Shown: piece after piece, positions 1 to 64,000 of the stretch
How the letters are laid out: each line of letters opens with the position of its first letter
How positions within the stretch are numbered: position 1 is the first letter of the stretch
Assembly: GCA_964413645.1 (NCBI GenBank)
Contig: CAYPSA010000005.1
Coordinates: forward strand, 2,820 to 66,819
Direction of reading: 5' to 3'
DNA: 64,000 nt
DNA from: an uncultured Gammaproteobacteria bacterium
GTDB lineage: Bacteria > Patescibacteriota > Microgenomatia > UBA1406 > HO2-37-13b
Program-made: the position numbers and the translations under genes
The notes under the pieces: generated by a model
Database searches by the model: none
Told to the model about the DNA's origin: nothing
What the model saw: only the letters and a program-made list of their open reading frames with translations

Positions 1-306
1 AGCGCAGCGAAGGATCTCTTTCGCCAACTCGCCTGACACCACCTCATCGGCATCTAACTGTAAAATCCAATCACCCGTACATTTTTTAAGCGCTTTTTGT
101 TTGTTAATATGAAACATTGGGTGATTCTCTTCGTGAAAAACCTTCACAATTCCCTTTTTATCGAGTTTTTTAAGAATTGAAAGCGTTTCGTCGGTCGATC
201 CGCCGTCAACCACGATGATTTCATCGGCAATGTCGTAAACCGACTCAATGCAACGGGTAATTGCGGCTTCTTCATTAAAAATTGCGAGTGCTACGGAGAG
301 TTTCAT
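1..306 (-). CDS. Glycosyltransferase family 2, N-terminal part (3' end runs off the window)
   Basis: Hand translation of the minus strand from ATG (306-304) gives MKLSVALAIFNEEAAITRCIESVYDIADEIIVVDGGSTDETLSILKK...GDWILQLDADEVVSGELAKEILRCA. VVDGGSTD and DAD (DxD) are GT2-type motifs. Absent from the ORF track because it is truncated. Confidence 0.75.
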   Translation of the reverse strand, partial: MKLSVALAIFNEEAAITRCIESVYDIADEIIVVDGGSTDETLSILKKLDKKGIVKVFHEENHPMFHINKQKALKKCTGDWILQLDADEVVSGELAKEILRCA

Positions 307-373
307 ACAGTAATTGTACTATACCTTTGTCCGAGATTTCTCGTCCTCATTTCATTCGTTCTGGAAATGACGT

Positions 374-1252
374 TCAAGTAGAACTTGATAACATCTTCGT
401 ATTAAAAAGTGTTTCAGTCTTACCTTCAAATTGCACTTTATTAATGACTAATTTATTTTCCAAAAGTGAACAATCGGTGATTTTCATGCGTTTGTCGCCT
501 ACTTTAGTCCAAATTCCGGGCCACGGGAAAAATCCGCGGAATTTGTTGTATACAGTTGAACCGTTCTCTTGGAGTGCGTTTCGAACATCAGCAAGCTCTA
601 CAAATCCATCATCTTTTTTGAGTAATTTTGTGAATGTAGCTTGAGAATGATCTTGTTGCACTGACGGCACACCGAGATTCTTCCCCGCCGCTTCGCTCTG
701 GGTCAGAATGACATGCTTAAACATCTCAAACCCCATCTTTGTCAGTTCCCTTTCCAAATCTGGCCTTTTCTCATCCGGCCCAATCTCATATTCTTCCTGT
801 GCAATAATTGCGCCGTGATCCATTTTTTCATCCATTTGCATCAGCGTGACCCCGGTTGTTTTGTCATCATTGAGTAACGGATATGCGGTTGGTGAAGCAC
901 CCCGATATTTTGGAAGTAGTGATGGGTGAATATTCCAAAATCCGTGTTTGGGCAGAGCCAAAATGTTTACGGGAATTATTTGTCCATAGGCATACACGAG
1001 CGCAATATCACTCTCAACTAGAGCTTTGTAATGCTCCGAAATAGGGTCGGGGAGGGTGGTGATTACTTCAATATTATGATTCTGAGCGAGTACTTTTACC
1101 GGACTAGGAGTGATAATTTGCTTTCTTCCGACGGGTTTGTCGGGTTGGGTTACAACAAGAGTAACTTCGACAGAGTGTAGATCGGGGTCAGTTAGGATTT
1201 TTTCCAAAAAATCTGCGGAAAATTGAGGGGTTCCAAAATATGCGAGTTTCAT
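374..1252 (-). CDS. fmt: Methionyl-tRNA formyltransferase
   Basis: 292-aa ORF. Has MKLAYFGTPQFS N-terminus, the HPSLLPKYRGASP formyltransferase motif and a C-terminal Fmt-type domain. ATGA overlap with the tyrS stop (1249-1252). Confidence 0.9.
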   Translation of the reverse strand: MKLAYFGTPQFSADFLEKILTDPDLHSVEVTLVVTQPDKPVGRKQIITPSPVKVLAQNHNIEVITTLPDPISEHYKALVESDIALVYAYGQIIPVNILALPKHGFWNIHPSLLPKYRGASPTAYPLLNDDKTTGVTLMQMDEKMDHGAIIAQEEYEIGPDEKRPDLERELTKMGFEMFKHVILTQSEAAGKNLGVPSVQQDHSQATFTKLLKKDDGFVELADVRNALQENGSTVYNKFRGFFPWPGIWTKVGDKRMKITDCSLLENKLVINKVQFEGKTETLFNTKMLSSST

Positions 1253-2343
1253 CGTGTTACATTAAATGACTTCACTTGTTCCAATAGCGCTTTTGCTTCT
1301 TCATTTTCTTCAAAATGTTTGCGTACAGGCGCGAGTAGTTGGTCAATGAGTGAAGCGACGGTGTTTTTTAAGTCCATTGGGTGAATTTCTTTGCTCACAA
1401 ACGCCCCCTCAAGTGCCTCATATGAGGTAAACGAGACATTTCCACCAAATTTTTCTGGTCGTTCAATGGTGATTTCGCTCAGTCCCAATCTTTCAAGCGA
1501 CTCAAAGATGATATATTTACAATATTCCAAAATTGGATTTTCTTCCACAATTCCTTCGGGACAATATGCTTTTGCAATTTTTCGAGAAATTTCTTCTGTC
1601 GAATCGGTCATGAAAATTGCGCTGTCAGGGTTGGATTTAGACATTTTCAAGTCGATTGTTCGGGTAACGGTGTCTGTCCCCTCGGCGACTGGTTTATGTT
1701 GTAAACCCAGTAACATATGATGACTGACTACAATTGGTTTTTGGAATCCTAACTGGTTAGCAATTTCACGTGCTAACATGTTAACTTTTCGCTGATCCAT
1801 GCCTAGTTGAGTTACTTTTGCATCTAAATAAAATACATCCGCGGCTTGCATGGCAACGTACATAAGCTGTGCTAAGGTGAGGCTGTCAGATTCTGCGCGG
1901 CCAATAATTTCTGCTGAATGGGCAAAGCGTTTAATCGAATTCGTTTTGGCGATTTTCATGACGAGTTCCCAGTAAGCGGGGTCTTTGACCGTGTCGCTTG
2001 CCCACAAAAATTCCACATGATTCATATCCATTCCTGCAGCTTTCCAGACTTCAATGAAATATTTCCCAACCGTTTGGATTTTTTCCAAATCACCATCCAT
2101 TTTGTTGTTCAAATACGCATGCCAGTCGGCTACCAACATTTTAAAATGGGCGCCGGTTGCAATGGCCTTGTTTACATTAATTACTCGTAAAATTCCGGCG
2201 GCAATATGCATTTGCCCCGAAGGTTCAAAGCCGTCATAACAGGTAAAGGAGTCATTTTTAGAGAGAAAATCGATGAGCTCTTCTTGGGTTACAATTTCTT
2301 GCCCAACTTCATTAAGGAGTTTTGCGCGTTCGTCGGTGGTCAT
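1249..2343 (-). CDS. tyrS: Tyrosyl-tRNA synthetase (archaeal/eukaryote-like short class I type)
   Basis: YDGFEPSGQMHIAAG (HIGH-like) and KMSKSNP (KMSKS) motifs. A separate bacterial-type trpS is present, so this one is TyrRS. Start moved to ATG 2343 (MTTDERAKLL), which lies 6 nt downstream of a TGcTATAAT box. Confidence 0.8.
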   Translation of the reverse strand: MTTDERAKLLNEVGQEIVTQEELIDFLSKNDSFTCYDGFEPSGQMHIAAGILRVINVNKAIATGAHFKMLVADWHAYLNNKMDGDLEKIQTVGKYFIEVWKAAGMDMNHVEFLWASDTVKDPAYWELVMKIAKTNSIKRFAHSAEIIGRAESDSLTLAQLMYVAMQAADVFYLDAKVTQLGMDQRKVNMLAREIANQLGFQKPIVVSHHMLLGLQHKPVAEGTDTVTRTIDLKMSKSNPDSAIFMTDSTEEISRKIAKAYCPEGIVEENPILEYCKYIIFESLERLGLSEITIERPEKFGGNVSFTSYEALEGAFVSKEIHPMDLKNTVASLIDQLLAPVRKHFEENEEAKALLEQVKSFNVTR

Positions 2344-2349
2344 GGAAGT

Positions 2350-2358
2350 ATTATAGCA
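2350..2358 (-). promoter_or_regulatory. Extended -10 box (TGcTATAAT) 6 nt upstream of tyrS ATG; leaderless-type promoter
   Basis: Minus strand reads ...tttTGcTATAATacttccATG. No Shine-Dalgarno sequence is possible in a 6-nt gap. Confidence 0.5.
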
Positions 2359-2463
2359 AAATAGAATGATTTCTCGCTCGATGATGTATATTGCTCGCAA
2401 TTCACCCCTCGGTCCCCCCAATTGACTTCGTAAAATATTATCTTCGCTCGAATCGGCTCTATA

Positions 2464-2796
2464 TTATTGACTAATTACTTCTGTAGGCTTGATCGCTGGA
2501 GTCGGCTCTGTACACGTAATCAGCACGCTCGACTGCCGTACCCGTAATTTTGACTCCGGCGAAGCCAGCTTGTACACCGTTTTACAATTTTTATCCGTAA
2601 TTTCCCTCAAAACTTGTGCGGGAATTCCCAAAGCAACGGTTGGGGTAGGTGTGAGGGTAATCGTGGGAGTGGGGGAAGGGGGAACGTACACGCTGTCGGC
2701 AAGCCCCACATGTTTTCCATAGCGAAAACCCATTAAAAACAAGGCTATACAAGCTAAGACGGCAAGGAATAGTAAGGATCGGATGTTTTTGGGCAT
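2464..2796 (-). CDS. Hypothetical membrane-anchored protein
   Basis: 110 aa. N-terminal TM helix (LLFLAVLACIALFLMGF) followed by a Pro/Thr linker (PPSPTPTITLTPTPT). Confidence 0.6.
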   Translation of the reverse strand: MPKNIRSLLFLAVLACIALFLMGFRYGKHVGLADSVYVPPSPTPTITLTPTPTVALGIPAQVLREITDKNCKTVYKLASPESKLRVRQSSVLITCTEPTPAIKPTEVISQ

Positions 2797-2808
2797 GTGC
2801 TAAGTATA

Positions 2809-3153
2809 CTAGAGTTGATTCAGATCTTCTTTGATTTCGTTAAAATCTTCATCAATATTGCCAACCTCAATTGCATCGGCTTCCGTTGGTTCTTGAATCT
2901 CAATCGTTCCGGTTGGTTGAATTTGGACATTCTCAGTAGATTCTACTTGTTGGTTTGCAGGAGTCGTGTTTGAAACGCTCATGTATAGGTATCCAAGAAT
3001 TACAATAATAATTGCTCCGATTCCTAACCAAAATATTGGTCTCTTGAACAGCGGAGAAGAAACCGCACTCGTTGTTACTGGATTTATTGGGGTACTTGTA
3101 GGTAGTACTTTAGAATCTAGCGTTTGTACAGAGTTGGTTGTGTTTTCTTCCAT
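2809..3153 (-). CDS. Hypothetical single-pass membrane protein
   Basis: 114 aa. Central TM helix (IFWLGIGAIIIVILGYLYM) and an acidic C-terminus. Tightly packed, starting 2 nt after the upstream gene's stop. Confidence 0.55.
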   Translation of the reverse strand: MEENTTNSVQTLDSKVLPTSTPINPVTTSAVSSPLFKRPIFWLGIGAIIIVILGYLYMSVSNTTPANQQVESTENVQIQPTGTIEIQEPTEADAIEVGNIDEDFNEIKEDLNQL

Positions 3154-3155
3154 AT

Positions 3156-3833
3156 TTATAGAGCGTTTACTGATCGAGCCGCTTTTACGGTTGCTTGTTT
3201 TGCGTCGGTTACGAGTTTATGAACTGTACGTAAGTCTGTCTGCATGCCCGAAATGGTTTCTCCGACATCCATTCTCAATTTATCCTCGGTAGAGATTGTT
3301 ATAGTGTATGTTTTTCCAGTTTGAGCGGTAACCGCTGTTTTTGCAGCGGAAATTGCCGTTTGGGCAGCGGTAATATTCGCTTGTGCTTCAGTGGTATCTT
3401 TTCCAGCGGTCTTGGCTTCGGTTGCTTTTGTTTGAAGTCGAGTAAGAATTTCGGTCAATTTATCAAGCGTTTCCAAGAATCGATCGGTTGCACGTTTATT
3501 TACTGTTGCAAAATGAGTGTCTAATTTTGCAACGATCTTTTTTTTGCGTTCATCTTTTAATCCTGCAAGTTTTTCTTTAAATTCTGCTCGAGAATCCATT
3601 CTGGCTTGGTTATTTTCAGCTACGGCACTTTTGTATTCTTCCCGAACGGTTTCTTTACCATTAATAACTGTTCTTTGATAAACGCGGCTTGTGCCACTTC
3701 CGGTGGCGTTTGTTTCCATTTTTACATACGTATTGCCTTCGCGAACCTCAAGCGTGCTTGCCTGTACAATGGGAACAAATGTGGATGAAAGGATAGCGAA
3801 TGTACACATCACCTGAAAACTTCTGGTGCTCAT
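3156..3833 (-). CDS. Hypothetical secreted Ala/Thr/Lys-rich helical protein
   Basis: Signal-peptide-like start MSTRSFQVMCTFAILSSTFVPIVQA at ATG 3833. The ORF-track start at 3851 is GTG. A consensus promoter lies just upstream. Confidence 0.6.
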   Translation of the reverse strand: MSTRSFQVMCTFAILSSTFVPIVQASTLEVREGNTYVKMETNATGSGTSRVYQRTVINGKETVREEYKSAVAENNQARMDSRAEFKEKLAGLKDERKKKIVAKLDTHFATVNKRATDRFLETLDKLTEILTRLQTKATEAKTAGKDTTEAQANITAAQTAISAAKTAVTAQTGKTYTITISTEDKLRMDVGETISGMQTDLRTVHKLVTDAKQATVKAARSVNAL

Positions 3834-3842
3834 ATGACAATT

Positions 3843-3870
3843 ATTATACACTGGTGAATGGGTTTGTCAA
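3843..3870 (-). promoter_or_regulatory. Sigma70-type promoter TTGACA-16-TATAAT for the 3833 operon
   Basis: Minus strand reads TTGACAaacccattcaccagtgTATAATaattgtcatATG, with 9 nt between the -10 box and the ATG. Confidence 0.6.
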
Positions 3871-3890
3871 ATCTGCGTAATTTTCACTCC

Positions 3891-3918
3891 TTGACATCTC
3901 TATAGAGTAGTTTATAAT
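3891..3918 (+). promoter_or_regulatory. Sigma70-type promoter TTGACA-16-TATAAT upstream of the rho leader
   Basis: TTGACA at 3891-3896 and TATAAT at 3913-3918. It is divergent from the 3843-3870 promoter and would give a ~285-nt 5' leader before the rho ATG at 4210. Confidence 0.55.
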
Positions 3919-4209
3919 ACTACTGATCCTCCTTACTAAAGAGGTTCAGAATATTGAAAAGTTTTTCTAACAAGTTCTTTTCTTAGGGTGCTCGCCCATA
4001 AGGCGAAAAGACGGCGTCTTTGCATCCTCCCGTGTGTTAGGTGGTGCAGGCTCGTTTACCCTTTTTTCATAAATCAAAGAAAAACTTTCATTCCCCTCTT
4101 TTTAAGGAGGGTCTTTTTAGCCCAGTCGATGAATGCTTCTCCTCGTTTGAGGTCAAGAAATGCAATGAGAAATTATTTAACTTCTTTATAAATTTATATA
4201 TCTATCCCT

Positions 4210-5616
4210 ATGTCGGATAAAAAAACCGAAGATCTACTAATCGATGATCTTGTATTCGAATCTGAAGCTAATGCAGCTTCAACTGTTAAAACCCCTGATG
4301 CGCTCGATTTGCCAGGAGAACCTATTGTTATTGATCGAGCAGATGTTGCAGCACCTATGCCTGAAGATATGCAAGCTGATTCATTTCAAAATGTAGCGCC
4401 TAAAAAAGCTTCATTTACGCCTGCAAACGTAGACGCGTCAAGCTCAACTGGCTACGGAGAAGTGAATTTGGAAGATCGTATTAAAGACGACTTGAAAATG
4501 GCTTTCCCAGGAAGCGGTGTTCTTGAAGTAACTTATAACGGATTTGGCTTTTTACGCCCAAAATTCACTCCGTCACCTGACGATATTTACGTTTCCCAGT
4601 CACAAATTCGCAAATTTTGGCTTCGTCCAGGCGATCATGTAGAGGGCTTAGTTCGCCCTCCAAAACAAAACGAAAAATTCCATGGTTTGCTTAAAATTGA
4701 AAAAATTAACGGCGTGGTTATGAATGACATGGAAAGTTACAAGCGTAAGCGCTTTGATGATCTAACATCTATGTACCCGGATCGTCAAATTAAACTTGAA
4801 ACCGAGCCCGATATTCTTTCAACCAGAATCATCGACCTTGTTTCGCCAATCGGTTTTGGACAACGTGGACTGATTGTTTCTCAGCCAAAAGCCGGAAAAA
4901 CAACCGTGCTCAAAAACATTGCTAATGGAATTACTAAAAATTATCCCGAAGCACATTTAATGGCTATTTTAATCGGCGAACGACCAGAAGAAGTAACCGA
5001 TTTAACCCGTTCTATTAAAGCTGAAGTTATTGCGTCGCACTTTGATGAATCACCACGTGATCAAATCAAGGCCGCAGAAATTGCGCTTGAACGTGCAAAG
5101 CGTTTGGTCGAAGTCGGCCGCGACGTAATCATTTTGCTTGATTCAGTTACTCGTTTGGCTCGTGCGTACAATTTCTCAGTCGAAACGTCGGGAAGAACAC
5201 TTTCCGGAGGATTTGATCCAGCAGCGTTGTACCCAGCTAAAAAATTCCTCGGTGCCGCACGAAACTGTGAAGAAGGGGGAAGCTTGACCATTATTGGAAC
5301 TGCCCTGGTAAACACCGAATCACGCATGGACGACCTTATTTACGAGGAATTTAAGGGGACCGGAAACATGGAAATTCACCTGGACCGCAAATACGCGGAA
5401 AAGCGCATTTTCCCAGCTATCGATATTCAAGCGTCGGGAACGCGAAAAGATGAGCTTTTAATGAGCAAAGATACCATGGATAAAGTCACCATTCTTCGTC
5501 GCATGCTTGGATTATTGTCCGATGACGAACGATTGACTGCCATGATCGACAAACTCGGCAAGACCAAGAATAATCAAGAATTTCTTGATAATTTGATTAC
5601 CGCGGGGAAGAACTAA
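4210..5616 (+). CDS. rho: Transcription termination factor Rho (with N-terminal acidic extension)
   Basis: 468 aa. Has a CSD-like RNA-binding region (GFGFLRP...YVSQSQIRKFWLRPGD), Walker A motif SQPKAGKTT, and the RecA-type core ...LLDSVTRLARAYN.... Confidence 0.92.
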   Translation: MSDKKTEDLLIDDLVFESEANAASTVKTPDALDLPGEPIVIDRADVAAPMPEDMQADSFQNVAPKKASFTPANVDASSSTGYGEVNLEDRIKDDLKMAFPGSGVLEVTYNGFGFLRPKFTPSPDDIYVSQSQIRKFWLRPGDHVEGLVRPPKQNEKFHGLLKIEKINGVVMNDMESYKRKRFDDLTSMYPDRQIKLETEPDILSTRIIDLVSPIGFGQRGLIVSQPKAGKTTVLKNIANGITKNYPEAHLMAILIGERPEEVTDLTRSIKAEVIASHFDESPRDQIKAAEIALERAKRLVEVGRDVIILLDSVTRLARAYNFSVETSGRTLSGGFDPAALYPAKKFLGAARNCEEGGSLTIIGTALVNTESRMDDLIYEEFKGTGNMEIHLDRKYAEKRIFPAIDIQASGTRKDELLMSKDTMDKVTILRRMLGLLSDDERLTAMIDKLGKTKNNQEFLDNLITAGKN

Positions 5617-5645
5617 GACCTGAGCGAAGTTGAAGAGTTATGAGT

Positions 5646-6200
5646 CTACTCCTCAAAACTCTGTGGATATAACACTTCCACTTCATCACCTTCTTTAATA
5701 AGTCCTGCCGCAAACACGAGTGCAGTTAGGCCGCGTTTGCCATAGGCTGCTTTTGCAAAGCGCAGCGCAGTTTCCTTTTTTACATCCCGCTTCATCATAT
5801 TCTCTGAAACGACTACACACGGTAAATTTTCTGAGGTCACGTACAAAATAGCATTTCTAGGAAAGCGCAAAAATGAACCAGCAGGAACTTTCGTAAGATT
5901 GGGCAGTCCGCTCAGAGTGATATTTGCCTCTAGATCATCGGGTAATGTTTCAACCCCTACCTCTGCGGAAATCTCTAATAACTCTTCCTGCGATATAATG
6001 GTCACCGCGCGCAGATTGGCAGTCTCAATTCCCTTTGAAAGAAGCCGAGCGGTTCGCACATCCGCATTGCGTGTTTTTCCAAAATGCCGGTCATGTTTGA
6101 TTCCATCCAGCAGTATCTGAAGCTTTTCAACATGAATAGGTGGTTGACCAAATGGTTGTGTAATGAGGAGTTTTTCTATCTTAGCTTTAGCGATTTTCAT
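5646..6200 (-). CDS. MOSC domain-containing protein (YiiM-like)
   Basis: 184 aa. ...GIKHDRHFG... and EANITLSGL...PAGSFLRFPRNAILYVTSENLPC resemble the MOSC beta-barrel with its conserved Cys. Confidence 0.55.
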   Translation of the reverse strand: MKIAKAKIEKLLITQPFGQPPIHVEKLQILLDGIKHDRHFGKTRNADVRTARLLSKGIETANLRAVTIISQEELLEISAEVGVETLPDDLEANITLSGLPNLTKVPAGSFLRFPRNAILYVTSENLPCVVVSENMMKRDVKKETALRFAKAAYGKRGLTALVFAAGLIKEGDEVEVLYPQSFEE

Positions 6201-6206
6201 AGTGTG

Positions 6207-6215
6207 ATTATATCA
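6207..6215 (-). promoter_or_regulatory. Extended -10 box (TGaTATAAT) 6 nt upstream of the MOSC gene ATG
   Basis: Minus strand reads cgTGaTATAATcacactATG. Confidence 0.5.
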
Positions 6216-6327
6216 CGGGAATATACCACTCTCTCAAATTTCCCTGATATTTTACTTCCAAATAACAGTGTCTGCATAAGAATTAGACCGTCATAATAGT
6301 CTTTTTAGAACTCTAATTAATAAATCA

Positions 6328-6336
6328 TGCTATAAT
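6328..6336 (+). promoter_or_regulatory. Extended -10 box (TGcTATAAT) 5 nt upstream of ATG 6342
   Basis: Sequence is caTGcTATAATacagcATG. Confidence 0.5.
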
Positions 6337-6341
6337 ACAGC

Positions 6342-7418
6342 ATGACATACACGCGTGGAGAATTCAGGTCAGAATTGCATGAAGCCGGTAGGAAAGTAGT
6401 GAAACTCAGTGCTTATGGATGTCTCGCAACTGGGATAATGCTCGTGGCGGGTGCTATGTACGGGTTCAAAAAGCTTACATCAGGCACAGAATTAGCAGAC
6501 CTACAACTAAATGGAACTTCAGCACAATCTGAACCTAGCGCTACCCAAGATCCTGCTGTTTCAACGGAAGTTGCATTGATAGCTACAGCCCAAGCGCAGG
6601 CGCAAGCAGCTGGAATTGAGCTACCTGATATTACCGATGAGGATATTGAAAAATATGGCGATTCTCCTGATCAACTTGCACTAGGCGTGGGATTATCAAT
6701 CTATGATCTTCCTCAGTATCTTGATGACCAATCGCATCTGACAGGTACTGCTGTTGAAATTGGGAATGATAATAACTGGCGAACATTGGCCGTAGGAAAT
6801 CTTCGGGTCGCCATGAATAATAGATCAAGTCAACCTTATGTTATAAACACTGAGTTACTAGGAAAGTGGTTTGAAACCTTCGGGATGACTGATGAACGGG
6901 TTACTGCCAATACGCCACTTTTTTATGTTATTTCTGACGCCTATTCTAAGCCCCTAGAGCAGCAAGTAGATTTCACATTACAACAATATACTGAAAATGG
7001 AGGGTTACCACAAGGAATGATGTATCCTTATTGCCTAACTAGTACTATCCCTCAATTGGAAATGTTAGGTAACGAAGCAACATCAATATCGTTCGTGTCG
7101 ACTAATGCACTTAAGACAGAACTCTCATCATTGTATGAAAAGGCAGCCGTAGCTGGTGCACAAAGTTTTAGCGTGGGATTTGGTGGCACACAGAGTAAGC
7201 AGTTTGTTTTCACCGGCAATCAAGAAGTCGATAGTACGAATCTTATGAATGCATGCGTTATTGGAGAATTCAAATTAGGATATCAAACAAGACAAAAAAG
7301 TCTTCCAGAGCTAGCAGATATACAATTGCGCAAAGCCGCTGATTTCGGGTCTTGGGTTGAAGTTGGTGAGCAATTCACCGATGCAGCGGGTAATTTTCCA
7401 GACCCGTTTATACGATAG
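6342..7418 (+). CDS. Hypothetical membrane-anchored protein
   Basis: 358 aa. N-terminal TM helix (LSAYGCLATGIMLVAGAMYGF). No motif recognised in the rest. Confidence 0.6.
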   Translation: MTYTRGEFRSELHEAGRKVVKLSAYGCLATGIMLVAGAMYGFKKLTSGTELADLQLNGTSAQSEPSATQDPAVSTEVALIATAQAQAQAAGIELPDITDEDIEKYGDSPDQLALGVGLSIYDLPQYLDDQSHLTGTAVEIGNDNNWRTLAVGNLRVAMNNRSSQPYVINTELLGKWFETFGMTDERVTANTPLFYVISDAYSKPLEQQVDFTLQQYTENGGLPQGMMYPYCLTSTIPQLEMLGNEATSISFVSTNALKTELSSLYEKAAVAGAQSFSVGFGGTQSKQFVFTGNQEVDSTNLMNACVIGEFKLGYQTRQKSLPELADIQLRKAADFGSWVEVGEQFTDAAGNFPDPFIR

Positions 7419-7440
7419 ACTCTGATATATAAAATCCCTC

Positions 7441-7470
7441 TTGACATCCCATTCTCATATACTCTATACT
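7441..7470 (+). promoter_or_regulatory. Promoter TTGACA-18-TATACT for gdh
   Basis: TTGACA at 7441-7446 and TATACT at 7465-7470. The ATG is at 7481, 10 nt downstream, with no SD. Confidence 0.45.
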
Positions 7471-7480
7471 ACCTGGTAGT

Positions 7481-8806
7481 ATGCAAGTGTCAGATCCATT
7501 TCAAAACGCCATAACCTTCCTCGATGAAATTTCATCGCTTCTTTCAAAAGAATCAAAGCCCTATTTATCACGGTTAAAGACTCCTAACAAAGTCCATTCT
7601 GATATGCTGGGGGTAAGTATGGACGATGGAACGACTAAAAAGTTTCAAGCCTACCGAAGTCAACATAACGATGCTCTTGGTCCATATAAGGGTGGAATTC
7701 GATTTCATCAAAACGTCTCGGAATCTGAAGTTAAAGCGCTTTCTCTATGGATGAGCTTGAAATGCTCAGTTGCAGGCCTGCCACTGGGTGGTGGAAAAGG
7801 GGGAGTTATTGTAGATCCTAAAAAACTCTCTGCTAAAGAATTGGAAGCCCTTTCGCGCGCGTATGCGCGATTTTTAGCCCCTCATATTGGACCTCGGGTA
7901 GATGTTCCTGCTCCTGATGTAAATACCAACGGACAAATCATGGCATGGATGCTTGATGAGTATGAAAAAGTAGTCGGGCATTTGGAACCAGGCGCATTTA
8001 CGGGCAAACCCCTTATACTCGGGGGAAGTATGGGTCGTGATAAAGCAACAGGCTTTGGTGGCGTGCTAGCATTGCGATTCTTGATTGAACAGTTGAAACT
8101 CAACGACTCATCCGATCACTCGGCATGGTACATGAAACCAATTTCTCAAATAACCATTGCGGTACAAGGTTTTGGAAATGTGGGGTACTTTTTTGCCAAG
8201 ATTGCCAGCGAAATGGGATTTCGAGTTGTTGCCGTATCCGACTCTAAAGGAGCTACATACATTGAAGCAGGGCTTGACCCTGTTGCTACCATGGAGTGTA
8301 AACAGGAAAAGGGTAGTTTGGCAGGGTGCTACTGTAAAGGAGGCGTGTGCGACCTTAAGAACGGCAAAATGATGAGTAACGAGGACCTTCTTAAGCTCCC
8401 GGTTGATGTATTAGTTCCTAGTGCTCTTGAAAATGCTATTAACAGCGACAATGTTGCGGGAATTAAAGCGCAGGTCATAATTGAAATGGCCAATGGTCCG
8501 GTTACTCCCGAAGCAGATGAGGAGTTAAATAAGCGAAACGTATTGGTGGTACCGGACATTTACGCAAACTCCGGGGGAGTATCTGTATCATATTTTGAAT
8601 GGGTACAAAACAACTATGGATACTACTGGCCAGAATCTGAAGTCGATGAAAAACTCGAAAAACAAATGAAAACATCGTTTGACAAGATCTTTAATAAATA
8701 CATAGAATTGAAGTCAAATAAGAAGAATGTAAGCTCATTACGTAAAGCAGCCTACGTTCTTGCCGTAGAACGCATTATTTCAGCAGAAAAATTACGACGA
8801 CCATGA
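7481..8806 (+). CDS. gdhA: Glutamate dehydrogenase (Glu/Leu/Phe/Val dehydrogenase family)
   Basis: 441 aa. Has the catalytic-Lys region GPYKGGIRFH...GLPLGGGKGG and the dinucleotide fold VQGFGNVG. Confidence 0.88.
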   Translation: MQVSDPFQNAITFLDEISSLLSKESKPYLSRLKTPNKVHSDMLGVSMDDGTTKKFQAYRSQHNDALGPYKGGIRFHQNVSESEVKALSLWMSLKCSVAGLPLGGGKGGVIVDPKKLSAKELEALSRAYARFLAPHIGPRVDVPAPDVNTNGQIMAWMLDEYEKVVGHLEPGAFTGKPLILGGSMGRDKATGFGGVLALRFLIEQLKLNDSSDHSAWYMKPISQITIAVQGFGNVGYFFAKIASEMGFRVVAVSDSKGATYIEAGLDPVATMECKQEKGSLAGCYCKGGVCDLKNGKMMSNEDLLKLPVDVLVPSALENAINSDNVAGIKAQVIIEMANGPVTPEADEELNKRNVLVVPDIYANSGGVSVSYFEWVQNNYGYYWPESEVDEKLEKQMKTSFDKIFNKYIELKSNKKNVSSLRKAAYVLAVERIISAEKLRRP

Positions 8807-9039
8807 AACCCAAGCAAACTAGTATTGATAGCAGAATCAACCGCCTTGTTGGTCAAATAGAGGGCATTCGGCGCATGATTAATAGCGATCGTGATTGCGA
8901 AGATGTTGCTCAGCAAATTTTAGCTGCTCGCGAAGCACTTTCAAAGATCGGCCTACTAGTACTCAAGGAAGGTATCTGTAAAACATCCTCAAACCGCAAG
9001 AACACCGAAGAAATCCTCGAGAAGGTATTTAGGATATAA
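8803..9039 (+). CDS. CsoR/RcnR/FrmR-family (DUF156) metal/formaldehyde-sensing repressor
   Basis: 78 aa. INRLVGQIEGIRRMINSDRDCEDVAQQILAAREAL is the typical DUF156 helix pattern with a sensing Cys. The start overlaps the gdh stop (ATGA). Confidence 0.75.
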   Translation: MKPKQTSIDSRINRLVGQIEGIRRMINSDRDCEDVAQQILAAREALSKIGLLVLKEGICKTSSNRKNTEEILEKVFRI

Positions 9040-9040
9040 A

Positions 9041-9826
9041 TTATCTATTAAAAGTGTAGTGAACTATTTGTGTGTCGCGCCTATTTACTGGAATAGTATA
9101 AGAACCTCCCATCTCCTCAATTTCACTATGTAATTTATCTCGCGATGATCCAAATGGAGCAGTCATAAAGTCTGGATGGTGTTCGATAAAAAGCTCGGCA
9201 ATTCGTCTATCTTGCAACGCCTTACGCATGCCTGCAACAACTAAGCTTTCGGCTCCCTCTACATCCATTTTTGCAATTATCTGTTGATCAGGATTTACAA
9301 GTGAATCGACTAGATCATCAAATCTAACTGATTCAACGGTCATTGAAGAACGAATACGAGGGTCAGCATGCAGCGAAGGTGCTTGTCCTTGGAGTCCGTC
9401 AGTATGTAAAGTTACTTCACCGCTTGTATCGCTTAAAGCATAAGGAAGAGCACGTACTTCAGGAGAGAAAAGATTCAGGGCGATATTTGCTTTTAGTGCC
9501 TGTAGTGACTCAGGATCAGGCTCAAACGCAAGCACTTTACCATTTGGTCCTAGAATTGATGCGGCGAGTAATGTGTATGCTCCAGCAGCAGCTCCTATAT
9601 CAACAAAGCAACTTGTTGGGTCACGTCTCAAGGAAGCGGCAAGCTCAACAAGTGCAGGCCGCTCCTGCATTAAACCTAGCATCCTTTTCGCATCTTTAAA
9701 TGACCTTATATGGGCACTTGGAAAATTACCATCAACACCGTACCCACCCAAGGGGAGAATTAAGTCAAATGGACTATTGCGACGACCCGGTCTATTCTCT
9801 GACATACTATGGGTGGTATTATACAT
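9041..9826 (-). CDS. FkbM-family SAM-dependent methyltransferase
   Basis: FVDIGAAAGAYTLLAA (SAM motif I), VLAFEPDP, and the KMDVEGAE FkbM signature. ATG at 9826; the track start at 9829 is TTG. Confidence 0.75.
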   Translation of the reverse strand: MYNTTHSMSENRPGRRNSPFDLILPLGGYGVDGNFPSAHIRSFKDAKRMLGLMQERPALVELAASLRRDPTSCFVDIGAAAGAYTLLAASILGPNGKVLAFEPDPESLQALKANIALNLFSPEVRALPYALSDTSGEVTLHTDGLQGQAPSLHADPRIRSSMTVESVRFDDLVDSLVNPDQQIIAKMDVEGAESLVVAGMRKALQDRRIAELFIEHHPDFMTAPFGSSRDKLHSEIEEMGGSYTIPVNRRDTQIVHYTFNR

Positions 9827-9840
9827 CAAATTTATCCCTA

Positions 9841-9849
9841 TGGTATAAT
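9841..9849 (+). promoter_or_regulatory. Extended -10 box (TGgTATAAT) upstream of the LysM/M23 gene
   Basis: Sequence is TGgTATAATcagttactctATG, with 10 nt between the -10 box and the ATG at 9860. Confidence 0.45.
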
Positions 9850-9859
9850 CAGTTACTCT

Positions 9860-10954
9860 ATGTTCTCAGCTCGGGCTTTTTGGCGCGACATTACAGAATT
9901 TACTCAGTTTACCAGTACCTATCTAAAGAGGCATTTATTTACGTATGGCTCACGTTTTGAACGTATTAAAGGATTTGTCGTTGCGATTCTCGTCGTTAAG
10001 CGAGGAAAATATTCGCAATCATTCCTAAACACCTCTTTTTTCCTCCTCATTTCCGCAGCAGTCGTAGCGGGTCCGGCAATCGCTGAAAATAATCCATTTC
10101 TGAGCGACTATTTGAATGCAAATCAATCTGCCCCATCAGCCGCAGTACTCGATGTCGATGTATATTCAAAATCTACTAATACCACCTTCTCTCAAAAACC
10201 TCGAGATACTGTGGTGGAGTATGAAGTTAAGGGCGGTGATACGCTCGAATCGGTCGGAAAGAAGTTTGACATTAGCGTTGACACTATTAAATGGGAAAAC
10301 GATTTGTCAGGTGAAATTATTAAGCCAGGTCAAAAGCTTCGAATTCTCCCTGTTACCGGTGTGGCCCATAAAGTATCTTCTGGAGAAACTATTTATTCGA
10401 TTGCAAAAAAATATCACACTGAAGCGCAGGCAATTGTTAACTTCCCATTTAACGATTATTCTGACGCAGAAACATTTGCACTAACGAGCGGACAAACGCT
10501 TTTTGTTCCTGATGGAAGCATCATTCCCGTCGCACCTGCTCGTAAGACTGGGCCTGGCGGATTCTACAATGGTCCAATTGTTGCCGGAAAGGGAAGCGGA
10601 AACTTTATTTGGCCAGCAAGTGGAGGAATTACTACTTATCCAGTTTGGTACCATATGGCGCTTGATATTGCTAATAACTCAGCGCCACCTATATTAGCGT
10701 CCGACGAAGGAACGGTTACATATGCGGGCTGTTTGAATTGGGGATATGGCTGTCACGTAATCATTAACCACGGTAATGGATTCCAGACACTATATGGGCA
10801 TTTGTCACGAATTGGAGTCAATCCTGGGCAATCTGTGGGCCGTGGAAGCTCTATTGGAAACATGGGATCAACAGGGCGATCAACCGGTATGCACTTGCAC
10901 TTTGAGATTCGTCAGAATGGAGTACTGTTGAATCCGCTGGGGTATTTGAAATAA
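9860..10954 (+). CDS. LysM-domain M23 family metallopeptidase (peptidoglycan hydrolase)
   Basis: TM anchor, then two LysM repeats (YEVKGGDTLESVGKKF.., HKVSSGETIYSIAKKY..). The M23 core is HVIINHGNGFQTLYGHL...GSTGRSTGMHLHFEI. Start placed at ATG 9860 (MFSARAF). Confidence 0.85.
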   Translation: MFSARAFWRDITEFTQFTSTYLKRHLFTYGSRFERIKGFVVAILVVKRGKYSQSFLNTSFFLLISAAVVAGPAIAENNPFLSDYLNANQSAPSAAVLDVDVYSKSTNTTFSQKPRDTVVEYEVKGGDTLESVGKKFDISVDTIKWENDLSGEIIKPGQKLRILPVTGVAHKVSSGETIYSIAKKYHTEAQAIVNFPFNDYSDAETFALTSGQTLFVPDGSIIPVAPARKTGPGGFYNGPIVAGKGSGNFIWPASGGITTYPVWYHMALDIANNSAPPILASDEGTVTYAGCLNWGYGCHVIINHGNGFQTLYGHLSRIGVNPGQSVGRGSSIGNMGSTGRSTGMHLHFEIRQNGVLLNPLGYLK

Positions 10955-11011
10955 GCCCTGTCATCCAGAACCTACCTGTCATTCTGAGCGTAGCGAAGAA
11001 TCTCCATGTTA

Positions 11012-11116
11012 ACTCCGCTCGATACCATGATGCTCAACCATGGTGAGCCCGCTCCAATTTTACACACAATCAAAGTAGCGGTCTCAAATGGTCTCGCATC
11101 AGATATCTCGCGCCGT
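11012..11116. repeat. ~105-bp intergenic element, copy 1 (conserved ends ACTCCGCTCGATACC ... CAGATATCTCGCGCCGT)
   Basis: The same 15-nt 5' end and 17-nt 3' end, in the same orientation and at nearly the same length, recur at 33711-33814. The interior differs but contains a hairpin (gctca-accatggt-gagc). It lies between convergent genes. Just upstream is ctgtcattctgagcgtagcgaagaatctcc. Confidence 0.6.
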
Positions 11117-11121
11117 ATATA

Positions 11122-13146
11122 TTAATTAGTCGGAGTAGTTTCGGTAGGTAAAGCAATCTTAGGCGAAACAACCGCTTCTGGTTTTTCAGGTAGTTCTAAT
11201 TTAGCTTCAGATGAAGCATTTGGTACTTGTTCTGCAGGCGTAGTCTTTGAATCTGTTGGTGTAGGAATAGGTTCAGAAATCACCTGAGTACCCGCTATTT
11301 TAGCTTCTTGGAACAACTTCAAGTCTCCTTCAACCTTTACATAATCAGCTCCGCCCCGATCCAGCAGCGTTAATACATTTTGTAGAACCGAAATTGCCTT
11401 ATCGTATTCCTTATTTTGGAAATATGCCCAGGCCAAATTATATCGCGCGTTTGCCCAATCAGGTTTTAAGCTTACTGCCTGTGCAAAAAACGTTGCAGCA
11501 TTAGGAAACTGTTTTAATGAAAAATATACACCTCCAAGCGCAAGGCGGAGTTGTGGATTAACCGGATCAAGTAAGATTGCCTTTTGATAAGCAGAAATTG
11601 ACCATGCATCTGCGCCTTCAGCGACATTGAGTAAATTTTGATAAATTACCGCTAAATTCTCCCAGTTACTAGCTTTATCGGGGTTAAGTGCGACAGAAGC
11701 TTTTGCTTCGCGAATAGCATCTTGAATTGCCTGTGTAATATTTTGACGGTCTTGTTCAGTGAGTGTGTCTTTTTTCTGCAAGGCAATATTGTTCGCGATG
11801 AGTAAATTTAATTGACTAAACGTAAGTCGATATTTTTCTTCGTACGGATTCATAATGATTGCACGTTGTAAGTTTAGATAAATAGGAGCGACTTGTCCGG
11901 TAGAAAGCGCATCGAGTGAGTTTTTGAAATGATATTCAGCCATATATCGACGCCCATATACATAAACAGATGATGGTAGTAATATTGCGAGCGTGAATAT
12001 TATGACTAAATAGGCAAGTAAATTATGATGGAAATTGAATTCAATCTTTTTCTGCTGACCCTGTGAAGCTAATAATCCCAAATAGATAAAGAATAAAAAT
12101 AGAACTTGAAATGATGGTGGGAATAGAACAAATGCACCTATTAAATAAAGAGTGCCGAAAATAAATTCTTTTGCGTGTGTATTATTTGTTCGTACCAGTT
12201 CATGTAGTTTTCGCACGAGTAGAATAACAATAAGCAACATGCTTGCCAATCCAACCAAGCCAGTTTCTGTCCATGTGTGTAAAAACCCGCTTCGAGATAC
12301 GGAAAAATTAATATTCCACAAGTCGCTCGAGTTATATGACGTATTTTTCACGAGCGTGAACTGACCCGAGAAGTTATCGACTCCTACTCCAAAAAGAGCT
12401 GTTTGAGGACGTTTGAGCGTTTCAATTGCTGCAAGCCATGATTGAGAAACCGGAGGAAGCCTAAGCTGATTTGTTTTAACAATATAATAGGTATTCAAAA
12501 TAATCACGACCGTTGCAATTCCCCCAGCAACTAATACGGGTAGTTCCTTTGTTTTTTTTGTGATCAAGCGCGCGATGGCTAAAGTAATAAAGAATCCTGA
12601 AAAGAGCATTAGATCAAGCGCACTTCCAACCGTATTAAAAAGTGGCGTCTTTAAAAACATCATGTTAGGCGAGAGTATTTGGGAAGCGAATGGATTTGGA
12701 TAGAATGCAATCGCAATAACACCGGCCATAGCTGTGCCGATGCTAAGTAATTCCAAGGGCTTGAAAACTTTCCAGTCATGCGACGGTGTGTTTTTTATGA
12801 CTAAATACAATACGAAAAAAACAATAAGTCCAGCAACGCAACCTGGAAGGTGGAACAGTGCGTTAATTTTGTTTGGCGATGAAATGAGTGTGCTAAATGC
12901 AGTTGCTACTATTAGAAAAAATACGGACGTATCGATAACGGTGTAATTAAACGTCATCTTTCGTTCGGTTATTAATTGAAGTAATAAAGTGACTGACAAT
13001 AGGAATGCGATGGTGAATGAAAATAGAAATTTGTTTGTGTTATAAAATTCCTGGGTAATAGGTAAGAAGAATAGAGGAAAAACGATTAGTAAAATACTTA
13101 GTAGGGAGATTTTTATTTTTGTGAACATTCTATTCATTGTAATCAT
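11122..13146 (-). CDS. O-antigen ligase/Wzy_C-like polytopic membrane protein with C-terminal TPR repeats
   Basis: About 10 TM helices, including the Wzy_C-like FLHTWTETGLVGLASMLL and FGVGVDNF. The C-terminal third has TPR-like repeats (ASNWENLAVIYQN.., ANARYNLAWAYFQNKEYDKAI). The start is ambiguous (ATG 13146/13137/13128; track start 13164 is TTG). Confidence 0.7.
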   Translation of the reverse strand: MITMNRMFTKIKISLLSILLIVFPLFFLPITQEFYNTNKFLFSFTIAFLLSVTLLLQLITERKMTFNYTVIDTSVFFLIVATAFSTLISSPNKINALFHLPGCVAGLIVFFVLYLVIKNTPSHDWKVFKPLELLSIGTAMAGVIAIAFYPNPFASQILSPNMMFLKTPLFNTVGSALDLMLFSGFFITLAIARLITKKTKELPVLVAGGIATVVIILNTYYIVKTNQLRLPPVSQSWLAAIETLKRPQTALFGVGVDNFSGQFTLVKNTSYNSSDLWNINFSVSRSGFLHTWTETGLVGLASMLLIVILLVRKLHELVRTNNTHAKEFIFGTLYLIGAFVLFPPSFQVLFLFFIYLGLLASQGQQKKIEFNFHHNLLAYLVIIFTLAILLPSSVYVYGRRYMAEYHFKNSLDALSTGQVAPIYLNLQRAIIMNPYEEKYRLTFSQLNLLIANNIALQKKDTLTEQDRQNITQAIQDAIREAKASVALNPDKASNWENLAVIYQNLLNVAEGADAWSISAYQKAILLDPVNPQLRLALGGVYFSLKQFPNAATFFAQAVSLKPDWANARYNLAWAYFQNKEYDKAISVLQNVLTLLDRGGADYVKVEGDLKLFQEAKIAGTQVISEPIPTPTDSKTTPAEQVPNASSEAKLELPEKPEAVVSPKIALPTETTPTN

Positions 13147-13164
13147 AGCATCAATACTTTTCAA

Positions 13165-16100
13165 CTAATTAATTATCCACCAATTAAATGTGGCGGCGGT
13201 TTTTATTGGGCTATCAATGGTAACAACGAAATAACTCCTACATGCTTGATCAGTTTCAGTTATCTGAACATCACAAGTTTTTTTCTCAGAAACATATACT
13301 GGCTGATTTTCTGTTTTAGATGTGGAAGTTAAGTACACAAGTGAATTTTTAGATAGCTTTTCGTTATATATAATAATGTTGCTTTTGCCGACAGGGATCT
13401 CTCCTGTTCCGGCAGATTGCGCGTTCGTAGAAATTGCCGCAGTTAAACTGGACTTGTTTTGAACGTCTCCGCTATCGGCTATGAATGTATTTACACCAAT
13501 TCCCCCTTCAAAGAATGCTGAACCCGAAGCATTAATAGAAGCAACCTCACGCGCCTCGTCATTTAAAATCTGCAGGCTTGCAGATTGCGAGGCATCCTCA
13601 CTTAAGCTCACTTTAAGGTTATCTCCTTTATTAATTGGTGAAAGGTGATTTGTACGAACTCCTTTTTGAGCGATTACTTCCCCTTTTGTTGTTAATGTTC
13701 CATCTCGAGCAATCATAACAGCTCCATCGAGTAAATTTATGGAAGCAAGCGCTGTTAGTTTAAGTTCAAAAGCAAGGCCAGTAATGGTGTCATCGCGTAT
13801 AGATACGCTCCCAGCCAAAAGAGAATTAGCCACAGAAGCGTCGTAAAAGCTCGCTTTGTTTAAGACAGTAATTTCGTCTATTGGATCTATAGAATTAAAT
13901 ACGGACGTATCTTTATCGTACAGTCGCGCATCGGGAAGTGGGGCGTTTTTTAACTCGTTCACCATTTTTTCAATATCGGTAATATTACTTGCTTCTATGC
14001 GGTTTGCCACAAGCGTGCCCGAAACACTCGCTTGTTGTGTGGTAAGTGTTGAGCTCGTAAGTACTTGTGTATTAACGTTTTGTGCCTCCACGCTTTGAGT
14101 CTCGACATTTTGTGCTTGTAATGTACCTGAAAGCGTCGCATTTCCTAACGCATCAAAAGAGGCGACGGTTTGATTATTAAAACCTTGAATAATCAGCTGT
14201 GCTAACGGGCCAGAGCTTGATATGTTGGTTGATGCTGAAGAACTTGATTCACTCTCTTCAGGAGCTAGGTCGATAACGAGGTCGCTTTTAGGTGCGGGGA
14301 GTATGGTTTTTGAAACAAGCGTACCCGTCTCAACGACAGGTGACGAAATTTTTTCTTCTACTTGAATTGTTTTAGCTATCAGATTGGAAAAGCGAGATAT
14401 TAGTTCTCTTAAACTCTCTCTGTTGGTACCTAGAACAGTTCTATCGTACGCGAGCTGGTTTTTTTGAGTGACCTCATAGTATCCCGGCTGAATAGTCGCT
14501 CGAATCGTTTTGGTGCCTGTTCCATTGTAGGCTTCTTGTGCAAATCCCACAATTCTCATATTTTGGGTCGCACGAGCTACTTCTCCGGGAATGGTGGAGT
14601 ACGATAGAGGGTCACCTGAAGTAATTGTGCCTGAAGCGGAAGAAACTTTCACTGGTAATTGTCCAACTAAACCAACGAGCGTGTATTTTTCATCATCTTC
14701 CCCTTTGCTGTTTCCCACAAACGCAGCATTATTTGAAACGACCCCTAGGACATTAGTATATGTTGTATCGCATGGTCGAACCATACCATCGGCAACCAAG
14801 CATATAAGTGTGCCTGCATTCCAAAGAGATGTACTTTTTGAATCTAAACTCGAATCTTTCAGAAAATACTCAGCAAAGTCTCCTCCTCCAGAAGTGAAAC
14901 TAACGCCACTCGCACCGTTACTTTGGATTTTTCCTTGAACTTCGTCATTTCCCTTAGTAAACGTAATAAATTCATTACTTGTGTTACCTCCACCGGTAAA
15001 TCCTAATTTAATAAGCAATCCCTTACTGCTGGCGTCGCTATTGGTATTCTCAACCTTGAGTGTAGATATATTTGCTTGGGAATCGACAACGGTTAATTTG
15101 TTTGTCGGTGCAATCGTTCCCAACCCAATACGATTGTTTTTTGTATCCATGCTTAATAGGTCGGTTTGAAAGGCGAGTGCATTTACTGTATTACCTGGAA
15201 GAGCTATCCCCGATGCATTTGCAAACGATAGGGTAGAGGCGTTGAAATTTACTTTCTGGCTTCCAGAGGCCCCAAGTGTTAGGTCGCCTCCAATTCGCGT
15301 CGTGCCCGCAACATCCAAATTAAAGGTGGGATTTGTTGTGCCAATACCAAAGTTGCCCGCATTTATCCAGCTCTTATCACTCGTATATGGAGAAAGTCTA
15401 ATCCGTGCCAGGCTTGCTACAGACGAACCAAGGATAAATTCATCTCCTGCATTGGTTGTGGAAAGTGTATTTCCTTCGCGTTTTAAGTATCCTGAAATAC
15501 CAGATAAACCCGGGTAAATATTTTCTACATACAGTGCATTGAACCTATTATTGCTCGAACCTAGGTCTTGAATGCCGGTATTAGTAGGAATAATATTCCC
15601 CGTAATTGCTAATTCTCCACCAGCTTTAATTGTGCTTACTTGTTCACCTCCTACAAGGAATTTAATTTGTCCTGATTCTGTGGCTGAAAGGGTAACGTCT
15701 CCATCTAAACTGCTCTGCAGAAGTACTCCGCGAGCGCTGGTTATGGCAAAATTTGCCGATTCAAGTGTAGAACGGATTGCGGCAGTTTCTGTAGACAATA
15801 CAATTTCACCCTCGTCATTTACTGCTAAGTTACCAGTGGGAGCGTCGCTGCTGGTCGCGTTTCGCGAAGATATTGGCGTGCGAGGTTGCATTTCGGTATC
15901 ATTTCCGATTTTAATACCTAAATAAAGCTGGGGATTAGTAGTAAATACGTCTTCTCGAATAGGGCTTCCACAAGCCCCGCCAATCGTCGTTTGAAAAGCG
16001 CCTTGCATATTTGGAGTTACGGTACAAACTCCACTTGAATATACCTGTTTTCCTCCTAATGCATCGTTATATAACGATAAAACAACTTTTGTTTTGTTGG

Positions 16101-16479
16101 CAATAATAAAACCACTAGCATCGGTAAGTTTTCCCGAGAAAGAAAGAGTGCGTGTATTGGGTTTATATGCGGCACTAAATCCAATGGTTGATGGGGTTTG
16201 TTGCGTCCTTGCAATTGCGCCTCCAATAATCAGTAATAATACAAGACTTCCACCGACAAGTGCGTAAAGTGCACCCTTATGCTGTATGGTAGAACGTGGC
16301 GCCACTTTAAAGCCTGAACTTTGAGGAGTTAGTGTTGTTGAATTTTCTTCAGTAGATTGCTTTTTCTTCATCCACCCGGTAAAGCTATTCGCTAAAAGCA
16401 CTCGTCGCTCAACCTCATCAGGAGTCAAGCCCTGGCTTTCAAGCTTCAGTCGATATTGATTAATACTAGGTACGCTCAT
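13165..16479 (-). CDS. 1,104-aa membrane-anchored fibre/adhesin-like protein, paralog of the giant protein
   Basis: Short cytoplasmic N-terminus, then a TM helix (ALYALVGGSLVLLLIIGGAI). Has the G[IL]GTxxPxxxL.V motifs (FGIGTTNPTFNLDVAGTTRIGGDL; IGLGTIAPTNKLTVV). The middle region (FAEYF...VLGVVS...GQLPVKV...GDPL) and the C-terminal ~130 aa ending FNWWIIN parallel the giant ORF's end (FDWFIVN). Confidence 0.8.
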   Translation of the reverse strand: MSVPSINQYRLKLESQGLTPDEVERRVLLANSFTGWMKKKQSTEENSTTLTPQSSGFKVAPRSTIQHKGALYALVGGSLVLLLIIGGAIARTQQTPSTIGFSAAYKPNTRTLSFSGKLTDASGFIIANKTKVVLSLYNDALGGKQVYSSGVCTVTPNMQGAFQTTIGGACGSPIREDVFTTNPQLYLGIKIGNDTEMQPRTPISSRNATSSDAPTGNLAVNDEGEIVLSTETAAIRSTLESANFAITSARGVLLQSSLDGDVTLSATESGQIKFLVGGEQVSTIKAGGELAITGNIIPTNTGIQDLGSSNNRFNALYVENIYPGLSGISGYLKREGNTLSTTNAGDEFILGSSVASLARIRLSPYTSDKSWINAGNFGIGTTNPTFNLDVAGTTRIGGDLTLGASGSQKVNFNASTLSFANASGIALPGNTVNALAFQTDLLSMDTKNNRIGLGTIAPTNKLTVVDSQANISTLKVENTNSDASSKGLLIKLGFTGGGNTSNEFITFTKGNDEVQGKIQSNGASGVSFTSGGGDFAEYFLKDSSLDSKSTSLWNAGTLICLVADGMVRPCDTTYTNVLGVVSNNAAFVGNSKGEDDEKYTLVGLVGQLPVKVSSASGTITSGDPLSYSTIPGEVARATQNMRIVGFAQEAYNGTGTKTIRATIQPGYYEVTQKNQLAYDRTVLGTNRESLRELISRFSNLIAKTIQVEEKISSPVVETGTLVSKTILPAPKSDLVIDLAPEESESSSSASTNISSSGPLAQLIIQGFNNQTVASFDALGNATLSGTLQAQNVETQSVEAQNVNTQVLTSSTLTTQQASVSGTLVANRIEASNITDIEKMVNELKNAPLPDARLYDKDTSVFNSIDPIDEITVLNKASFYDASVANSLLAGSVSIRDDTITGLAFELKLTALASINLLDGAVMIARDGTLTTKGEVIAQKGVRTNHLSPINKGDNLKVSLSEDASQSASLQILNDEAREVASINASGSAFFEGGIGVNTFIADSGDVQNKSSLTAAISTNAQSAGTGEIPVGKSNIIIYNEKLSKNSLVYLTSTSKTENQPVYVSEKKTCDVQITETDQACRSYFVVTIDSPIKTAATFNWWIIN

Positions 16480-16912
16480 GTGATAGATTCATAAATTCGT
16501 TAAGAGCTAAAACATCCTCACGCGGAAGGCCATTTGAACGTGAAAATTCTTGTACAAACTTCATTTCGGGAATAGGTGATGTGATAGCTATGTTTGAAAC
16601 CAATCGGGCAGGGTTAGAAAATTGATCACCAACGCTAGTTAAAAGGTCTCCGAAGGCTCTAAGTGAAGATAGCGAACGGTTTATCGATCGAACTGGTAGT
16701 CTGCTAGATTGAAGAAATTCTTTATATAAAGTAATGCTTCTTACATTAAAATCAGGCACATTTTCATGTGCATTCATCCATGATAAGAACATTCGAAGGT
16801 CAGATACGTAATTCTTACGAGTTACTTTACTTAAATTCTTTTGAGATAAATAATTATCAAAATGGACTGTAACAGTAGGTACATTATACCGATCGACACT
16901 ATTTTTAAACAT
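16466..16912 (-). CDS. Stand-alone phage-integrase N-terminal SAM-like (core-binding) domain protein; no catalytic domain
   Basis: 148 aa. FDNYLSQKNLSKVTRKNYVSDLRMFLSWM...ITLYKEFL...SINRSLSSLRAFGDLL...NPA matches the XerC/D N-terminal helix pattern. There is no R-K-H-R-H-Y catalytic region. Overlaps the fibre gene start by 14 nt. Confidence 0.65.
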   Translation of the reverse strand: MFKNSVDRYNVPTVTVHFDNYLSQKNLSKVTRKNYVSDLRMFLSWMNAHENVPDFNVRSITLYKEFLQSSRLPVRSINRSLSSLRAFGDLLTSVGDQFSNPARLVSNIAITSPIPEMKFVQEFSRSNGLPREDVLALNEFMNLSHERT

Positions 16913-16920
16913 ACTTATTC

Positions 16921-16949
16921 ATGCTAAGGTATTATCCAGGGCTTGTCAA
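16921..16949 (-). promoter_or_regulatory. Promoter TTGACA-17-TAGCAT, 8 nt upstream of ATG 16912
   Basis: Minus strand reads TTGACAagccctggataatacctTAGCATgaataagtATG. Confidence 0.5.
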
Positions 16950-17707
16950 GAGTTAAAAATGTATAAAAAGACATATTATGATATAGTTCCCAAGGTGTGT
17001 GAAACTAACACAAAACGAGCATATATTAAGCTTTAACCGTATTTATCCGATATACCGTAGACAAAACTTATAGACGTAAATATATAGAACTAAATCATAA
17101 GGCCTATAACAAACAGTGTATATAGTGCTAATATCTAAAATGCTCTATTTGCGGGACTTGATGATCTTGGATTTGTGCCTAGCTTTTAGCACGAGGCCAT
17201 GTGAAGCCATAAATAACATCGGATACTTTAATTATTAATTCAGAGTCAATCTAAAATATTTTGCAAGATTTCGACTCATGGAGTGATTCTTATTATGAAG
17301 CATGATACATGTTTGGGCCGATGAAACAACCTAAGTTATTTCTGAGGCCTTGTGAGGTGTTTTGTGGTAATTAAGCACAACTAATCTGTTTATTTTTTGG
17401 TTTTAAGATTCTAGAAATGAAAATGTTAATTTTTTGTTGATTTCGTGAAATTTTCACTTACTCTGGATGGAACCGGAAGTGGCAGAAAATATGTATAAGT
17501 GCTAGCTTTTTTCAACATTTAAAACGGATTGTCGTAGTAGCACAAAGACAATACTTCATATAAACATGGAATTTTGGAGAGAATTTTGTTTTGATTAGGA
17601 CGTAAAATTTGCGTATTCTCAAATTTCTTATTGACAAAAAATATTGCGTCTGTTAGTCTTCTTGCATAGCAAGTAACGAACGTTGATATAAATAATATAC
17701 AATAACT

Positions 17708-25850: not shown

Positions 25851-27158
25851 TTACGGAGTTGGAAATGCAGCGCACAATCTCTTGACTTCCTTATTTATTT
25901 CCTTAATTCTTTTATTCATAACAATTTCCGTTCGGAATTTTTTAAGCATAGCTTTTCGGTCTTCCTTGTCTTTTTGGAAAGGGTATTCTTTAACCTGTTC
26001 AATCACTTCAACAATCCACCCGGCAATTTTTTTCATCTCTCGTTCTTTCATACCTCGGGTGGTAATTGCTGGTGTACCAATTCGGACTCCCGATGGGTAA
26101 AATGGAGGATTTGGATCGTGGGGAACTGAGTTTCGATTGGTTACCATGCCGGCCAATTCAAGCGCTTCGGCTACGATGTTCCCGTATAAATTTAACGGAC
26201 GTAAATCTATAACCATTAAGTGATTATCGGTTCCACCCGTGGTGAGCGTTATTCCTTTTTTCACAAGCTCAGTCGAGAGTGTTTTGGCGTTCGTAACGAC
26301 TTGGTGAGCGTATTTTTTGTATGAAGGCTGTAAATCTTCTAACATAGCTACCGCAATACCAGCCGTCGTATTATCATGTGGTCCGCCCTGCAAACCCGGG
26401 AACACCGCCATGTCGATTTTTTTACCCATTTCCGGATCTTTTTTAAGTCCATTTTCAGTAACTAAAATCATTGCTCCTCGTGGTCCTCGCAGTGTTTTAT
26501 GCGTAGTCGTCATTACTACATCCGCATACGGAACAGGTGATGGATGTGCGCCTCCAGCCACAAGTCCGGCAATATGTGAAATATCAGCTAAGAAATATGC
26601 GCCTACGCTGTCGGCAATTTTTTTCCAAGCTGCCCAATCAAACACTCGGGGGTAGGCAGTTGTTCCAACAACAATAATCTGAGGTTTTTCCTTTTTAGCA
26701 AGCTTAGTAACTTCTTCGAGGTCGATAATTCCATTTTCATCTACATCGTATTGAACGGACGTGAAATATTTCCCTGAGAACGTAATATCCGGATGTCCAT
26801 GAGTTAAGTGTCCACCAGGTCGAAGTGCAAGTCCCATGATTTTGTCTTTAGGCTTGAGTAGAGCGAAATATATTGCGCTGTTTGCTGGAGAACCGGAGTA
26901 CGGCTGCACGTTTACATGGGGAACGCCAAAAAGTTTTTTTGCCCGTTCCATAGCGAGTGTTTCGATTCCATCAATGTATTTGTTTCCCTGGTAATACCTT
27001 GCACCAGAGTATCCTTCTGAATACTTATTGGTGAGTACGGAGGAGAGTGTACTGCGCACTTCTTTTGATGCATAATTTTCCGAAGGAATAAGCATGAGTG
27101 TTTCGTTTTGTCTGCGGGTTTCTTTGCGAATAAGGTCTGCAATCTGGGAATCTTTCAT
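25851..27158 (-). CDS. glyA: Serine hydroxymethyltransferase
   Basis: 435 aa. LIPSENY, the PLP-Lys motif VVMTTTHKTLRGPRG, and GGTDNHLMVIDL are present. Confidence 0.95.
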   Translation of the reverse strand: MKDSQIADLIRKETRRQNETLMLIPSENYASKEVRSTLSSVLTNKYSEGYSGARYYQGNKYIDGIETLAMERAKKLFGVPHVNVQPYSGSPANSAIYFALLKPKDKIMGLALRPGGHLTHGHPDITFSGKYFTSVQYDVDENGIIDLEEVTKLAKKEKPQIIVVGTTAYPRVFDWAAWKKIADSVGAYFLADISHIAGLVAGGAHPSPVPYADVVMTTTHKTLRGPRGAMILVTENGLKKDPEMGKKIDMAVFPGLQGGPHDNTTAGIAVAMLEDLQPSYKKYAHQVVTNAKTLSTELVKKGITLTTGGTDNHLMVIDLRPLNLYGNIVAEALELAGMVTNRNSVPHDPNPPFYPSGVRIGTPAITTRGMKEREMKKIAGWIVEVIEQVKEYPFQKDKEDRKAMLKKFRTEIVMNKRIKEINKEVKRLCAAFPTP

Positions 27159-27164
27159 GGGGAT

Positions 27165-27193
27165 ACTATAAATGAGTCAAAATTGTTTTGCAA
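27165..27193 (-). promoter_or_regulatory. Promoter TTGCAA-17-TATAGT, 6 nt upstream of glyA ATG (leaderless-type)
   Basis: Minus strand reads TTGCAAaacaattttgactcattTATAGTatccccATG. Confidence 0.55.
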
Positions 27194-27204
27194 GGATTAA
27201 TTAA

Positions 27205-27335
27205 TTCGACCCATTACTCCTTCGGGACCGCTCGCCGCCCGCTCGCTGTGTGAAACTCCTCGATTTCATAAGTCAACATTCTGAAGTTGGCACATCCTCG
27301 TCGTTTCAAACTCCCTCAGGAATAACTGGGTCGAA
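27205..27335. repeat. 131-bp intergenic element with imperfect 16-17-bp terminal inverted repeats
   Basis: 5' end TTCGACCCATTACTCC versus 3' end GGAATAACTGGGTCGAA (reverse complement TTCGACCCAGTTATTCC). Internal AAACTCC(T/C)TC motifs also occur. It lies between the divergent glyA and trpS promoters. Confidence 0.4.
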
Positions 27336-27371
27336 GCATCCCCTATATGTGTGTAAAGTCATGTATCGGTG

Positions 27372-27380
27372 TGTTACAAT
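27372..27380 (+). promoter_or_regulatory. Extended -10 box (TGtTACAAT) 6 nt upstream of trpS ATG
   Basis: Sequence is gTGtTACAATactttcATG. Confidence 0.5.
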
Positions 27381-27386
27381 ACTTTC

Positions 27387-28388
27387 ATGAAAGTGAAACG
27401 TATCTTCTCGGGAATTCAGCCATCGGGTACTTTGCATATCGGAAACTACTTAGGGGCAATTAAACAGTGGGTGAATTTGCAAGACACATCTAAAGAATAC
27501 GAATTGCTTTTCTGTATTGTCGATTTACACGCAATTACTGTACAACAGGATCCCCAGCAGCTTCGAAAAAATATTCGAGAACTTGCTGCCATATATATTG
27601 CATCGGGAATTGATCCGGACGTGTCAAAATTGTTTGTGCAGTCGGAAAATAGCGATCATGCCTATTTGGCTTGGATCTTTGATTGTATAACTCCCATGGG
27701 TTGGATGGAACGCATGACTCAATATAAAGACAAGAGTGCCAAGCAAGGAGAGCGAACATCTGTTGGGCTATTTAATTACCCCGTTTTAATGGCTGCCGAC
27801 ATTTTATTGTATGATCCCGATCTTGTTCCAGTTGGCGACGATCAAAAGCAGCATATTGAACTTGCACGTGACATCGCAGAAAAATTTAATACTAAATATT
27901 CACCAACGTTTAAATTGCCGCAGATTTATAACCAACCCCAAACCGCACGAGTCATGAGTCTGCAAAATCCGCTAGCTAAAATGAGTAAATCAACCATTGA
28001 TCCTTCGGGAACTATTGGAATGCTTGATTCTACGGATGAGATTGTAAAAAAAATTAAGCGAGCTGTTACCGACTCGGGAACAGATATTGTCTCGGGAACC
28101 GACAAGCCAGCAATGACTAATTTACTCGGTATTTATAGTGGATTTTCAGGCATGACGGTTAAGGATATTGAAAAGAAATATGTCGGGGCAACGTACAGCG
28201 TATTTAAAGAAGATTTGGCACAGGTTGTAACAGAAGGTCTGGGTAAATTCCAACAATTGTATACAGAAGTTCGTACGAACGAGACAGTCCTCGATAGAGT
28301 TTTGAATGATGGATTACGTCACGCAACGGCAATTTCAAATAAGAAAGTTGAAGTCGTTAAAAAACTTGTGGGGCTGGCTCGTTCATAA
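27387..28388 (+). CDS. trpS: Tryptophanyl-tRNA synthetase
   Basis: FSGIQPSGTLHIGNYLGA (HIGH), GDDQKQHIEL, and KMSKS (LAKMSKST). Bacterial TrpRS size. Start placed at ATG 27387 (MKVKRIF). Confidence 0.92.
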   Translation: MKVKRIFSGIQPSGTLHIGNYLGAIKQWVNLQDTSKEYELLFCIVDLHAITVQQDPQQLRKNIRELAAIYIASGIDPDVSKLFVQSENSDHAYLAWIFDCITPMGWMERMTQYKDKSAKQGERTSVGLFNYPVLMAADILLYDPDLVPVGDDQKQHIELARDIAEKFNTKYSPTFKLPQIYNQPQTARVMSLQNPLAKMSKSTIDPSGTIGMLDSTDEIVKKIKRAVTDSGTDIVSGTDKPAMTNLLGIYSGFSGMTVKDIEKKYVGATYSVFKEDLAQVVTEGLGKFQQLYTEVRTNETVLDRVLNDGLRHATAISNKKVEVVKKLVGLARS

Positions 28389-28400
28389 GCTACTACTTTT

Positions 28401-30989
28401 ATGAAAAAGTATATTCCAAAAGATATAGAACCCGCGATTACAGCCCAATGGGAATCTGAAGGTACATATAAAGCTCCTACAACTCCCGCCGGGCAGAGCC
28501 CTCTGGGCGGCGCCAAAGCCTATACATTAGTTATGTTTCCATATCCATCTGGGGCCGGTCTTCACACTGGTCACGCCCGTGTATATACAGGTACCGATGT
28601 TCTTGCGCGATACCATCGAATGAAAGGGGAATCGGTTTTGCACCCAATGGGTTGGGATGCATTTGGATTACCCGCAGAAAATGCTGCAATCAAACTCAAA
28701 AAGAATCCAATAGATATTGTTCCTCAGAATATCGCAAACTTCAAACAGCAAATGCAGCGAATTGGACTTTCGTATGATTGGTCTAAGGAATTTTCCACAA
28801 CAGATCCGTCGTACTATCAATGGACTCAATGGTTGTTTATTCAGTTTTTCAAAATGGGTTTACTTTACAAAAAAGAAACTCCTATCTTTTACTGCCCAAG
28901 TTGTAAAACAGGTTTAGCGCTGGAAGAGGTATTAGGTGACGGCACGCACGAGCGCTGCGGAAATACGGTTGAAGAACGAACGCTGCCGCAGTGGATATTC
29001 CGAATCACCAAATACGCAGATGATTTGCTTGCCGATCTTGACGGTCTTGATTGGCCTGCAGGAATTTTGCAGATGCAACGAAATTGGATTGGGAAAAAAG
29101 AAGGTATGGTTATTCATCACCAGGTCGAAGGATTCGACTATGTTTTAGATACGTTTACTGCTTATCCTGCCTGGAGTTTTGCCGATACATATATTGCTAT
29201 CGCTCCCGAGCACCCATTAGTACACGACTTGTTAGAAAGTGGGTCGAGCCCAGAGGTAGCTAAGTACGTTAGCGACATTCGCTCCATTCCAGCCGACGAG
29301 CGCGCAGCGAACAAAGAAAAAACCGGCGTGTTTACCGGACTTTATGCAATAGATCCGTTCAGACCAACCGAAAAAATGCCCATTTGGATTGCGAGCTTTG
29401 CCCTTATGACATTTGGCACCGGAGCGATCCGATGTTCGGCTCACGATGTTCGCGATGTTGAATTTGCAAAAAAGTACAATATTCCATTGCGTGAAGTGGT
29501 AAAGAGTCAAACAGATACTCCGGTAAACGCCCATGAAGGAAGTGGAGTATTGCTCGACTCGGGTCCATTCACCGGAAAAGATGTTTCTACAATTTCTGAT
29601 GAATTTATTGAATGGACTATTAAAGAAAATATCGGTGAAAAGAAAACGTCATATCACCTGCGAGATTGGGTTTTTTCGCGACAGCGCTACTGGGGAGAAC
29701 CAATTCCCATGGTGTTTTGCCAGTCTTGTGCGGAGGATAAAATATCATATTGGTCAACAGTTGAAAATGCGCAAAACTTATATCCAAATAATATTAAAGT
29801 GGCTCAAAAGATATCAGAATTTGTGATCGAAATTGAAGATTCTTTGCACGGTTGGTTCCCATTATCCGACGATCAGTTACCTTTAACGCTTCCGTATGTC
29901 GATTCATACGAGCCAACCGAATCAGGGCAATCTCCGCTTTCTCAAATGCCCGAATTCGTAAATACGACTTGCCCACATTGTAAAAAGCCAGCCACCCGAG
30001 AAACCGATACCATGCCAAACTGGGCAGGGAGTTGTTGGTACTTTTTATACTTTGCTCGGGGCAATGATTTTTCAACAGAAACTAAACCATCCCTACAAGC
30101 TTGGAATGACCTCATCAAACCGTCAGCAACGGCATGGAATCCAGTTGACTGGTACATTGGTGGGGCTGAGCATGCGGTGCTTCATTTGCTGTATTCACGC
30201 TTTTGGATAAAAGCCCTACGTGACATTGGCCTTGTTGATTTTAAAGAACCATTTAGTCGACTACGTAATGTTGGTATGGTGCTTGCAAGCGACAGTCGTA
30301 AGATGAGTAAGTCGTTTGGGAATGTAATTAACCCTAATGACGTTATCGATGAATTCGGTGCTGACACATTACGGGTATACGAAATGTTCATGGCGCCCTT
30401 TGGACAAGAAGTGGCTTGGTCAACGGCTGCAATGCAAGGTGCGTATCGTTTCATAAGTAGGGTCTGGCACTTATACTACTCTTCTGCTAAGTTCGCTAAA
30501 TCACCGGTACACGCATCTAAAACATTAGACGCAGAGCTTCAAAGTGTTATTTCAACAATAGATTCAGATATTACGAACGTGAAATTCAATACGTGTATTT
30601 CTTCATTAATGAAATTTTTGAACCTGTGGGAAGAATCGAAAGACGATATCCTAAGTATACGCGGGGCCCAAGATTTCTTAAAGTTACTCGCTCCATTTGC
30701 TCCATACATGACTGATCATATTTGGCGCGATATCTTTGGACATAAAGACAGTATTCATACTTCTCCATGGCCTCAAAAGGATGAATCGCTTACCCTCGAA
30801 AAGCAGATAACGATCGCAATTCAAGTACAGGGTAAAGTCCGAGGTACGGTGAGCATGCAAGCCGCACACGCAACGCAAGAAAAAGTATTAGCTGAAGCCC
30901 TAAAACTTGAGCGGGTTCATGAACACTTGGCGGGTAAAGAGTACAAAGTAATTTATGTTGCGGGGAGAGTTATGAACTTTGTGATATAA
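28401..30989 (+). CDS. leuS: Leucyl-tRNA synthetase
   Basis: 862 aa. PYPSGAGLHTGHARVYT (HIGH), CP1 editing domain, zinc-finger Cys pairs, and RKMSKSFGN (KMSKS). Confidence 0.95.
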   Translation: MKKYIPKDIEPAITAQWESEGTYKAPTTPAGQSPLGGAKAYTLVMFPYPSGAGLHTGHARVYTGTDVLARYHRMKGESVLHPMGWDAFGLPAENAAIKLKKNPIDIVPQNIANFKQQMQRIGLSYDWSKEFSTTDPSYYQWTQWLFIQFFKMGLLYKKETPIFYCPSCKTGLALEEVLGDGTHERCGNTVEERTLPQWIFRITKYADDLLADLDGLDWPAGILQMQRNWIGKKEGMVIHHQVEGFDYVLDTFTAYPAWSFADTYIAIAPEHPLVHDLLESGSSPEVAKYVSDIRSIPADERAANKEKTGVFTGLYAIDPFRPTEKMPIWIASFALMTFGTGAIRCSAHDVRDVEFAKKYNIPLREVVKSQTDTPVNAHEGSGVLLDSGPFTGKDVSTISDEFIEWTIKENIGEKKTSYHLRDWVFSRQRYWGEPIPMVFCQSCAEDKISYWSTVENAQNLYPNNIKVAQKISEFVIEIEDSLHGWFPLSDDQLPLTLPYVDSYEPTESGQSPLSQMPEFVNTTCPHCKKPATRETDTMPNWAGSCWYFLYFARGNDFSTETKPSLQAWNDLIKPSATAWNPVDWYIGGAEHAVLHLLYSRFWIKALRDIGLVDFKEPFSRLRNVGMVLASDSRKMSKSFGNVINPNDVIDEFGADTLRVYEMFMAPFGQEVAWSTAAMQGAYRFISRVWHLYYSSAKFAKSPVHASKTLDAELQSVISTIDSDITNVKFNTCISSLMKFLNLWEESKDDILSIRGAQDFLKLLAPFAPYMTDHIWRDIFGHKDSIHTSPWPQKDESLTLEKQITIAIQVQGKVRGTVSMQAAHATQEKVLAEALKLERVHEHLAGKEYKVIYVAGRVMNFVI

Positions 30990-31001
30990 TTTCTGCAGCC
31001 T

Positions 31002-32279
31002 ATGAAAACTCACATAAAAAAACTCCCTAATGATCTTAATACAATAGTTGTCGATACCGAAGCTTTTCCATCAGTTACGGCACTCTTACTTGTTGGAGCC
31101 GGTTCACGATACGAGCATGCGCAAAACAATGGTATCGCACATTTTTTCGAACACATGGCTTTTAAGGGTTCAAAAAAATATCCAAACGCATTTGCCTTAG
31201 CATCTATCGTCGAGGGTTTAGGTGGAGCATTTAATGCATTTACTTCCCAAGACCATACGGGCTATTATATTAAAGCGCCAAGCGAACATTTTGAAACGAT
31301 AACTGATGTAATCGCCGACATGATCCAGCGTCCAAATCTCGACAAAGAAGAAATTGAACGAGAAAAGGGAGTTATTGTGGAAGAGATCAATATGTATGAA
31401 GATATGCCGCAACGTAAGGTCTTTGAACTCTTCGAAGGTCTTCTGTATCAAGGTAATCCACTCGGATTTGATATTGCAGGAAGCAAGGAAACGGTCATGA
31501 GTTTTGATCGCGCAACATTCACCGATTACATTGGCGACTTTTATTATCCTTCAAATGCGGTCTTTGTAGCGGCTGGTGGGTTTGCTGGATTGAACGCACA
31601 AGAAATCATTGATCAAAAGTTTTCTGGTTGGAAGAACGGTAAAGCGGGAATGTATTTACCCGTAATCGAGAATCAAACAGCTCCTCAGACGCTTTTTAGA
31701 AGCAAGAAAACAGAACAGGCACATCTATGTATAGGTTTTAGAGCTTTTTCGTATGAAGATCCACGCCGATTTGCACTGCAAGTGCTGTCTGCAATACTGG
31801 GTAAGGGTATGGCGTCTCGGCTTTTCATGGAAGTCCGCGAACGACGTGGGCTTGCGTATCATATAAGTACTTATACCGACTTTTATTCCGACACTGGTAC
31901 TATTGTAACTCATGCGGGAATTCGCGCCGACGAAAAACAAGTTCTGGAATCGATTAAAGTTATCCTGAACGAACATTCCAAGATACTTGAGGGGAGTATA
32001 ACTGATGAAGAAATCGCACGTGTAAAAGAACTGATTAAAGGCGGACTCATTCTTTCTCTTGAAGACTCATTTAATGTTGCTTCCTTTTATGGAAAACGTT
32101 TACTTATGCAAAAAGACATTATCTCTCCGGAAGAATTGATCAGAAAAATTGAAGCAGTAACCAAAGAAGAAGTGGTCGCAGTTGCAAAAGATGTGTTTGT
32201 AAACAGTGGACTCAACATGTCGCTCATTGCGCCGTTCAAAGACAAAGCTCCGTTTGAAAAAGCCCTTCGAATCGGGTAA
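31002..32279 (+). CDS. M16 family (pitrilysin/insulinase-like) zinc peptidase
   Basis: 425 aa. Inverted zincin motif HFFEHMAFKGS (HxxEH) plus a downstream Glu (EREKGVIVEEI). Confidence 0.85.
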   Translation: MKTHIKKLPNDLNTIVVDTEAFPSVTALLLVGAGSRYEHAQNNGIAHFFEHMAFKGSKKYPNAFALASIVEGLGGAFNAFTSQDHTGYYIKAPSEHFETITDVIADMIQRPNLDKEEIEREKGVIVEEINMYEDMPQRKVFELFEGLLYQGNPLGFDIAGSKETVMSFDRATFTDYIGDFYYPSNAVFVAAGGFAGLNAQEIIDQKFSGWKNGKAGMYLPVIENQTAPQTLFRSKKTEQAHLCIGFRAFSYEDPRRFALQVLSAILGKGMASRLFMEVRERRGLAYHISTYTDFYSDTGTIVTHAGIRADEKQVLESIKVILNEHSKILEGSITDEEIARVKELIKGGLILSLEDSFNVASFYGKRLLMQKDIISPEELIRKIEAVTKEEVVAVAKDVFVNSGLNMSLIAPFKDKAPFEKALRIG

Positions 32280-32289
32280 TCTTGAAGGT

Positions 32290-33054
32290 ATGTTTGCCCT
32301 GCTTTATATTGGAATTCTAGGATTGTGCATTGGTTCATTTTTAAATGTCCTCATTGACCGACTTTCTAACGAACAGGGAATTGGAGGACGTTCTCATTGT
32401 GATCATTGCAATAAGCAGCTCCATGCGCGCGATCTAATACCAGTGCTCTCATATATGTTCACCGGTGGGAAATGTCGATATTGCCATAAACATATTTCTT
32501 TCTACTATCCAATTGTAGAAATAATCACGTCTGTGGTTTTTGTTACAGTGTATTTTGCATTTATTCCAAGTAGTTTCTCTTTGCTAATCGCAAATCTAAT
32601 TATTGCTTCAAGTCTCATCGTAATCTTTTTTGCCGATCTTAAGTATCATATTATTCCCGATGAAGCTTCAATCGCTCTCATGGTTGGTGCCTTAATACGA
32701 CTTGCACCTTCTGTAATGTCTCTTGCGCAGCTGCATGCACCAATCATCGCCGCTACCGCTCTTGTTCTTACGCTTCTTTTCTTTTTCCTTGTCACCAAAG
32801 GTCGGGGAATGGGGTTGGGCGATGTAAAACTGGCGTTTCCCATGGGTTTTTTATTGGGGCTTGAGGGCGGATTTTTGGCACTGTATGTTGCTTTTGTAAT
32901 GGGTGGAATTGTCGGACTGGCCCTTTTACTGCTAGGAAAGAAGGGATTAAAAAGTAAGTTACCCTTTGGCCCTTTCTTAGTTTTAGGCACGATTTTGATT
33001 TTGACTGTTGGTGAGCCTATCCGAATGTTTTTCCATAATCTTTTTGGAATATAA
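32290..33054 (+). CDS. pilD: Type IV prepilin peptidase (A24 family), with Zn-binding Cys motifs
   Basis: LGLCIGSFLNVLIDRL, CDHCNKQL...CRYCHKHI, catalytic Asp regions (FFADLKYHIIPD; GMGLGDVKL). ATG at 32290. Confidence 0.88.
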   Translation: MFALLYIGILGLCIGSFLNVLIDRLSNEQGIGGRSHCDHCNKQLHARDLIPVLSYMFTGGKCRYCHKHISFYYPIVEIITSVVFVTVYFAFIPSSFSLLIANLIIASSLIVIFFADLKYHIIPDEASIALMVGALIRLAPSVMSLAQLHAPIIAATALVLTLLFFFLVTKGRGMGLGDVKLAFPMGFLLGLEGGFLALYVAFVMGGIVGLALLLLGKKGLKSKLPFGPFLVLGTILILTVGEPIRMFFHNLFGI

Positions 33055-33089
33055 CAAAATAGGTCATTGTTTTTTTGCCATTCTCGCGG

Positions 33090-33095
33090 TACAAT
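33090..33095 (+). promoter_or_regulatory. -10 box TACAAT 6 nt upstream of ndk ATG
   Basis: Sequence is gcggTACAATacccgtATG. Confidence 0.45.
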
Positions 33096-33101
33096 ACCCG
33101 T

Positions 33102-33683
33102 ATGAAAGAACAAACACTCGTAATTCTAAAACCCGATGCCGTAGCACGTGGCCTTATTGGCGACATCGTTTCTCGTTTTGAAAAAGTTGGGCTTAAAATG
33201 GTCGCCGCACGACTCGTTCATGCTGATCGTGAACTTGCCGACAAGCATTACCCAGTTACTCGAGAAGAATTCATTAAAGGTATGGGTGGAAAAACTGTTG
33301 AAAACTACGAAAAATTAGGTGTCGATTTGGTTAAGGAACTTGGTACCAGCGATCCGCTAGAAATTGGGAAAATGATTCGAGAATGGTTGGCCGACATGAT
33401 TACCAGCGGACCTGTATTTGCATTTGTCCTAGAAGGACCTCATGCGGTGGAACTTGTTCGAAAAATTTGTGGACATACACTTCCTCTTATGTCTGCTCCA
33501 GGAACAATCCGAGGAGACTATTCATTTGATTCGTCATACTTAGCAAATACCGCAAAACGACCTATCAAAAACTTAATTCATGCTTCAGGAAATGAAGAAG
33601 AAGCTAAGTATGAAATTCCATTGTGGTTTTCGAAGGAAGAAATTCTTTCATATACAAGAACTGACGAAGGAATGATGAAGTAA
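33102..33683 (+). CDS. ndk: Nucleoside diphosphate kinase (with about 40-aa internal insertion)
   Basis: TLVILKPDAVARGLIGDIVSRFEKVGLKMVAARL and the active-site His in NLIHASGNEEEA. At 193 aa it is longer than the usual ~140-150 aa. Confidence 0.88.
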   Translation: MKEQTLVILKPDAVARGLIGDIVSRFEKVGLKMVAARLVHADRELADKHYPVTREEFIKGMGGKTVENYEKLGVDLVKELGTSDPLEIGKMIREWLADMITSGPVFAFVLEGPHAVELVRKICGHTLPLMSAPGTIRGDYSFDSSYLANTAKRPIKNLIHASGNEEEAKYEIPLWFSKEEILSYTRTDEGMMK

Positions 33684-33710
33684 TTTTTCGTTTTTTTAAT
33701 CTTTTTATAC

Positions 33711-33814
33711 ACTCCGCTCGATACCGTGTTTGTCGACTCGAGTGAAGAGTTGTTTCACGTTCCTGCCTGCCGGCAGGCAGGCCAACTCGTCTCCAAACAG
33801 ATATCTCGCGCCGT
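33711..33814. repeat. ~105-bp intergenic element, copy 2 (same conserved ends as 11012-11116)
   Basis: ACTCCGCTCGATACC at 33711-33725 and CAGATATCTCGCGCCGT at 33798-33814. The interior carries a perfect 20-bp palindrome. It lies between the convergent ndk and atpC genes. Confidence 0.6.
33762..33781. terminator. Perfect 20-bp GC-rich palindrome (CCTGCCTGCC/GGCAGGCAGG); candidate bidirectional terminator hairpin
   Basis: Self-complementary 10+10 bp with no loop spacer, located between convergent genes. There is no flanking U-tract, so terminator function is uncertain. Confidence 0.35.
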
Positions 33815-33830
33815 GAGAATGATAGAGGAT

Positions 33831-34094
33831 TTATATCCGAACAACGTCAATTCCTAGGAAGATATTTACTTCATTATTTAACACCTCAATAATGCCCGAA
33901 TCGATGGTAAATTCTTTTTTTTCCTGTCCCTTATTATTAACCGTAATTGATTTTTTTATAATCGAGATAAACTGAGTGTGATATGGAAGTACATCAAAAA
34001 CTCCACGTTCGTTAAAAGTTGTGATTGACTCAGCTTGCCCTTCGTACACAATTTTATCTGCATCATGAATTGTAACCTTAAGCGAAGTATCCAT
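33831..34094 (-). CDS. atpC: F-type ATPase epsilon subunit (beta-sandwich domain only)
   Basis: 87 aa, last gene after atpD. LKVTIHDADKIVYEGQAESITTFNERGVFDVLPYHTQFISI fits the epsilon N-terminal domain. The C-terminal helical hairpin is absent. Confidence 0.75.
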   Translation of the reverse strand: MDTSLKVTIHDADKIVYEGQAESITTFNERGVFDVLPYHTQFISIIKKSITVNNKGQEKKEFTIDSGIIEVLNNEVNIFLGIDVVRI

Positions 34095-34095
34095 A

Positions 34096-36353
<2,258 letters not shown>

Positions 36354-36355
36354 GG

Positions 36356-37996
36356 TTATTTCTTATCTGTCATGGGAACAAATAATATACTATCCGTCTG
36401 AGTAATGGTTTTAGTAACGGAAATGCCATTTCCTGGTTGTACATGTTCTCCTTTAGAAGTGGTTCCAACAGTTGTCGAATCGGGTGAGGGAATATCAATA
36501 ACTGTTTCGGTGGTAACCGTCTTCATCTCACCAATAATCGCAGTAAATTGATCTCTCTTTTGATTAATGTGTAGTAAGAGATCGTCTAAATTTTCTACGG
36601 ACGTGATTTCTTCGAGCATCTTTTTTAATGATGAATCTTTGTTAGTGGCTTCGCTTAGTTTTTGAATTATTTCCTGGATAGTTGCTGGATTTGTGTCATC
36701 AATACTATTTCCCCACATGAGCGCAAAAATAATGAGCTGAATTCGTGGATCAATAATAACATGCTTGGGCTGATTAAGGAACGCATGAAGTCGTTCACCT
36801 GTCTTGATAGTGTTCTGTACTTTTCCCGAAAGTTCCGCTCCAAAATGTGACAGATTCTCCATTTGTTCAAAAAGCGACAGGAATGCGGTCAATTTCTGAT
36901 TAATATCTCTACGTAATGGCGATTGAGCTTGTCGACCCACACGAGTAACAGAAAGGGGAATATTAATAGCTGGTCTACGTCCTTTGGCAAACGTTCCCTG
37001 ATCAAAAAATATGTGGCCATCGGTCATTGACATAATATTAGTTGCTATGTAGCTTGTAAGATCAGATTCGACAGTTTCGACTACCGGCAGACAGGTGATT
37101 GACACTTCTCCCTTGCTTCCTTCCTGCAGGAAATTTCCCGAACGCTCAAGAAGTCGTGAATGGGTAAAGAAAATGTCACCGGGGTACGATTCTCGACCCG
37201 GAAATCGTTTTCCAATAAGGCTCATTTCACGATAAAACTTAGCATGAGTGCTCAAGTCATCCAGAATTACAACCACTTCTTTTCCTTCATCCCGAAAGCT
37301 CTCTGCAATGGTCATTGCGGTAAATGGAGTTAGGTAGATAAGTCCGGGTGAATCAGAAGAATTAGAGGCTACCACTACGGTTTGTTTTTGAAGTTTTTCA
37401 CTCTCGATATATGCTAATACATGTCGCACATCGCTTTGTTTTTTTCCAATTGCTGCGTAAACGACTACTGCTCCAGCTTTTGCCTGATTTTTCAGAATTG
37501 AAAGTAGGAAAGATGTTTTACCTGTTTTTCTGTCGCCAATAACCAGTTGTTTCTGGCCTTTTCCTAATGGTAGTAACATATCAATAACCGTCATTCCCGA
37601 ATCAAATGGCTGAGTAATACTTGCCCGCGACGTAATTCCTTTAACTTTTCCATTTAAGTCACTCGTTTTCTTTGTGGAAACTTTTGCTGACGTGCCAATT
37701 GCTGCGCCAGTTGGATCTATGACAGCGCCAAGTAGATCGGAGCCGACGGGTACCTGAAGAAGTTCTTTTGTGCGGACAACCTTTTCGCCTGTTGCGGGAC
37801 TTTTTTTGCTGAACAATATTATTTCCACTGCATGCTTGTGGATCGCGAATACTTCTCCTACAATTCCGGACTCAAACAATACAAGTTCAAAAGGCGCAAC
37901 GCCCGGTAGTCCCGTTACCGTTATGAGCGGTAATTTTATTTCAGTAACTTCACCAAATTCACCTGTTGTTTTTAAATATTCGCTATATGTTTTCAT
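36356..37996 (-). CDS. atpA: F-type ATPase alpha subunit (with about 40-aa C-terminal extension)
   Basis: Walker A motif GDRKTGKTS and ...DDLSTHAKFYREMSL.... At 546 aa it has an extra Thr/Val-rich tail. Confidence 0.93.
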   Translation of the reverse strand: MKTYSEYLKTTGEFGEVTEIKLPLITVTGLPGVAPFELVLFESGIVGEVFAIHKHAVEIILFSKKSPATGEKVVRTKELLQVPVGSDLLGAVIDPTGAAIGTSAKVSTKKTSDLNGKVKGITSRASITQPFDSGMTVIDMLLPLGKGQKQLVIGDRKTGKTSFLLSILKNQAKAGAVVVYAAIGKKQSDVRHVLAYIESEKLQKQTVVVASNSSDSPGLIYLTPFTAMTIAESFRDEGKEVVVILDDLSTHAKFYREMSLIGKRFPGRESYPGDIFFTHSRLLERSGNFLQEGSKGEVSITCLPVVETVESDLTSYIATNIMSMTDGHIFFDQGTFAKGRRPAINIPLSVTRVGRQAQSPLRRDINQKLTAFLSLFEQMENLSHFGAELSGKVQNTIKTGERLHAFLNQPKHVIIDPRIQLIIFALMWGNSIDDTNPATIQEIIQKLSEATNKDSSLKKMLEEITSVENLDDLLLHINQKRDQFTAIIGEMKTVTTETVIDIPSPDSTTVGTTSKGEHVQPGNGISVTKTITQTDSILFVPMTDKK

Positions 37997-38424
37997 ACGT
38001 TCGTATTATTTATCGAATGATCCAATCTCTTTCCATTTAATTCAAGAACTGCTCCCGCTAATATTGTCGTATTTATCTTTGCTTGCAATAGGGGTTGTTT
38101 CCCAAAAAGCTCAACTTTCCCCGCAAACTTAGTAAGTTGTGCAACGGTTGGTTCAAACGCCATTTCAATTGTCAGTATGGGGAGCGACTTAATATGTGTT
38201 GCCAAAGTACCAAGCGCTTTTAATACCTCCGCATTCTTTTTAGTATTGACCTTATTCTTTTGCAAGAACGACACAATCATAGTTTGTATGTCTGTCGTAA
38301 CGTCATCGAGAGATGCTTGACCTTTTTTAGCATACACGCCCTTGGACAGTTCTTCGAGTTTTTCAACCAGTCGATCTCTCTGTGGCACTGTTATTAGTGA
38401 CTCATCTACCATTTCGTATTGCAT
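37993..38424 (-). CDS. atpH: F-type ATPase delta (OSCP) subunit
   Basis: Position between the b-like gene and alpha. The short helical protein ends ...AGAVLELNGKRLDHSI (OSCP-like). ATG at 38424; the stop overlaps the atpA start (ATGA). Confidence 0.65.
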   Translation of the reverse strand: MQYEMVDESLITVPQRDRLVEKLEELSKGVYAKKGQASLDDVTTDIQTMIVSFLQKNKVNTKKNAEVLKALGTLATHIKSLPILTIEMAFEPTVAQLTKFAGKVELFGKQPLLQAKINTTILAGAVLELNGKRLDHSINNTNV

Positions 38425-38425
38425 A

Positions 38426-38926
38426 TTATCCAAAAAACCCACCTTTTCCTGCTTTTTCTATAGCATCGATAACGAGTGATTCATGGGTTTTTACGTCAAT
38501 GGTTTTGCCTAGAACATTGTGGGCGATTTCAGTTACCTTTTTAGAAACAAGAGTGTCGAGTGCGAGTTCTTTAGATTTTTTGTATTCAGCCAATTCGGCC
38601 TGAACTTTTGTGAATTCTGCTGCAATTTTTGTTTCAAGTAATGCAGAGCTATCTGATAGCTGTTTTTGCACGTTCGTATTAAACTCCGCAAGAACTTTAT
38701 CGATACCTGCTTTCATTTCAGCGTCAAGACGTTTTACTTGAGTCTCGACCGCGGACTTCATACCAAGTGCTGTTTGCTCTTTTAATGAGTCGGTAAGTAA
38801 CTGTGTTTGGGTCAGTAGTTGCTGTGCGGCGTCAACGGCTTCTTTTATGATTGACTGCGCTTTTTTATGAGCATGTAAAACAATGTCCTCTTCACTTTGC
38901 TGATTTTTTCGTGAAAATATATTCAT
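38426..38926 (-). CDS. atpF: F-type ATPase peripheral-stalk subunit b-like protein lacking a TM helix
   Basis: 166-aa Ala/Lys/Glu/Gln-rich helical protein in the atpF position. No hydrophobic N-terminal segment is present (MNIFSRKNQQSEEDIVLHAHKKAQ...). Confidence 0.55.
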   Translation of the reverse strand: MNIFSRKNQQSEEDIVLHAHKKAQSIIKEAVDAAQQLLTQTQLLTDSLKEQTALGMKSAVETQVKRLDAEMKAGIDKVLAEFNTNVQKQLSDSSALLETKIAAEFTKVQAELAEYKKSKELALDTLVSKKVTEIAHNVLGKTIDVKTHESLVIDAIEKAGKGGFFG

Positions 38927-38928
38927 AG

Positions 38929-39765
<837 letters not shown>

Positions 39766-39890
39766 TTAAGGATTTGCCGAGAGAATTTTGAGTTTCTGCC
39801 TACGATTTCTAATTTTCCTATTGTAGTAATACGGCCTAATATACGGGTGGGGGTATACCGTATTTGATCCTGTTTTATAGCAATTTGCTC

Positions 39891-39919
39891 TTGATTTCCT
39901 TATTAATATTGATTAGTCT
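39891..39919 (+). promoter_or_regulatory. Promoter TTGATT-17-TAGTCT, 10 nt upstream of the giant-gene ATG
   Basis: TTGATT at 39891-39896 and TAGTCT at 39914-39919; the ATG is at 39930. No SD is visible. Confidence 0.4.
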
Positions 39920-39929
39920 GATATAAGCA

Positions 39930-42900
39930 ATGAACCATTTTTTTCAACAAACAGCAAGCATCCTTGCAGGACTAGTATTACTAGTTTCATCTACTGTAGC
40001 ATCATTGCCAGAAAAATTCCACGACTTTACGAGCAAATTTTCATACAAGCCCCCAGTTACTTCACCGGCTAAAAAAAAGACTGCCCAAAGCCAGAAATCT
40101 TTCCCGGCAGTACTAGCAGCAACGATCGATCGAACTAAAACGGGAGTTACGTTCACTATTCCTGCATTCTTCAAAGATTTAGTAACGCTCGATTCATCGC
40201 TTGAAGTTAACGGACCAAGTACGTTTAACGACAAAGTTACTCTTACTAATCAGGATCTTGATTTAGGAACTGGTGAATTAACCGCTTCAAACGTGCTGTA
40301 CGGTTTGACTGCGGGCAATGGAATTTTGATAAGTGAAGGTCAAACACCTGAAATTAAACTTGACTTAAACGTGGTTTCATCTATTTCGGGCAGAACGGGC
40401 GACGTTGATTTGGAAGAAGGAAGTGGTATTAGTATCGATGGGTTAGAAATTACTAATTCCGACAAAGGTTCTGCTCAGAATATTTTTAAGACTTTCTCTG
40501 TTTCGGGACAAAGTGATATTGTGGCCAATTCCAACACAAGCAAGCTTACGTTTGTGGCAGGAGAAGGTACCGTGCTTACCACCGATGCAACCGCAAAAAC
40601 ACTCACGATTACGAGTAATTTTAATAATTCTGGATGGGTCGACGAGGGTGCAATCATTCGACTGTCAGGCATTTCGGACAGTGTGGGAATTGGCACAAGC
40701 TCACCAGCCAACAAACTTTCAGTCGTTGGAAATACTGATATTTCAGGCAACTTGGGAATTGGCACAACCACTCCAGCATACAAACTTGATGTTGCAGGCA
40801 ATGCTAATCTCTCATCCGGTTCCACCTACAAAATCAATGGAGCGGACGTTCTTTCTGCCTCAGGACTTGGTGTTGGAGTAACAGCCTCATCACTCACTAG
40901 TCTTGGTACTCTTGGAAACGTAACGGTAACTGGTACTTCTGCCTTAAACGGAGGAATCACGTTTGATAATGCAACCGATACGATCTCTGCCTTTACTGCC
41001 GGCGGAACCATTAACCTTGCAAACAACCTCATAACCAACGTTGGAAATGCTGGTACTGACTTTACTGCAAGTGGTGGGTTAACGCTCGCGGGGCTTCTCA
41101 CAGCCTCATCTGGAATTTCACTCGACGCAGAAACAGTTACTGACTTTTCAGGAAATGGAATCGTAGTTACGAGTAATTCGCTATTTGTCAACTTGACGAC
41201 CAGTAGCAATACAGGCGCAACCTCATCAAATTCAGGTTTGGAAGTAGGTACGGCTGGACTCACATTGCTTAAGGGTTGTTCAGATGGAGAGCTTCTTAAA
41301 TATACCGATGCTGGCGGATGGGCATGTTCGACTGATATCGATACAACATCGGGATCTGCTTCCGGATTCACAGATTTTGGGAGCATTGTTGCTTTAATAA
41401 CATCAGCAGATAACCTAGGAGTCGGAACAAGCTCGCCAACCAACAAGCTTTCAGTGGTTGGTACCGCAGACATCTCGGGTAATTTGGGAGTTGGCACAAC
41501 GACTCCTGGATATAAATTAGACGTTGCGGGAAACGCGAATCTTGCGTCAGGATTTACGTATAAAGTAAATGGAAACGATGTTTTGTCAGGTACTACATTG
41601 GGAGTTGGGGTAACTTCTTCCTCCCTCACTCAACTAGGGGCGCTCGGAAACTTAACAGTCACCGGAGCAATTGTTGGAAATGGGGGACTCACTCTTGCCG
41701 CCGGTCAGACTTTGAATGTAAATTCTGACGCAATTACTGACTTAACTGGAAATGGAATTGTGTTGAGCGGCGGTACATTAACGGTCGGACTTACTTCTTC
41801 CGGAACAACAGGATCCAGCTCATCAAATTCGGGTTTGGAAGTAGGATCTGCCGGTCTAACACTTCTCAAAGGCTGTTCGGATAATGAATTGCTCAAATAC
41901 ACCGATGCTTCCGGCTGGGCATGTGCGATTGATATAGACACAACTGGAGCAAACCTAGCGGGCTTCACCGACTTCGGCTCAATTGTAGCTCTTACTACCA
42001 CCGCAGATAACTTGGGAGTCGGAACAAGTTCACCAACTAACAAACTCTCAGTAGTCGGTACCGCAGATATCTCAGGAAATCTTGGAATTGGCACAACAGC
42101 CCCTGCTTATAAACTCGACGTTGCAGGAAATGTAAATCTCTCAACCGGATCAACGCTCAAGATTAACGGAACTGATGTGTTATCTGCTTCCGGACTTGGT
42201 GTGGGAGTCACTGCATCGAGCTTAACAAGTCTTGGAACACTCGGAAACGTAACAGTAACCGGAGTATCGGCCCTTAATGGCGGAATCACGTTTGATAGTA
42301 CAACCGACACCATTTCTGCTTTCACTGCCGGTGGAACGATTAATATGGCGACGAATATAATTACTGACATTGGCAATAGCGGAACTGATTTTACGGGAGC
42401 AGGTGGGCTTAATTTGGCAGGTCTACTTACTGCGTTATCCGGTGTTTCAATCAATTCAGAAACAGTTACCGATTTTTCAGGTAGCGGAATTAGCGTATCA
42501 GGCAATGCATTAACAGTGAATCTAACTTCCTCTGGAACCACCGGTTCAACATCCTCTAATTCAGGTCTTGAGGTTGGATCAGGTGGGCTTACACTCCTCA
42601 AAGGCTGTACTGACGGAGAGCTTCTCAAATATACCGACGCAGGTGGATGGGCATGTGCAACTGACACTGATACTAATACCAATACTTCAGGATTCACCGA
42701 TTTTGGAAGTATCGTCGCACTCACCACCACCGCAGATAACTTGGGAGTCGGAACAAGCTCGCCAACAAACAAACTCTCAGTAGTCGGAAACACAGATATC
42801 TCGGGTAACTTGGGAGTTGGAACAACTACTCCAGCATACAAACTTGACGTTGCTGGTTCAACCAATCTCTCATCAGGCTCCACCTACAAAATCAATGGAA

Positions 42901-45900
42901 CCGATGTTCTTTCAGCTTCAGGCCTTGGTGTTGGGGTAACTGCCTCATCTCTCACATCTGTCGGCCCACTCGGAAACCTAACAGTTACCGGTGCAATTGT
43001 TGGTAACGGTGGACTCACACTCGCCACAGGACAAACATTTACGATGAATGGGGATGCATTTACAGATTTAACCGGAAGTGGAATCATAATATCAGGAAAT
43101 GCACTAACAATCGGACTTACCACTTCTGGAACCACCGGCTCCACTTCATCCAACTCAGGTCTTGAGGTTGGATCTGCAGGACTCACATTACTCAAAGGCT
43201 GTACCGATGGAGAATTGCTCAAATACACCGATGCTGGCGGATGGGCATGTTCGGCTGATATCGATACTGATACTAACAGCGCAGGCTTCACCGATTTCGG
43301 AAGCATTGTAGCTCTTACCACAACCGCTGATAGTGTAGGAATAGGGACATCTTCTCCTGCAAATAAGTTGAGCGTAGTCGGTACTGCAGACATCTCAGGA
43401 AATCTTGGTATCGGAACAACAACGCCTGCATATAAACTTGATGTTGCAGGTTCAGCCAATCTTTCAACCGGTTCCACCTACAAAATCAATGGAACCGATG
43501 TATTATCAGGATCAACACTAGGATCAGGAATTACCGCCTCATCACTTACATCAGTCGGTACTCTTACCAACTTGGGAGTAGGTAACTCAGGCGCATTCGG
43601 TGGAGGAATTCTGGTCGGCGGAGAGACACTTACTGACTTTACCGGAAATGGTGTAACACTTTCATCTGGAGCGTTAACGGTGAATCTAACTTCCTCAGGA
43701 ACCACCGGTTCAACATCCTCTAATTCAGGTCTTGAGGTTGGATCTGCAGGACTCACATTACTCAAAGGCTGTACAGACGGTGAATTACTTAAATATACCG
43801 ATGCTGGTGGATGGGCGTGTGCTACCGATTCAAATTCGGGAAATGTTTCTGGCTTCACCGATTTCGGAAGTATCGTTGCTCTTACCACTACAGCAGATAA
43901 TCTCGGAGTCGGCACAAGCTCGCCAACGAACAAACTCTCAGTAGTCGGTACTGCAGACATCTCTGGAAATCTTGGAATCGGAACAACAACACCTGCGTAT
44001 AAACTTGATGTTGCAGGAAACACGAATCTCTCATCAGGATCAACATATAAGATAAACGGTACCGACGTACTCTCTGCTTCAGGACTTGGTGTGGGAGTAA
44101 CCGCCTCTTCTTTGACCAGCCTTGGAACGCTCGGAAACTTAACAGTCACCGGAGCAATTGTTGGAAATGGGGGGCTTACGCTAGCGGCCGGACAAACATT
44201 AAATTTCAATTCCGATGCTATTACTGATTTAACTGGAAATGGAATTGTGTTGAGCGGCGGTACATTAACGGTCGGGCTCACATCATCTGGAACCACTGGT
44301 TCTACCTCATCCAACTCGGGTCTTGAGGTTGGATCTGGTGGACTTACACTCCTTAAGGGTTGTATCGATGGAGAACTTCTCAAATACACCGATGCTGGTG
44401 GATGGGCGTGCGCAACAGACACCGATACTAACACAGGAAATATTTCAGGATTCACCGATTTCGGCTCAATCGTAGCTCTTACCACCACCGCTGACAACCT
44501 AGGAGTCGGAACATCTTCCCCAACCAACAAGCTCTCAGTCGTTGGTACCGCAGACATCTCAGGAAATCTTGGAATCGGAACAACCACTCCAGCTTTCAAG
44601 TTAGACGTTGCAGGCTCGGCCAACCTTTCATCAGGATCTACCTACAAAATCAATGGAACGGATGTCCTTTCAGGCAACACACTAGGCTCGGGAATTACCG
44701 CTTCCTCACTCACATCAGTCGGTACACTCACCAACCTTGGAGTAGGTAACTCTGGTTCATTTGGTGGAGGCCTGTTAGTTGGTGGACAAACACTCACCAA
44801 CTTCACTGGAAATGGCGTAACACTATCATCGGGAGCTCTTACCGTCAACCTCACCACCTCAGGAACCACTGGTTCAACATCCTCTAATTCTGGACTTGAG
44901 GTTGGATCAGGTGGACTTACACTCCTCAAAGGATGTACTGATGGAGAACTCTTGAAGTACACCGACGCAAGCGGTTGGGCATGTGCAGCAGACACCGACA
45001 CCGATACTAATACTTCAGGCTTCACCGATTTTGGCTCAATCGTAGCTCTTACCACCACCGCAGACAACCTCGGAGTCGGAACATCTTCCCCAACAAACAA
45101 ACTATCAGTCGTCGGTACCGCAGACATCTCTGGAAATCTTGGAGTTGGCACAACCACCCCTGCATACAAACTTGATGTAGTCGGATCTGCCAACCTTTCA
45201 GCTGGTTCTACCTACAAGATCAACGGAACCGATGTACTTTCTGCTTCTGGTCTAGGAGTTGGAGTCACCGCCTCATCACTCACCAGTCTCGGAACGCTCG
45301 GCAACGTAACAGTAACGGGTACTTCAGCCTTAAACGGTGGAATCACCTTCGATAGCTCAACTGATACAATCTCAGCTTTCACTGCTGGTGGTACCATCGA
45401 CTTGGCAACCAATCTCATAACCAACATTGGAAACGCAGGAACCGACTTTGTTGCTGGTGGAGGTTTAACTCTCGCTGGTGCATTTACTGCAAACAGTACC
45501 TCTGCCTTAAACGGAGCTACAACTCTTGGAGATGCTGCTGCTGATACCGTAACTAGTAACGCTGGAGTATGGTCATTCACCAATGCTACAACGGTTGATC
45601 TGGCCGATAGCTCTCGACAAGCACTTAACTTTGAATCTGGATTATTCAACCTTGACACACTTAATGGTCGAGTAGGTATAGGAACAACCACTCCAACCCA
45701 AAAACTCGACGTTGTAGGAAATGTGAATGTATCTTCTGGCTCAACCTACAAGATCGCCGGAACAGACGTTCTTTCCGGAAACACATTAGGTGCGGGAATT
45801 ACTACTTCATCATTAACTTCAGTTGGTACACTCACTAATTTAGGGGTCGGAAATTCCGGATCATTCGGCGGAGGAATACTCGTCGGAGGAGAGACACTTA

Positions 45901-48900
45901 CTGACTTTACCGGAAATGGCGTAACACTCTCTTCAGGAGCATTAACAGTAAATCTCACCACCTCAGGAACCACTGGTTCCACATCATCAAACTCAGGGTT
46001 GGAAGTTGGAAGTGGAGGACTCACATTACTCAAAGGCTGTACCGATGGAGAACTTCTCAAATACACCGACGCATCCGGCTGGGCATGTGCAACAGACACT
46101 GATACTAACACCGGCAATATTTCAGGCTTTACCGACTTCGGCTCAATCGTAGCTCTTACCACCACCACAGACAACCTCGGAGTCGGAACAAGTTCACCAA
46201 CCAACAAGCTCTCAGTAGTCGGTACTGCAGATATCTCTGGAAACTTGGGAGTCGGCACAACAACACCTGCATACAAACTTGATGTGGCAGGAAACACGAA
46301 TCTCTCATCTGGCTCCACCTACAAAATCAATGGAACCGATGTTCTTTCCGGAAACACACTAGGATCAGGAATTACGGCATCTTCTCTCACATCAGTCGGT
46401 ACACTCACAAACCTTGGAGTAGGGAACTCGGGTGCATTTGGTGGAGGCCTGTTAGTTGGTGGACAAACGCTTACCAACTTCACCGGAAATGGTGTAACAC
46501 TATCATCGGGAGCTCTTACCGTCAACCTCACCACCTCTGGAACAACCGGATCAACCTCCTCCAATTCAGGTTTGGAAGTTGGATCAGGAGGATTGACCCT
46601 ACTTAAAGGATGTTCTGATGGAGAAATTCTTAAATACACCGACGCAGGTGGATGGGCATGTGCCGCCGATGTTGATAACGATACAAACTCATCGGGCTTC
46701 ACTGATTTCGGAAGTATTGTCGCACTCACCACCACCGCAGATAACTTGGGAGTTGGTACAAGTTCACCAACTAACAAACTTTCAGTAGTCGGTACTGCAG
46801 ATATCTCAGGAAACCTTGGAGTTGGAACAACCACACCTGCGTACAAGCTCGAAATTATTGGAACTGGTAGACTTTCAGGTCTTCTTACCGCAAGCGCAGG
46901 AGTATCAATTAACTCAGAAACCGTTACTGACTTTAGTGGAAGCGGAATTGCAGTAACCGGAAATGCTCTAACGGTTAACTTGGCCACATCAGGAACAACC
47001 GGATCAACATCATCTAGCTCAGGGTTGGAGGTTGGTGCGGGAGGATTAACCTTACTTAAAGGATGTAATGATGGTGAAATTCTTAAATATACCGATGCCG
47101 GAGGATGGGCATGTGTGGCCGATGTTGATAATGATACAAACAATTCAGGATTTACTGATTACGGAAGCATTGTGGCCCTTACAACAACCGCCGATAGTGT
47201 AGGTATTGGAACATCATCTCCTGCAAATAAATTATCAGTAGTAGGAAGCGCCGATGTTTCTGGCAGCTTTGGAATTGGAACAACAGCACCAGCTTACAAC
47301 TTGGAAGTTATTGGTACTGGTCGAGTTTCCGGATTACTTACCGCAAGCTCAGGAGTATCTATTAATGGAGAAACAGTAACGGACCTTTCAGGAAGCGGAA
47401 TTGTACTTACCGGCAATGCATTAACGGTTAATCTAACAAACTCTGGAACAACCGGATCAACCTCCTCCAATTCAGGTTTGGAAGTTGGATCAGGAGGATT
47501 GACCCTACTTAAAGGATGTTCTGATGGAGAAATTCTTAAATACACCGACGCAGGTGGATGGGCATGTGCCGCTGATGTCGACAATGATACAAACTCATCA
47601 GGCTTCACCGATTTTGGCTCAATCGTTGCGATGACGACTTCAGCAGATAATTTGGGTGTTGGAACATCTTCGCCAACCAACAAGCTCTCGGTAGTAGGTA
47701 CTGCAGATATTTCAGGAAATCTTGGAGTTGGCACCACGATTCCAGCATACAAACTTGATGTAGTCGGATCTGCCAACCTTTCATCGGGCTCTACCTACAA
47801 AATCAATGGAACTGATGTTATCTCAGCCTCAGGACTTGGTGTGGGAGTAACCGCCTCATCTTTGACCAGCCTTGGTACACTTGGAAATGTAACCGTTGCC
47901 GGGGTTTCAGCTCTTAATGGTGGAATCACCTTTGATAACTCAACCGATACAATCTCAGCCTTTACCGCTGGTGGTACCATCGACTTGGCAACCAATCTCA
48001 TAACCAACATTGGAAACGCAGGAACCGACTTTGTTGCTGGTGGAGGTTTAACTCTCGCTGGTGCATTTACTGCAAACAGTACCTCTGCCTTAAACGGAGC
48101 TGTCACACTCGGAGACGCTTCATCCGATACCGTAACTAGCAACGCCGGAGTATGGTCTTTCACCAATGCAACAACGGTTGACTTAGCTGACAACGCTCGA
48201 GGAGCACTAAATTTCGAAGGTGGTTTACTTGCACTCGACACGCTCAATTCACGAATCGGTATTGGTACCACCACCCCAACACAAAAACTCGATGTCGTCG
48301 GAAATGTAAATGTATCATCCGGCTCCACCTACAAAATCAATGGAACTGATGTTCTCTCAGGTAATACTTTAGGTGCAGGAATTACCGCCTCATCACTCAC
48401 ATCAGTTGGTACACTCACCAACCTTGGAGTAGGTAACTCTGGTTCATTTGGTGGAGGCCTGTTAGTTGGTGGACAAACACTCACCAACTTCACTGGAAAT
48501 GGCGTAACACTATCATCGGGAGCTCTTACCGTCAACCTCACCACCTCAGGAACCACTGGTTCAACATCCTCTAATTCAGGTCTTGAGGTTGGATCAGGTG
48601 GACTTACACTCCTCAAAGGATGTACCGATGGGGAACTTCTCAAATACACCGACGCAGGTGGCTGGGCATGTGCAGCAGATACCGACACCGATACTAATAC
48701 TTCAGGCTTCACCGATTTCGGAAGCATCGTCGCCCTTACAACCACAGCCGACAACCTCGGAGTCGGAACATCTTCCCCAACCAACAAACTCTCAGTCGTT
48801 GGAAATGCTGATATCTCAGGAAACTTGGGAGTTGGAACAACCACTCCAGCATACAAACTTGATGTGGCAGGAAACACGAATCTCTCATCGGGATCAACAT

Positions 48901-51900
48901 ACAAGATAAATGGCACGGACGTGATTTCTGCTTCAGGGCTAGGAGTAGGAGTTACCGCTTCCTCACTCACCAGTCTTGGTACACTCGGAAATCTGACGGT
49001 CGCCGGAACATCAGCTCTTAATGGCGGTATTACGTTTGATAACTCAACTGATACAATCTCAGCCTTCACTGCCGGTGGAACCATTGACTTGGCAACTAAT
49101 CTCATAACCAACATTGGAAACGCAGGAACCGACTTCAGTGCCGGTGGAGGACTTACACTTGCTGGTGCATTCACGGCAAACAGCACAACCGCTCTTAACG
49201 GAGCCACTACTCTTGGAGACGCTGCTGCTGATACCGTAACCAGTAATGCGGGAGTATGGTCTTTCACCAATGCAACAACGGTTGATCTTGCCGATAGCTC
49301 ACGAGGAGCACTTAACTTTGAAGGTGGTTTACTTGCTCTTGACACTCTCAATTCACGCATCGGTATTGGAACAACAACTCCAACTCAAAAATTAGATGTT
49401 GCGGGAAACGTAAACATATCATCAGGATCAACATACAAAATCAATGGAACGGATGTCCTTTCAGCCTCGGGACTTGGTGTGGGAGTAACCGCCTCATCTT
49501 TGACCAGCCTTGGTACACTTGGAAATGTAACAGTAACCGGAACATCAGCCTTAAATGGCGGAATCACGTTTGATAGTGCAACCGATACAATCTCAGCTTT
49601 CACAGCTGGTGGTACCATCGACTTGGCAACTAACTTAATTACCAACATTGGCAACTCCGGTACCGACTTTATTGCTGGTGGAGGACTTACACTCGCCGGA
49701 GCATTCACCGCAAACAGCACATCTGCCTTAAATGGAGCCGTTACACTCGGAGATGCTTCATCCGACATGGTAACCAGTAATGCTGGAGTATGGTCTTTCA
49801 CAAATGCAACAACAGTGGATCTTGCAGACAACGCTCGAGGAGCACTGAATTTCGAAGGTGGTCTGTTAGCTCTGGACACTCTCAATTCACGAATTGGTAT
49901 CGGCACAACAACTCCAACACAAAAACTTGATGTTGTAGGAAATGTGAATGTATCTTCTGGCTCAACCTACAAGATCGCTGGAACAGACGTTCTTTCAGGT
50001 AATACTTTAGGTGCAGGCATAACAGCCTCATCACTCACATCCGTCGGCACTCTCACCAACCTTGGAGTAGGCAACTCGGGATCATTCGGTGGAGGCCTGT
50101 TAGTTGGTGGACAAACACTAACCAACTTTACCGGAAATGGTGTAACACTCTCATCTGGAGCTCTTACCGTCAATCTCACCACCTCTGGAACCACCGGATC
50201 CACATCATCCAATTCTGGACTTGAGGTTGGAAGTGGGGGGCTTACACTCCTCAAAGGCTGTACCGATGGAGAACTTCTCAAATACACCGACGCTTCCGGC
50301 TGGGCATGTGCAACTGACACCGATACTAACACCGGAAATATTTCAGGATTCACCGATTTCGGAAGTATTGTCGCACTCACCACCACCGCAGATAACTTAG
50401 GAGTCGGAACATCTTCCCCAACTAACAAGCTCTCGGTAGTCGGTACCGCAGACATCTCAGGAAATCTTGGAGTTGGTACAACGACTCCAGCATACAAGCT
50501 TGATGTTGCAGGTTCAGCCAACCTTTCAACTGGTTCCACCTACAAAATAAACGGTACCGACGTACTCTCAGCCTCAGGTCTTGGTGTTGGAGTAACCGCC
50601 TCATCTTTGACCAGCCTTGGTACACTTGGAAATGTAACAGTCACCGGAACATCAGCCTTAAACGGTGGAATCACCTTCGACAGCTCAACCGACACCATTT
50701 CAGCTTTCACTGCCGGTGGAACCATTGATCTTGCAACCAATCTCATTACTAACATTGGTAATGCTGGAACCGACTTTGTTGCTGGTGGAGGTTTAACTCT
50801 CGCAGGAGCATTCACCGCAAACAGTACCTCTGCCTTAAACGGAGCTACTACTCTTGGAGATGCTGCTGCTGATACCGTAACCAGCAACGCTGGAGTGTGG
50901 GTATTTAGTAATGCAACAACGGTTGATCTTGCGGATAGTTCACGAGGAGCACTGAATTTCGAAGGTGGCTTACTTGTGCTCGATACTCTTAATAGTAGAA
51001 TTGGAATCGGCACTACAACTCCAACTCAAAAACTCGATGTCGTCGGAAATGTGAATGTATCCTCAGGTTCTACCTACAAAATCAATGGAACCGATGTTCT
51101 TTCCGGAAACACACTAGGATCAGGAGTAACCGCATCTTCTCTCACATCAGTCGGTACACTCACCAACCTTGGAGTAGGGAACTCGGGTGCATTTGGTGGA
51201 GGCCTGTTAGTTGGTGGACAAACGCTTACCAACTTCACCGGAAATGGTGTAACACTTTCATCTGGAGCGTTAACGGTGAATCTAACCGCATCAGGAACAA
51301 CCGGATCCACATCATCCAACTCAGGGTTGGAAGTTGGAAGTGGAGGACTTACGCTCCTTAAGGGCTGTTCGGATAATGAATTACTCAAGTATACCGATGC
51401 TTCTGGATGGGCTTGTGCGGTTGATATTGATACGACAGGTGCAAACGTTTCAGGATTCACTGATTTCGGAAGTATTGTCGCACTCACCACCACCGCAGAT
51501 AACCTAGGTGTTGGAACATCTTCTCCAACCAACAAACTCTCAGTCGTCGGTAACGCAGATATCTCTGGAAATCTTGGAATCGGTACAACCACTCCAGCAT
51601 ACAAACTTGATGTGGCAGGAAACACGAATCTCTCATCAGGATCAACATACAAAATCAACGGAACGGATGTTATCTCAGCCTCTGGTCTAGGAGTAGGAGT
51701 AACCGCCTCATCACTCACCAGTCTTGGAACACTCGGCAACGTAACAGTAACGGGTACTTCAGCCTTAAACGGCGGAATCACGTTTGATAGTGCAACCGAT
51801 ATAATCTCAGCTTTCACTGCTGGTGGAACCATTAATATGGCGACGAATATAATTACTGATATCGGTGATGCCGGAACCGACTTCATTGCCGGTGGAGGAC

Positions 51901-54900
51901 TCACGCTTGCCGGAGCATTCACTGCAAATAGCACGGCGGTACTTAACGGAGCAGTCACTCTCGGAGATGTTGCGGCTGATACCGTAACTGCAAATGCAGG
52001 CGTATGGTCATTTGCAAATGCCACAACGGTAAATCTTGCGGATAGCGCTCGTGGAGCATTAAACTTCGAAGGTGGCTTACTTGCGCTCGACACTCTTAAT
52101 AGTAGAATCGGTATTGGCACAACAACCCCAACAACAACGCTTGATGTCGTCGGCACTGGTAAATTTTCAGGCCTTCTCACTGCCAGCTCAGGATTGTCTA
52201 TAAATTCAGAAACAGTTACCGACTTTAGTGGAAGCGGCATTGTTGTTACGGGAAATGCTTTAACAGTGAATCTAACTTCCTCAGGAACCACCGGATCAAC
52301 CTCATCCAACTCAGGACTTGAGGTTGGATCAGCGGGTCTAACACTTCTTAAAGGCTGTGCCGATGGAGAGATTCTTGAATACACGGACGCAGGTGGTTGG
52401 GCATGTGCGGTTGATTCTGATACTGGAAACATTTCTGGATTCACTGATTTCGGAAGCATCGTCGCACTCACCACCACCGCAGACAACCTCGGAGTCGGAA
52501 CATCTTCCCCAACCAACAAGCTCTCAGTCGTCGGTACTGCAGATATTTCTGGAAACTTGGGAGTTGGTACAACCACTCCTGCATACAAACTTGATGTTGC
52601 GGGTAATACTAATCTCTCATCAGGCTCCACCTACAAAATCAATGGAACCGATGTTCTTTCAGCCTCAGGACTTGGTGTTGGAGTCACGGCCTCATCACTC
52701 ACCAGTCTTGGCACACTCGGAAACGTAACAGTTGCCGGAGTTTCTGCCTTAAACGGTGGAATCACGTTTGACAATTCAACCGACACCATTTCTGCCTTCA
52801 CTCTTGGTGGTACCCAAGACGCAGCAACAAACCTAATCGTTAACATTGGCGACAATGGAACAGACTTCATTGCCGGTGGAGGACTTACCCTTGCAGGAGC
52901 ATTCACCGCAAACAGCACAAGCGCATTAAACGGAGGAGTTACATTGGGCGATGCTTCAGACGACACAGTGACCAGCAACGCCGGAATATGGTCATATGCC
53001 AACTCCACAACCATCGACCTCGTTAACAGTGCTCGAAATGCGCTTAACATCGAAGGCGGACTTCTTTCACTCGATACCCTCAACAGCCGAGTTGGTATTG
53101 GTTCAAGCAGCTCACTTGCCGGACTTGATGTACAAACAACCGCATGGCTTCGAGGAGCAGTTGCAGGTACATCAGGACTATACGTAAACGGATCTGGAAA
53201 TGTAGGTATCGGAATCACCATGCCGCAAAACAAACTCGATGTATCTGGTTCTGTGGCATTTGGCTCATTACCAACCAATCAGCTTCCACAAGCAAATTCT
53301 GCTTACTTCTCAGGAAATGTTGGAATTGGAACAACTAATCCACAAGCAAATCTTAATGTAGCTAACAACTCCCTTTCTACCGGAACCGGTCTATTGGTCA
53401 GCTCAACATCAACATCATTCTCATCGGGCAAACTTGCAAGTATCGATTGGAGTCCATCATCAGCAACTACAGCAACGGGCGATGTACTTTCGGTTAATGT
53501 AGGTGTCAATGGAGTAGTCGGTAACATTTTCAATGTTATGGATGGTGGTTCGAGTGTCTTCTCGGTTAGTCAAAGTGTTATAACGGCAGGATTGCCAGTC
53601 AACTTTACAGCACCTGGCGATGTCGGAATCGCCTATGACTTATTATTTAGCAACCAAACAGCTTCAAATATTAAATCATATGGGCCGCTTACCATCGAAT
53701 CAGGCGAAAGTTTCGAATCGAATTATTTGACGCTCAAAACATACAATTCTGGACAAATAGTCTTTGATGCACCAGGAGGAATTCTATTGGCACAAGCACA
53801 GCCATGGACACTAGCTACTAGCGCACAAGCACTTAATATCCAAAATGGATTGCTTAATCTCGACACAACGAATAGTCGAGTTGGAATCGGAACAAGTAAT
53901 CCACTTGCTGGTTTTGATGTTCATAATACCGCATGGCTTCGAGGAGCAGCTTCAGGTGCATCAGGACTGTATGTAAATGGATCGGGAAATGTAGGGATTG
54001 GAACAAGCGCACCTAAGAATAAATTAGATGTTTCCGGATCAGTCGCATTTGGCTCGTTACCAACCAATCCACTTCCACAAGCCAACAGTGCCTATTTCTC
54101 AGGAAATCTCGGTATTGGAACAACAAATCCTGGATATAAGTTAGACGTAGCCGGTACAGTAAACATATCATCAGGCTCCACCTACAAAATCAATGGAACC
54201 GATGTTCTTTCAGCCTCAGGACTTGGTGTTGGAGTCACGGCCTCATCACTCACCAGTCTTGGCACACTCGGAAACGTAACAGTTGCCGGAGTTTCTGCCT
54301 TAAACGGTGGAATCACGTTTGACAATTCAACCGACACCATTTCTGCCTTCACTCTTGGTGGTACCCAAGACGCAGCAACAAACCTAATCGTTAACATTGG
54401 CGACAATGGAACAGACTTCATTGCCGGTGGAGGACTTACCCTTGCAGGAGCATTCACCGCAAACAGCACAAGCGCATTAAACGGAGGAGTTACATTGGGC
54501 GATGCTTCAGACGACACAGTGACCAGCAACGCCGGAATATGGTCATATGCCAACTCCACAACCATCGACCTCGTTAACAGTGCTCGAAATGCGCTTAACA
54601 TCGAAGGCGGACTTCTTTCACTCGATACCCTCAACAGCCGAGTTGGTATTGGTTCAAGCAGCTCACTTGCCGGACTTGATGTACAAACAACCGCATGGCT
54701 TCGAGGAGCAGTTGCAGGTACATCAGGACTATACGTAAACGGATCTGGAAATGTAGGTATCGGAATCACCATGCCGCAAAACAAACTCGATGTATCTGGT
54801 TCTGTGGCATTTGGCTCATTACCAACCAATCCGCTTCCACAATCCAACAGTGCCTATTTCTCAGGAAATGTAGGTATTGGAACAACCAACCCAGGATTTG

Positions 54901-57110
54901 GATTGGAAGTAAATGGAACAGCACGAGTTAATGGAGCGGTAACATTTGGAGATGCATCGAGTGATACGGTTACATCAACAGCAGGTGCATGGACATTCTC
55001 AAATGCATCAACATTCGATCTTGCAAATTCTCAATTAAATGCGCTTAACTTTGAATCAGGCTTGCTCAATATCGACACATCTGGTTCTACCGTTGGTATT
55101 GGAACAACTGTTCCTACTGCAAAATTAAGTGTGCTACAAACCGGATCAGCAAACGCATTCTTAGTACAAGATGTTGCGAGCGACACAACACCATTTGTAA
55201 TCGATGCAAGCGGACGAGTTGGAATTGGAACCACCACTCCAAGTGACAGTATATCATTGGAAGTCGTAGGCGACACGCGCTTGGGTGGTAATATTTCTCG
55301 AAATGCCCATGGTTCTAACAATCTTAATGACCAGGGAAGCATTTCGCCAAACGGTGGGTTTGAAGGTCTAACGGCATCAGGCGCAAACTTGCCTGATGAC
55401 TGGGCTGATGTCGATTCAGGAGCTACCGTAAGTACAACCCAAGTTGCACAAGGAGACCGATCATTGCGCATGTCATCATTAAACGATGAAGTTATGAGTA
55501 CGTGTTATCCGGCGACTGGTGGAAATACCTTGAACTTTAATATGTCTTCCTATTTAACATCAGGTGATACTACGCGATTACGTATGAGAGAATATACAAC
55601 ACTTGCAAACTGTACGGCGAATACAAGTCCTACAACAACCGACACAACTGCATGTACGGGCGTTGGAGCTTCACCAGTATGGGCTACATGTAGCGCTGCT
55701 CAAGTACTTGTTGCTGGAACACGATGGATGCGTACTGGAATATATTTTCATACGAAATCAAGTACGCACGTATATGTAGACTCAGTTAGAGTGACCCAAA
55801 ACGCACTTACAAATGGTCTTGATTTAGCAGAAACATATCCTGCGGCAAAAGCTGATGGAATTAAAGTTGGTGAGATCGTATCGTTTGGAAGAGCTAACAA
55901 GCAAGTCGGCGCAGACGTGAATAATGTCACTCGATCATCAAAAGCATATGATAATTTGGCCTTTGGAATTGTTTCTACTAAGCCAGGAATCGTGCTCGAT
56001 GACCAAGGTGCAAGTGAGAAAGTTCAAGTAGCCCTTAAAGGTCGAGTTCCGGTGCTCGTTTCAACTGAAAATGGACCAATCAAAATCGGCGATCCAATTG
56101 TTGCTTCAAGCAAGCCGGGTGTGGGTATGAAAGCTACTAAAGCTGGAAAGATATTAGGATACGCCATGACCGAGTTTGTAAATACTGATCCATCAGTAAT
56201 TGATCAAGTTATCGTATTCGTTGAAAGCTCATGGTTTGATCCAAGCTTGGCTTTGGGAAGCACGGGCGATGTTAATGGAGTGGCTTCAACTTATGCTAGC
56301 TTAAGCCCAAATAATACTGATGACGTTGCAAAAGACTTGGTTAAAATTAGTAGTGATTTTGAAAAGCTTACCCTTTCGATGAATGCGCTTGATAGTAAGG
56401 TTGAAGGTGTGGAGGGTGAAGTTGGTAAACTCAGCAGTGAAAATACATCGCTTACCGCTCGACTTTCAAGTCTTGAAGATAAATTAAAGCAACTTGAAGA
56501 AGGTGGAGCAGTTCTAGGAATTGGATCGACTAATCCACAGCTTTCAGGCGAATCTATTGCAAGTGCTTCAGCCGCTCTTGATGACGCCGATTCACTTATT
56601 GACGGCACAGAGTCTAAGCTCTCTGAGCTCACCGTGACTGGCTTGGCTAAACTTAACAACTTGAATGTAATTGGCGACGCCACATTTGGAATGATGCAAA
56701 TCGTGGGAATTGATCCAAATGATGGATCGAACATTGACACTATAGCCGGTCCATTACGACTACAAGCAACTGCACTTAATGATTTAGATATTATGAATGG
56801 CAAAGTTTTGGTAACAACCGATGGAAATATTATTACAAAAGGCCAAATTACTGCTAAAAAATTGAACATTAGTACTCAAGATGATGCTGAAGATAACAGT
56901 GTCGGTGTGGCTAAATTGCTTAAAGGAACCAAAAAGGTAATTGTGAAGACAACTGCAATCACTGCAAAGTCACATGTGTTTGTAACGCCAAAGACATTGC
57001 TCGATTATCCATTAGTTGTAACTGTTCTTGAGCCTCAAACCTCATTTACGGTTGAAGTGAAATCGAGTGAAGATAAAGATGTCGAATTCGACTGGTTCAT
57101 TGTGAACTAA
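39930..57110 (+). CDS. Giant (5,726-aa) membrane-anchored, Gly/Thr/Ser-rich mosaic-repeat fibre/adhesin-like surface protein
   Basis: One uninterrupted 17,181-nt ORF with an N-terminal hydrophobic anchor (ILAGLVLLVSSTVASL). About 14.6 kb consists of shuffled repeat modules. The non-repeat C-terminus has a jelly-roll/CBM-like segment, a coiled coil and a conserved terminal domain ending FDWFIVN. Confidence 0.85.
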   Translation: MNHFFQQTASILAGLVLLVSSTVASLPEKFHDFTSKFSYKPPVTSPAKKKTAQSQKSFPAVLAATIDRTKTGVTFTIPAFFKDLVTLDSSLEVNGPSTFNDKVTLTNQDLDLGTGELTASNVLYGLTAGNGILISEGQTPEIKLDLNVVSSISGRTGDVDLEEGSGISIDGLEITNSDKGSAQNIFKTFSVSGQSDIVANSNTSKLTFVAGEGTVLTTDATAKTLTITSNFNNSGWVDEGAIIRLSGISDSVGIGTSSPANKLSVVGNTDISGNLGIGTTTPAYKLDVAGNANLSSGSTYKINGADVLSASGLGVGVTASSLTSLGTLGNVTVTGTSALNGGITFDNATDTISAFTAGGTINLANNLITNVGNAGTDFTASGGLTLAGLLTASSGISLDAETVTDFSGNGIVVTSNSLFVNLTTSSNTGATSSNSGLEVGTAGLTLLKGCSDGELLKYTDAGGWACSTDIDTTSGSASGFTDFGSIVALITSADNLGVGTSSPTNKLSVVGTADISGNLGVGTTTPGYKLDVAGNANLASGFTYKVNGNDVLSGTTLGVGVTSSSLTQLGALGNLTVTGAIVGNGGLTLAAGQTLNVNSDAITDLTGNGIVLSGGTLTVGLTSSGTTGSSSSNSGLEVGSAGLTLLKGCSDNELLKYTDASGWACAIDIDTTGANLAGFTDFGSIVALTTTADNLGVGTSSPTNKLSVVGTADISGNLGIGTTAPAYKLDVAGNVNLSTGSTLKINGTDVLSASGLGVGVTASSLTSLGTLGNVTVTGVSALNGGITFDSTTDTISAFTAGGTINMATNIITDIGNSGTDFTGAGGLNLAGLLTALSGVSINSETVTDFSGSGISVSGNALTVNLTSSGTTGSTSSNSGLEVGSGGLTLLKGCTDGELLKYTDAGGWACATDTDTNTNTSGFTDFGSIVALTTTADNLGVGTSSPTNKLSVVGNTDISGNLGVGTTTPAYKLDVAGSTNLSSGSTYKINGTDVLSASGLGVGVTASSLTSVGPLGNLTVTGAIVGNGGLTLATGQTFTMNGDAFTDLTGSGIIISGNALTIGLTTSGTTGSTSSNSGLEVGSAGLTLLKGCTDGELLKYTDAGGWACSADIDTDTNSAGFTDFGSIVALTTTADSVGIGTSSPANKLSVVGTADISGNLGIGTTTPAYKLDVAGSANLSTGSTYKINGTDVLSGSTLGSGITASSLTSVGTLTNLGVGNSGAFGGGILVGGETLTDFTGNGVTLSSGALTVNLTSSGTTGSTSSNSGLEVGSAGLTLLKGCTDGELLKYTDAGGWACATDSNSGNVSGFTDFGSIVALTTTADNLGVGTSSPTNKLSVVGTADISGNLGIGTTTPAYKLDVAGNTNLSSGSTYKINGTDVLSASGLGVGVTASSLTSLGTLGNLTVTGAIVGNGGLTLAAGQTLNFNSDAITDLTGNGIVLSGGTLTVGLTSSGTTGSTSSNSGLEVGSGGLTLLKGCIDGELLKYTDAGGWACATDTDTNTGNISGFTDFGSIVALTTTADNLGVGTSSPTNKLSVVGTADISGNLGIGTTTPAFKLDVAGSANLSSGSTYKINGTDVLSGNTLGSGITASSLTSVGTLTNLGVGNSGSFGGGLLVGGQTLTNFTGNGVTLSSGALTVNLTTSGTTGSTSSNSGLEVGSGGLTLLKGCTDGELLKYTDASGWACAADTDTDTNTSGFTDFGSIVALTTTADNLGVGTSSPTNKLSVVGTADISGNLGVGTTTPAYKLDVVGSANLSAGSTYKINGTDVLSASGLGVGVTASSLTSLGTLGNVTVTGTSALNGGITFDSSTDTISAFTAGGTIDLATNLITNIGNAGTDFVAGGGLTLAGAFTANSTSALNGATTLGDAAADTVTSNAGVWSFTNATTVDLADSSRQALNFESGLFNLDTLNGRVGIGTTTPTQKLDVVGNVNVSSGSTYKIAGTDVLSGNTLGAGITTSSLTSVGTLTNLGVGNSGSFGGGILVGGETLTDFTGNGVTLSSGALTVNLTTSGTTGSTSSNSGLEVGSGGLTLLKGCTDGELLKYTDASGWACATDTDTNTGNISGFTDFGSIVALTTTTDNLGVGTSSPTNKLSVVGTADISGNLGVGTTTPAYKLDVAGNTNLSSGSTYKINGTDVLSGNTLGSGITASSLTSVGTLTNLGVGNSGAFGGGLLVGGQTLTNFTGNGVTLSSGALTVNLTTSGTTGSTSSNSGLEVGSGGLTLLKGCSDGEILKYTDAGGWACAADVDNDTNSSGFTDFGSIVALTTTADNLGVGTSSPTNKLSVVGTADISGNLGVGTTTPAYKLEIIGTGRLSGLLTASAGVSINSETVTDFSGSGIAVTGNALTVNLATSGTTGSTSSSSGLEVGAGGLTLLKGCNDGEILKYTDAGGWACVADVDNDTNNSGFTDYGSIVALTTTADSVGIGTSSPANKLSVVGSADVSGSFGIGTTAPAYNLEVIGTGRVSGLLTASSGVSINGETVTDLSGSGIVLTGNALTVNLTNSGTTGSTSSNSGLEVGSGGLTLLKGCSDGEILKYTDAGGWACAADVDNDTNSSGFTDFGSIVAMTTSADNLGVGTSSPTNKLSVVGTADISGNLGVGTTIPAYKLDVVGSANLSSGSTYKINGTDVISASGLGVGVTASSLTSLGTLGNVTVAGVSALNGGITFDNSTDTISAFTAGGTIDLATNLITNIGNAGTDFVAGGGLTLAGAFTANSTSALNGAVTLGDASSDTVTSNAGVWSFTNATTVDLADNARGALNFEGGLLALDTLNSRIGIGTTTPTQKLDVVGNVNVSSGSTYKINGTDVLSGNTLGAGITASSLTSVGTLTNLGVGNSGSFGGGLLVGGQTLTNFTGNGVTLSSGALTVNLTTSGTTGSTSSNSGLEVGSGGLTLLKGCTDGELLKYTDAGGWACAADTDTDTNTSGFTDFGSIVALTTTADNLGVGTSSPTNKLSVVGNADISGNLGVGTTTPAYKLDVAGNTNLSSGSTYKINGTDVISASGLGVGVTASSLTSLGTLGNLTVAGTSALNGGITFDNSTDTISAFTAGGTIDLATNLITNIGNAGTDFSAGGGLTLAGAFTANSTTALNGATTLGDAAADTVTSNAGVWSFTNATTVDLADSSRGALNFEGGLLALDTLNSRIGIGTTTPTQKLDVAGNVNISSGSTYKINGTDVLSASGLGVGVTASSLTSLGTLGNVTVTGTSALNGGITFDSATDTISAFTAGGTIDLATNLITNIGNSGTDFIAGGGLTLAGAFTANSTSALNGAVTLGDASSDMVTSNAGVWSFTNATTVDLADNARGALNFEGGLLALDTLNSRIGIGTTTPTQKLDVVGNVNVSSGSTYKIAGTDVLSGNTLGAGITASSLTSVGTLTNLGVGNSGSFGGGLLVGGQTLTNFTGNGVTLSSGALTVNLTTSGTTGSTSSNSGLEVGSGGLTLLKGCTDGELLKYTDASGWACATDTDTNTGNISGFTDFGSIVALTTTADNLGVGTSSPTNKLSVVGTADISGNLGVGTTTPAYKLDVAGSANLSTGSTYKINGTDVLSASGLGVGVTASSLTSLGTLGNVTVTGTSALNGGITFDSSTDTISAFTAGGTIDLATNLITNIGNAGTDFVAGGGLTLAGAFTANSTSALNGATTLGDAAADTVTSNAGVWVFSNATTVDLADSSRGALNFEGGLLVLDTLNSRIGIGTTTPTQKLDVVGNVNVSSGSTYKINGTDVLSGNTLGSGVTASSLTSVGTLTNLGVGNSGAFGGGLLVGGQTLTNFTGNGVTLSSGALTVNLTASGTTGSTSSNSGLEVGSGGLTLLKGCSDNELLKYTDASGWACAVDIDTTGANVSGFTDFGSIVALTTTADNLGVGTSSPTNKLSVVGNADISGNLGIGTTTPAYKLDVAGNTNLSSGSTYKINGTDVISASGLGVGVTASSLTSLGTLGNVTVTGTSALNGGITFDSATDIISAFTAGGTINMATNIITDIGDAGTDFIAGGGLTLAGAFTANSTAVLNGAVTLGDVAADTVTANAGVWSFANATTVNLADSARGALNFEGGLLALDTLNSRIGIGTTTPTTTLDVVGTGKFSGLLTASSGLSINSETVTDFSGSGIVVTGNALTVNLTSSGTTGSTSSNSGLEVGSAGLTLLKGCADGEILEYTDAGGWACAVDSDTGNISGFTDFGSIVALTTTADNLGVGTSSPTNKLSVVGTADISGNLGVGTTTPAYKLDVAGNTNLSSGSTYKINGTDVLSASGLGVGVTASSLTSLGTLGNVTVAGVSALNGGITFDNSTDTISAFTLGGTQDAATNLIVNIGDNGTDFIAGGGLTLAGAFTANSTSALNGGVTLGDASDDTVTSNAGIWSYANSTTIDLVNSARNALNIEGGLLSLDTLNSRVGIGSSSSLAGLDVQTTAWLRGAVAGTSGLYVNGSGNVGIGITMPQNKLDVSGSVAFGSLPTNQLPQANSAYFSGNVGIGTTNPQANLNVANNSLSTGTGLLVSSTSTSFSSGKLASIDWSPSSATTATGDVLSVNVGVNGVVGNIFNVMDGGSSVFSVSQSVITAGLPVNFTAPGDVGIAYDLLFSNQTASNIKSYGPLTIESGESFESNYLTLKTYNSGQIVFDAPGGILLAQAQPWTLATSAQALNIQNGLLNLDTTNSRVGIGTSNPLAGFDVHNTAWLRGAASGASGLYVNGSGNVGIGTSAPKNKLDVSGSVAFGSLPTNPLPQANSAYFSGNLGIGTTNPGYKLDVAGTVNISSGSTYKINGTDVLSASGLGVGVTASSLTSLGTLGNVTVAGVSALNGGITFDNSTDTISAFTLGGTQDAATNLIVNIGDNGTDFIAGGGLTLAGAFTANSTSALNGGVTLGDASDDTVTSNAGIWSYANSTTIDLVNSARNALNIEGGLLSLDTLNSRVGIGSSSSLAGLDVQTTAWLRGAVAGTSGLYVNGSGNVGIGITMPQNKLDVSGSVAFGSLPTNPLPQSNSAYFSGNVGIGTTNPGFGLEVNGTARVNGAVTFGDASSDTVTSTAGAWTFSNASTFDLANSQLNALNFESGLLNIDTSGSTVGIGTTVPTAKLSVLQTGSANAFLVQDVASDTTPFVIDASGRVGIGTTTPSDSISLEVVGDTRLGGNISRNAHGSNNLNDQGSISPNGGFEGLTASGANLPDDWADVDSGATVSTTQVAQGDRSLRMSSLNDEVMSTCYPATGGNTLNFNMSSYLTSGDTTRLRMREYTTLANCTANTSPTTTDTTACTGVGASPVWATCSAAQVLVAGTRWMRTGIYFHTKSSTHVYVDSVRVTQNALTNGLDLAETYPAAKADGIKVGEIVSFGRANKQVGADVNNVTRSSKAYDNLAFGIVSTKPGIVLDDQGASEKVQVALKGRVPVLVSTENGPIKIGDPIVASSKPGVGMKATKAGKILGYAMTEFVNTDPSVIDQVIVFVESSWFDPSLALGSTGDVNGVASTYASLSPNNTDDVAKDLVKISSDFEKLTLSMNALDSKVEGVEGEVGKLSSENTSLTARLSSLEDKLKQLEEGGAVLGIGSTNPQLSGESIASASAALDDADSLIDGTESKLSELTVTGLAKLNNLNVIGDATFGMMQIVGIDPNDGSNIDTIAGPLRLQATALNDLDIMNGKVLVTTDGNIITKGQITAKKLNISTQDDAEDNSVGVAKLLKGTKKVIVKTTAITAKSHVFVTPKTLLDYPLVVTVLEPQTSFTVEVKSSEDKDVEFDWFIVN
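52617..53280 (+). repeat. 664-bp perfect direct repeat, copy A (partner 54168-54831; offset 1551 bp = 517 codons)
   Basis: A line-by-line comparison of 52617-53280 with 54168-54831 shows no mismatch. The flanks diverge at 52616/54167 and at 53281/54832. Identical 63-aa track ORFs at 52996 and 54547 confirm the match. Confidence 0.9.
54168..54831 (+). repeat. 664-bp perfect direct repeat, copy B
   Basis: See copy A. Confidence 0.9.
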
Positions 57111-57160
57111 GCCTCTTGAATTTAGCTCCTCATTTCAGTACCCTTATTTAAATTGTATAT

Positions 57161-60100
57161 ATGGGAAAATTTATTACACATTTTAAAGCGTATTTGCGAA
57201 ACTTCAAGAGTAAATCTCGGCGTCCGATAATAGTAATAATCTCATTTTTGATTATCGCAACCGGTTTTTTATTATATACAAACAACGCCAAAGCAGTTGA
57301 TTGGTGGAAAGGTGGGGGTGGCGCATGGGGAGCTCGCAAACAACTTACGGTTACGAATAACTCATCCGCGACGCTTTCTGCAAATACAACGGTAGTCATA
57401 ACAATTGACACGAAGAGTCTGGTTAATTCAGGTAAATTACGCCGTGACTGTTCAGATTTACGTATTTTATATCAGCCATCTTCATCAACCACTACCGAAC
57501 TTACTCGGCATCTGACTTTTGCTCCTACCGAAACAGGGCAAGGAACATGTATTACGAGTTCGGCAACGAAGGTATATTTCAATTTGCAATCATCACTCTC
57601 ATCGTCAGGTTCAACAACCGACTATTATTTGTATTACAAAAACCCAAGCGCCTCCACTCCAACGTCTACCGATAATGCATTTGATATTTCATCAATCAAC
57701 GCAACGCTCGTATGTCCATTTGATGGAACAACCACGTGCGCTGCAGGTGAAACACCAAGTACAGAAACCGGTGCCATTCGATATAGTGGAGGAAAGAGCG
57801 CACTTATTTTTGATCATGTAAATGACTATGTTGAATATTCTTTAGCATCAGGAGTAGGTACTGCGCTTACAAGCAAAGTATTTACTATTGAAACATGGAT
57901 ATATGTTAATAATATTACTGAGCCGTTTGGAATTCTTGGAGACACAGTTGGGAGCAATGACGCGTTTAAATTGCAATCATTGTCGGGTACTGATATTTCA
58001 TTTCGAGGGGAAGGATCGAGCACGGGTATCGTTTTAGATTGTGCAAATGCCTTTACATCAACCGGATGGTACCATGTTGCGGTTGTGTCAACCGGACCTT
58101 CAGCATATCTATATAAAAATGGAACTCAATGTAGTTCCGATTCAATTGTCGGGGAAACATATTCTCAGGGGACCGTTCATAGAATAAGCTGGGGAGGATA
58201 TTTTGGCGTACGTTATATGGCGGGTATTATCGATGAATATCGATTCAGTAACACCATTCGATACACGTCAAATTTCACTCCAAGCACAGCTCCCTTTGTA
58301 CGTGATGCGAATACGATGGTATTATTTCATTTTGATGAAAATGGAACCGACCCTCGACAATCGGGCAAAGCAATCGACGATTCGGGTAATAATGTTCATG
58401 GAACAATTAGTGGAGCCCAGTATGTGGACGGTCTTGTTGGTGTAGACGCTTCGTCGGTAGATATTGGAAAAGTATCGGGTCAATCATTCGGAAGCCACGA
58501 GGGAGTCTTTGTCGAAGAAGGTACGACCAACAAAATTACAAACCCTTCATTTGAAAATGCTACGTATGATACAAATTGGACAACTGGGGCAAATCTTACC
58601 GCAACCTCAAACGCAACTGCTCCTTATTATAAATTTGGCGTAAAATCGGCAAAGTTAGTTGCCTCAGCAAGTGCTATTTCGGGAACGAGTAATATGTTTA
58701 CAACAAACATAAACGTAGGAAGCAGTGCTACTCATGGATTTTCTGCATTTGTGTACGATGCAACTTCTGGAAATGTTGGCGGAACTGTGTCATCCAGTAT
58801 TGCAAAAATTGTGTTTCAAGGAGTCGCCCAAACGACAACATATACCGATGTGGGTGGTGGTTGGTGGCGATTAAGCTATGCAGCTAGTGCGGCAGGAGCA
58901 CAAGAATTTGGAATTGAGCCGCAAGTGTCGAAAACTATCTATGTTGATGCTGCTCAACTTGAAGCTAAGGCGACGCAATTGGCCGGTTATTCTACATCGT
59001 ATGCGGATGGCTCATTGGGATCAGGATATGCGTGGACTGGAACAGCAAACAATAGTACCAGTACTCGTACTGCAGGCGATCTGCGTTATGCCACGTCGGG
59101 AAATATTTCAGTCAGTGCGGGTACATTTAGTGCATGGGTTTGGTATCCATCATATTATTCAAGCTGTAGCGGCGCTCATCAGGGAATTTTATATACAAAT
59201 GGGGCAAATCCACTTTTTATGGGGCAAAATTGCGGAACAGCCTGGTTTTCGGTTAATGGAACCAATGGTGGAGCGGCATCGGGTACTATGCCTACATATG
59301 GGGCAAATAAATGGCACCATTACGTTGGTACATGGAATGGGTCGGCACTAACTTTTTATATTGATGGGACTGCCCAGACTCCAGGTTCGTATACTGCAAC
59401 ACCAACAGCAACTTCTATTATACTGAATACAGATATAGGAGGGAATACCGGAATCGACACAGTCACTTTATCTGATTTGCGAATCTACGATACCGCACTT
59501 ACTTCTACCCAAGTAACCGACTTGTATCAGTCCGGATTGGTTGGACATAGTCAGGGACTGCAGGTTGATGCCTTCGGCGATACTTCGGGAGAAGACCCAG
59601 TAAGCATTTATCACATGGATGAAGCTCAGGGAACAAGCGTAAACGATAGCACTGTGCAGGCAAATCATTTTACCCTCGGCACCGGTTCATCAGCTCCGAG
59701 TTGGGAGACAACCAATAACGTATCAGGTGCAGCCAATCCCCGAGGGACCAATTTAAAATTCGATGGTTCAAATGATTATATCTATCGGAATGATGACTCC
59801 GATTTTAACCCCGGAACCGGCTCATTTTCTGTTTCTGGATATTTTAGGCACCCAAGCACCATTTCAGGAACCGATACCCTCATAACGCGGTACAGTAGTG
59901 CTGGGTATAAGGTATATATGAATTCCTCAGGGTACCTGTGTTTTGGTATCGACGATGATTCTACCTGGGGACCCGATGACTCGGCATGTTCAACATCGAG
60001 TCAGGGTTCGTTTGCTGATTCTAAATGGCATACATTTACAGCAGTAAAAACGAGTACGACGTCTATTGCGCTCTACATAGACGGGATCCTTGTAGGTAGC

Positions 60101-63100
60101 GACTCATCGCTTGCAGCTACCGCCACACTCAACGCAGGCTCGAGTAGCATTATGTATATGGGAATTGACGCAGACTTTGCCTCAAATCCATGGGCCGGGA
60201 ATTTAGATGAGGTGTATTTTTATCCGTATGCGCGATCAGCCGCACAAATCAAAGCGAATACGGGTGGTGCAACGCTTGGGGCTTCTACCGATCCGCTTGA
60301 TAAGGGGCTGGTTGGATATTGGAAGATGGACGAAAGTTCTGGCACAACAACTAGTGATTCGAGTGGAAATTTATATACAGGAACGCTTGGAGTTGGCGCA
60401 TCCGCACCAACATGGACGAATGGTAAATTTGGTGGAGGACTATCATTTGATGGCACTTCTGATTTGGTAAATTTATCTACGATTACTAAACCTACTACAA
60501 GTTTTCCTATAACATTATCTTTTTGGGTTAATCCAACAACCACTTCGCCGGTTGGTATTTTTGACTCTGCTCCTGGTCAAGGGAATGTATTAAGAAATTA
60601 TTCCGCAGGCAATATAGAATGGTGGAATGGCCAACCTCAGGTATCTTTGGGCCTATCTTCATCAGTATGGCAACATGTCACTGTTGTTTACGATCATGAC
60701 GGGACAAATAGAATTCTGCGGTATTACAAGAATGGCACTCTTACAAGTTCGAGTAGTTTTGCGGGTACAAATGAATATAATTGGTCTAATTTTACTTTAG
60801 GAAATATTAACGGAGGTGATGCTGGGTGGTTTTCTGGAAGTTTAGATGAATTCAGAGTATACAACCGTGCGCTTTCGCCTGCCGAAGTACAACAGTTGTA
60901 TAATTACGCCCCGGGGCCCGTGGGGCATTGGAAAATGGATGAAGGGAATGGATTAAGTGCTTTTGACAGTTCGGGAAATGGAAATACCGGCACGCTTACT
61001 AACGGACCTGTATGGACTAATGCAAAATTAGCTGGAGGCGTACAGTTTGATGGAAGCAATGATTCAGTGCTAGTGACAGATGCTAATAGTCTTGATACTC
61101 CTGCGGGCATTACAACATCAGCGTGGGTTAATTTTAGCACTTTAGCATCAGGAGGTGATTACGGATTTATGTCCAAATGGACCAGCGGTTCGGGTTGGTT
61201 TATCGAACCAAATTATTCAGGAACTAGTTGGAGAATATATTTTGTTTTTAGTGATGCAACGGCAAATAGCTGGGTTTTTGACCCGGGAATTTCAACCACC
61301 AATCGCTGGTACCATGTTTCAATAACGTACGACAAAACAAGTATGAAATTTTATACCGATGGTGTCCTTGTTGGGTCCACTGCCTTGACTAAAGATTTGA
61401 TTACTAATTCGCAACCACTCTATCTTGGCTATAGCAATGGAAGCGGTGGTGGAGCACATTATTTGACCGGGAAAATGGATGATGTTCGTATTTATAACTA
61501 TGCACGATCATCGGCTCAAGTAATCCAAGACATGAACGCAGGCCATCCATTGGGTGGTTCTCCGGTGGGGAGTCAAGTTGCCCATTGGAAACTCGACGAA
61601 GGCTATGGTACAACAGCTAATGATTCATCAATTAATGGAAACTCACTCACGCTTTCGTCTGCTACTGCTGCATGGACAAATGCGGGAAAGTTTGGTAAAG
61701 CATGGAATGGAGATGGCGCTCTATACATGAGTCGAGCAGATGATGCGGACTTTGATTTTACCGCAGTTGAGGATTTTGCAATAAGTGGATGGGTAAAGTC
61801 TGATTCAGCCAGTAACCCGGGAGCAACAGAATACGTCGTAAACAAAGCAAATGCCACTACCGCTGGATATGCTGTATATTTCAATACCTCTGGAAACCTT
61901 TGTTTTGGAATTGACGACGATACTACCTGGGGCCCTGACATTGCAAGTTGTAGCACCACCGATCTGTATGACGCCACCTGGCATCATTTTAGTGCGATGC
62001 GCGATTATTCGGGGACGCTGAAAACATTTATATATGTTGATGGAATAAGTCGTGATAACGATACCGATAGTACAAGCGCAACTTTCGCAAATTCACTCTC
62101 ACTTTACGTGGGTGACCGTGATGGCACCAACAATGGTGATGAATTTACTGGGGATATTGACGAAGTTAAAATTTATCGAGGCGCATTAACACCTGCAGAA
62201 ATTAAGATTGACTATAATCGTGGGCAGAGTTTAGTTTTAGGTTCTGTTTCAAACAATTCTACATATGCTCCAAATGCGGCAAACCAAGAATATTGTGTGC
62301 CGGGGGATAGCACAAGCTGTGCAGCGCCGGTCGGAGAGTGGAGGCTAGATGAGCGAACAGGGTCGACGGTTAATGATACATCAGGGAATGGATATTCTGG
62401 TACCCTGACCTTGGGTCCATCTTGGACTAAAGGTAAAATTGGAGCAGCTTTAAATTTTGATGGCTCTGATGACTATGTTGATTTCGGAACGGCAGCGGGT
62501 CTTGATTTAACATCATCAATGACATTCAGTGCTTGGATTAATTCGAGTTCATTTGCATCGCAGCAAAGAGTATTCCAACGCAGAGGTGCGGGTGGATATG
62601 GATTCACTATACTTAATAGCACTACTATACGATTTACCCAGTTTGGAGTAGTGGACAAAGACATAACAGTTTCAGCCCTTTCAGCGAATACGTGGTACCA
62701 TGTTACTTGGGTATTTAATGATACCGCCGATACGGTTACTGTTTATTTGAATGGGCAAAGTGTCGGCAGTACTGCTCTGGCAAGTGCTATTGTGAGTGTG
62801 CCGGCAAGTTCGAATATCATGGGTGGAACTGGTAATATGTTCAGTGGCAAGATAGACCATGCGACTTTATACAACTACGCCCGAACTGCTTCTCAAGTTG
62901 CCTGGGACTATAATCGCGGAGCGCCGATTGCCCACTATCGTCTCGATGAATGTGCAGGAACCGTTGCCAACGACGCATCAGGAAACGGCTACACGGGTAC
63001 AATTACGATTGGAGCAAGTGGTACAAATACGAGTGCGGGAAATTGTACGAGCGGTACAAGTTCCGAAGCATGGTATAACGGAGTCGCTGGTAAATTCAAT

Positions 63101-63649
63101 AGTAGTTTGAAATTTGATGGAACGGATGACTACGTAAGTGTTACCGACAATAGTAATCTCGAAAATGCAGTCATGTCGCTTTCAGCCTGGATTTATACCA
63201 GCGCAGGATTCCCAAGTCAAACTGGACCCCTTGGCAAAAGAATTACATCGAGTGAATATATACAGTACTCTTTCAGTGTATCCAGTAATACTTTTTACTG
63301 GCTTCAATCTGAAGCTGGCTCAAGCTGGAACACTCTGGTATCTACCCCTTCCAATACCATATCGGCTGGATGGCATCATTACGTGGGTACTAATAATGGA
63401 ACTACAGCCCGGCTATATATTGATGGAAAAGAAGTTGGAACTGCCGATTCATCACCAGCTACAACACTTGCCGCAAGTACCGACCCCTTTATAATCGGAG
63501 AGCAGCGAGTTGGTAGCAGCGATAGTTACTTTACTGGTCAAATTGATGATGTTCGAATATATAACTACGCTCTAACCACGACGCAAATAAAGAACATCAT
63601 GAACGGCGACTTTGCCGTTCGATACGCACCAGCAACAGGGCAGCCGTAA
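57161..63649 (+). CDS. 2,162-aa membrane-anchored DUF2341 + multi-LamG (concanavalin A-like lectin) repeat protein
   Basis: N-terminal TM helix (IIVIISFLIIATGFLLY). DUF2341-like start (WWKGGGGAWGARKQLTVTNNS...DCSDLRILY). A jelly-roll/CBM-like segment follows (NPSFENATYDTNW...IYVDAAQLEAKA). Eight LamG-type units begin W[KR][ML]DE..G....D.SGNG..GTL and end [IL]D[ED]VR[IV]YN.A[LR]....[IV] (e.g. LDEFRVYNRALSPAEVQQLYN; IDDVRIYNYALTTTQIKNIMN). Confidence 0.8.
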   Translation: MGKFITHFKAYLRNFKSKSRRPIIVIISFLIIATGFLLYTNNAKAVDWWKGGGGAWGARKQLTVTNNSSATLSANTTVVITIDTKSLVNSGKLRRDCSDLRILYQPSSSTTTELTRHLTFAPTETGQGTCITSSATKVYFNLQSSLSSSGSTTDYYLYYKNPSASTPTSTDNAFDISSINATLVCPFDGTTTCAAGETPSTETGAIRYSGGKSALIFDHVNDYVEYSLASGVGTALTSKVFTIETWIYVNNITEPFGILGDTVGSNDAFKLQSLSGTDISFRGEGSSTGIVLDCANAFTSTGWYHVAVVSTGPSAYLYKNGTQCSSDSIVGETYSQGTVHRISWGGYFGVRYMAGIIDEYRFSNTIRYTSNFTPSTAPFVRDANTMVLFHFDENGTDPRQSGKAIDDSGNNVHGTISGAQYVDGLVGVDASSVDIGKVSGQSFGSHEGVFVEEGTTNKITNPSFENATYDTNWTTGANLTATSNATAPYYKFGVKSAKLVASASAISGTSNMFTTNINVGSSATHGFSAFVYDATSGNVGGTVSSSIAKIVFQGVAQTTTYTDVGGGWWRLSYAASAAGAQEFGIEPQVSKTIYVDAAQLEAKATQLAGYSTSYADGSLGSGYAWTGTANNSTSTRTAGDLRYATSGNISVSAGTFSAWVWYPSYYSSCSGAHQGILYTNGANPLFMGQNCGTAWFSVNGTNGGAASGTMPTYGANKWHHYVGTWNGSALTFYIDGTAQTPGSYTATPTATSIILNTDIGGNTGIDTVTLSDLRIYDTALTSTQVTDLYQSGLVGHSQGLQVDAFGDTSGEDPVSIYHMDEAQGTSVNDSTVQANHFTLGTGSSAPSWETTNNVSGAANPRGTNLKFDGSNDYIYRNDDSDFNPGTGSFSVSGYFRHPSTISGTDTLITRYSSAGYKVYMNSSGYLCFGIDDDSTWGPDDSACSTSSQGSFADSKWHTFTAVKTSTTSIALYIDGILVGSDSSLAATATLNAGSSSIMYMGIDADFASNPWAGNLDEVYFYPYARSAAQIKANTGGATLGASTDPLDKGLVGYWKMDESSGTTTSDSSGNLYTGTLGVGASAPTWTNGKFGGGLSFDGTSDLVNLSTITKPTTSFPITLSFWVNPTTTSPVGIFDSAPGQGNVLRNYSAGNIEWWNGQPQVSLGLSSSVWQHVTVVYDHDGTNRILRYYKNGTLTSSSSFAGTNEYNWSNFTLGNINGGDAGWFSGSLDEFRVYNRALSPAEVQQLYNYAPGPVGHWKMDEGNGLSAFDSSGNGNTGTLTNGPVWTNAKLAGGVQFDGSNDSVLVTDANSLDTPAGITTSAWVNFSTLASGGDYGFMSKWTSGSGWFIEPNYSGTSWRIYFVFSDATANSWVFDPGISTTNRWYHVSITYDKTSMKFYTDGVLVGSTALTKDLITNSQPLYLGYSNGSGGGAHYLTGKMDDVRIYNYARSSAQVIQDMNAGHPLGGSPVGSQVAHWKLDEGYGTTANDSSINGNSLTLSSATAAWTNAGKFGKAWNGDGALYMSRADDADFDFTAVEDFAISGWVKSDSASNPGATEYVVNKANATTAGYAVYFNTSGNLCFGIDDDTTWGPDIASCSTTDLYDATWHHFSAMRDYSGTLKTFIYVDGISRDNDTDSTSATFANSLSLYVGDRDGTNNGDEFTGDIDEVKIYRGALTPAEIKIDYNRGQSLVLGSVSNNSTYAPNAANQEYCVPGDSTSCAAPVGEWRLDERTGSTVNDTSGNGYSGTLTLGPSWTKGKIGAALNFDGSDDYVDFGTAAGLDLTSSMTFSAWINSSSFASQQRVFQRRGAGGYGFTILNSTTIRFTQFGVVDKDITVSALSANTWYHVTWVFNDTADTVTVYLNGQSVGSTALASAIVSVPASSNIMGGTGNMFSGKIDHATLYNYARTASQVAWDYNRGAPIAHYRLDECAGTVANDASGNGYTGTITIGASGTNTSAGNCTSGTSSEAWYNGVAGKFNSSLKFDGTDDYVSVTDNSNLENAVMSLSAWIYTSAGFPSQTGPLGKRITSSEYIQYSFSVSSNTFYWLQSEAGSSWNTLVSTPSNTISAGWHHYVGTNNGTTARLYIDGKEVGTADSSPATTLAASTDPFIIGEQRVGSSDSYFTGQIDDVRIYNYALTTTQIKNIMNGDFAVRYAPATGQP

Positions 63650-63654
63650 TAAGG

Positions 63655-63726
63655 TGTCCCGAGAGGGAATTGAACCCCCATTTAACCCTTAGGACGGGCT
63701 TGTTCTATCCATTGAACTACCGGGAC
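63655..63726 (-). tRNA. tRNA-Arg (anticodon CCU)
   Basis: The reverse complement is GTCCCGGTAGTTCAATGGATAGAACAAGCCCGTCCTAAGGGTTAAATGGGGGTTCAATTCCCTCTCGGGACA. It folds as a canonical cloverleaf: 7-bp acceptor stem, D stem GTTC/GAAC, anticodon stem AGCCC/GGGTT with loop GTCCTAA, and T arm GGGGG-TTCAATT-CCCTC. The 3' CCA is not encoded. Confidence 0.9.
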
Positions 63727-63748
63727 TTGCATTATTATAGCATTCTAA

Positions 63749-64000
63749 TCAGAATGCAGAAGCGGTTGGGAGTACTTTTGGAGTAGTGGTTGCGCTTGTG
63801 TAATCGCTGCCGATAATAATCAAAATATCTGCATCTACACTTGGGGCAGTTTCACCGGCAGGTAACTTTGCATTCTCACCATCCATTGCCGCCGCAATGC
63901 GCACGACTTGTTCATCTAAGTCACCTTTCAAATCGATAACCTGTGTAAGTTTATAATCGCTTTTTTGAGCGTTACTTTTTGCTACCACATTAAACTGCAC
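63749..64000 (-). CDS. C-terminal fragment of a hypothetical protein (possibly LytR_C-like); 5' part lies outside the window
   Basis: The frame is open to the window edge. The tail ...KLTQVIDLKGDLDEQVVRIAAAMDGENAKLPAGE...ADILIIIGSDY loosely resembles LytR C-terminal domains. Confidence 0.4.
   Translation of the reverse strand: MQFNVVAKSNAQKSDYKLTQVIDLKGDLDEQVVRIAAAMDGENAKLPAGETAPSVDADILIIIGSDYTSATTTPKVLPTASAF

What the first reader, a model, noticed from the sequence alone, without database searches (positions are those of the whole stretch)
16380..16912. Catalysis-less integrase core-binding (SAM-like) domain protein, with its helix motif repeated in the fibre's cytoplasmic tail
The 148-aa product has the XerC/D-type N-terminal pattern (F.NYL......S..T..NY..DL..FL.WM ... 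SL..LR.F...L...NPA) but stops before any catalytic domain. Its C-terminus (KFVQEFSRSNGLPREDVLALNEFMNL) and the first ~35 residues of the fibre (INQYRLKLESQGLTPDEVERRVLLANSFTGWM) both look like additional copies of the first helix pair of that domain, [FY]..[YF]L....GL.....V.......F..W/L. The fibre's copy lies on the cytoplasmic side of its TM helix. This suggests a repurposed domain, acting as a regulator or as a cytoplasmic docking partner of the fibre, rather than a recombinase. The similarity is weak and judged by eye.
Basis: inference. Interest (0 to 1): 0.55.

Follow-up and report, generated by a model that had tools for sequence, protein, structure and literature searches.

The report
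Split integrase-like domain linking protein to fibre
A small protein resembling the DNA-binding front end of an integrase, with no enzyme part, is the detached cytoplasmic module of a giant surface fibre in an ultra-small (CPR) bacterium, and the two neighbouring genes each encode half of one protein domain, which probably joins the two proteins.

Summary
The 148-aa ORF (16466-16912, minus strand) is a real, conserved, catalysis-less SAM-like/core-binding domain protein (Pfam PF02899, E=1.7e-10). It is not a decayed integrase.

A profile search found 455 related protein clusters. Most are stand-alone proteins of about 150 aa. In 28 long relatives the same domain is fused to the N-terminus of homologues of this window's fibre, ahead of the single membrane helix.

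In 39 of 80 related genome loci (Roizmanbacteria/Microgenomates), a second SAM-like domain is split between the two genes. Helices A-B end the small protein and helices C-D start the fibre. Joined, the halves score as one complete domain in 25 of 27 clear pairs.

The window is a diverged case. The small protein's C-terminal hairpin is linked to A-B only through intermediate sequences.

Best reading: the small protein docks on the fibre's cytoplasmic tail by completing the split domain. That places a basic, recombinase-derived domain at the fibre's base. The architecture is shown. Docking and the domain's ligand are inferred. I found no published description.

The parts
16466..16912 (-). Gene for the 148-aa catalysis-less SAM-like (core-binding) domain protein
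   Evidence: ORF. Pfam PF02899 E=1.7e-10. Ten homologues, all 142-150 aa. dN/dS 0.18-0.46.
16589..16873 (-). Domain 1: complete four-helix SAM-like domain (residues 14-108; helices 11-24, 29-48, 57-69, 74-93). Basic, pI 10.1.
   Evidence: Family HMM 102.9 bits, positions 4-98. AF2 pLDDT 87-95. Fold matches the N-domains of XerA, Cre and lambda Int. pI.
16475..16567 (-). C-terminal helix hairpin A'B' (residues 116-146): a diverged first half of a second SAM-like domain. Acidic, pI 5.1.
   Evidence: AF2 helices 116-127 and 131-146. Collinear with helices A-B of the second domain in natural two-domain fusions, with a 7-residue deletion. Transitive hhalign link P=2e-4 then E=2e-8. Not detected directly.
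16466..16479 (-). 14-nt overlap between the stop of the small gene and the start of the fibre gene, in different frames
   Evidence: Sequence. The fibre frame is closed by a TGA three codons before its ATG.
13165..16479 (-). Gene for the 1104-aa membrane-anchored fibre
   Evidence: ORF. Homologues at 58-100% identity always lie next to the small gene. The fused relative P0108 is 48% identical over 1020 aa.
16333..16470 (-). Fibre N-terminal helix hairpin C'D' (residues 4-49): second half of the split SAM-like domain. Basic, pI 9.8, on the cytoplasmic side.
   Evidence: HMM positions 48-93, 14.8 bits, 0 of 5000 shuffles. hhalign to relatives' fibre C-D halves 96.7%, E=3e-10. dN far below that of the adjacent linker. 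AF2 helices at fibre residues 6-15 and 20-47, pLDDT 85-94.
16213..16269 (-). Single transmembrane helix of the fibre (residues 71-89)
   Evidence: Hydropathy scan. Fused relatives have the same order: domain, TM, fibre.
14707..14946 (-). Peptidase_G2 (intramolecular-chaperone, autoproteolytic) like segment in mid-fibre (residues 512-591)
   Evidence: Pfam PF11962 E=4.9e-7, 29.8 bits against a cut-off of 25. Precomputed for most homologues.
13168..13188 (-). C-terminal FNWWIIN motif shared by the fibre family
   Evidence: Last residues of the window fibre and of most long relatives.
16921..16949 (-). Promoter-like TTGACA-17-TAGCAT, 8 nt upstream of the small gene's ATG, conserved in the 7 family loci
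   Evidence: Consensus scan. Invariant block in alignment A2. Consensus match only; function not shown.

Best explanation
The 148-aa protein is the detached cytoplasmic module of the fibre encoded immediately downstream. The family is confined, as far as seen, to Roizmanbacteria/Microgenomates-type CPR bacteria. Its fibres are anchored N-in by one TM helix and carry one to three recombinase-derived SAM-like domains on the cytoplasmic side.

These domains occur in two arrangements. Either they are fused to the fibre, or they sit on a separate small protein. In the second case the last domain is cut at the loop between helices B and C, so the small protein ends with A-B and the fibre begins with C-D.

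I propose that the two hairpins reassemble non-covalently into one four-helix domain (fold complementation). This would tether the small protein's intact, basic domain 1 to the base of each fibre subunit and reproduce the fused architecture.

In this window the split domain has diverged on both sides, with an acidic A'B' and a basic C'D'. It seems to serve only as the connector, while domain 1 keeps all family-conserved residues.

Shown: domain identity, absence of catalysis, fusion in relatives, the complementary split, and co-divergence of the halves. Inferred: physical docking. Unknown: what domain 1 binds. DNA is the default guess from its ancestry and charge; a protein partner is equally possible.
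For: - Domain identity and fold.
- Conserved stand-alone gene next to the fibre in every relative found.
- Profile search: 455 clusters at E<=1e-10. Of the top 150, 102 are 131-230 aa. 28 of the 29 proteins over 700 aa are homologues of this fibre with the domain(s) N-terminal to the TM helix.
- 73 A-B half-domain matches; 61 proteins of <=230 aa end within 8 residues of one.
- In 80 species-level loci, 39 are split with a C-D half opening the downstream long ORF, 21 are fused with one domain and 2 are fused with two.
- The A-B half ends at HMM position 37 (median) and the C-D half starts at position 42. Concatenation gives one domain spanning positions <=8 to >=85 in 25 of 27 pairs, median 60 bits, maximum 105.
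- The halves co-diverge: Spearman 0.58, p=1e-4. Domain 1 correlates with neither half (0.09 and 0.04).
- Window-specific: fibre N-terminus p~1e-6 with shuffle and tile controls. It is orthologous to relatives' C-D halves at E=3e-10.
- The window concatenation is collinear with natural two-domain fusions.
- AF2 of the concatenation gives four confident helices, pLDDT 85-94.
- The hairpins have opposite charges.
- The fibre hairpin has much lower dN than the neighbouring linker.
- Independent genes (23S_rRNA_IVP, a LamG-like giant protein) lie between the halves in some relatives, so the halves are made as two polypeptides.
Against: - No direct test of binding was possible. The AF2 run used an artificial single chain, and I could not inspect contacts, so packing of A'B' against C'D' is not demonstrated.
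- In this window's lineage the A'B' half is not recognisable by HMM (scores ~0). It is 7 residues shorter than canonical.
- hhalign alone cannot tell whether the fibre hairpin is C-D (E=4.5e-7) or A-B (E=5.6e-7).
- The closest fused relative, P0108, has no second domain at all. The connector is therefore dispensable when the link is covalent.
- In 18 of 57 non-fused loci no C-D half was found at default thresholds.
- The co-divergence statistic is not corrected for phylogeny.
- The function of domain 1 is untested.
Confidence: 0.6

Rival explanations
1. Signalling or regulator reading. Domain 1 is a sequence-specific DNA-binding module. The fibre's tail sequesters the small protein at the membrane and releases it when the fibre is engaged, cleaved or not yet assembled. 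In fused relatives the domain would act as a ToxR-like membrane-tethered regulator. The pair would then be an outside-in signalling device controlling transcription, for example of its own operon.
For: - Ancestry from a DNA-binding domain.
- Domain 1 is basic, pI 10.1. Across relatives the median pI is 9.6, and 94% are above 8.
- The family-conserved KNY.SD.R and INR.LS.LR motifs are retained in domain 1.
- Separating the module onto its own polypeptide would make release possible.
- A long conserved upstream spacer and a mid-fibre autoproteolytic-type domain are present.
Against: - No DNA site was identified. The conserved blocks of the upstream spacer are genus-specific and give no repeated motif.
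- A basic charge is also expected for any membrane-proximal cytoplasmic segment.
- Permanently fused versions are common: 23 of 80 loci.
- A separate PaaX-like regulator already sits divergently upstream in 39 of 80 loci.
Confidence: 0.2
2. Relic reading. The complementary half-domains are leftovers of a gene fission (or are about to fuse) and no longer pair. The small protein acts on its own, or each hairpin mediates homo-oligomerisation, for example bundling the three tails of a trimeric fibre.
For: - The A'B' half is degenerate in this lineage.
- Helix hairpins can self-associate.
- Single-domain fused relatives do without the second domain.
Against: - The split at the same loop is kept in at least 39 species-level loci and in dozens of 50%-identity clusters.
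- Both halves stay under constraint and co-diverge.
- A useless half-domain should be lost quickly in these reduced genomes.
Confidence: 0.14
3. One polypeptide after all. A programmed frameshift, translational bypass or RNA splicing joins the two ORFs into a fused two-domain fibre.
For: - The ORFs overlap by 14 nt.
- The joined sequence is collinear with natural fusions.
Against: - The fibre frame is closed by a TGA three codons before its ATG, and no slippery run is evident.
- Relatives have gaps of 5 nt (L001), ~650-700 nt (L050, L059, L068, L072, L086) and 5.5 kb (L065, L071).
- In L059 and L072 the gap holds an independent gene, and in L065 a 1783-aa gene.
- No intein or Hint match in either terminus.
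Confidence: 0.03
4. A decayed integrase: the ORF is the N-terminal stump of a former XerC/D-type recombinase gene.
For: Database sources label relatives 'site-specific recombinase XerD' or 'integrase, partial'.
Against: - Length is conserved at 142-150 aa over 50-100% identity, with dN/dS below 0.5.
- The fibre gene starts inside the ORF's last codons.
- The other two downstream frames carry 22 and 32 stops in 400 codons.
- No PF00589 match anywhere.
- True recombinases score clearly lower than family members: E>=1e-18 against <=1e-22.
Confidence: 0.02

Closest known systems
N-terminal core-binding (SAM-like) domain of XerC/XerD-type tyrosine recombinases (Pfam PF02899 Phage_int_SAM_1)
   Same: Four-helix fold and sequence motifs. 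Pfam score is above the gathering threshold. Structural matches to the N-domains of XerA, Cre, IntI and lambda Int.
   Different: - No catalytic domain is attached here or in any relative of the family.
- The domain occurs in tandem (one to three copies), attached to or docked on a membrane-anchored extracellular fibre.
- The last copy is split between two genes.
- DNA binding is untested.
Membrane-tethered proteins with a cytoplasmic DNA-binding-type domain ahead of a single TM helix: ToxR/CadC-type regulators, and RodZ, whose HTH binds MreB rather than DNA (from general knowledge)
   Same: Topology in the fused relatives: an N-terminal cytoplasmic domain of DNA-binding ancestry, one TM helix, then a large extracytoplasmic part.
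   Different: - Different fold: not winged-helix or HTH.
- The outer part is a ~1000-2000-aa fibre, not a sensor domain.
- In the window the module is a separate polypeptide.
- There is no evidence for or against transcriptional control.
Naturally split proteins that reassemble, such as split inteins and other fragment-complementing pairs (from general knowledge)
   Same: Two adjacent genes encode complementary fragments of one fold, cut in a surface loop.
   Different: - No Hint/intein blocks, so no splicing is expected.
- The reassembled unit would be a small four-helix domain acting as a connector.
- Reassembly itself is not shown.
Phage tail fibres/tailspikes with an autoproteolytic intramolecular chaperone (Peptidase_G2, Peptidase_S74)
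   Same: The fibre has a Peptidase_G2-type segment. The relative P0051 has an S74-type SDERLKHNI motif.
   Different: - The fibre is chromosomal and anchored in the cell membrane by an N-terminal TM helix.
- The chaperone-like segment lies mid-protein, not at the C-terminus.
- No match in 50,697 phage records or in PHROGs tail families.

Membership tests
Tyrosine recombinase (XerC/XerD/integrase) | N-terminal SAM-like core-binding domain | tested here: met
   PF02899 E=1.7e-10. TIGR02224/TIGR02225 match only positions 3-113 of ~295. Fold search agrees.
Tyrosine recombinase (XerC/XerD/integrase) | C-terminal catalytic domain (PF00589) with the R-H-R-Y active site | tested here: not met
   The protein ends at residue 148. 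No PF00589 match in it or in the fibre. The other downstream frames are full of stops. NCBIfam scores of 43 and 41 bits are far below the cut-offs of 335 and 330. Not a member.
Fibre-associated SAM-like domain family of Microgenomates (unnamed; defined here) | Strong match of domain 1 to the family-specific profile | tested here: met
   102.9 bits against an HMM built from relatives only. There is a score gap between family members and true recombinases.
Fibre-associated SAM-like domain family of Microgenomates (unnamed; defined here) | Fused to, or encoded directly upstream of, a TM-anchored fibre homologue ending in FNWW[IV][IV]N | tested here: met
   14-nt overlap with the fibre gene. Fibre homologues of 28 fused relatives. 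56 of 80 loci carry a fibre homologue.
Fibre-associated SAM-like domain family of Microgenomates (unnamed; defined here) | C-D half of a split domain at the fibre's N-terminus | tested here: met
   14.8 bits, p~1.5e-6, 0 of 5000 shuffles. hhalign E=3e-10 to relatives' C-D halves.
Fibre-associated SAM-like domain family of Microgenomates (unnamed; defined here) | A-B half of the split domain at the small protein's C-terminus | tested here: inconclusive
   Direct HMM scores ~0. A helix hairpin is predicted. Collinear with fusions apart from a 7-residue deletion. Transitive link P=2e-4 then E=2e-8.
ToxR/CadC-type membrane-tethered transcription regulators | OmpR-type winged-helix DNA-binding domain in the cytoplasmic part | tested here: not met
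   Only SAM-like domain matches in Pfam. Resemblance is in topology only.
ToxR/CadC-type membrane-tethered transcription regulators | Sequence-specific DNA binding and promoter control | not testable with these tools
   Needs EMSA, DAP-seq or a reporter assay.
Split intein / protein trans-splicing pair | Hint-domain N- and C-fragments flanking the split | tested here: not met
   No intein or Hint family in the small protein's C-terminus or the fibre's N-terminus at E<=10.
Programmed-frameshift fusion (IS3 OrfAB or phage G/GT type) | Overlapping open frames with a slippery site; overlap conserved in relatives | tested here: not met
   The fibre frame is closed three codons before its ATG. Relatives have spacers from 5 nt to 5.5 kb, some holding other genes.

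The most novel reading that the evidence does not exclude
CPR bacteria of the Microgenomates group have turned a recombinase DNA-binding domain into the cytoplasmic end of their giant surface fibres. They have also evolved a natural split-domain fastener that lets this module attach to and detach from the fibre. If domain 1 still binds DNA, the pair would form a direct link between a cell-surface (host-contact) fibre and the chromosome. It would work either as a contact-sensing, membrane-sequestered transcription factor or as a DNA tether at the fibre base, near the conserved ComEA/ComEC genes.
Probability: 0.22. Interest if true: 0.85.

Novelty: new variant of a known kind. Interest (0 to 1): 0.62.

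Why it matters
- Surface fibres are the likely host-attachment organs of CPR episymbionts, and almost nothing is known about how they connect to the cell interior. This family gives a defined, widespread cytoplasmic module to test: 455 clusters, and 319 loci in species-level genomes.
- It is a clean natural example of one small domain split at a fixed loop between two genes and kept that way across many species. That is of interest for protein evolution and as a possible natural fragment-complementation tag.
- It corrects annotation. Databases call these proteins 'XerD', 'integrase, partial' or hypothetical, which inflates counts of mobile-element genes in CPR genomes.

Tried and rejected
- Pfam and NCBIfam on the isolated hairpins and on the concatenation. 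The generic models see only domain 1; the whole-sequence score rises by 5 bits, which is not significant.
- Direct hhalign of the window's C-terminal hairpin against A-B or C-D profiles. Not significant.
- Rfam on the whole window, and at E<=1 on the 795-bp upstream spacer. Nothing apart from one tRNA elsewhere in the window. RNAalifold on the spacer gave no covariation support. The repeat search gave no convincing operator, and the spacer's conserved motifs are absent outside the genus.
- PDB sequence search with the small-protein profile and with the fibre. No hits.
- PHROGs and the phage-genome tblastn for the fibre. Nothing useful.
It was replaced by an alignment of admissible two-domain proteins.
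- The first search for related loci alignment was too diverse.
- Seven literature searches and one paper check found no description of this architecture.
- Decayed-integrase and frameshift readings were rejected.
Full report
WHAT IS THERE. The surrounding genes are secE, nusG, rplK, rplA, ComEA/ComEC pieces and a PaaX-like regulator. This gene content and the closest relatives place the window in a Roizmanbacteria-type (Microgenomates, CPR) genome.

THE SMALL PROTEIN. Pfam Phage_int_SAM_1 matches residues 18-91 (E=1.7e-10, 41.4 bits, cut-off 22.3). The XerC/XerD NCBIfam models match only their first ~110 positions and fall far below their whole-protein cut-offs. An AlphaFold model (pLDDT 78) has four helices (11-24, 29-48, 57-69, 74-93), a linker, and an extra helix hairpin (116-127, 131-146). 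Its best PDB matches are all N-terminal domains of tyrosine recombinases: XerA, Cre, IntI and lambda Int.

There is no catalytic domain. The protein ends at residue 148, and the fibre ORF has no PF00589 match. The two other downstream frames carry 22 and 32 stops in 400 codons. Ten homologues at 50-100% identity are all 142-150 aa. dN/dS against six of them is 0.18-0.46. The gene is therefore real and conserved, not a decayed integrase.

LINK TO THE FIBRE. In every contig that carries a homologue, the small gene sits directly upstream of a fibre homologue. That alone could be synteny among close relatives, so I searched with a profile of the family against 1.84 billion representative proteins. 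This gave 1367 hits at E<=1e-3 and 455 at E<=1e-10.

Of the best 150 hits, 102 are stand-alone proteins of 131-230 aa and 29 are longer than 700 aa. Of those 29, 28 are BLASTP homologues of this window's fibre. The closest, P0108, is 47.5% identical over 1020 residues. Most end in the same FNWW[IV][IV]N motif. In all 28 the SAM-like domain or domains lie at the N-terminus, and in nearly all a single hydrophobic helix follows them. This fusion pattern shows that the small protein and the fibre form one functional unit, and that the domain works on the cytoplasmic side.

THE SPLIT DOMAIN. Most stand-alone relatives give two matches to the domain profile: one full domain, plus a half-domain covering only helices A-B. 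The half-domain ends within 8 residues of the protein's C-terminus in 61 of the proteins of <=230 aa. Long relatives often have two full domains instead.

I fetched 80 loci from species-representative genomes. There were 319 confirmed matches, mostly titled Roizmanbacteria, Microgenomates or Patescibacteria. I scanned their ORFs with an HMM built only from relatives. The loci fall into these classes:
- 39 loci: the small ORF is followed by a long ORF (up to ~2000 aa) that begins with the complementary C-D half.
- 21 loci: one domain fused to the fibre.
- 2 loci: two domains fused to the fibre.
- 18 loci: no C-D half found at default thresholds. This group includes L010, the window's own family, where the signal is only ~14 bits.

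The A-B half ends at HMM position 37 (median) and the C-D half starts at position 42. When the two are joined, they align as one complete domain in 25 of 27 clear pairs, with a median of 60 bits and a maximum of 105. The profile scores of the two halves are correlated across loci (Spearman 0.58, p=1e-4). Neither half correlates with domain 1 (0.09 and 0.04). This statistic is not corrected for phylogeny.

In some loci the halves are separated by independent genes. Examples are a 23S_rRNA_IVP gene in L072, L086 and L059, and a 1783-aa LamG-like protein in L065. The halves are therefore made as separate polypeptides.

THE WINDOW'S OWN PAIR. The fibre's first ~49 residues score 14.8 bits (p~1.5e-6) on HMM positions 48-93. 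None of 5000 shuffles reaches this (maximum 11.2). Among 841 tiles of all long ORFs in the 64-kb window, no other tile outside the SAM protein exceeds 9 bits. All six family members behave the same way (12-20 bits).

Half-specific HMMs favour C-D (10-18 bits) over A-B (7-10 bits). Profile-profile comparison alone cannot decide between them (E=4.5e-7 against 5.6e-7), because the A-B and C-D hairpins resemble each other (E=1e-11). However, the best match by far is to the N-terminal C-D halves of relatives' fibres (96.7%, E=3e-10), and those are clearly C-D type (E=2e-18 against 2e-9).

The small protein's C-terminal hairpin is not detectable directly. It is collinear with helices A-B of the second domain in natural fusions, apart from a 7-residue deletion. 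It also connects through a graded series of diverged C-termini: P=2e-4 to the diverged type, which matches canonical A-B at E=2e-8.

AF2 on the joined sequence, with an alignment that includes natural two-domain proteins, gives confident helices on both sides of the junction (pLDDT 85-94, junction 62). I could not inspect contacts. The two hairpins carry opposite net charge (-2 and +3). The fibre hairpin evolves much more slowly than the linker that follows it.

HOW IT MOST LIKELY WORKS. The conserved theme is one or more basic SAM-like domains (median pI 9.6) held at the cytoplasmic base of a TM-anchored fibre. The link is either covalent or made through a domain split at the B/C loop. I infer that the two hairpins reassemble into a four-helix unit, so that the 148-aa protein docks on each fibre subunit.

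In this lineage the split domain has lost the family's KNY.SD.R and INR.LS.LR signatures, while domain 1 keeps them. This suggests the second domain is now only a connector and domain 1 is the working part. What domain 1 binds is unknown. Its ancestry and charge suggest DNA, but RodZ shows that such folds can be reused for protein contacts (general knowledge). Docking and ligand are inferences. The architecture, the split and the conservation are shown.

COMPARISON AND NOVELTY. The domain belongs to Pfam PF02899, but the protein is not a tyrosine recombinase because the catalytic domain is absent. The topology of the fused relatives recalls ToxR/CadC or RodZ, but the fold differs. The split recalls naturally split proteins, but there are no intein blocks. 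Sources annotate relatives as 'XerD', 'integrase, partial' or hypothetical. Seven literature searches and one paper check found no description of this architecture. I rate it a new variant of a known kind: a known domain in a new, widespread architecture with a natural split.

LIMITS. I have no interaction data and no DNA-binding data. Taxonomic breadth is known only from record titles, many of which ('uncultured Gammaproteobacteria') look wrong for this gene content. Fission and fusion events were not counted on a tree.

Noticed in passing
window 16913-17707: A 795-bp gene-free spacer lies between the PaaX-like gene and the small gene. It has the same length (786-814 bp) and several invariant blocks in six related loci. 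There is no Rfam match even at E<=1 and no covariation support for an RNA. The blocks are not conserved outside the genus. A TTGACA-17-TAGCAT promoter-like site lies only 8 nt before the ATG, which would give a nearly leaderless mRNA.
   Followed up: partly
L072:6648-7028, L086:1750-2115, L059:6476-7126: Genes for 23S rRNA-intervening-sequence proteins (PF05635; E=6e-17 in L072) sit exactly between the two halves of the split domain in several relatives. This raises the question of whether such insertions caused or exploit the gene fission.
   Followed up: partly
L065:6616-11967: A 1783-aa LamG/concanavalin-like giant membrane protein is inserted between the small gene and the fibre that carries the C-D half. 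L071 has the same 5.5-kb spacing. One small protein may serve more than one surface protein.
   Followed up: no
window 14707-14946 (fibre residues 512-591): A Peptidase_G2 (intramolecular chaperone, autoproteolytic) type segment lies in the middle of the fibre, not at its end. The relative P0051 has an S74-type SDERLKHNI motif at a comparable place. The fibre may be cleaved after assembly.
   Followed up: no
window 13168-13188 and the C-termini of relatives: Nearly all fibres of the family, from ~1000 to 3620 aa, end with FNWW[IV][IV]N. This is a strongly conserved C-terminal motif of unknown role.
   Followed up: no
window 17708-18457 (+): A PaaX-like regulator (PaaX_M E=5e-21) is divergently placed upstream. 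It is found within 6 kb upstream in 39 of 80 related loci at 50-62% identity, far more conserved than the SAM-like protein. An ATATCAA...TTGATAT inverted repeat lies just upstream of its start.
   Followed up: partly
window 18649-20972 (+): ComEA (SLBB+HHH_3) is followed by ComEC encoded as two separate ORFs, Competence domain 19262-20080 and Lactamase_B domain 20082-20972. Relatives have the same arrangement.
   Followed up: no
small protein residues 8-10 and N-termini of relatives: A short (R)YN(L) motif precedes helix A. It is conserved from the window family to distant fused relatives, for example P0037, P0057, P0017 and P0108.
   Followed up: no
loci L011, L015, L017 and many others: Many genome records carrying this Microgenomates-type locus are titled 'uncultured Gammaproteobacteria' or 'Pseudomonadales'. 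The titles look like placeholder or wrong taxonomy.
   Followed up: no
P0046: One top-150 profile hit is a 1913-aa serine-rich repetitive protein with 12 weak matches to helices A-B. It looks like a low-complexity false positive and was excluded.
   Followed up: partly

What the first reader, a model, noticed from the sequence alone, without database searches (positions are those of the whole stretch)
52617..54831. 664-bp perfect in-frame duplication inside the giant gene, plus other long identical tracts
Positions 52617-53280 and 54168-54831 are identical base for base. They are offset by 1551 bp (exactly 517 codons), while the sequence between and around them has diverged. Other long identical or near-identical tracts exist. 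About 200 bp around 44741 matches 48428 at an offset of 3687 bp (1229 codons). About 130 bp near 46548 matches 47450. All these offsets keep the frame. This points to very recent duplication or ongoing gene conversion, which would give a substrate for repeat expansion, contraction and sequence variation of the fibre. It is also a warning that short-read assembly of this gene may be collapsed or rearranged.
Basis: seen in the sequence. Interest (0 to 1): 0.6.

Follow-up and report, generated by a model that had tools for sequence, protein, structure and literature searches.

The report
Recent copy-paste inside giant fibre gene
A 664-base stretch really does occur twice, letter for letter and in frame, inside a 17-kb gene for a giant cell-surface fibre of an ultra-small (Patescibacteria) bacterium; this is the ordinary footprint of a recent copying event between repeated modules, not a new kind of system.

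Summary
Window 52617-53280 equals 54168-54831 exactly (664 bp, offset 1551 bp = 517 codons). The match extends on neither side. Four to five shorter in-frame identity tracts of 92-170 bp also exist.

All lie in one ORF (39930-57110, 5,726 aa). It encodes a modular Gly/Thr/Ser-rich fibre that resembles Bdellovibrio "MAT" trimeric adhesive fibres and phage tail fibres. It has a CBM-like tip domain and a phi29-gp12/Peptidase_G2-like C-terminal autochaperone. The host is a Roizmanbacteria-like Patescibacteria bacterium.

The other module copies are 79-95% identical in protein but only 71-84% in DNA, so the repeats are old. The 664-bp tract is therefore a recent outlier. It has short, diverged, in-register homology on both sides, and it is much shorter than the 1551-bp offset. 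That fits gene conversion or segmental copying, not a simple tandem duplication.

Independent k=31 short-read contigs break exactly at the repeat edge 54831|54832, so that junction is real. The copy number and the strict perfection of the identity could not be checked without reads. Relatives carry similar tracts.

This is a known phenomenon in a new gene. Interest is modest.

The parts
39930..57110 (+). Giant ORF of 5,726 aa encoding a modular Gly/Thr/Ser-rich fibre protein. It has a hydrophobic N-terminal signal or anchor, about 50 copies of the G-[IV]-G-[TS] capping-loop motif, and module grammar A-G-G-K-{B|D}-[C-G-K]-{T}-E-W.
   Evidence: Coding in this frame is supported by high protein identity with low DNA identity between modules. 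It is also supported by gene calls on the Logan contigs.
52617..53280 (+). Copy 1 of the 664-bp exact repeat. It encodes aa 4230-4450 (module block K-B-C-G-Q-G).
54168..54831 (+). Copy 2 of the 664-bp exact repeat. It encodes aa 4747-4967, an identical 221 aa.
   Evidence: The right edge 54831|54832 is a graph branch in an independent k=31 assembly.
53281..54167 (+). 887-bp spacer between the copies. It holds a unique beta-rich domain plus a third, diverged Q module (78% DNA identity to Q1). Recombination between the two copies would delete it in frame together with one copy.
   Evidence: There is a weak Phage_T4_gp36 match, E 0.004, below Pfam's cut-off. The AF2 model is of low confidence.
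52540..52616 (+). Left flank of copy 1. It is homologous in register to 54091-54167 but only about 65% identical, mostly through synonymous differences in the SGNLG[VI]GTT.P.YKLDVAG motif.
54832..54891 (+). Right flank of copy 2. It is homologous in register to 53281-53340 at about 80% identity. Homology is lost beyond it.
44721..44890 (+). 170-bp exact tract, equal to 48408-48577 (offset 3687). It extends to 254 bp with 6 mismatches.
45384..45518 (+). 135-bp exact tract, equal to 47967-48101 (offset 2583).
46535..46666 (+). 132-bp exact tract, equal to 47441-47572 (offset 906).
46410..46501 (+). 92-bp exact tract, equal to 51165-51256 (offset 4755). A 54-bp tract lies next to it at the same offset.
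   Evidence: This one is borderline against the chance expectation.
55401..55799 (+). Beta-sandwich domain resembling carbohydrate-binding modules (CBM4/22/16). It is the putative distal tip of the mature fibre.
   Evidence: AF2 model, pLDDT 75-83. Foldseek hits to PDB CBMs at E about 1e-5.
55821..56249 (+). Conserved 'DLAETYPA...GRVPVLVSTENGPIKIGDPIV.SSKPGVGMKATKAG' domain. It is the putative phi29-gp12 / Peptidase_G2-type intramolecular chaperone, and D5298 is the putative cleavage-site residue.
   Evidence: pLDDT 84-97; 3SUC, E 1.7e-4; aligns with residue 1 of 3GQH, E 0.16; E 1e-9 to a window protein that carries a Pfam Peptidase_G2 hit.
56322..56516 (+). Predicted long helix (coiled coil).
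   Evidence: Weak coiled-coil family matches.
56895..57101 (+). C-terminal domain matching Pfam K1-lyase_C (PF24146).
   Evidence: 28.9 bits against a cut-off of 27, E 1.6e-6. AF2 pLDDT 83-92.

Best explanation
The 664-bp identity is the footprint of a recent, non-reciprocal intragenic recombination event. Most likely this was a gene-conversion tract, and less likely a segmental copy anchored in short conserved motifs. The event occurred between two older, already paralogous K-B-C-G-Q module blocks of a giant modular surface-fibre gene in a Roizmanbacteria-like Patescibacteria bacterium.

The gene is a mosaic of about 60 modules. They are kept similar at the protein level by purifying selection but have drifted apart at synonymous sites. 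Occasionally, recombination that starts in the conserved 'G-I-G-T-T-x-P-x-x-K-L-D-V' motifs overwrites one module block with another. The 664-bp tract is the youngest and longest such event. The 130-250-bp tracts are other examples.

**Shown:** the exact identity, its in-frame position, the diverged in-register flanks, the old divergence of all other copies, the reality of one repeat junction in independent reads, and analogous tracts in relatives.

**Inferred:**
- The mechanism, taken to be homologous recombination or template switching.
- The consequence. The two perfect direct repeats are now a substrate for in-frame loss or gain of the 1551-bp (517-aa) unit that contains the unique middle domain.
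- The function. The protein is taken to be a trimeric, host- or substrate-binding fibre whose C-terminal chaperone is cleaved off at D5298.
For: - Exact 664-bp identity with no extension on either side.
- Chance expectation for the longest exact run is 44-61 bp, maximum 89.
- The other seven K-B-C-G copies are 71-84% identical in DNA and 79-95% in protein. Of their conserved codons, 37-58% are synonymous variants. The pair inside the tract shows 0%.
- The identity length (664 bp) is well below the offset (1551 bp), and the 887-bp spacer is not duplicated downstream. This excludes a simple recent tandem duplication.
- In-register flanking homology of about 65% (left) and about 80% (right) marks older paralogy around the tract.
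- The sister genome L003 has the orthologous Q module and the same right junction, at 81% DNA identity. A module of this type therefore already sat at the copy-2 site before the two species split, yet the two copies within this genome are identical.
- Logan contigs of run SRR8893623 match the window with 0 mismatches. They end at 41670 and start at 54802. These are exactly the first and last k=31 branch points predicted from the window sequence.
- Relatives carry their own tracts. L004 has about 680 bp at about 94% with a 209-bp exact core (offset 984). L022 has 185 bp. L006 has 527 bp and L009 has 270 bp, both in other long G/T/S-rich ORFs.
- Nature of the gene: profile hits to Bdellovibrio MAT fibres 8OND, 8ON4, 8OL4 and 8OJN. 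The motif matches the capping-loop consensus of PMC10769870.
- Organism.
Against: - No reads were available. Three of the four repeat junctions, the copy number and the strict perfection of the identity rest on the deposited assembly alone.
- The donor and the recipient cannot be told apart, because the only close relatives are truncated inside the gene.
- A two-step route gives the same end state. It would be unequal crossing-over followed by deletion between the Q tails.
- Flanking homology is short (60-75 bp), so 'conversion between equal-length paralogues' and 'insertion of a copied segment' are not cleanly separable.
- The functional reading rests on weak to moderate homology: E 4e-5 to MAT fibres, E 0.16 to 3GQH, and monomer AF2 models with pLDDT 56-67.
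Confidence: 0.75

Rival explanations
1. Assembly or polishing artefact. In the real genome the two segments are only similar and were homogenised by bubble-popping or consensus. Or the number of copies differs, because a tandem array of 1551-bp units was collapsed to the minimal path or a loop was wrongly traversed.
For: - The repeat is longer than short reads and longer than the usual maximum k.
- k=31 assemblies shatter the gene into dozens of unitigs.
- The contigs of relatives end inside the gene.
- The source is an NCBI MAG contig of 105 kb whose assembly method is unknown.
- An X-A-B-A-Z graph fixes the order but not how many times the A-B loop is traversed.
Against: - The A|Z junction at 54831|54832 is a true branch in an independent assembly, at exactly the predicted base.
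- The unique 887-bp spacer is flanked by A on both sides, so any linear solution needs at least two copies of A.
- At k of about 100 or more, only four nested repeat pairs remain, and they allow a single traversal order (reasoned).
- The tract edges are sharp and fall to 65-80% identity, which is not the pattern of a collapsed repeat.
- Independent MAGs from other studies show the same kind of tract.
Confidence: 0.12
2. Two-step unequal crossing-over. First, a tandem duplication of the whole 1551-bp unit through recombination between the G-G-K motif and the Q2 tail. Then a deletion of the second spacer through recombination between Q tails. This would be true duplication rather than conversion.
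For: - The conserved motifs at both tract edges could serve as crossover points.
- Three Q tails with the shared 'SLPTN.LPQ.NSAYFSGN.GIGTTNP' motif exist.
Against: - It needs two independent recent events with no intervening substitution in 664 bp.
- L003 shows that the Q3-tail to C-terminal junction predates the species split. The copy-2 site was therefore not created recently.
Confidence: 0.12
3. A programmed variation system. This could be cassette-type conversion from silent donors, or a diversity-generating retroelement, acting on the fibre.
For: - The fibre is probably a surface adhesin, a class often subject to variation.
- Several conversion-like tracts exist.
Against: - All exact repeats of at least 40 bp lie within the one ORF, so there are no silent cassettes elsewhere in the 64 kb.
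- The copies are identical rather than differing at adenines.
- No reverse transcriptase or recombinase was found among the window ORFs scanned with Pfam.
Confidence: 0.03

Closest known systems
Bdellovibrio bacteriovorus MAT (mosaic adhesive trimeric) fibres: Bd2133, Bd1334, Bd2439, Bd2734, Bd3182 (Caulton et al. 2024, PMC10769870; PDB 8OND, 8ON4, 8OL4, 8OJN)
   Same: - N-terminal signal-like segment.
- A long fibre built from repeats carrying the capping-loop motif V-G-[GN]-pi-x-x-P-x-x-x-L, seen here as 'VGIGTTTPAYKL' about 50 times.
- Mosaic, modular build with a distinct C-terminal tip.
- These are the best profile hits in the PDB.
   Different: - About 5.5 times longer (5,726 aa against about 1,000 aa).
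- No S74 chaperone domain. It has a G2/phi29-gp12-like one instead.
- The conserved MAT N-terminal domain was not tested, and trimer formation was not shown.
- The host is a Patescibacteria bacterium, not a predatory proteobacterium.
Phage phi29 pre-neck appendage gp12 / Pfam Peptidase_G2 intramolecular chaperone (PDB 3GQH, 3SUC)
   Same: - The conserved C-terminal domain starts with D-L-A-E-x-Y. This aligns with D-F-A-E-Y-F, the first residues of the released gp12 autochaperone.
- Fold hit to 3SUC.
- Homologous (E 1e-9) to a window protein that matches PF11962.
   Different: - The giant protein itself does not reach any Pfam Peptidase_G2 score.
- The PDB sequence match is weak (E 0.16).
- Autocleavage is untested.
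Repeat homogenisation and length variation in bacterial surface proteins (for example streptococcal alpha C/Rib, staphylococcal SasG/Aap, enterococcal Esp; own knowledge) and intragenic homogenisation in spidroin genes (PMC3933166, seen)
   Same: In-frame repeats in a surface or fibrous protein gene, kept or made identical at the DNA level by recombination. This gives substrates for in-frame expansion and contraction.
   Different: - In those genes, whole tandem arrays are near-identical in DNA.
- Here almost all modules are strongly diverged at synonymous sites.
- Only a few dispersed two-copy tracts are identical, so homogenisation is rare and local.
Giant repeat-rich genes in uncultivated bacteria (West-Roberts et al. 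2023 preprint, 10.1101/2023.11.21.568195)
   Same: A very long surface-associated ORF whose repeats fragment short-read assemblies.
   Different: That work concerns proteins above 30,000 aa, mainly in Omnitrophota, with other domain types. The text search of that preprint found no mention of 'tail fiber' or 'Patescibacteria'.

Membership tests
Gene-conversion tract between intragenic paralogues | An identity tract far longer than the divergence of the paralogues allows | tested here: met
   664 bp exact, against paralogue identity of 71-84% and an expected longest run of 44-61 bp.
Gene-conversion tract between intragenic paralogues | The tract is embedded in older, diverged, in-register homology on both sides | tested here: met
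   Left flank about 75 bp at about 65%. Right flank about 60 bp at about 80%. No homology beyond. The flanks are short.
Gene-conversion tract between intragenic paralogues | Not explained by a simple tandem duplication, in which the identity length would equal the period | tested here: met
   664 bp identical against a 1551-bp offset. The spacer 53281-54167 has no copy after 54831.
Gene-conversion tract between intragenic paralogues | Paralogues within a genome are closer to each other than to their positional orthologues in a sister genome | tested here: inconclusive
   The L003 orthologue of the tail of copy 2 is 81% identical to both copies. The L003 contig is cut before the copy-1 position.
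Assembly artefact (false or collapsed repeat) | Repeat junctions have no support in independent read data | tested here: not met
   Junction 54831|54832 is a branch in the Logan k=31 assembly of SRR8893623, at exactly the predicted base. The other three junctions could not be checked, because partial proteins are absent from the look-up tables.
Assembly artefact (false or collapsed repeat) | Coverage step or discordant pairs at the repeat edges | not testable with these tools
   No read mapping is available.
MAT / S74-type beta-helical trimeric fibre | Repeated capping-loop motif V-G-[GN]-pi-x-x-P-x-x-x-L | tested here: met
   About 50 G-[IV]-G-[TS] cores. Profile hits to 8OND (E 4e-5), 8ON4, 8OL4 and 8OJN through this motif. 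Consensus taken from PMC10769870.
MAT / S74-type beta-helical trimeric fibre | C-terminal Peptidase_S74 chaperone (S74 subgroup) | tested here: not met
   No PF13884 hit in the giant protein. Some distant homologues do have it. This would place the protein with the non-S74 type.
MAT / S74-type beta-helical trimeric fibre | Homotrimeric intertwined beta-helix | not testable with these tools
   Only monomer AF2 was available. The model of the repeat region has pLDDT 56.
MAT / S74-type beta-helical trimeric fibre | Conserved beta-rich domain of about 130 aa after the signal peptide | not tested
   Only the hydrophobic N-terminus was noted.
Peptidase_G2 / phi29 gp12 intramolecular chaperone | Match to Pfam PF11962 above its cut-off | tested here: not met
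   No hit in the giant protein, even at E of 10 or less. The paralogous window protein 13165-16479 does hit it (29.8 bits, cut-off 25) and aligns with the giant's domain at E 1e-9.
Peptidase_G2 / phi29 gp12 intramolecular chaperone | D-[FL]-A-E-x-[YF] motif at the start of the released chaperone, with a gp12-like fold | tested here: inconclusive
   The motif DLAETY at aa 5298 aligns with residue 1 of 3GQH, but at E 0.16. Foldseek hit to 3SUC at E 1.7e-4.
Diversity-generating retroelement target | Template and variable repeat pair differing at adenines, with a reverse transcriptase nearby | tested here: not met
   The copies are identical. No reverse transcriptase among the ORFs scanned.

The most novel reading that the evidence does not exclude
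The giant fibre gene may be held stable by synonymous divergence of its roughly 60 modules, while rare intragenic conversion events act as a module-shuffling mechanism. On this reading, the present 664-bp perfect direct repeats form a population-level, in-frame present/absent switch for the 517-aa unit that carries the unique middle domain. That would change the length or binding properties of a host-attachment fibre in an episymbiotic Patescibacteria bacterium.
Probability: 0.15. Interest if true: 0.55.

Novelty: new member of a known kind. Interest (0 to 1): 0.3.

Why it matters
**Practical.** This gene is a reliable place for short-read assemblies to break or to mis-count copies. Module number and order should not be taken from short-read MAGs without long reads. 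The analysis gives the exact junctions to test.

**Biological.** A 5,726-aa fibre is a large investment for an organism from a lineage known for small genomes (own knowledge; genome size was not measured here). It probably mediates attachment. The gene evolves mainly by slow divergence under protein-level constraint, with occasional block overwriting. This differs from the fully homogenised tandem arrays of many pathogen adhesins.

The perfect repeats predict 1551-bp in-frame deletion or triplication variants that could be looked for in populations. None of this is a new principle.

Tried and rejected
- **JGI metagenome contigs.** An exact 44-mer from inside the repeat found nothing. A protein-based scan found only distant relatives at 45% identity or less.
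- **Viral contigs.** No relative of the C-terminal region.
- **Interior Logan unitigs.** I tried to recover 52634-53280 and 53251-54197 through their predicted partial proteins. The exact sequences are not in the protein collection, and neither are the two positive controls. The three interior junctions therefore stay unverified.
- **Protein search with the spacer region.** It returned only homologues at 51% identity or less, with no identical fragments.
- **AF2 of the spacer region.** pLDDT 56, too poor for a fold search.
- **Family scans of the repeat region.** Pfam and NCBIfam gave nothing. PHROGs gave only short motif-level tail-fibre matches.
- **Literature search for the SRA runs.** No paper found.
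- **Readings considered and rejected.** DGR, silent-cassette system and simple tandem duplication (see rivals).
- **Antisense ORFs.** The long ORFs across the gene are taken as composition artefacts, because the conservation pattern fits the + frame.
- **Minus-strand coordinate error.** The first minus-strand look-ups failed because my coordinates dropped the start codon. This was corrected.
Full report
**1. Observation**

Window 52617-53280 and 54168-54831 are identical over 664 bp, and the match cannot be extended by a single base on either side. The offset is 1551 bp, which is 517 codons.

A full listing of exact repeats of at least 40 bp in the 64-kb window gives 31 pairs. All lie between 41641 and 54831, and all have offsets divisible by three. 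After the 664-bp pair, the longest are:
- 170 bp (44721 / 48408, offset 3687).
- 135 bp (45384 / 47967, offset 2583).
- 132 bp (46535 / 47441, offset 906).
- 92 bp (46410 / 51165, offset 4755).

Allowing 3 mismatches per 90 bp, these become tracts of 686, 254, 161, 152 and 142 bp. It missed two further tracts.

**2. Is it more than chance?**

The repeats sit in a gene made of paralogous modules, so the right null is the divergence between modules. Self-BLAST HSPs have a median identity of 76% and a 95th percentile of 83%. A simulation at those identities over about 20 registers x 17 kb gives longest exact runs of 44-61 bp on average, with a maximum of 89.

The 664-bp tract and the 130-170-bp tracts are far outside this range. 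The many 40-60-bp matches are not.

**3. The gene**

All tracts lie in one ORF, 39930-57110 on the + strand, of 5,726 aa. The protein is 15% Gly, 15% Thr and 12% Ser, and has a hydrophobic N-terminus (MNHFFQQTASILAGLVLLVSSTVASLP).

The body is a mosaic of a handful of module types, which I labelled A, G, K, B, C, D, T, E, W and Q. They are arranged as A-G-G-K-{B|D}-[C-G-K]-{T}-E-W. The duplicated tract encodes the block K-B-C-G-Q-G (aa 4230-4450 and aa 4747-4967).

The eight K-B-C-G blocks have equal length and align without gaps. They are 79-95% identical in protein but only 71-84% in DNA. Of the codons that encode the same amino acid, 37-58% are different synonymous codons. For the pair inside the tract, that figure is zero.

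This shows three things. The + frame is the coding frame. The modules are old duplicates under purifying selection. The 664-bp identity is young.

**4. What kind of event?**

A recent tandem duplication, or a single unequal crossover, would make two adjacent 1551-bp units identical. Here only 664 bp are identical, and the 887-bp spacer (53281-54167) has no copy downstream of 54831.

The tract is bracketed by homology in the same register that has diverged. On the left this is about 75 bp at about 65% identity (SGNLG[VI]GTT.P.YKLDVAG). On the right it is about 60 bp at about 80% (.LPQ.NSAYFSGNVGIGTTNP). Beyond these flanks the sequences are unrelated. This is what a conversion tract between two pre-existing paralogous blocks looks like.

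A third Q module in the spacer is 78% identical to the converted ones. The closest relative, L003, is 88% identical in protein over the C-terminal 626 aa and has a syntenic downstream gene. It carries the orthologous Q module with the same junction to the C-terminal region, at 81% DNA identity. A block of this type therefore already occupied the copy-2 site when the two species split, yet the two copies within this genome are now identical.

I cannot tell donor from recipient. I also cannot exclude a two-step duplication-plus-deletion route, because the L003 and L004 contigs are cut inside the gene.

**5. Is the assembly to be trusted?**

The window's proteins occur on an NCBI contig of 105,147 bp. 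Exactly matching Logan (k=31) contigs come from runs SRR8893623 and SRR8893624:
- SRR8893623_408004 equals window 28488-41670.
- SRR8893623_421986 equals window 54802-63701.

Both have no mismatch.

Building the k=31 graph from the window alone predicts unitigs 1-41670 and 54802-end, with the gene in between broken into dozens of pieces. Among these pieces are 52634-53280 (identical to 54185-54831) and 53251-54197. The two observed contig ends coincide to the base with the first and last predicted branch points.

Base 54831|54832 is therefore a real repeat boundary in independent reads. Since the unique spacer is flanked by the repeat on both sides, any linear genome needs at least two copies.

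At k of about 100 or more, only four repeat pairs remain (664, 170, 135 and 132 bp). The three smaller pairs are nested, which allows only one traversal order (reasoning).

Some points remain open:
- Loop multiplicity, meaning the true number of 1551-bp units.
- Whether consensus building erased a few real differences.
- The three interior junctions. I could not reach these because partial proteins are not indexed.

**6. Relatives show the same behaviour**

- L004, a Candidatus Roizmanbacteria MAG, has about 680 bp at about 94% identity with a 209-bp exact core, at an offset of 984 bp. It lies in the orthologous gene but at a different place.
- L022 has 185-bp and 160-bp exact in-frame repeats in a gene of the same motif family.
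- L006 has a 527-bp exact in-frame repeat and L009 a 270-bp one, in other long G/T/S-rich ORFs.

These are independent assemblies from other studies.

**7. What the protein is**

Pfam finds nothing in the repeat region. A profile of the C-terminal homologues hits the Bdellovibrio MAT fibre structures 8OND (E 4e-5), 8ON4, 8OL4 and 8OJN through the GNVGIGTxxPxxKLxV motif. That motif is the capping-loop consensus V-G-[GN]-pi-x-x-P-x-x-x-L of trimeric beta-helical fibres described by Caulton et al. (PMC10769870).

The last 626 aa fold, at moderate AF2 confidence, into four parts:
- A CBM4/22/16-like beta-sandwich (Foldseek E about 1e-5).
- A highly conserved domain beginning DLAETYPA at aa 5298.
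- A long helix.
- A K1-lyase_C domain (PF24146, 28.9 bits against a cut-off of 27).

The DLAE domain has three links to the phi29 gp12 autochaperone:
- It aligns from its first residue with residue 1 of the released phi29 gp12 autochaperone (3GQH, DFAEYF...; E 0.16).
- It hits premature gp12 (3SUC) by fold (E 1.7e-4).
- It is homologous (E 1e-9) to a second fibre-like protein in the window, which matches Pfam Peptidase_G2.

My inference is a giant surface fibre, probably trimeric, whose C-terminal about 430 aa act as an intramolecular chaperone. After cleavage, the CBM-like domain would be the distal tip. This is homology-based and not proven.

**8. Organism**

The window carries housekeeping genes: Fmt, TyrRS/TrpRS-class synthetases, Rho, NusG, L1, SHMT, LeuRS, F-type ATP synthase, ComEA/ComEC and prepilin peptidase. 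All named LeuRS homologues are from Patescibacteria, Microgenomates or Roizmanbacteria. The named homologues of the fibre's C-terminus are nearly all from Patescibacteria too, apart from one Elusimicrobia MAG.

**9. Consequence (inferred)**

Two perfect 664-bp direct repeats 1551 bp apart are a good substrate for homologous recombination. The products would be in-frame loss or gain of a 517-aa unit that includes the unique middle domain. Elsewhere the gene offers only short exact runs, so it should be comparatively stable.

**10. Verdict**

Intragenic conversion or duplication in a repetitive surface-protein gene is well known, and this is a new instance in a poorly characterised Patescibacteria fibre family. 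Interest is modest (0.3). The main value is as an assembly caveat and a testable prediction of length variants.

Noticed in passing
window 57161-63649 (+): A 2,162-aa protein with eight Laminin_G_3 (ConA-like lectin) domains starts 50 bp after the giant gene, on the same strand. It is syntenic in L003 but absent downstream in L004. It may be a second surface or adhesion protein in the same operon.
   Followed up: partly
window 13165-16479 (-) and 11122-13164 (-): A second fibre-like protein of 1,104 aa has a GIGTTNP motif, DFAEYF at aa 534 and a Pfam Peptidase_G2 IMC hit. A 680-aa TPR protein follows it. Its IMC region is homologous to the giant's C-terminal domain (E 1e-9).
   Followed up: partly
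window 39930-52400, E-W modules (for example aa 446-466): Thirty of the giant protein's 34 cysteines form 15 regularly spaced pairs, 'LLKGC-x15-GWAC', one per E-W module. These may be disulfide-bonded loops along the fibre. The other four cysteines lie in the CBM-like tip domain.
   Followed up: no
window 40826-54847 (-): About 20 long antisense ORFs of 157-518 aa tile the giant gene. They are probably artefacts of its codon composition, with few antisense stop codons, and not genes.
   Followed up: partly
window 63653-63726 (-); Logan contigs L001 and L002: Both Logan contigs end at 63701, inside tRNA-Arg(CCT). The window itself has no repeat there. This suggests a branch caused by another tRNA copy or by strain variation elsewhere in the genome.
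   Followed up: no
L003 (CAYQYZ010000005.1): The record is titled 'uncultured Gammaproteobacteria bacterium'. Yet it is syntenic with this Patescibacteria region and 78-88% identical to it, covering the fibre C-terminus and the Laminin_G_3 gene. The record is probably mislabelled or the contig mis-binned. Its contig ends 198 bp inside the equivalent of copy 2, which hints that this genome also has a repeat there.
   Followed up: partly
window 56250 and 39752; Logan contigs of SRR8893624: The contigs from the second run stop at 56250 and 39752, where the window has no repeated 30-mer. This is probably low coverage in that sample rather than structure.
   Followed up: no
window 18649-20972 (+) and about 32206-33054: ComEA-like, ComEC-like and metallo-beta-lactamase-fold genes are present, and a prepilin peptidase (A24) was called on the Logan contig. 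This is DNA-uptake and pilus machinery. From my own knowledge, such machinery is typical of Patescibacteria.
   Followed up: no

Follow-up and report, generated by a model that had tools for sequence, protein, structure and literature searches.

A phage-type C-terminal cassette that may trimerise and cleave itself in a giant fibre-like protein of a CPR bacterium

Which part of a giant fibre-like surface protein meets its target, when the long repeat region is followed by a C-terminus of a different character? This question is raised by the largest of the open reading frames in Table 1, which lies in a window of 64,000 nucleotides from a CPR bacterium, tiny and symbiotic, related to Roizmanbacteria. 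The original prediction had recognised in this C-terminus a jelly-roll-like segment, a 'GVVS...GDP' block, a coiled coil and a terminal domain, and had proposed a distal receptor-binding module. All four features are present where they had been placed. The reading that we favour is that the last three form a cassette that trimerises a giant fibre, similar to a phage tail fibre, and then cleaves itself off, so that the mature fibre would probably end in the CBM-like domain.

Table 1. Positions in the window of the giant protein, its C-terminal features and related copies.
Feature	Position	Strand	Residues	Remarks
Giant fibre-protein ORF	39930..57110	+	5,726 aa	
Linker, last fibre repeat to jelly roll	55299..55349	+	5124-5140	AlphaFold2 pLDDT <50
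CBM4/9-like beta jelly roll	55350..55805	+	5141-5292	AlphaFold2, Foldseek, hhalign
D-L-A-E motif	55821..55832	+	5298-5301	Predicted autocleavage between L5297 and D5298
Peptidase_G2-like beta-barrel ('GVVS...GDP' block)	55821..56279	+	5298-5450	
Coiled coil, nine heptads	56316..56513	+	about 5463-5528	
Beta-rich linker	56616..56888	+	5563-5653	Includes the conserved 42-aa block
Conserved 42-aa block	56736-56861	+	5603-5644	Upstream of, and separate from, the terminal sandwich
C-terminal beta-sandwich, K1-lyase_C family	56895..57107	+	5656-5726	Ends FDWFIVN
Cassette in 1,104-aa paralogue	13168..14880	-		DFAE at aa 534-537
Paralogue barrel	14473-14880	-		Profile built without paralogue
Paralogue conserved block	13663-13791	-		BLASTP match to giant
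Paralogue K1-lyase_C-like tail	13168-13464	-		Profile built without paralogue
Third barrel copy, without D-x-A-E	39223..39624	-		A1 barrel profile, E 6e-24

The jelly roll

The AlphaFold2 model of the first segment exhibits a beta-sandwich at residues ~5177-5290 with a pLDDT of 70-89, the leading strands 'NGGFE...DDW' being of low model confidence. The best PDB matches found by Foldseek were CBM16, CBM22, CBM4-2, CBM6, CBM61, MAM and Cry domain III (E ~1e-3, probability 1.0, TM ~0.5). Comparison of its profile with a genuine CBM_4_9 domain by hhalign gave a probability of 83% (E 9e-6), and Pfam gave no match for the giant protein here at E<1. The fold search together with these weak sequence signals supports a CBM4/9-like fold, in agreement with what had been proposed. 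The domain is common only to the closest homologues (P0001-P0005 and P0007). Being CBM-like and located distally on the fibre, it is therefore a credible ligand-binding module.

The Peptidase_G2-like barrel and its D-x-A-E motif

The 'GVVS...GDP' block folds as a barrel that starts with the D-x-A-E motif (single-domain model, pLDDT 90.7, pTM 0.85). In Foldseek the model matched the phi29 gp12 structures 3suc and 3gqh with a TM of 0.60-0.61, its other matches being phage proteins only, including phage capsid cement proteins, and it matched the BFVD 'preneck appendage protein barrel' with an E of 1.5e-9 and a rmsd of 2.0 Å. The matches to solved gp12 are modest (E ~1e-3 to 1e-2, TM 0.6). At the profile level, hhalign gave a probability of 92% for phi29 gp12 (E 6e-7) with only ~54 columns aligned, and the barrel-family profile matches phi29 gp12 among PDB sequences. 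PF11962 (Peptidase_G2) is matched by 16 of 40 members of the barrel family and by residues 512-591 of the paralogue (29.8 bits, curated cutoff 25), while the barrel of the giant protein itself reached no Pfam Peptidase_G2 score. The barrel is a homologue of the auto-chaperone (Pfam Peptidase_G2) found at the C-terminus of gp12, the appendage protein of phage phi29.

The Asp and Glu of the motif are invariant in the 40 aligned homologues (40/40), in genome loci (90/90) and in viral loci (99/99). In the alignment with phi29 gp12, D-x-A-E falls exactly on D692, which is residue 1 of the released fragment 3GQH; the last residue of mature gp12* is 691 (PMC6542822). By analogy, the cassette probably trims itself off between L5297 and D5298, and the fragment would then be released. 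The fold alone does not imply proteolysis, because the capsid cement proteins share it but are uncleaved, and because the barrel of a neighbouring small ORF is without D-x-A-E; this third copy sits in a small membrane protein (38929..39747) adjoining the start of the giant gene.

The coiled coil, the terminal sandwich and the paralogue

The coiled coil, expected near 56329-56505, was confirmed as nine uninterrupted heptads running over residues 5466-5528, with hydrophobic residues at 16 of 19 a/d positions, a heptad score equalled by none of 5,000 shuffles, and AlphaFold2 models the region as a single 66-residue helix. In the beta-rich linker the monomer model shows short strands only (pLDDT 64-83). 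Its 42-aa block matches residues 897-939 of the paralogue (BLASTP, E 4e-6) and recurs in P0001, P0006, P0008, P0009, P0011, P0038, P0051, P0052 and P0072.

The terminal sandwich (AlphaFold2 pLDDT ~90-96) matches PF24146 with 28.8-35.1 bits for a curated cutoff of 27, as do 9 of 15 homologous tails. This domain had been described as shared with the 1,104-aa paralogue and as ~150 aa long; the sharing holds, but the size is about 70-85 aa. Its match, K1-lyase_C, is the trimer-locking domain of the K1 lyase: in the solved trimer of this Klebsiella phage enzyme, the C-terminal domain is a dome locking the three subunits (PMC8822698).

Comparison of the C-terminal regions of giant and paralogue had been set beforehand as a refuting test; their alignment is significant, and the matching segments follow one order in both. 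The barrel block gave a BLASTP E of 2e-8, with matches collinear across the cassette, and profiles built without either protein match both of them, with E values of 4e-49 (giant) and 8e-25 (paralogue) for the barrel and of 8e-17 and 4e-22, respectively, for the terminal domain. No cell-wall-anchor domain was found in the C-terminal region of the giant protein.

Proposed assembly of the fibre

The giant protein would be a surface fibre of the phage-tail-fibre type, presumably a homotrimer, in line with the PHROG tail-fibre families matched by its upstream repeats. The 429 residues at its C-terminus, D5298-N5726 (~45 kDa), may act as an intramolecular chaperone. In this cassette, the K1-lyase_C sandwiches, nine-heptad coiled coils and Peptidase_G2-like barrels of three chains would associate, bringing the chains into register, so that the long upstream repeat region can fold. 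Once the trimer is formed, the Asp and Glu of D-x-A-E would cut the chain as in phi29 gp12, leaving the jelly roll distal, where it may bind a glycan on a host or partner cell.

It is possible, though we consider it unlikely, that the cassette trimerises the fibre and then stays in place uncleaved as a permanent distal cap. In that case D-x-A-E would be a structural motif of the barrel's first strand, and the tip would be formed by the dome of K1-lyase_C. The K1 lyase does keep its C-terminal sandwich in the mature trimer, the cement proteins are uncleaved, and the CPR cassette, which exceeds the phage module by ~300 aa, is much protein to discard. Moreover, release of the gp12 fragment reportedly requires ATP, and a gp12-like release is disfavoured here because an exported protein would lack ATP. 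However, every barrel examined keeps an Asp and a Glu precisely where gp12 is cleaved, across CPR and phage versions that share only 28-44% identity, and a purely structural strand is not expected to retain both acids. The sequences upstream of D-x-A-E differ between homologues: the giant protein and those closest to it carry the jelly roll there, the others different segments.

The view first proposed, in which everything after the repeats, the 'GVVS...GDP' block and the terminal domain included, serves as a receptor-binding module at the fibre tip, is improbable. In its favour are the distal location of the region and the likeness of the jelly roll to CBMs, and for the jelly roll the proposal remains credible; the other segments are not receptor-binder-like because they are a Peptidase_G2-like barrel, a coiled coil and a K1-lyase_C trimer cap, i.e. 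families of assembly and trimerisation that make up a phage-type cassette. Furthermore, the cassette is the conserved part of the family and the segment upstream of it varies, whereas in receptor-binding regions the opposite is usual.

Cellular and phage versions of the cassette

The barrel family comprises >30,000 clusters, mostly from CPR bacteria. On viral contigs, most matches begin at the motif Asp, with the end of the ORF following 114-130 aa later, an arrangement typical of a terminal module that can be removed. The extended cassette with a K1-lyase_C tail was found in 0 of 80 viral loci and in 32 of 88 barrel-containing genome ORFs. The ~430-residue cassette of the giant protein is an extended cellular variant, the phage versions stopping directly after the barrel.

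That the gene instead encodes the tail fibre of a phage, either integrated or a contaminant, as its many viral relatives and the PHROG tail-fibre matches of its upstream repeats and cassette might suggest, is very improbable given this cellular distribution, the N-terminal hydrophobic stretch (residues 9-24, which could be a membrane anchor or, equally, a cleavable signal peptide) and the flanking ATP synthase operon, aminoacyl-tRNA synthetases (LeuRS among them) and SHMT, chromosomal housekeeping genes (0/10 ORFs examined phage-like) that argue against a prophage.

If the cassette self-cleaves like that of phi29 gp12, the working tip of the fibre would be the jelly roll and not the extreme C-terminus. 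Most of the last 600 residues of the giant protein would then likely serve fibre assembly, target binding being left to the sugar-binding-like domain alone.

Results

Counterpart regions in the giant protein and its paralogue

The region analysed comprises the final 603 codons of the ORF encoding the giant surface protein, and the four features that the original prediction had placed there, i.e. a jelly roll, a block shared with a paralogue, a coiled coil and a shared terminal domain, all exist. The relation to the paralogue was confirmed by BLASTP of residues 5000-5726, in which the matches are collinear in both proteins, with E values of 2e-8 for the 'GVVS...GDP' block, 4e-6 for a 42-aa block and 2e-3 for the final 57 residues. 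In the same way, profiles built from other organisms only, with the giant and the paralogue excluded, matched both proteins, at E 4e-49 (giant) and 8e-25 (paralogue) for the barrel formed by the shared block and at E 8e-17 (giant) and 4e-22 (paralogue) for the terminal domain.

Further upstream, the giant carries fibre repeats of the type 'GIGTTNP..KLDV.G', which match PHROG tail-fibre/tail-protein families (phrog_9942, 5e-10; phrog_3269, 2e-9). This repeat unit is common to both proteins (BLASTP E 3e-10), the paralogue having one or two copies. Because the repeats match tail-fibre families and the paralogue has the same unit, the entire giant protein looks derived from a phage fibre. The surrounding genes are chromosomal, encoding F-type ATP synthase alpha, gamma and beta, LeuRS, a class I Trp/Tyr-tRNA synthetase, SHMT and an M16 peptidase, and a prophage origin of the giant gene was rejected on this context.

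Two other ORFs were observed at the locus. The protein encoded 50 nt downstream of the giant contains eight Laminin_G_3 (concanavalin-like lectin) domains and also matches the Toxin_R_bind_N, Sialidase N-terminal and Pentaxin models. The giant may thus share its transcript with a second adhesin. The antisense ORF lying wholly within the part coding for the coiled coil and the tail has most likely arisen by chance, as have many other antisense ORFs within the giant gene.

Coordinates of the giant gene, its C-terminal features and the related or neighbouring ORFs
Feature	Position (nt)	Strand	Residues	Description
Paralogue	13165..16479	-	1,104 aa	Product with counterpart C-terminal region
Small ORF	38929..39747	-		Divergent, adjoins giant gene start; signal peptide, barrel, C-terminal two-helix hairpin
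Small-ORF barrel	39223-39624			Third G2/cement-like copy
Giant ORF	39930..57110	+	5,726 aa	Surface protein
Fibre repeats	53430-55298	+	4501-5123	Tail-fibre-like repeats
Jelly roll			5141-5292	CBM4/9-like
Cassette			5298-5726	Barrel, coiled coil, beta-rich linker, K1-lyase_C sandwich
Barrel			5298-5450	G2-like
D-x-A-E motif			5298-5301	DLAE
Coiled coil			5466-5528	
Antisense ORF	56291..56869	-	192 aa	Within the giant ORF
Downstream ORF	57161..63649	+	2,162 aa	Laminin_G_3 protein

A barrel related to the C-terminal domain of phi29 gp12

The barrel core, of about 145 residues and common to about 70 homologues, begins with an invariant D-x-A-E, followed by G-[IV]-V-S and then by GRVPVKV..NGPIK.GD.[IL]T.S..PG.[AG]MKATKAG. 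The barrel of the paralogue matched Pfam PF11962 (Peptidase_G2, 'IMC autoproteolytic cleavage domain') with 29.8 bits for a curated cutoff of 25. This family was matched by 16 of the 40 aligned members (best E 2e-7), the other 24 having no Peptidase_G2 match in Pfam. The giant's own barrel gave no PF11962 match in the Pfam scans and is tied via the family profile to gp12, the pre-neck appendage protein of phage phi29. This profile recovers gp12 in the PDB (hmmsearch, E 0.006), the D-x-A-E aligning on residue 1 of the crystallised gp12 fragment 3GQH ('DFAEYFE'), and its comparison by hhalign with gp12 residues 682-854 gave a probability of 92% (E 6e-7). Since mature gp12* consists of residues 1-691 (PMC6542822), D692 immediately follows the bond that is cleaved naturally. 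D5298 and E5301 of the giant, i.e. an Asp at P1' and a Glu three residues on, align with D692-F-A-E695 of gp12.

The single-domain AlphaFold2 model of the barrel (pLDDT 90.7, pTM 0.85) has the fold of the gp12 C-terminal auto-chaperone domain, with a modest E of about 1e-3. Its matches among PDB structures were phage proteins only, 3suc (TM 0.61) and 3gqh_A (0.60/0.55) having the highest TM listed. The best match among predicted viral structures (BFVD) was a 'preneck appendage protein barrel' (E 1.5e-9, rmsd 2.0 A, 29% identity). The Asp/Glu pair of gp12 is catalytic according to MEROPS and, reportedly, to the 2009 work of Xiang.

The giant's barrel shares with domain D4 of gp12 (PF11962; 3GQH, 3SUC) the beta-barrel fold (TM 0.60-0.61), the 'D-F/L-A-E-Y' start on the first residue of the released fragment and the 'G-[IV]-[IV]-S' second motif, and it would likewise lie C-terminal to a trimeric fibre or spike. 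The two differ in that the profile alignment covers the first ~54 columns only and in that the gp12 fragment, of 163 aa, ends its protein, whereas 276 further residues follow the barrel in the giant. Moreover, gp12 is a virion component, while the giant belongs to the cell and has a signal or anchor at its N-terminus. One weak PDB match (E 0.0096), to the grappling-hook protein GhpA of Aureispira with its repeated 'NGPICFGDTL' strands, was judged to be a resemblance of short motifs and not homology.

The jelly roll upstream of the motif

The jelly roll, encoded at nt 55350-55805 (+), was modelled as a beta-sandwich (pLDDT 70-89), whose structural neighbours in the PDB (Foldseek) are CBM16, CBM22, CBM4-2, CBM6, CBM61, MAM domains and Cry toxin domain III. 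Its top PDB profile matches, CBM4-2 and the CBM4 of laminarinase, were non-significant. The giant has no match to CBM_4_9 (PF02018) at E<1, and the homologous segment of P0003, one of its closest homologues, reached 15.2 bits for a cutoff of 25.9; in hhalign, however, a 7-sequence jelly-roll profile could be aligned with a true CBM_4_9 domain (probability 83%). As this alignment and the fold, and not a Pfam match, make the link to CBM_4_9, an indirect one, the domain is best described as CBM4/9-like, and not as a member of that family. It has in common with CBM4/CBM9 modules the jelly-roll fold, the 'NGGFE' start and a length of about 150 aa, but differs from them by two Cys residues specific to its clade. 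Both Cys ('C[FY]P' and 'ANC') are kept in each of the seven jelly-roll homologues that covers the position, which suggests a disulfide in an extracellular domain.

Because the jelly roll is common to the closest homologues only (P0001-P0005 and P0007), and other family members have a different sequence immediately upstream of D-x-A-E, the N-terminal side of this junction is the variable part and the cassette the constant part, an arrangement like that of modular phage receptor-binding proteins.

The coiled coil and the terminal sandwich

The heptad-like coiled coil was borne out as a clean run of nine heptads, with 16 of the 19 a/d positions hydrophobic and none of 5,000 shuffles as good. AlphaFold2 builds it as a single 66-residue helix, and a coiled coil following the barrel recurs in many homologues. 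The beta-rich stretch between it and the sandwich (pLDDT 64-83), which the AlphaFold2 monomer model fails to fold, has the look of a segment folding solely within a trimer; a separately conserved block, of 42 aa, precedes the terminal sandwich. The terminal domain is shared with the paralogue as had been predicted, but this beta-sandwich (pLDDT about 90-96) measures about 70-85 residues instead of ~150 aa. The final ~70 residues of the giant belong to PF24146 (K1-lyase_C), with 28.8 and 35.1 bits for a cutoff of 27, and this family was also matched by 9 of 15 homologous tails. The last 287 aa used alone as query found one protein, and the set of tail domains was taken from the homologues of a longer query. 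Against PDB sequences, the terminal domain gave only non-significant matches (antibody Fc, NFAT, DegQ) and the K1 lyase chain was not recovered.

In the crystal structure of the Klebsiella phage K1 lyase, three C-terminal sandwiches meet around the trimer axis as a dome, which 'firmly locks the three subunits' (PMC8822698). The giant, if trimeric as presumed, resembles this lyase of phage NTUH-K2044-K1-1 in having a PF24146 sandwich at the C-terminus of a trimeric fibre or spike. The lyase sandwich directly follows the catalytic beta-helix and is retained in the mature enzyme, whereas that of the giant follows the G2 barrel and the coiled coil and would be discarded if cleavage occurs. The logic proposed for the cassette is that of the Peptidase_S74 chaperones (K1F endosialidase, phage T5 pb1, GA-1 appendage), which are C-terminal and trimerising, have a short coiled coil and are self-cleaved once the fibre is folded (PMC4690869), but which have another fold and another catalytic pair (Ser/Lys). 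No match to Peptidase_S74 (PF13884, Ser-Lys dyad) appeared when the giant, its paralogue and the homologues were scanned against Pfam.

The D-x-A-E barrel in CPR genomes and in viruses

The D-x-A-E motif is kept in all 40 aligned homologues, in 90 of 90 barrels from 80 loci of species-representative genomes, searched with a 9-sequence subset of the 40-sequence barrel alignment, and in 99 of 99 viral barrels, usually as '[YF]ADLAE'. Barrel relatives are encoded on at least 270 IMG/VR viral contigs, in which the tblastn similarity mostly begins at query residue 10, i.e. at the Asp. Since the ORFs stop 114-130 aa past this Asp, the phage module makes up the last ~123 residues, at the very C-terminus of fibre-like proteins, as a discarded chaperone does. 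These minimal phage barrels (IMG/VR; BFVD), with 28-44% identity, an rmsd of about 2 A and the same motif start, sit at the C-terminus of tail-fibre-like proteins of uncultivated phages and, unlike the giant, are without a K1-lyase_C tail. Among cultured phage genomes, tblastn found only structural proteins of PA5oct-like jumbo Pseudomonas phages, over 24% of the query.

The distance from Asp to stop is much longer in CPR genomes (median about 487 aa), and the giant-type terminal sandwich is present in 32 of the 88 barrel-containing genome ORFs and in 0 of the 80 viral loci. Because of this longer course and of a sandwich found in no viral locus, the cassette of the giant is an extended cellular variant.

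The barrel family comprises at least 30,592 clusters (50% identity) at E<=1e-3, of which 24,911 remain when the limit is tightened to E<=1e-10, and it includes proteins of 4,000-5,800 aa. All of the best 150 members (P0073-P0222) have two or three tandem barrels, most copies keeping D-x-A-E, which implies two potential cleavage sites per chain. The longest, P0078 (5,766 aa), resembles the giant in length and barrel position, its C-terminal region being only about 31% identical. Some cassette-bearing proteins show additional domains: P0013 and P0041 have partial Intein_splicing matches, while a SAM-like domain of phage-integrase type begins P0052 and, by precomputed annotation, P0050. Such architectures may be genuine, if odd, or may result from fused gene calls.

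Nearly all homologues of the C-terminal region stem from metagenome bins of CPR (Patescibacteria), and the closest genome loci, which are 91% identical, include a Candidatus Roizmanbacteria bin. Many of the cassette-bearing MAGs (L001-L080; 0.6-1.6 Mb) are titled 'uncultured Gammaproteobacteria bacterium' and the named bins are almost all CPR; these titles are taken to be unreliable labels. A few matches are labelled Bdellovibrio, Thermotogae, Acidoferrum or Nanoarchaeia. The Peptidase_G2 and K1-lyase_C families are already known; new are the cellular association of the barrel with a coiled coil and K1-lyase_C, its place at the end of CPR proteins of 1,000-5,800 aa, and the scale on which it occurs. 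A literature search found no paper linking the barrel module to CPR bacteria.

A third barrel copy beside the giant gene

The barrel of the small ORF was recognised by the barrel profile (E 6e-24) and has no D-x-A-E. The hairpin that follows has a weak similarity to subunit c of ATP synthase (PF00137; E 8e-4, 20 bits for a cutoff of 24), with a helix 2 apparently without carboxylate, and the ORF occupies the place expected for atpE, upstream of a b-like coiled-coil gene and of the alpha, gamma and beta genes. An exact-sequence look-up gave no match for this ORF, which appears as an odd fusion of a c-subunit-like hairpin with an extracellular phage-type barrel.

Discussion

We propose that the C-terminal sandwich, the coiled coil and the barrel would bring three chains into register, that the tail-fibre-like repeats would then fold, and that the Asp/Glu pair would cut between L5297 and D5298. 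The cut would release, or at least detach, a 429-aa fragment of about 45 kDa, leaving as tip the CBM-like jelly roll, which may bind sugars. Xiang et al. reportedly suggested that a maturation like that of gp12 might also occur in bacterial adhesins.

The main caveat is that, as the same work of 2009 reportedly found, the gp12 fragment is released only with ATP, which an extracellular protein would lack. This caveat, together with the presence of the same fold in non-cleaving capsid cement proteins and, without D-x-A-E, in the small ORF, makes a cassette that remains as a permanent cap the chief rival. The barrel indeed shares its fold (TM 0.42-0.59) with capsid cement or decoration proteins (Pam3 gp6, E217 gp24, XM1 gp53, Borrelia BB1, phi29 gp8.5 base), and 10-15 of the 40 barrel members have weak Pfam matches to XM1_gp53 and Phage_cement_2, all under the curated cutoffs. 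Unlike the giant's barrel, those are stand-alone capsid proteins.

With self-cleavage retained as the preferred reading, the original prediction of a distal receptor-binding tip holds in part: a binding module at the distal end is plausible, but it is the jelly roll. The other three features (conserved block, coiled coil, terminal domain) are phage-derived and serve assembly, and the mature tip probably lacks them. This corrects the expectation of a binding end at the extreme C-terminus.

CPR bacteria spend their lives attached to other microbes, hosts that they recognise and hold by means little understood. For their giant surface proteins the analysis offers a rule, to find the D-x-A-E barrel and inspect the sequence directly before it, where the functional tip would probably lie; it also predicts cleavage as a maturation step. 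Receptor-binding proteins of phages are further documented to share domains with adhesins of cells. A tentative proposal, which we hold to be somewhat more doubtful than probable, is that CPR took over phage tail-fibre blocks at large scale for giant attachment fibres, in which an extended self-cleaving Peptidase_G2 chaperone (barrel, coiled coil and K1-lyase_C dome) acts extracellularly without ATP and the tip domain upstream of the cut is swapped. If this is true, tens of thousands of surface proteins without annotation would have their functional tip marked by the D-x-A-E junction.

Follow-up and report, generated by a model that had tools for sequence, protein, structure and literature searches.

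A gene encoding a 2,162-aa protein with eight LamG units, located in a 64,000-nucleotide stretch of bacterial DNA (the window), is a unit-by-unit mosaic among close relatives. Breakpoints fall at unit junctions, while the eight-slot layout remains fixed and linkage to a gene for a fibre-like protein recurs across lineages. We regard it as reasonably probable (about 0.6) that the product is an exported protein with exchangeable LamG cassettes, paired with the fibre for recognition of or attachment to partner cells and diversified by unit replacement. The host appears to be a Patescibacteria (CPR, Microgenomates-like) bacterium: the nearest named matches of LeuRS are Microgenomates, Patescibacteria and Roizmanbacteria (52-55%), and every homologue with the same architecture belongs to a Patescibacteria-type record.

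Results

The ORF has an ATG start and encodes a protein of about 230 kDa, recovered in identical form from two independent metagenome assemblies. Pfam found eight Laminin_G_3 stretches (whole-protein E 3.2e-162), and a LamG-unit HMM built in this analysis set the unit limits at aa 173-374, 596-794, 813-1038, 1050-1251, 1253-1463, 1472-1690, 1723-1922 and 1922-2152, upholding both the ORF and the eight-LamG architecture of the first-pass annotation. The jelly roll and DUF2341-like domain that it named hold as well, with the caveats below, but it placed the jelly roll before all eight LamG units, whereas LamG1 precedes it; the order is signal peptide, DUF2341-like N-domain, LamG1, CBM-like jelly roll and LamG2-8. 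The features of the locus are as follows.

39930..57110, + strand: giant Gly/Thr/Ser-rich repeat fibre protein, 5,726 aa (ORF)
55950..56216, + strand: Peptidase_G2-IMC-like stretch within the giant protein, aa ~5341-5429 (BLASTP to a window paralogue)
57111..57160, + strand: intergenic spacer, 50 nt (alignment with L003 and L080)
57161..63649, + strand: multi-LamG ORF including stop codon
57161..57295, + strand: predicted N-terminal signal sequence, aa 1-45
57296..57760, + strand: N-domain, putative divergent DUF2341 beta-sandwich, aa 46-200 (sub-threshold Pfam match, transitive profile link)
57773..58285, + strand: LamG unit 1, hypervariable, aa 205-375 (Laminin_G_3 E 2.3e-15)
58526..58990, + strand: CBM-like jelly roll of no Pfam family, aa ~456-610, segment modelled aa ~440-640 (AF2 and Foldseek)
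59078..59542, + strand: LamG unit 2, two allelic types in close relatives, aa 640-794 (Laminin_G_3 E 1.2e-13)
59597..60274, + strand: LamG unit 3, most conserved unit, aa 813-1038 (unit HMM)
60308..60913, + strand: LamG unit 4, hypervariable, aa 1050-1251 (unit HMM, allele comparison)
60917..61549, + strand: LamG unit 5, variable, aa 1253-1463 (unit HMM, allele comparison)
61574..62230, + strand: LamG unit 6, block in common with P2, aa 1472-1690 (unit identities)
62327..62923, + strand: LamG unit 7, block in common with P3, aa 1723-1921 (unit identities)
62924..63616, + strand: LamG unit 8, two allelic types, aa 1922-2152 (unit identities)
63653..63726, - strand: tRNA-Arg(CCT), 3 nt past the LamG stop codon (ARAGORN and Rfam)

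At the N-terminus, a basic n-region is followed by a hydrophobic core (aa ~22-39), the sole hydrophobic segment of the protein, and by A-K-A at aa 43-45. The AxA is kept across the family, and A45 is invariant in 18 orthologues. Because this conserved AxA follows the hydrophobic segment, a cleavable signal peptide fits better than the TM anchor proposed in the first pass, which is now doubtful, and the protein is probably exported with signal cleavage. Neither a C-terminal anchor nor an LPXTG motif was found in the protein, which has no visible retention mechanism and therefore may simply be released. It contains 16 cysteines.

The N-domain scored only 14.4 bits against DUF2341 (PF10102; cut-off 23.4, E 0.053), so that its earlier assignment lacks a direct Pfam match. 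Its profile, however, matches P0078, P0079 and P0112 exactly at their PF10102 sites (E 3e-25 to 9e-8), a transitive link that suggests homology to DUF2341; its pLDDT in the model is about 80-88. The jelly-roll segment matched nothing in Pfam or PDB by sequence, but AF2 gave a confident all-beta model (pLDDT 74) whose top PDB folds in Foldseek were CBM22, CBM16, CBM4 and CBM27 (E 1.6e-4, TM 0.45-0.57). The segment proposed in the first pass is thus real, and 864 cluster representatives were found with it at E <= 1e-3.

As to the LamG units, Foldseek matched the model to neurexin LNS, laminin LG, PAPP-A and neurotoxin Hc-N lectin folds, the top match being 4dqa, a Bacteroides putative carbohydrate-binding protein; AF2 did not place the domains reliably relative to one another (pTM 0.35). 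Start and end motifs had been ascribed to every unit. The exact W[KR][LM]DE start occurs in four of eight (aa 1054, 1257, 1476 and 1727) and an end-motif regex written for this analysis matches six, while the remaining units show only degenerate forms, seen by eye. Units 3 and 6 are paralogous and share a CFGIDDDxTWGPD motif with a Cys pair. The protein is probably non-catalytic, judging from its domain content. Weak matches to Sialidase, TS_C and GH16, short and partial (aa ~70-85 or ~40), lie inside LamG units, and no ExDxxE motif was seen on reading the sequence of unit 2 by eye.

The 1+7 arrangement of LamG units is constant across dozens of orthologues, and for 134 of 144 units the best cross-species match is the unit at the same position. 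Domain number, raised previously as something that might differ among relatives, is thus fixed at eight; relatives differ instead in the content of each unit and in a stretch inserted after LamG1, ahead of the jelly roll. Unit 3 has a mean cross-species score of 209 bits.

Four close alleles (P1-P4, P1 being that of the window), the only ones, all derive from metagenome assemblies of different studies and samples, P1 from two samples, P2 from an NCBI MAG and a Logan assembly, and P3 from 11 contigs. The housekeeping proteins that flank the gene share 93-97% identity among P2, P3 and P4 and 91-96% between P1 and the P3 sample (pS 0.24-0.61, a range that includes the latter pair); the LeuRS contig was assigned to the P3 genome by origin in the same sample and by synteny. 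In contrast, identity between the LamG units of these relatives can be as low as 28% or as high as 98%, a unit at 95% can adjoin one at 28-45%, and which blocks are shared depends on the genome pair. Unit 1 is 28-35% identical among them. Unit 2 of P1 is 85% identical to that of P2 and 37% to those of P3 and P4; unit 6 is 95% identical between P1 and P2 (pS 0.36; shared block 87-97% nt identity); unit 7 is 95% identical between P1 and P3 (shared block 82-94% nt identity) against 40-42% with P2 and P4; and unit 8 of P1 is 84-87% identical to P2 and P4 but 46% to P3. Where sharing is clearest (P1-P2 unit 6, P1-P3 unit 7, P2-P4 unit 8, and P3-P4 from the N-domain to unit 4), pS is 0.17-0.38, whereas it is saturated in divergent blocks (0.65-0.83); the blocks used in Fisher tests were picked after viewing the data. 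Across unit junctions, nucleotide identity jumps from about 59% to as much as 90-97%. The P3/P4 breakpoint lies between units 4 and 5.

The cassette types appear to be old and common to distant CPR lineages: the P3/P4 type of unit 4 is 78% identical to unit 4 of the distant lineage P0008, and the P3 type of unit 8 is 78% identical to unit 8 of the distant P0007. DGR-like repeats were absent from 57100-64000 and silent LamG cassettes from the window, and no member of the family was found on viral contigs in IMG/VR.

The giant gene immediately upstream brings the pair to 23,720 nt. Its product has no Pfam match and consists of repeats of about 200 aa with GIGTTTPxxKLDVxG motifs. PHROG tail-fibre matches (E 1.9e-13 and 3.6e-5) support the first-pass view of it as a fibre, as does a segment with 33% identity over 91 aa (BLASTP, E 1e-8) to a 1,104-aa window paralogue (13165..16479, minus strand) that matches PF11962 (Peptidase_G2-IMC) at aa 511-590. 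The spacer between the two genes is conserved in two close relatives (L003 and L080), and the same spacer occurs in P2. It contains neither a plus-strand sigma-70-like site nor a terminator-like hairpin, confirming what the first-pass annotation had reported, and no stable fold (z = 0.49); its motif has no second copy within the window. The genes are probably co-transcribed, but independent transcription of the LamG gene is possible because the conserved spacer could hold a non-sigma-70 internal promoter.

Of 16 assessable loci with this architecture, 10 have a fibre-like ORF directly beside the LamG gene on the same strand and six do not; among loci of other multi-LamG proteins the count is 21 of 50. 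Gaps of -4 to 5 nt, 4-nt overlaps included, separate 13 of 31 pairs. Linked loci span several Patescibacteria lineages, with reversed gene order in Roizmanbacteria. The linkage is therefore frequent but not universal, and lends comparative support to the functional coupling proposed earlier. The tRNA-Arg gene is directly adjacent to the pair, as described before, but is encoded on the opposite (minus) strand and so converges on the LamG gene; L003 and L082 are arranged alike. The suspicion of an island at this tRNA was not borne out: the LamG locus is syntenic, set between core genes, in four relatives, and its GC3 (0.335-0.341) is that of housekeeping genes (0.32-0.39).

Discussion

Because close relatives have swapped single LamG modules as cassettes, the product is likely a partner-recognition protein. 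It would be Sec-exported and either surface-bound or extracellular, and would be produced jointly with the phage-tail-fibre-like giant protein, with which it may associate physically in a single apparatus for cell-surface attachment or recognition. The fibre would extend the reach of the apparatus, while the LamG array would determine which glycans or proteins on the surface of a partner (host) cell are bound; the array may be multivalent and lectin-like, as proposed in the first pass. The divergent DUF2341 N-domain, the CBM-like jelly roll and units 3 and 6 would form a conserved scaffold, and units 1, 2, 4, 5, 7 and 8 the variable slots. Homologous recombination, probably anchored in the conserved unit junctions (...IDEVRIYN..A..Q...N / W.xDE..G...D.SGNG..GT...), would swap whole units and so diversify specificity with their number unchanged.

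The selective agent could instead be an enemy, the array serving as a phage or predator receptor, decoy or shield and cassette replacement as escape. We consider this unlikely, although deeply diverged mosaic blocks in otherwise near-identical genomes are equally expected under phage-receptor escape and CPR phages encoding LamG/concanavalin-type proteins have been reported (PMC11310336). The conserved fibre pairing is easier to reconcile with a device that actively reaches out or binds than with a passive target, and no defence genes adjoin the locus; the present data nonetheless do not separate enemy escape from partner recognition.

It seems improbable that the protein is a secreted polysaccharide binder for nutrient capture or for biofilm or matrix building, outside any fibre apparatus. 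The CBM22/16/4-like jelly roll, the ConA-like folds, the top match to 4dqa and the lack of a visible cell anchor would all agree with such a role, but the protein has no catalytic domain, its fibre-gene linkage is conserved, and neither the Pfam-scanned ORFs of the window nor the called genes of five related loci included glycoside hydrolase, transporter or PUL-like genes. Strain-level cassette replacement is also not expected of bulk-polymer binding modules.

Just as improbable is a structural role, as an envelope or S-layer-type protein or a platform for fibre assembly or anchoring, in which LamG units are spacers rather than binding sites. The fixed number and order of units, with position-specific orthology, the conserved scaffold domains and the partly architectural function of eukaryotic tandem LamG arrays (neurexin, laminin) would suit it, but multiple ancient allelic types exchanged among strains are not expected of spacers, and so much variation suggests surfaces that are exposed and under selection.

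That the mosaic arose from chimeric metagenome assembly of co-existing strains is very unlikely: although every allele comes from metagenome assemblies, giant repetitive loci assemble poorly and the giant gene is broken off at contig ends in relatives, the alleles have the separate and repeated origins given above, shared blocks connect alleles of different samples, and the sole DNA repeat found within the LamG gene, one 80-nt pair at 71% identity, is too weak to have misled an assembler.

Concanavalin-A-like/LamG surface proteins of CPR bacteria and DPANN archaea have been proposed to mediate host-cell attachment (PMC11310336), as have giant FhaB/DUF2341 proteins in Patescibacterium (PMC11809585). 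These proteins share with ours the phylum-level group, fold class, large size and DUF2341, and for both an adhesive role is proposed from sequence. A keyword literature search found no description of a signal peptide, DUF2341-like domain, LamG, CBM-like jelly roll and seven further LamG in this combination, nor of eight fixed slots, a conserved giant partner gene of tail-fibre type or the exchange of cassettes unit by unit.

In archaea, type IV pilus (Epd) loci encode DUF2341 proteins that have been proposed to act as PilY1-like tip adhesins (PMC4858521). These are likewise large, exported and tied to a filamentous surface appendage (predicted here), and a transformation screen in Methanococcus hit a DUF2341 gene of the epd locus (PMC10133366). 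In our case, however, the neighbour is a tail-fibre-like giant rather than pilins, a class III signal peptide is absent and the DUF2341 match is sub-threshold; of type IV pilus genes, the window contains only one for a prepilin peptidase, some 24 kb upstream. TafC of haloarchaeal Tat-fimbriae carries LamG at the outward end of the filament, where it is proposed to be adhesive (PMC11821415), a role on a filament like that considered here. Membership in TafC (NCBIfam NF052521) was rejected, the score of 171.7 falling short of the cut-off (410). The best stretch listed (profile positions 192-360) covers only the LamG part, outside which lies TafC's TafA-like donor-strand N-domain (residues 1-146; PMC11821415).

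Phage tail fibres are receptor-binding proteins of mosaic build, evolving through the exchange of modules. Like them, and like the Streptomyces umbrella toxin particles, which are reported to have diversified lectin domains (bioRxiv 10.1101/2025.04.24.650519), the LamG gene combines a conserved scaffold with swapped binding modules, sharply bounded recombination blocks and allelic types of great age. Unlike phage tail fibres, it sits on the chromosome as a cellular gene, in a syntenic core-genome setting, and is absent from IMG/VR contigs, and it differs from mosaic receptor-binding proteins in having eight ordered LamG slots in one polypeptide.

Neurexin-1 alpha (six LNS) and laminin alpha LG1-5 are likewise strings of ConA-like beta-sandwiches for extracellular recognition, and the best structural matches of the LamG model (3qcw, 3poy, 5xau and 2jd4) reached E 1e-9 to 1e-7. 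Identity is only 8-10%, however, and the present protein is bacterial and has no EGF spacers; the resemblance of the model is one of fold and layout, not of family.

The LamG gene, its spacer and the adjacent tRNA

An ORF of 2,162 aa had been annotated 50 nt past the giant ORF, and we found it at exactly the coordinates claimed. An identical gene is present in the samples SRR8893623 and SRR8893624. The two genes together span 23,720 nt.

39930..57110, plus strand: giant ORF, 5,726 aa, ending 50 nt before the LamG gene
57161-63649, plus strand: LamG protein ORF, ATG start
63653..63726, minus strand: tRNA-Arg(CCT), called by ARAGORN and Rfam, 3 nt past the LamG stop codon

The tRNA-Arg gene does lie directly 3' of the pair, as the first-pass annotation had it, on the minus strand and thus convergent with the LamG gene. 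That annotation had also reported no promoter or terminator in the gap; indeed, a consensus scan of 56600-57400 revealed neither a plus-strand sigma-70-like site nor a terminator-like hairpin. The 50-nt spacer (57111-57160) is kept in alignments with P2 and P3, two alleles from close relatives of the window allele P1, and such conservation makes some kind of signal in it probable. The spacer is nearly invariant in both, despite heavily diverged synonymous sites on either side. An RNA element was considered and rejected, as the spacer lacks an Rfam match, does not fold stably and occurs just once in the window.

P3 differs at this site in several ways. Its spacer region (6663-6789 of locus L080) holds an extra 74-nt insertion directly past the giant gene stop codon, containing the perfect GC-rich palindrome CCTGCCTGCCGGCAGGCAGG. 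Between its LamG gene and tRNA-Arg sits an inserted ORF of 207 aa (L080 13200-13896) that weakly matches the resolvase-type HTH_7 model, and ARAGORN places the P3 tRNA on the plus strand, opposite to the orientation in the window, in the P2 locus (L003) and in that of P4 (L082), the fourth allele.

Eight LamG units in a fixed layout

Scanned whole, the protein matches Laminin_G_3 in 8 stretches with 534.2 bits against a Pfam gathering cut-off of 27.6 (E 3.2e-162), and separate LamG segments scanned alone still match the model at E 2.3e-15 and 1.2e-13. Using an HMM built on the clear LamG units, we delimited eight of them, at aa 173-374, 596-794, 813-1038, 1050-1251, 1253-1463, 1472-1690, 1723-1922 and 1922-2152. 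From these positions it follows that LamG1 precedes the jelly roll and LamG2-8 come after it, so that the domains run in the order signal sequence, N-domain, LamG1, conserved linker, jelly roll, LamG2-8. The count of eight in the original annotation thus stands, but its order, with all LamG units behind the jelly roll, does not.

When a 769-aa N-terminal model (pLDDT 62, only moderate in LamG1 and LamG2) was searched against the PDB with Foldseek, it matched neurexin LNS, laminin LG, PAPP-A, pentraxin and BoNT Hc-N domains (E 1e-9 to 1e-5); LamG matches dominated this multi-domain search, which was uninformative for the N-domain. Profile matches and predicted structure alike support a LamG/LNS beta-sandwich. 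Weaker, overlapping Pfam matches were to Toxin_R_bind_N, Laminin_G_2, Pentaxin, TS_C and Sialidase. An enzymatic role was rejected, the GH16, sialidase and trans-sialidase matches being weak, short, partial and inside LamG units.

The motifs said to begin and end every unit are less regular than described. The exact W[KR][LM]DE start occurs in only four of the eight and the end pattern matches six of the eight; the remainder are degenerate versions visible by eye. The start motif is also not confined to LamG units: at aa 389-416 (window 58325-58408), ahead of the jelly roll, stands FHFDENG...DDSGNNVHGTI, which ranks among the best conserved parts of the family and which a genome scan picked as its pattern.

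The same layout recurs in dozens of orthologues: one LamG unit, an insert of 0 to ~1,400 aa, the jelly roll and seven further LamG units at conserved spacing. In cross-species comparisons the best match of a unit was the unit at the same position in 134 of 144 cases; units 3 and 6 are paralogues of each other, and conservation is highest in unit 3. Therefore, the number of domains, which had been put forward for comparison among relatives, is not the variable quantity; it is fixed at eight in dozens of orthologues.

The N-terminus and the jelly roll

DUF2341 (PF10102), annotated at the N-terminus, was absent from the whole-protein Pfam scan. With the N-terminus scanned alone, aa 97-175 aligned to profile positions 2-66 at 14.4 bits against a threshold of 23.4 (E 0.053). 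We turned the N-domain (aa 46-200) of 18 orthologues into an HMM, which matched three proteins, P0078 at aa 71-190, P0079 at 55-183 and P0112 at 36-152; PF10102 itself matches them at 116-201 (E 3e-25), 100-182 (8e-23) and 81-141 (9e-8). Because the two profiles meet in exactly the same places, the N-domain is, on profile homology, a divergent DUF2341. The annotated domain thus falls below the Pfam threshold and is recovered through its orthologues, and DUF2341 is commoner in the candidate phyla radiation (CPR, Patescibacteria) than Pfam thresholds reveal.

The transmembrane anchor of the first-pass annotation fared less well. The N-terminal segment is the only hydrophobic stretch in the LamG protein. 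A-K-A comes after it, in line with the AxA consensus of the family, and A45 does not vary among the 18 orthologues. Since the sole hydrophobic segment precedes this conserved motif, we infer a cleavable signal peptide rather than an anchor, and an RR pair in its n-region, which reads SRRP, means that export might proceed through Tat. A sortase-anchored adhesin was rejected, there being no [LIV]PX[TSA]G motif anywhere in the protein and no C-terminal hydrophobic segment. Relatives carry a sortase gene ~5 kb downstream.

The jelly-roll-like segment (aa ~440-640, window 58478-59080) proved real, at least as a prediction. Residues 441-660 gave no Pfam match at E <= 1 and no PDB sequence match at E <= 10, and so no sequence match to CBM_4_9-type modules (CBM4/9/16/22). 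Modelled alone, the segment forms a confident beta jelly roll (pLDDT 74, pTM 0.77), whose top Foldseek matches are CBM22 (4xup, 4xuo), CBM16 (2zey), CBM27 and CBM4 (E 1.6e-4 to 8e-3); with TM scores of 0.45-0.58 and 13-17% identity, this is resemblance of fold only. Of 1.84 billion cluster representatives, 864 contain this domain, which constitutes a family, defined here, for which Pfam has no model.

A giant fibre-like partner

The giant protein has no Pfam match. It consists of Gly/Thr/Ser-rich repeats of ~200 aa each, matches PHROG tail-fibre families at E 1.9e-13 and 3.6e-5, and shares three collinear segments of its C-terminal part with a smaller protein encoded in the window:

13165..16479, minus strand: small fibre gene, 1,104 aa, Peptidase_G2 IMC match (within 11122-16912 of the window)

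It is thus reasonable to regard the giant gene as encoding a fibre. A homologue search with its C-terminus returned only 20 matches.

Linkage of the two genes is conserved. In the closest relative, P0002 (67% identity), the upstream gene is the same (89% over 824 aa), and so are the 50-nt gap and the tRNA. Scans of GTDB genomes and JGI metagenomes yielded 152 further loci, in which we defined fibre-like ORFs by two BLASTP rounds seeded with the non-LamG portions of the giant sequence. Among loci of the same architecture, 16 were assessable, and in 10 of these such an ORF lay immediately next to the LamG gene on the same strand (upstream in nine, downstream in one); the same was true of 21 of 50 other multi-LamG loci. 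The gap was 5 nt or less, 4-nt overlaps included, in 13 of 31 pairs, and in Roizmanbacteria the gene order is reversed. These comparisons are good evidence that the genes act as a functional pair and would be co-transcribed in many lineages, presumably including the source organism.

Within the giant C-terminus, an NGGFE-type jelly roll at aa ~5360-5510 (window ~56010-56460) is the part most diverged between P1 and P2 (71% identity, dN/dS 0.15), the rest being 91-94% identical, a hint that the fibre, too, might bear a variable recognition element. BLASTP detected no homology between this domain and the jelly roll of the LamG protein.

The small fibre protein and the giant protein have a C-terminal module in common, including the closing ...F(D/N)W(F/W)I(V/I)N. 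The small fibre gene is preceded by a 148-aa ORF (16466..16912) that carries a Phage_int_SAM_1 domain alone and is followed by a gene for a 680-aa TPR protein; in Roizmanbacteria (L005/L006), a 168-aa SAM-like-only ORF lies just upstream of the LamG orthologue, so a small integrase-SAM-like protein recurs as the companion of a fibre gene. Beside the small fibre gene, PaaX-like and metallo-beta-lactamase-fold genes with two ORFs between them occupy 17708-20972, and L005 has a PaaX, ComEA-like, ComEC-like and Lactamase_B cluster (1069-4677) a few kb from its LamG-giant pair. The two neighbourhoods therefore seem equivalent.

Mosaic LamG alleles in close relatives

In P1-P4 the giant gene, LamG gene, tRNA-Arg, LytR_C, alcohol dehydrogenase, aminotransferase and other genes are syntenic. 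Flanking housekeeping proteins of P2, P3 and P4 are 93-97% identical, with a synonymous difference measure (pS) of 0.32-0.61; five housekeeping proteins compared between P1 and a contig from the sample of P3 are 91-96% identical (pS 0.24-0.59). The LamG proteins of the four are only 55-67% identical overall, and they diverge unit by unit.

Amino-acid identity of LamG protein segments in pairs of alleles
P1-P2: similar, units 2, 6 and 8 (85, 95 and 87%); divergent, units 1, 4 and 7 (28, 40 and 40%)
P1-P3: similar, unit 7 (95%); divergent, units 2 and 8 (37 and 46%)
P2-P4: similar, unit 8 (95%); the rest much lower
P3-P4: similar, N-domain to unit 4 (95-98%); divergent, units 5, 7 and 8 (38, 42 and 50%)

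In the divergent blocks pS is saturated at 0.65-0.83, above the genomic background. It is 0.17-0.38 in the most clearly shared blocks, P1-P2 unit 6, P1-P3 unit 7, P2-P4 unit 8 and P3-P4 from the N-domain to unit 4, and higher in P1-P2 units 2 and 8 (0.68 and 0.58). Nucleotide identity in sliding 30-codon windows steps from ~59% to 90-97% at unit junctions, and Fisher tests on blocks chosen post hoc gave p 1e-53 to 1e-238. Some of the cassette types recur in distant lineages: P0008 has a unit 4 with 78% identity to the type in P3 and P4, and P0007 a unit 8 with 78% identity to the P3 type. A search of JGI metagenomes for further close alleles found none, the best match being 47% identical.

The simplest reading is replacement of units by recombination at conserved junctions: whole LamG units would be swapped by homologous recombination, anchored in those junctions and drawing on old allelic types. 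Chimeric assembly is an unlikely source of the mosaics: separate studies contributed the alleles, and three of these turned up in at least two assemblies. Two other sources of variation were rejected. Diversity-generating retroelements would leave a TR/VR repeat, of which there is none in 57100-64000, and no reverse transcriptase was found among the scanned ORFs; the variation comes as whole-unit blocks, not as adenine-specific changes. As for silent donor cassettes of the pilS type, no fragment of a LamG unit, N-domain or jelly roll turned up elsewhere in the 64-kb window. Within the gene there is a single DNA repeat, a pair of junction motifs located where units 5 and 8 end.

A native chromosomal locus

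The strand opposite the giant gene carries, upstream of it, an F1Fo ATP synthase operon, beyond which come genes for NDK, prepilin peptidase, M16 peptidase and LeuRS. The closest named relatives of the LeuRS are from Microgenomates, Patescibacteria and Roizmanbacteria (52-55%), and all LamG homologues of the same architecture are from Patescibacteria-type records. The gene is also carried by many GTDB records titled 'uncultured Gammaproteobacteria' or 'Pseudomonadales' (TPA_asm binchicken MAGs; L009-L011, L013-L015, L020, L023 and others), titles that look like placeholder or wrong taxonomy.

The idea that the locus might be island-like next to the tRNA did not hold. GC3 of the pair (0.341 and 0.335) is native, within the 0.32-0.39 of housekeeping genes; its higher overall GC comes from codon position 2 because of amino-acid composition. 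The locus is syntenic in four relatives and has no adjacent integrase, which dismisses a genomic island or horizontal transfer. Prophage origin was likewise rejected, as a scan of IMG/VR gave just generic single LamG domains at 23-34% identity. With the family absent from IMG/VR and the locus syntenic between core genes, a phage receptor-binding module is not indicated either. The fibre gene itself is remotely similar to tail fibres. The LamG-giant locus is thus native to the chromosome, neither island nor prophage.

The ATP synthase operon is headed by a 272-aa ORF (38929-39747, minus strand) that diverges from the giant gene, lacks an ATP-synt_A match and has only sub-threshold matches, to phage cement and minor-capsid models.

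Proposed function

We propose, with a probability of about 0.6, that the LamG protein is exported, has no catalytic activity and serves recognition in concert with the adjacent fibre. Observed directly are the domain architecture, the gene linkage, a layout that does not change and the mosaic of blocks. The protein would present a conserved scaffold with six exchangeable LamG slots, contact the fibre and bind ligands, and partner cells or phages would supply the pressure behind its variation. Several less likely alternatives compete with this reading. The variation in LamG units could reflect escape from phages or predators; the protein could be a free polysaccharide binder, the nearest folds to its jelly roll being CBM modules; or the units could serve as a structural spacer.

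More tentatively, and on balance we would not yet bet on it, many Microgenomates-type CPR may carry a conserved two-gene surface apparatus, made of a giant tail-fibre-like protein and a LamG array whose eight slots hold ancient cassette types, exchanged among strains and distant lineages, as a combinatorial host-recognition code. If so, the apparatus would set which partner cells an episymbiont can attach to.

Most CPR lineages are uncultured, and genetics is therefore rarely possible in them. The locus offers a concrete, sequence-defined candidate determinant of specificity in host attachment, with a scaffold conserved enough for homology search and recognition units that vary as discrete cassette types; because it is syntenic, it can be amplified or phased. 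Should cassette types track host identity in data on co-occurrence or co-culture, host range would become predictable from metagenomes, and single LamG units made recombinantly could then serve to probe for host ligands.

LamG/concanavalin-type surface proteins of CPR, with a presumed role in attachment, are already in the literature (PMC11310336, PMC11809585). Among the papers that keyword searches retrieved, none was found to describe the architecture, the conserved pairing with a tail-fibre-like giant, the fixed eight-slot layout or the unit-wise exchange. Archaeal DUF2341 proteins have been proposed as pilus-tip adhesins (PMC4858521), and haloarchaeal Tat-fimbriae carry a LamG domain at the tip (PMC11821415). 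Unlike the proposed archaeal Epd/PilY1-like DUF2341 adhesins, which are encoded in pilus loci, the LamG gene has no pilus locus around it; near it lie the giant fibre gene, the F1Fo ATP synthase operon and the tRNA, and the sole pilus gene is that for prepilin peptidase (32206-33054). In TafC the TafA-like domain comprises residues 1-146 (PMC11821415). Membership of the TafC family (NF052521) was rejected at 171.7 bits against 410, the listed best stretch being the LamG part, at profile positions 192-360.

Other proteins with the jelly roll

The jelly roll is also found in abundant proteins of ~800-830 aa (among P0178-P0229), where it occupies aa ~180-365 and is followed by a single LamG unit, and in proteins of ~1,500 aa whose genes precede that of a conserved ~950-aa protein (loci L063-L078). 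A second class of 2,400-3,500 aa (P0081-P0120; L028-L058) has the N-domain, LamG1 and jelly roll in common with the LamG protein, often with long inserts between them, and continues with fn3, Pur_ac_phosph_N or DSCAM-type repeats, not with the seven-LamG array. In one MAG, ELA588, this class is represented by at least five loci.
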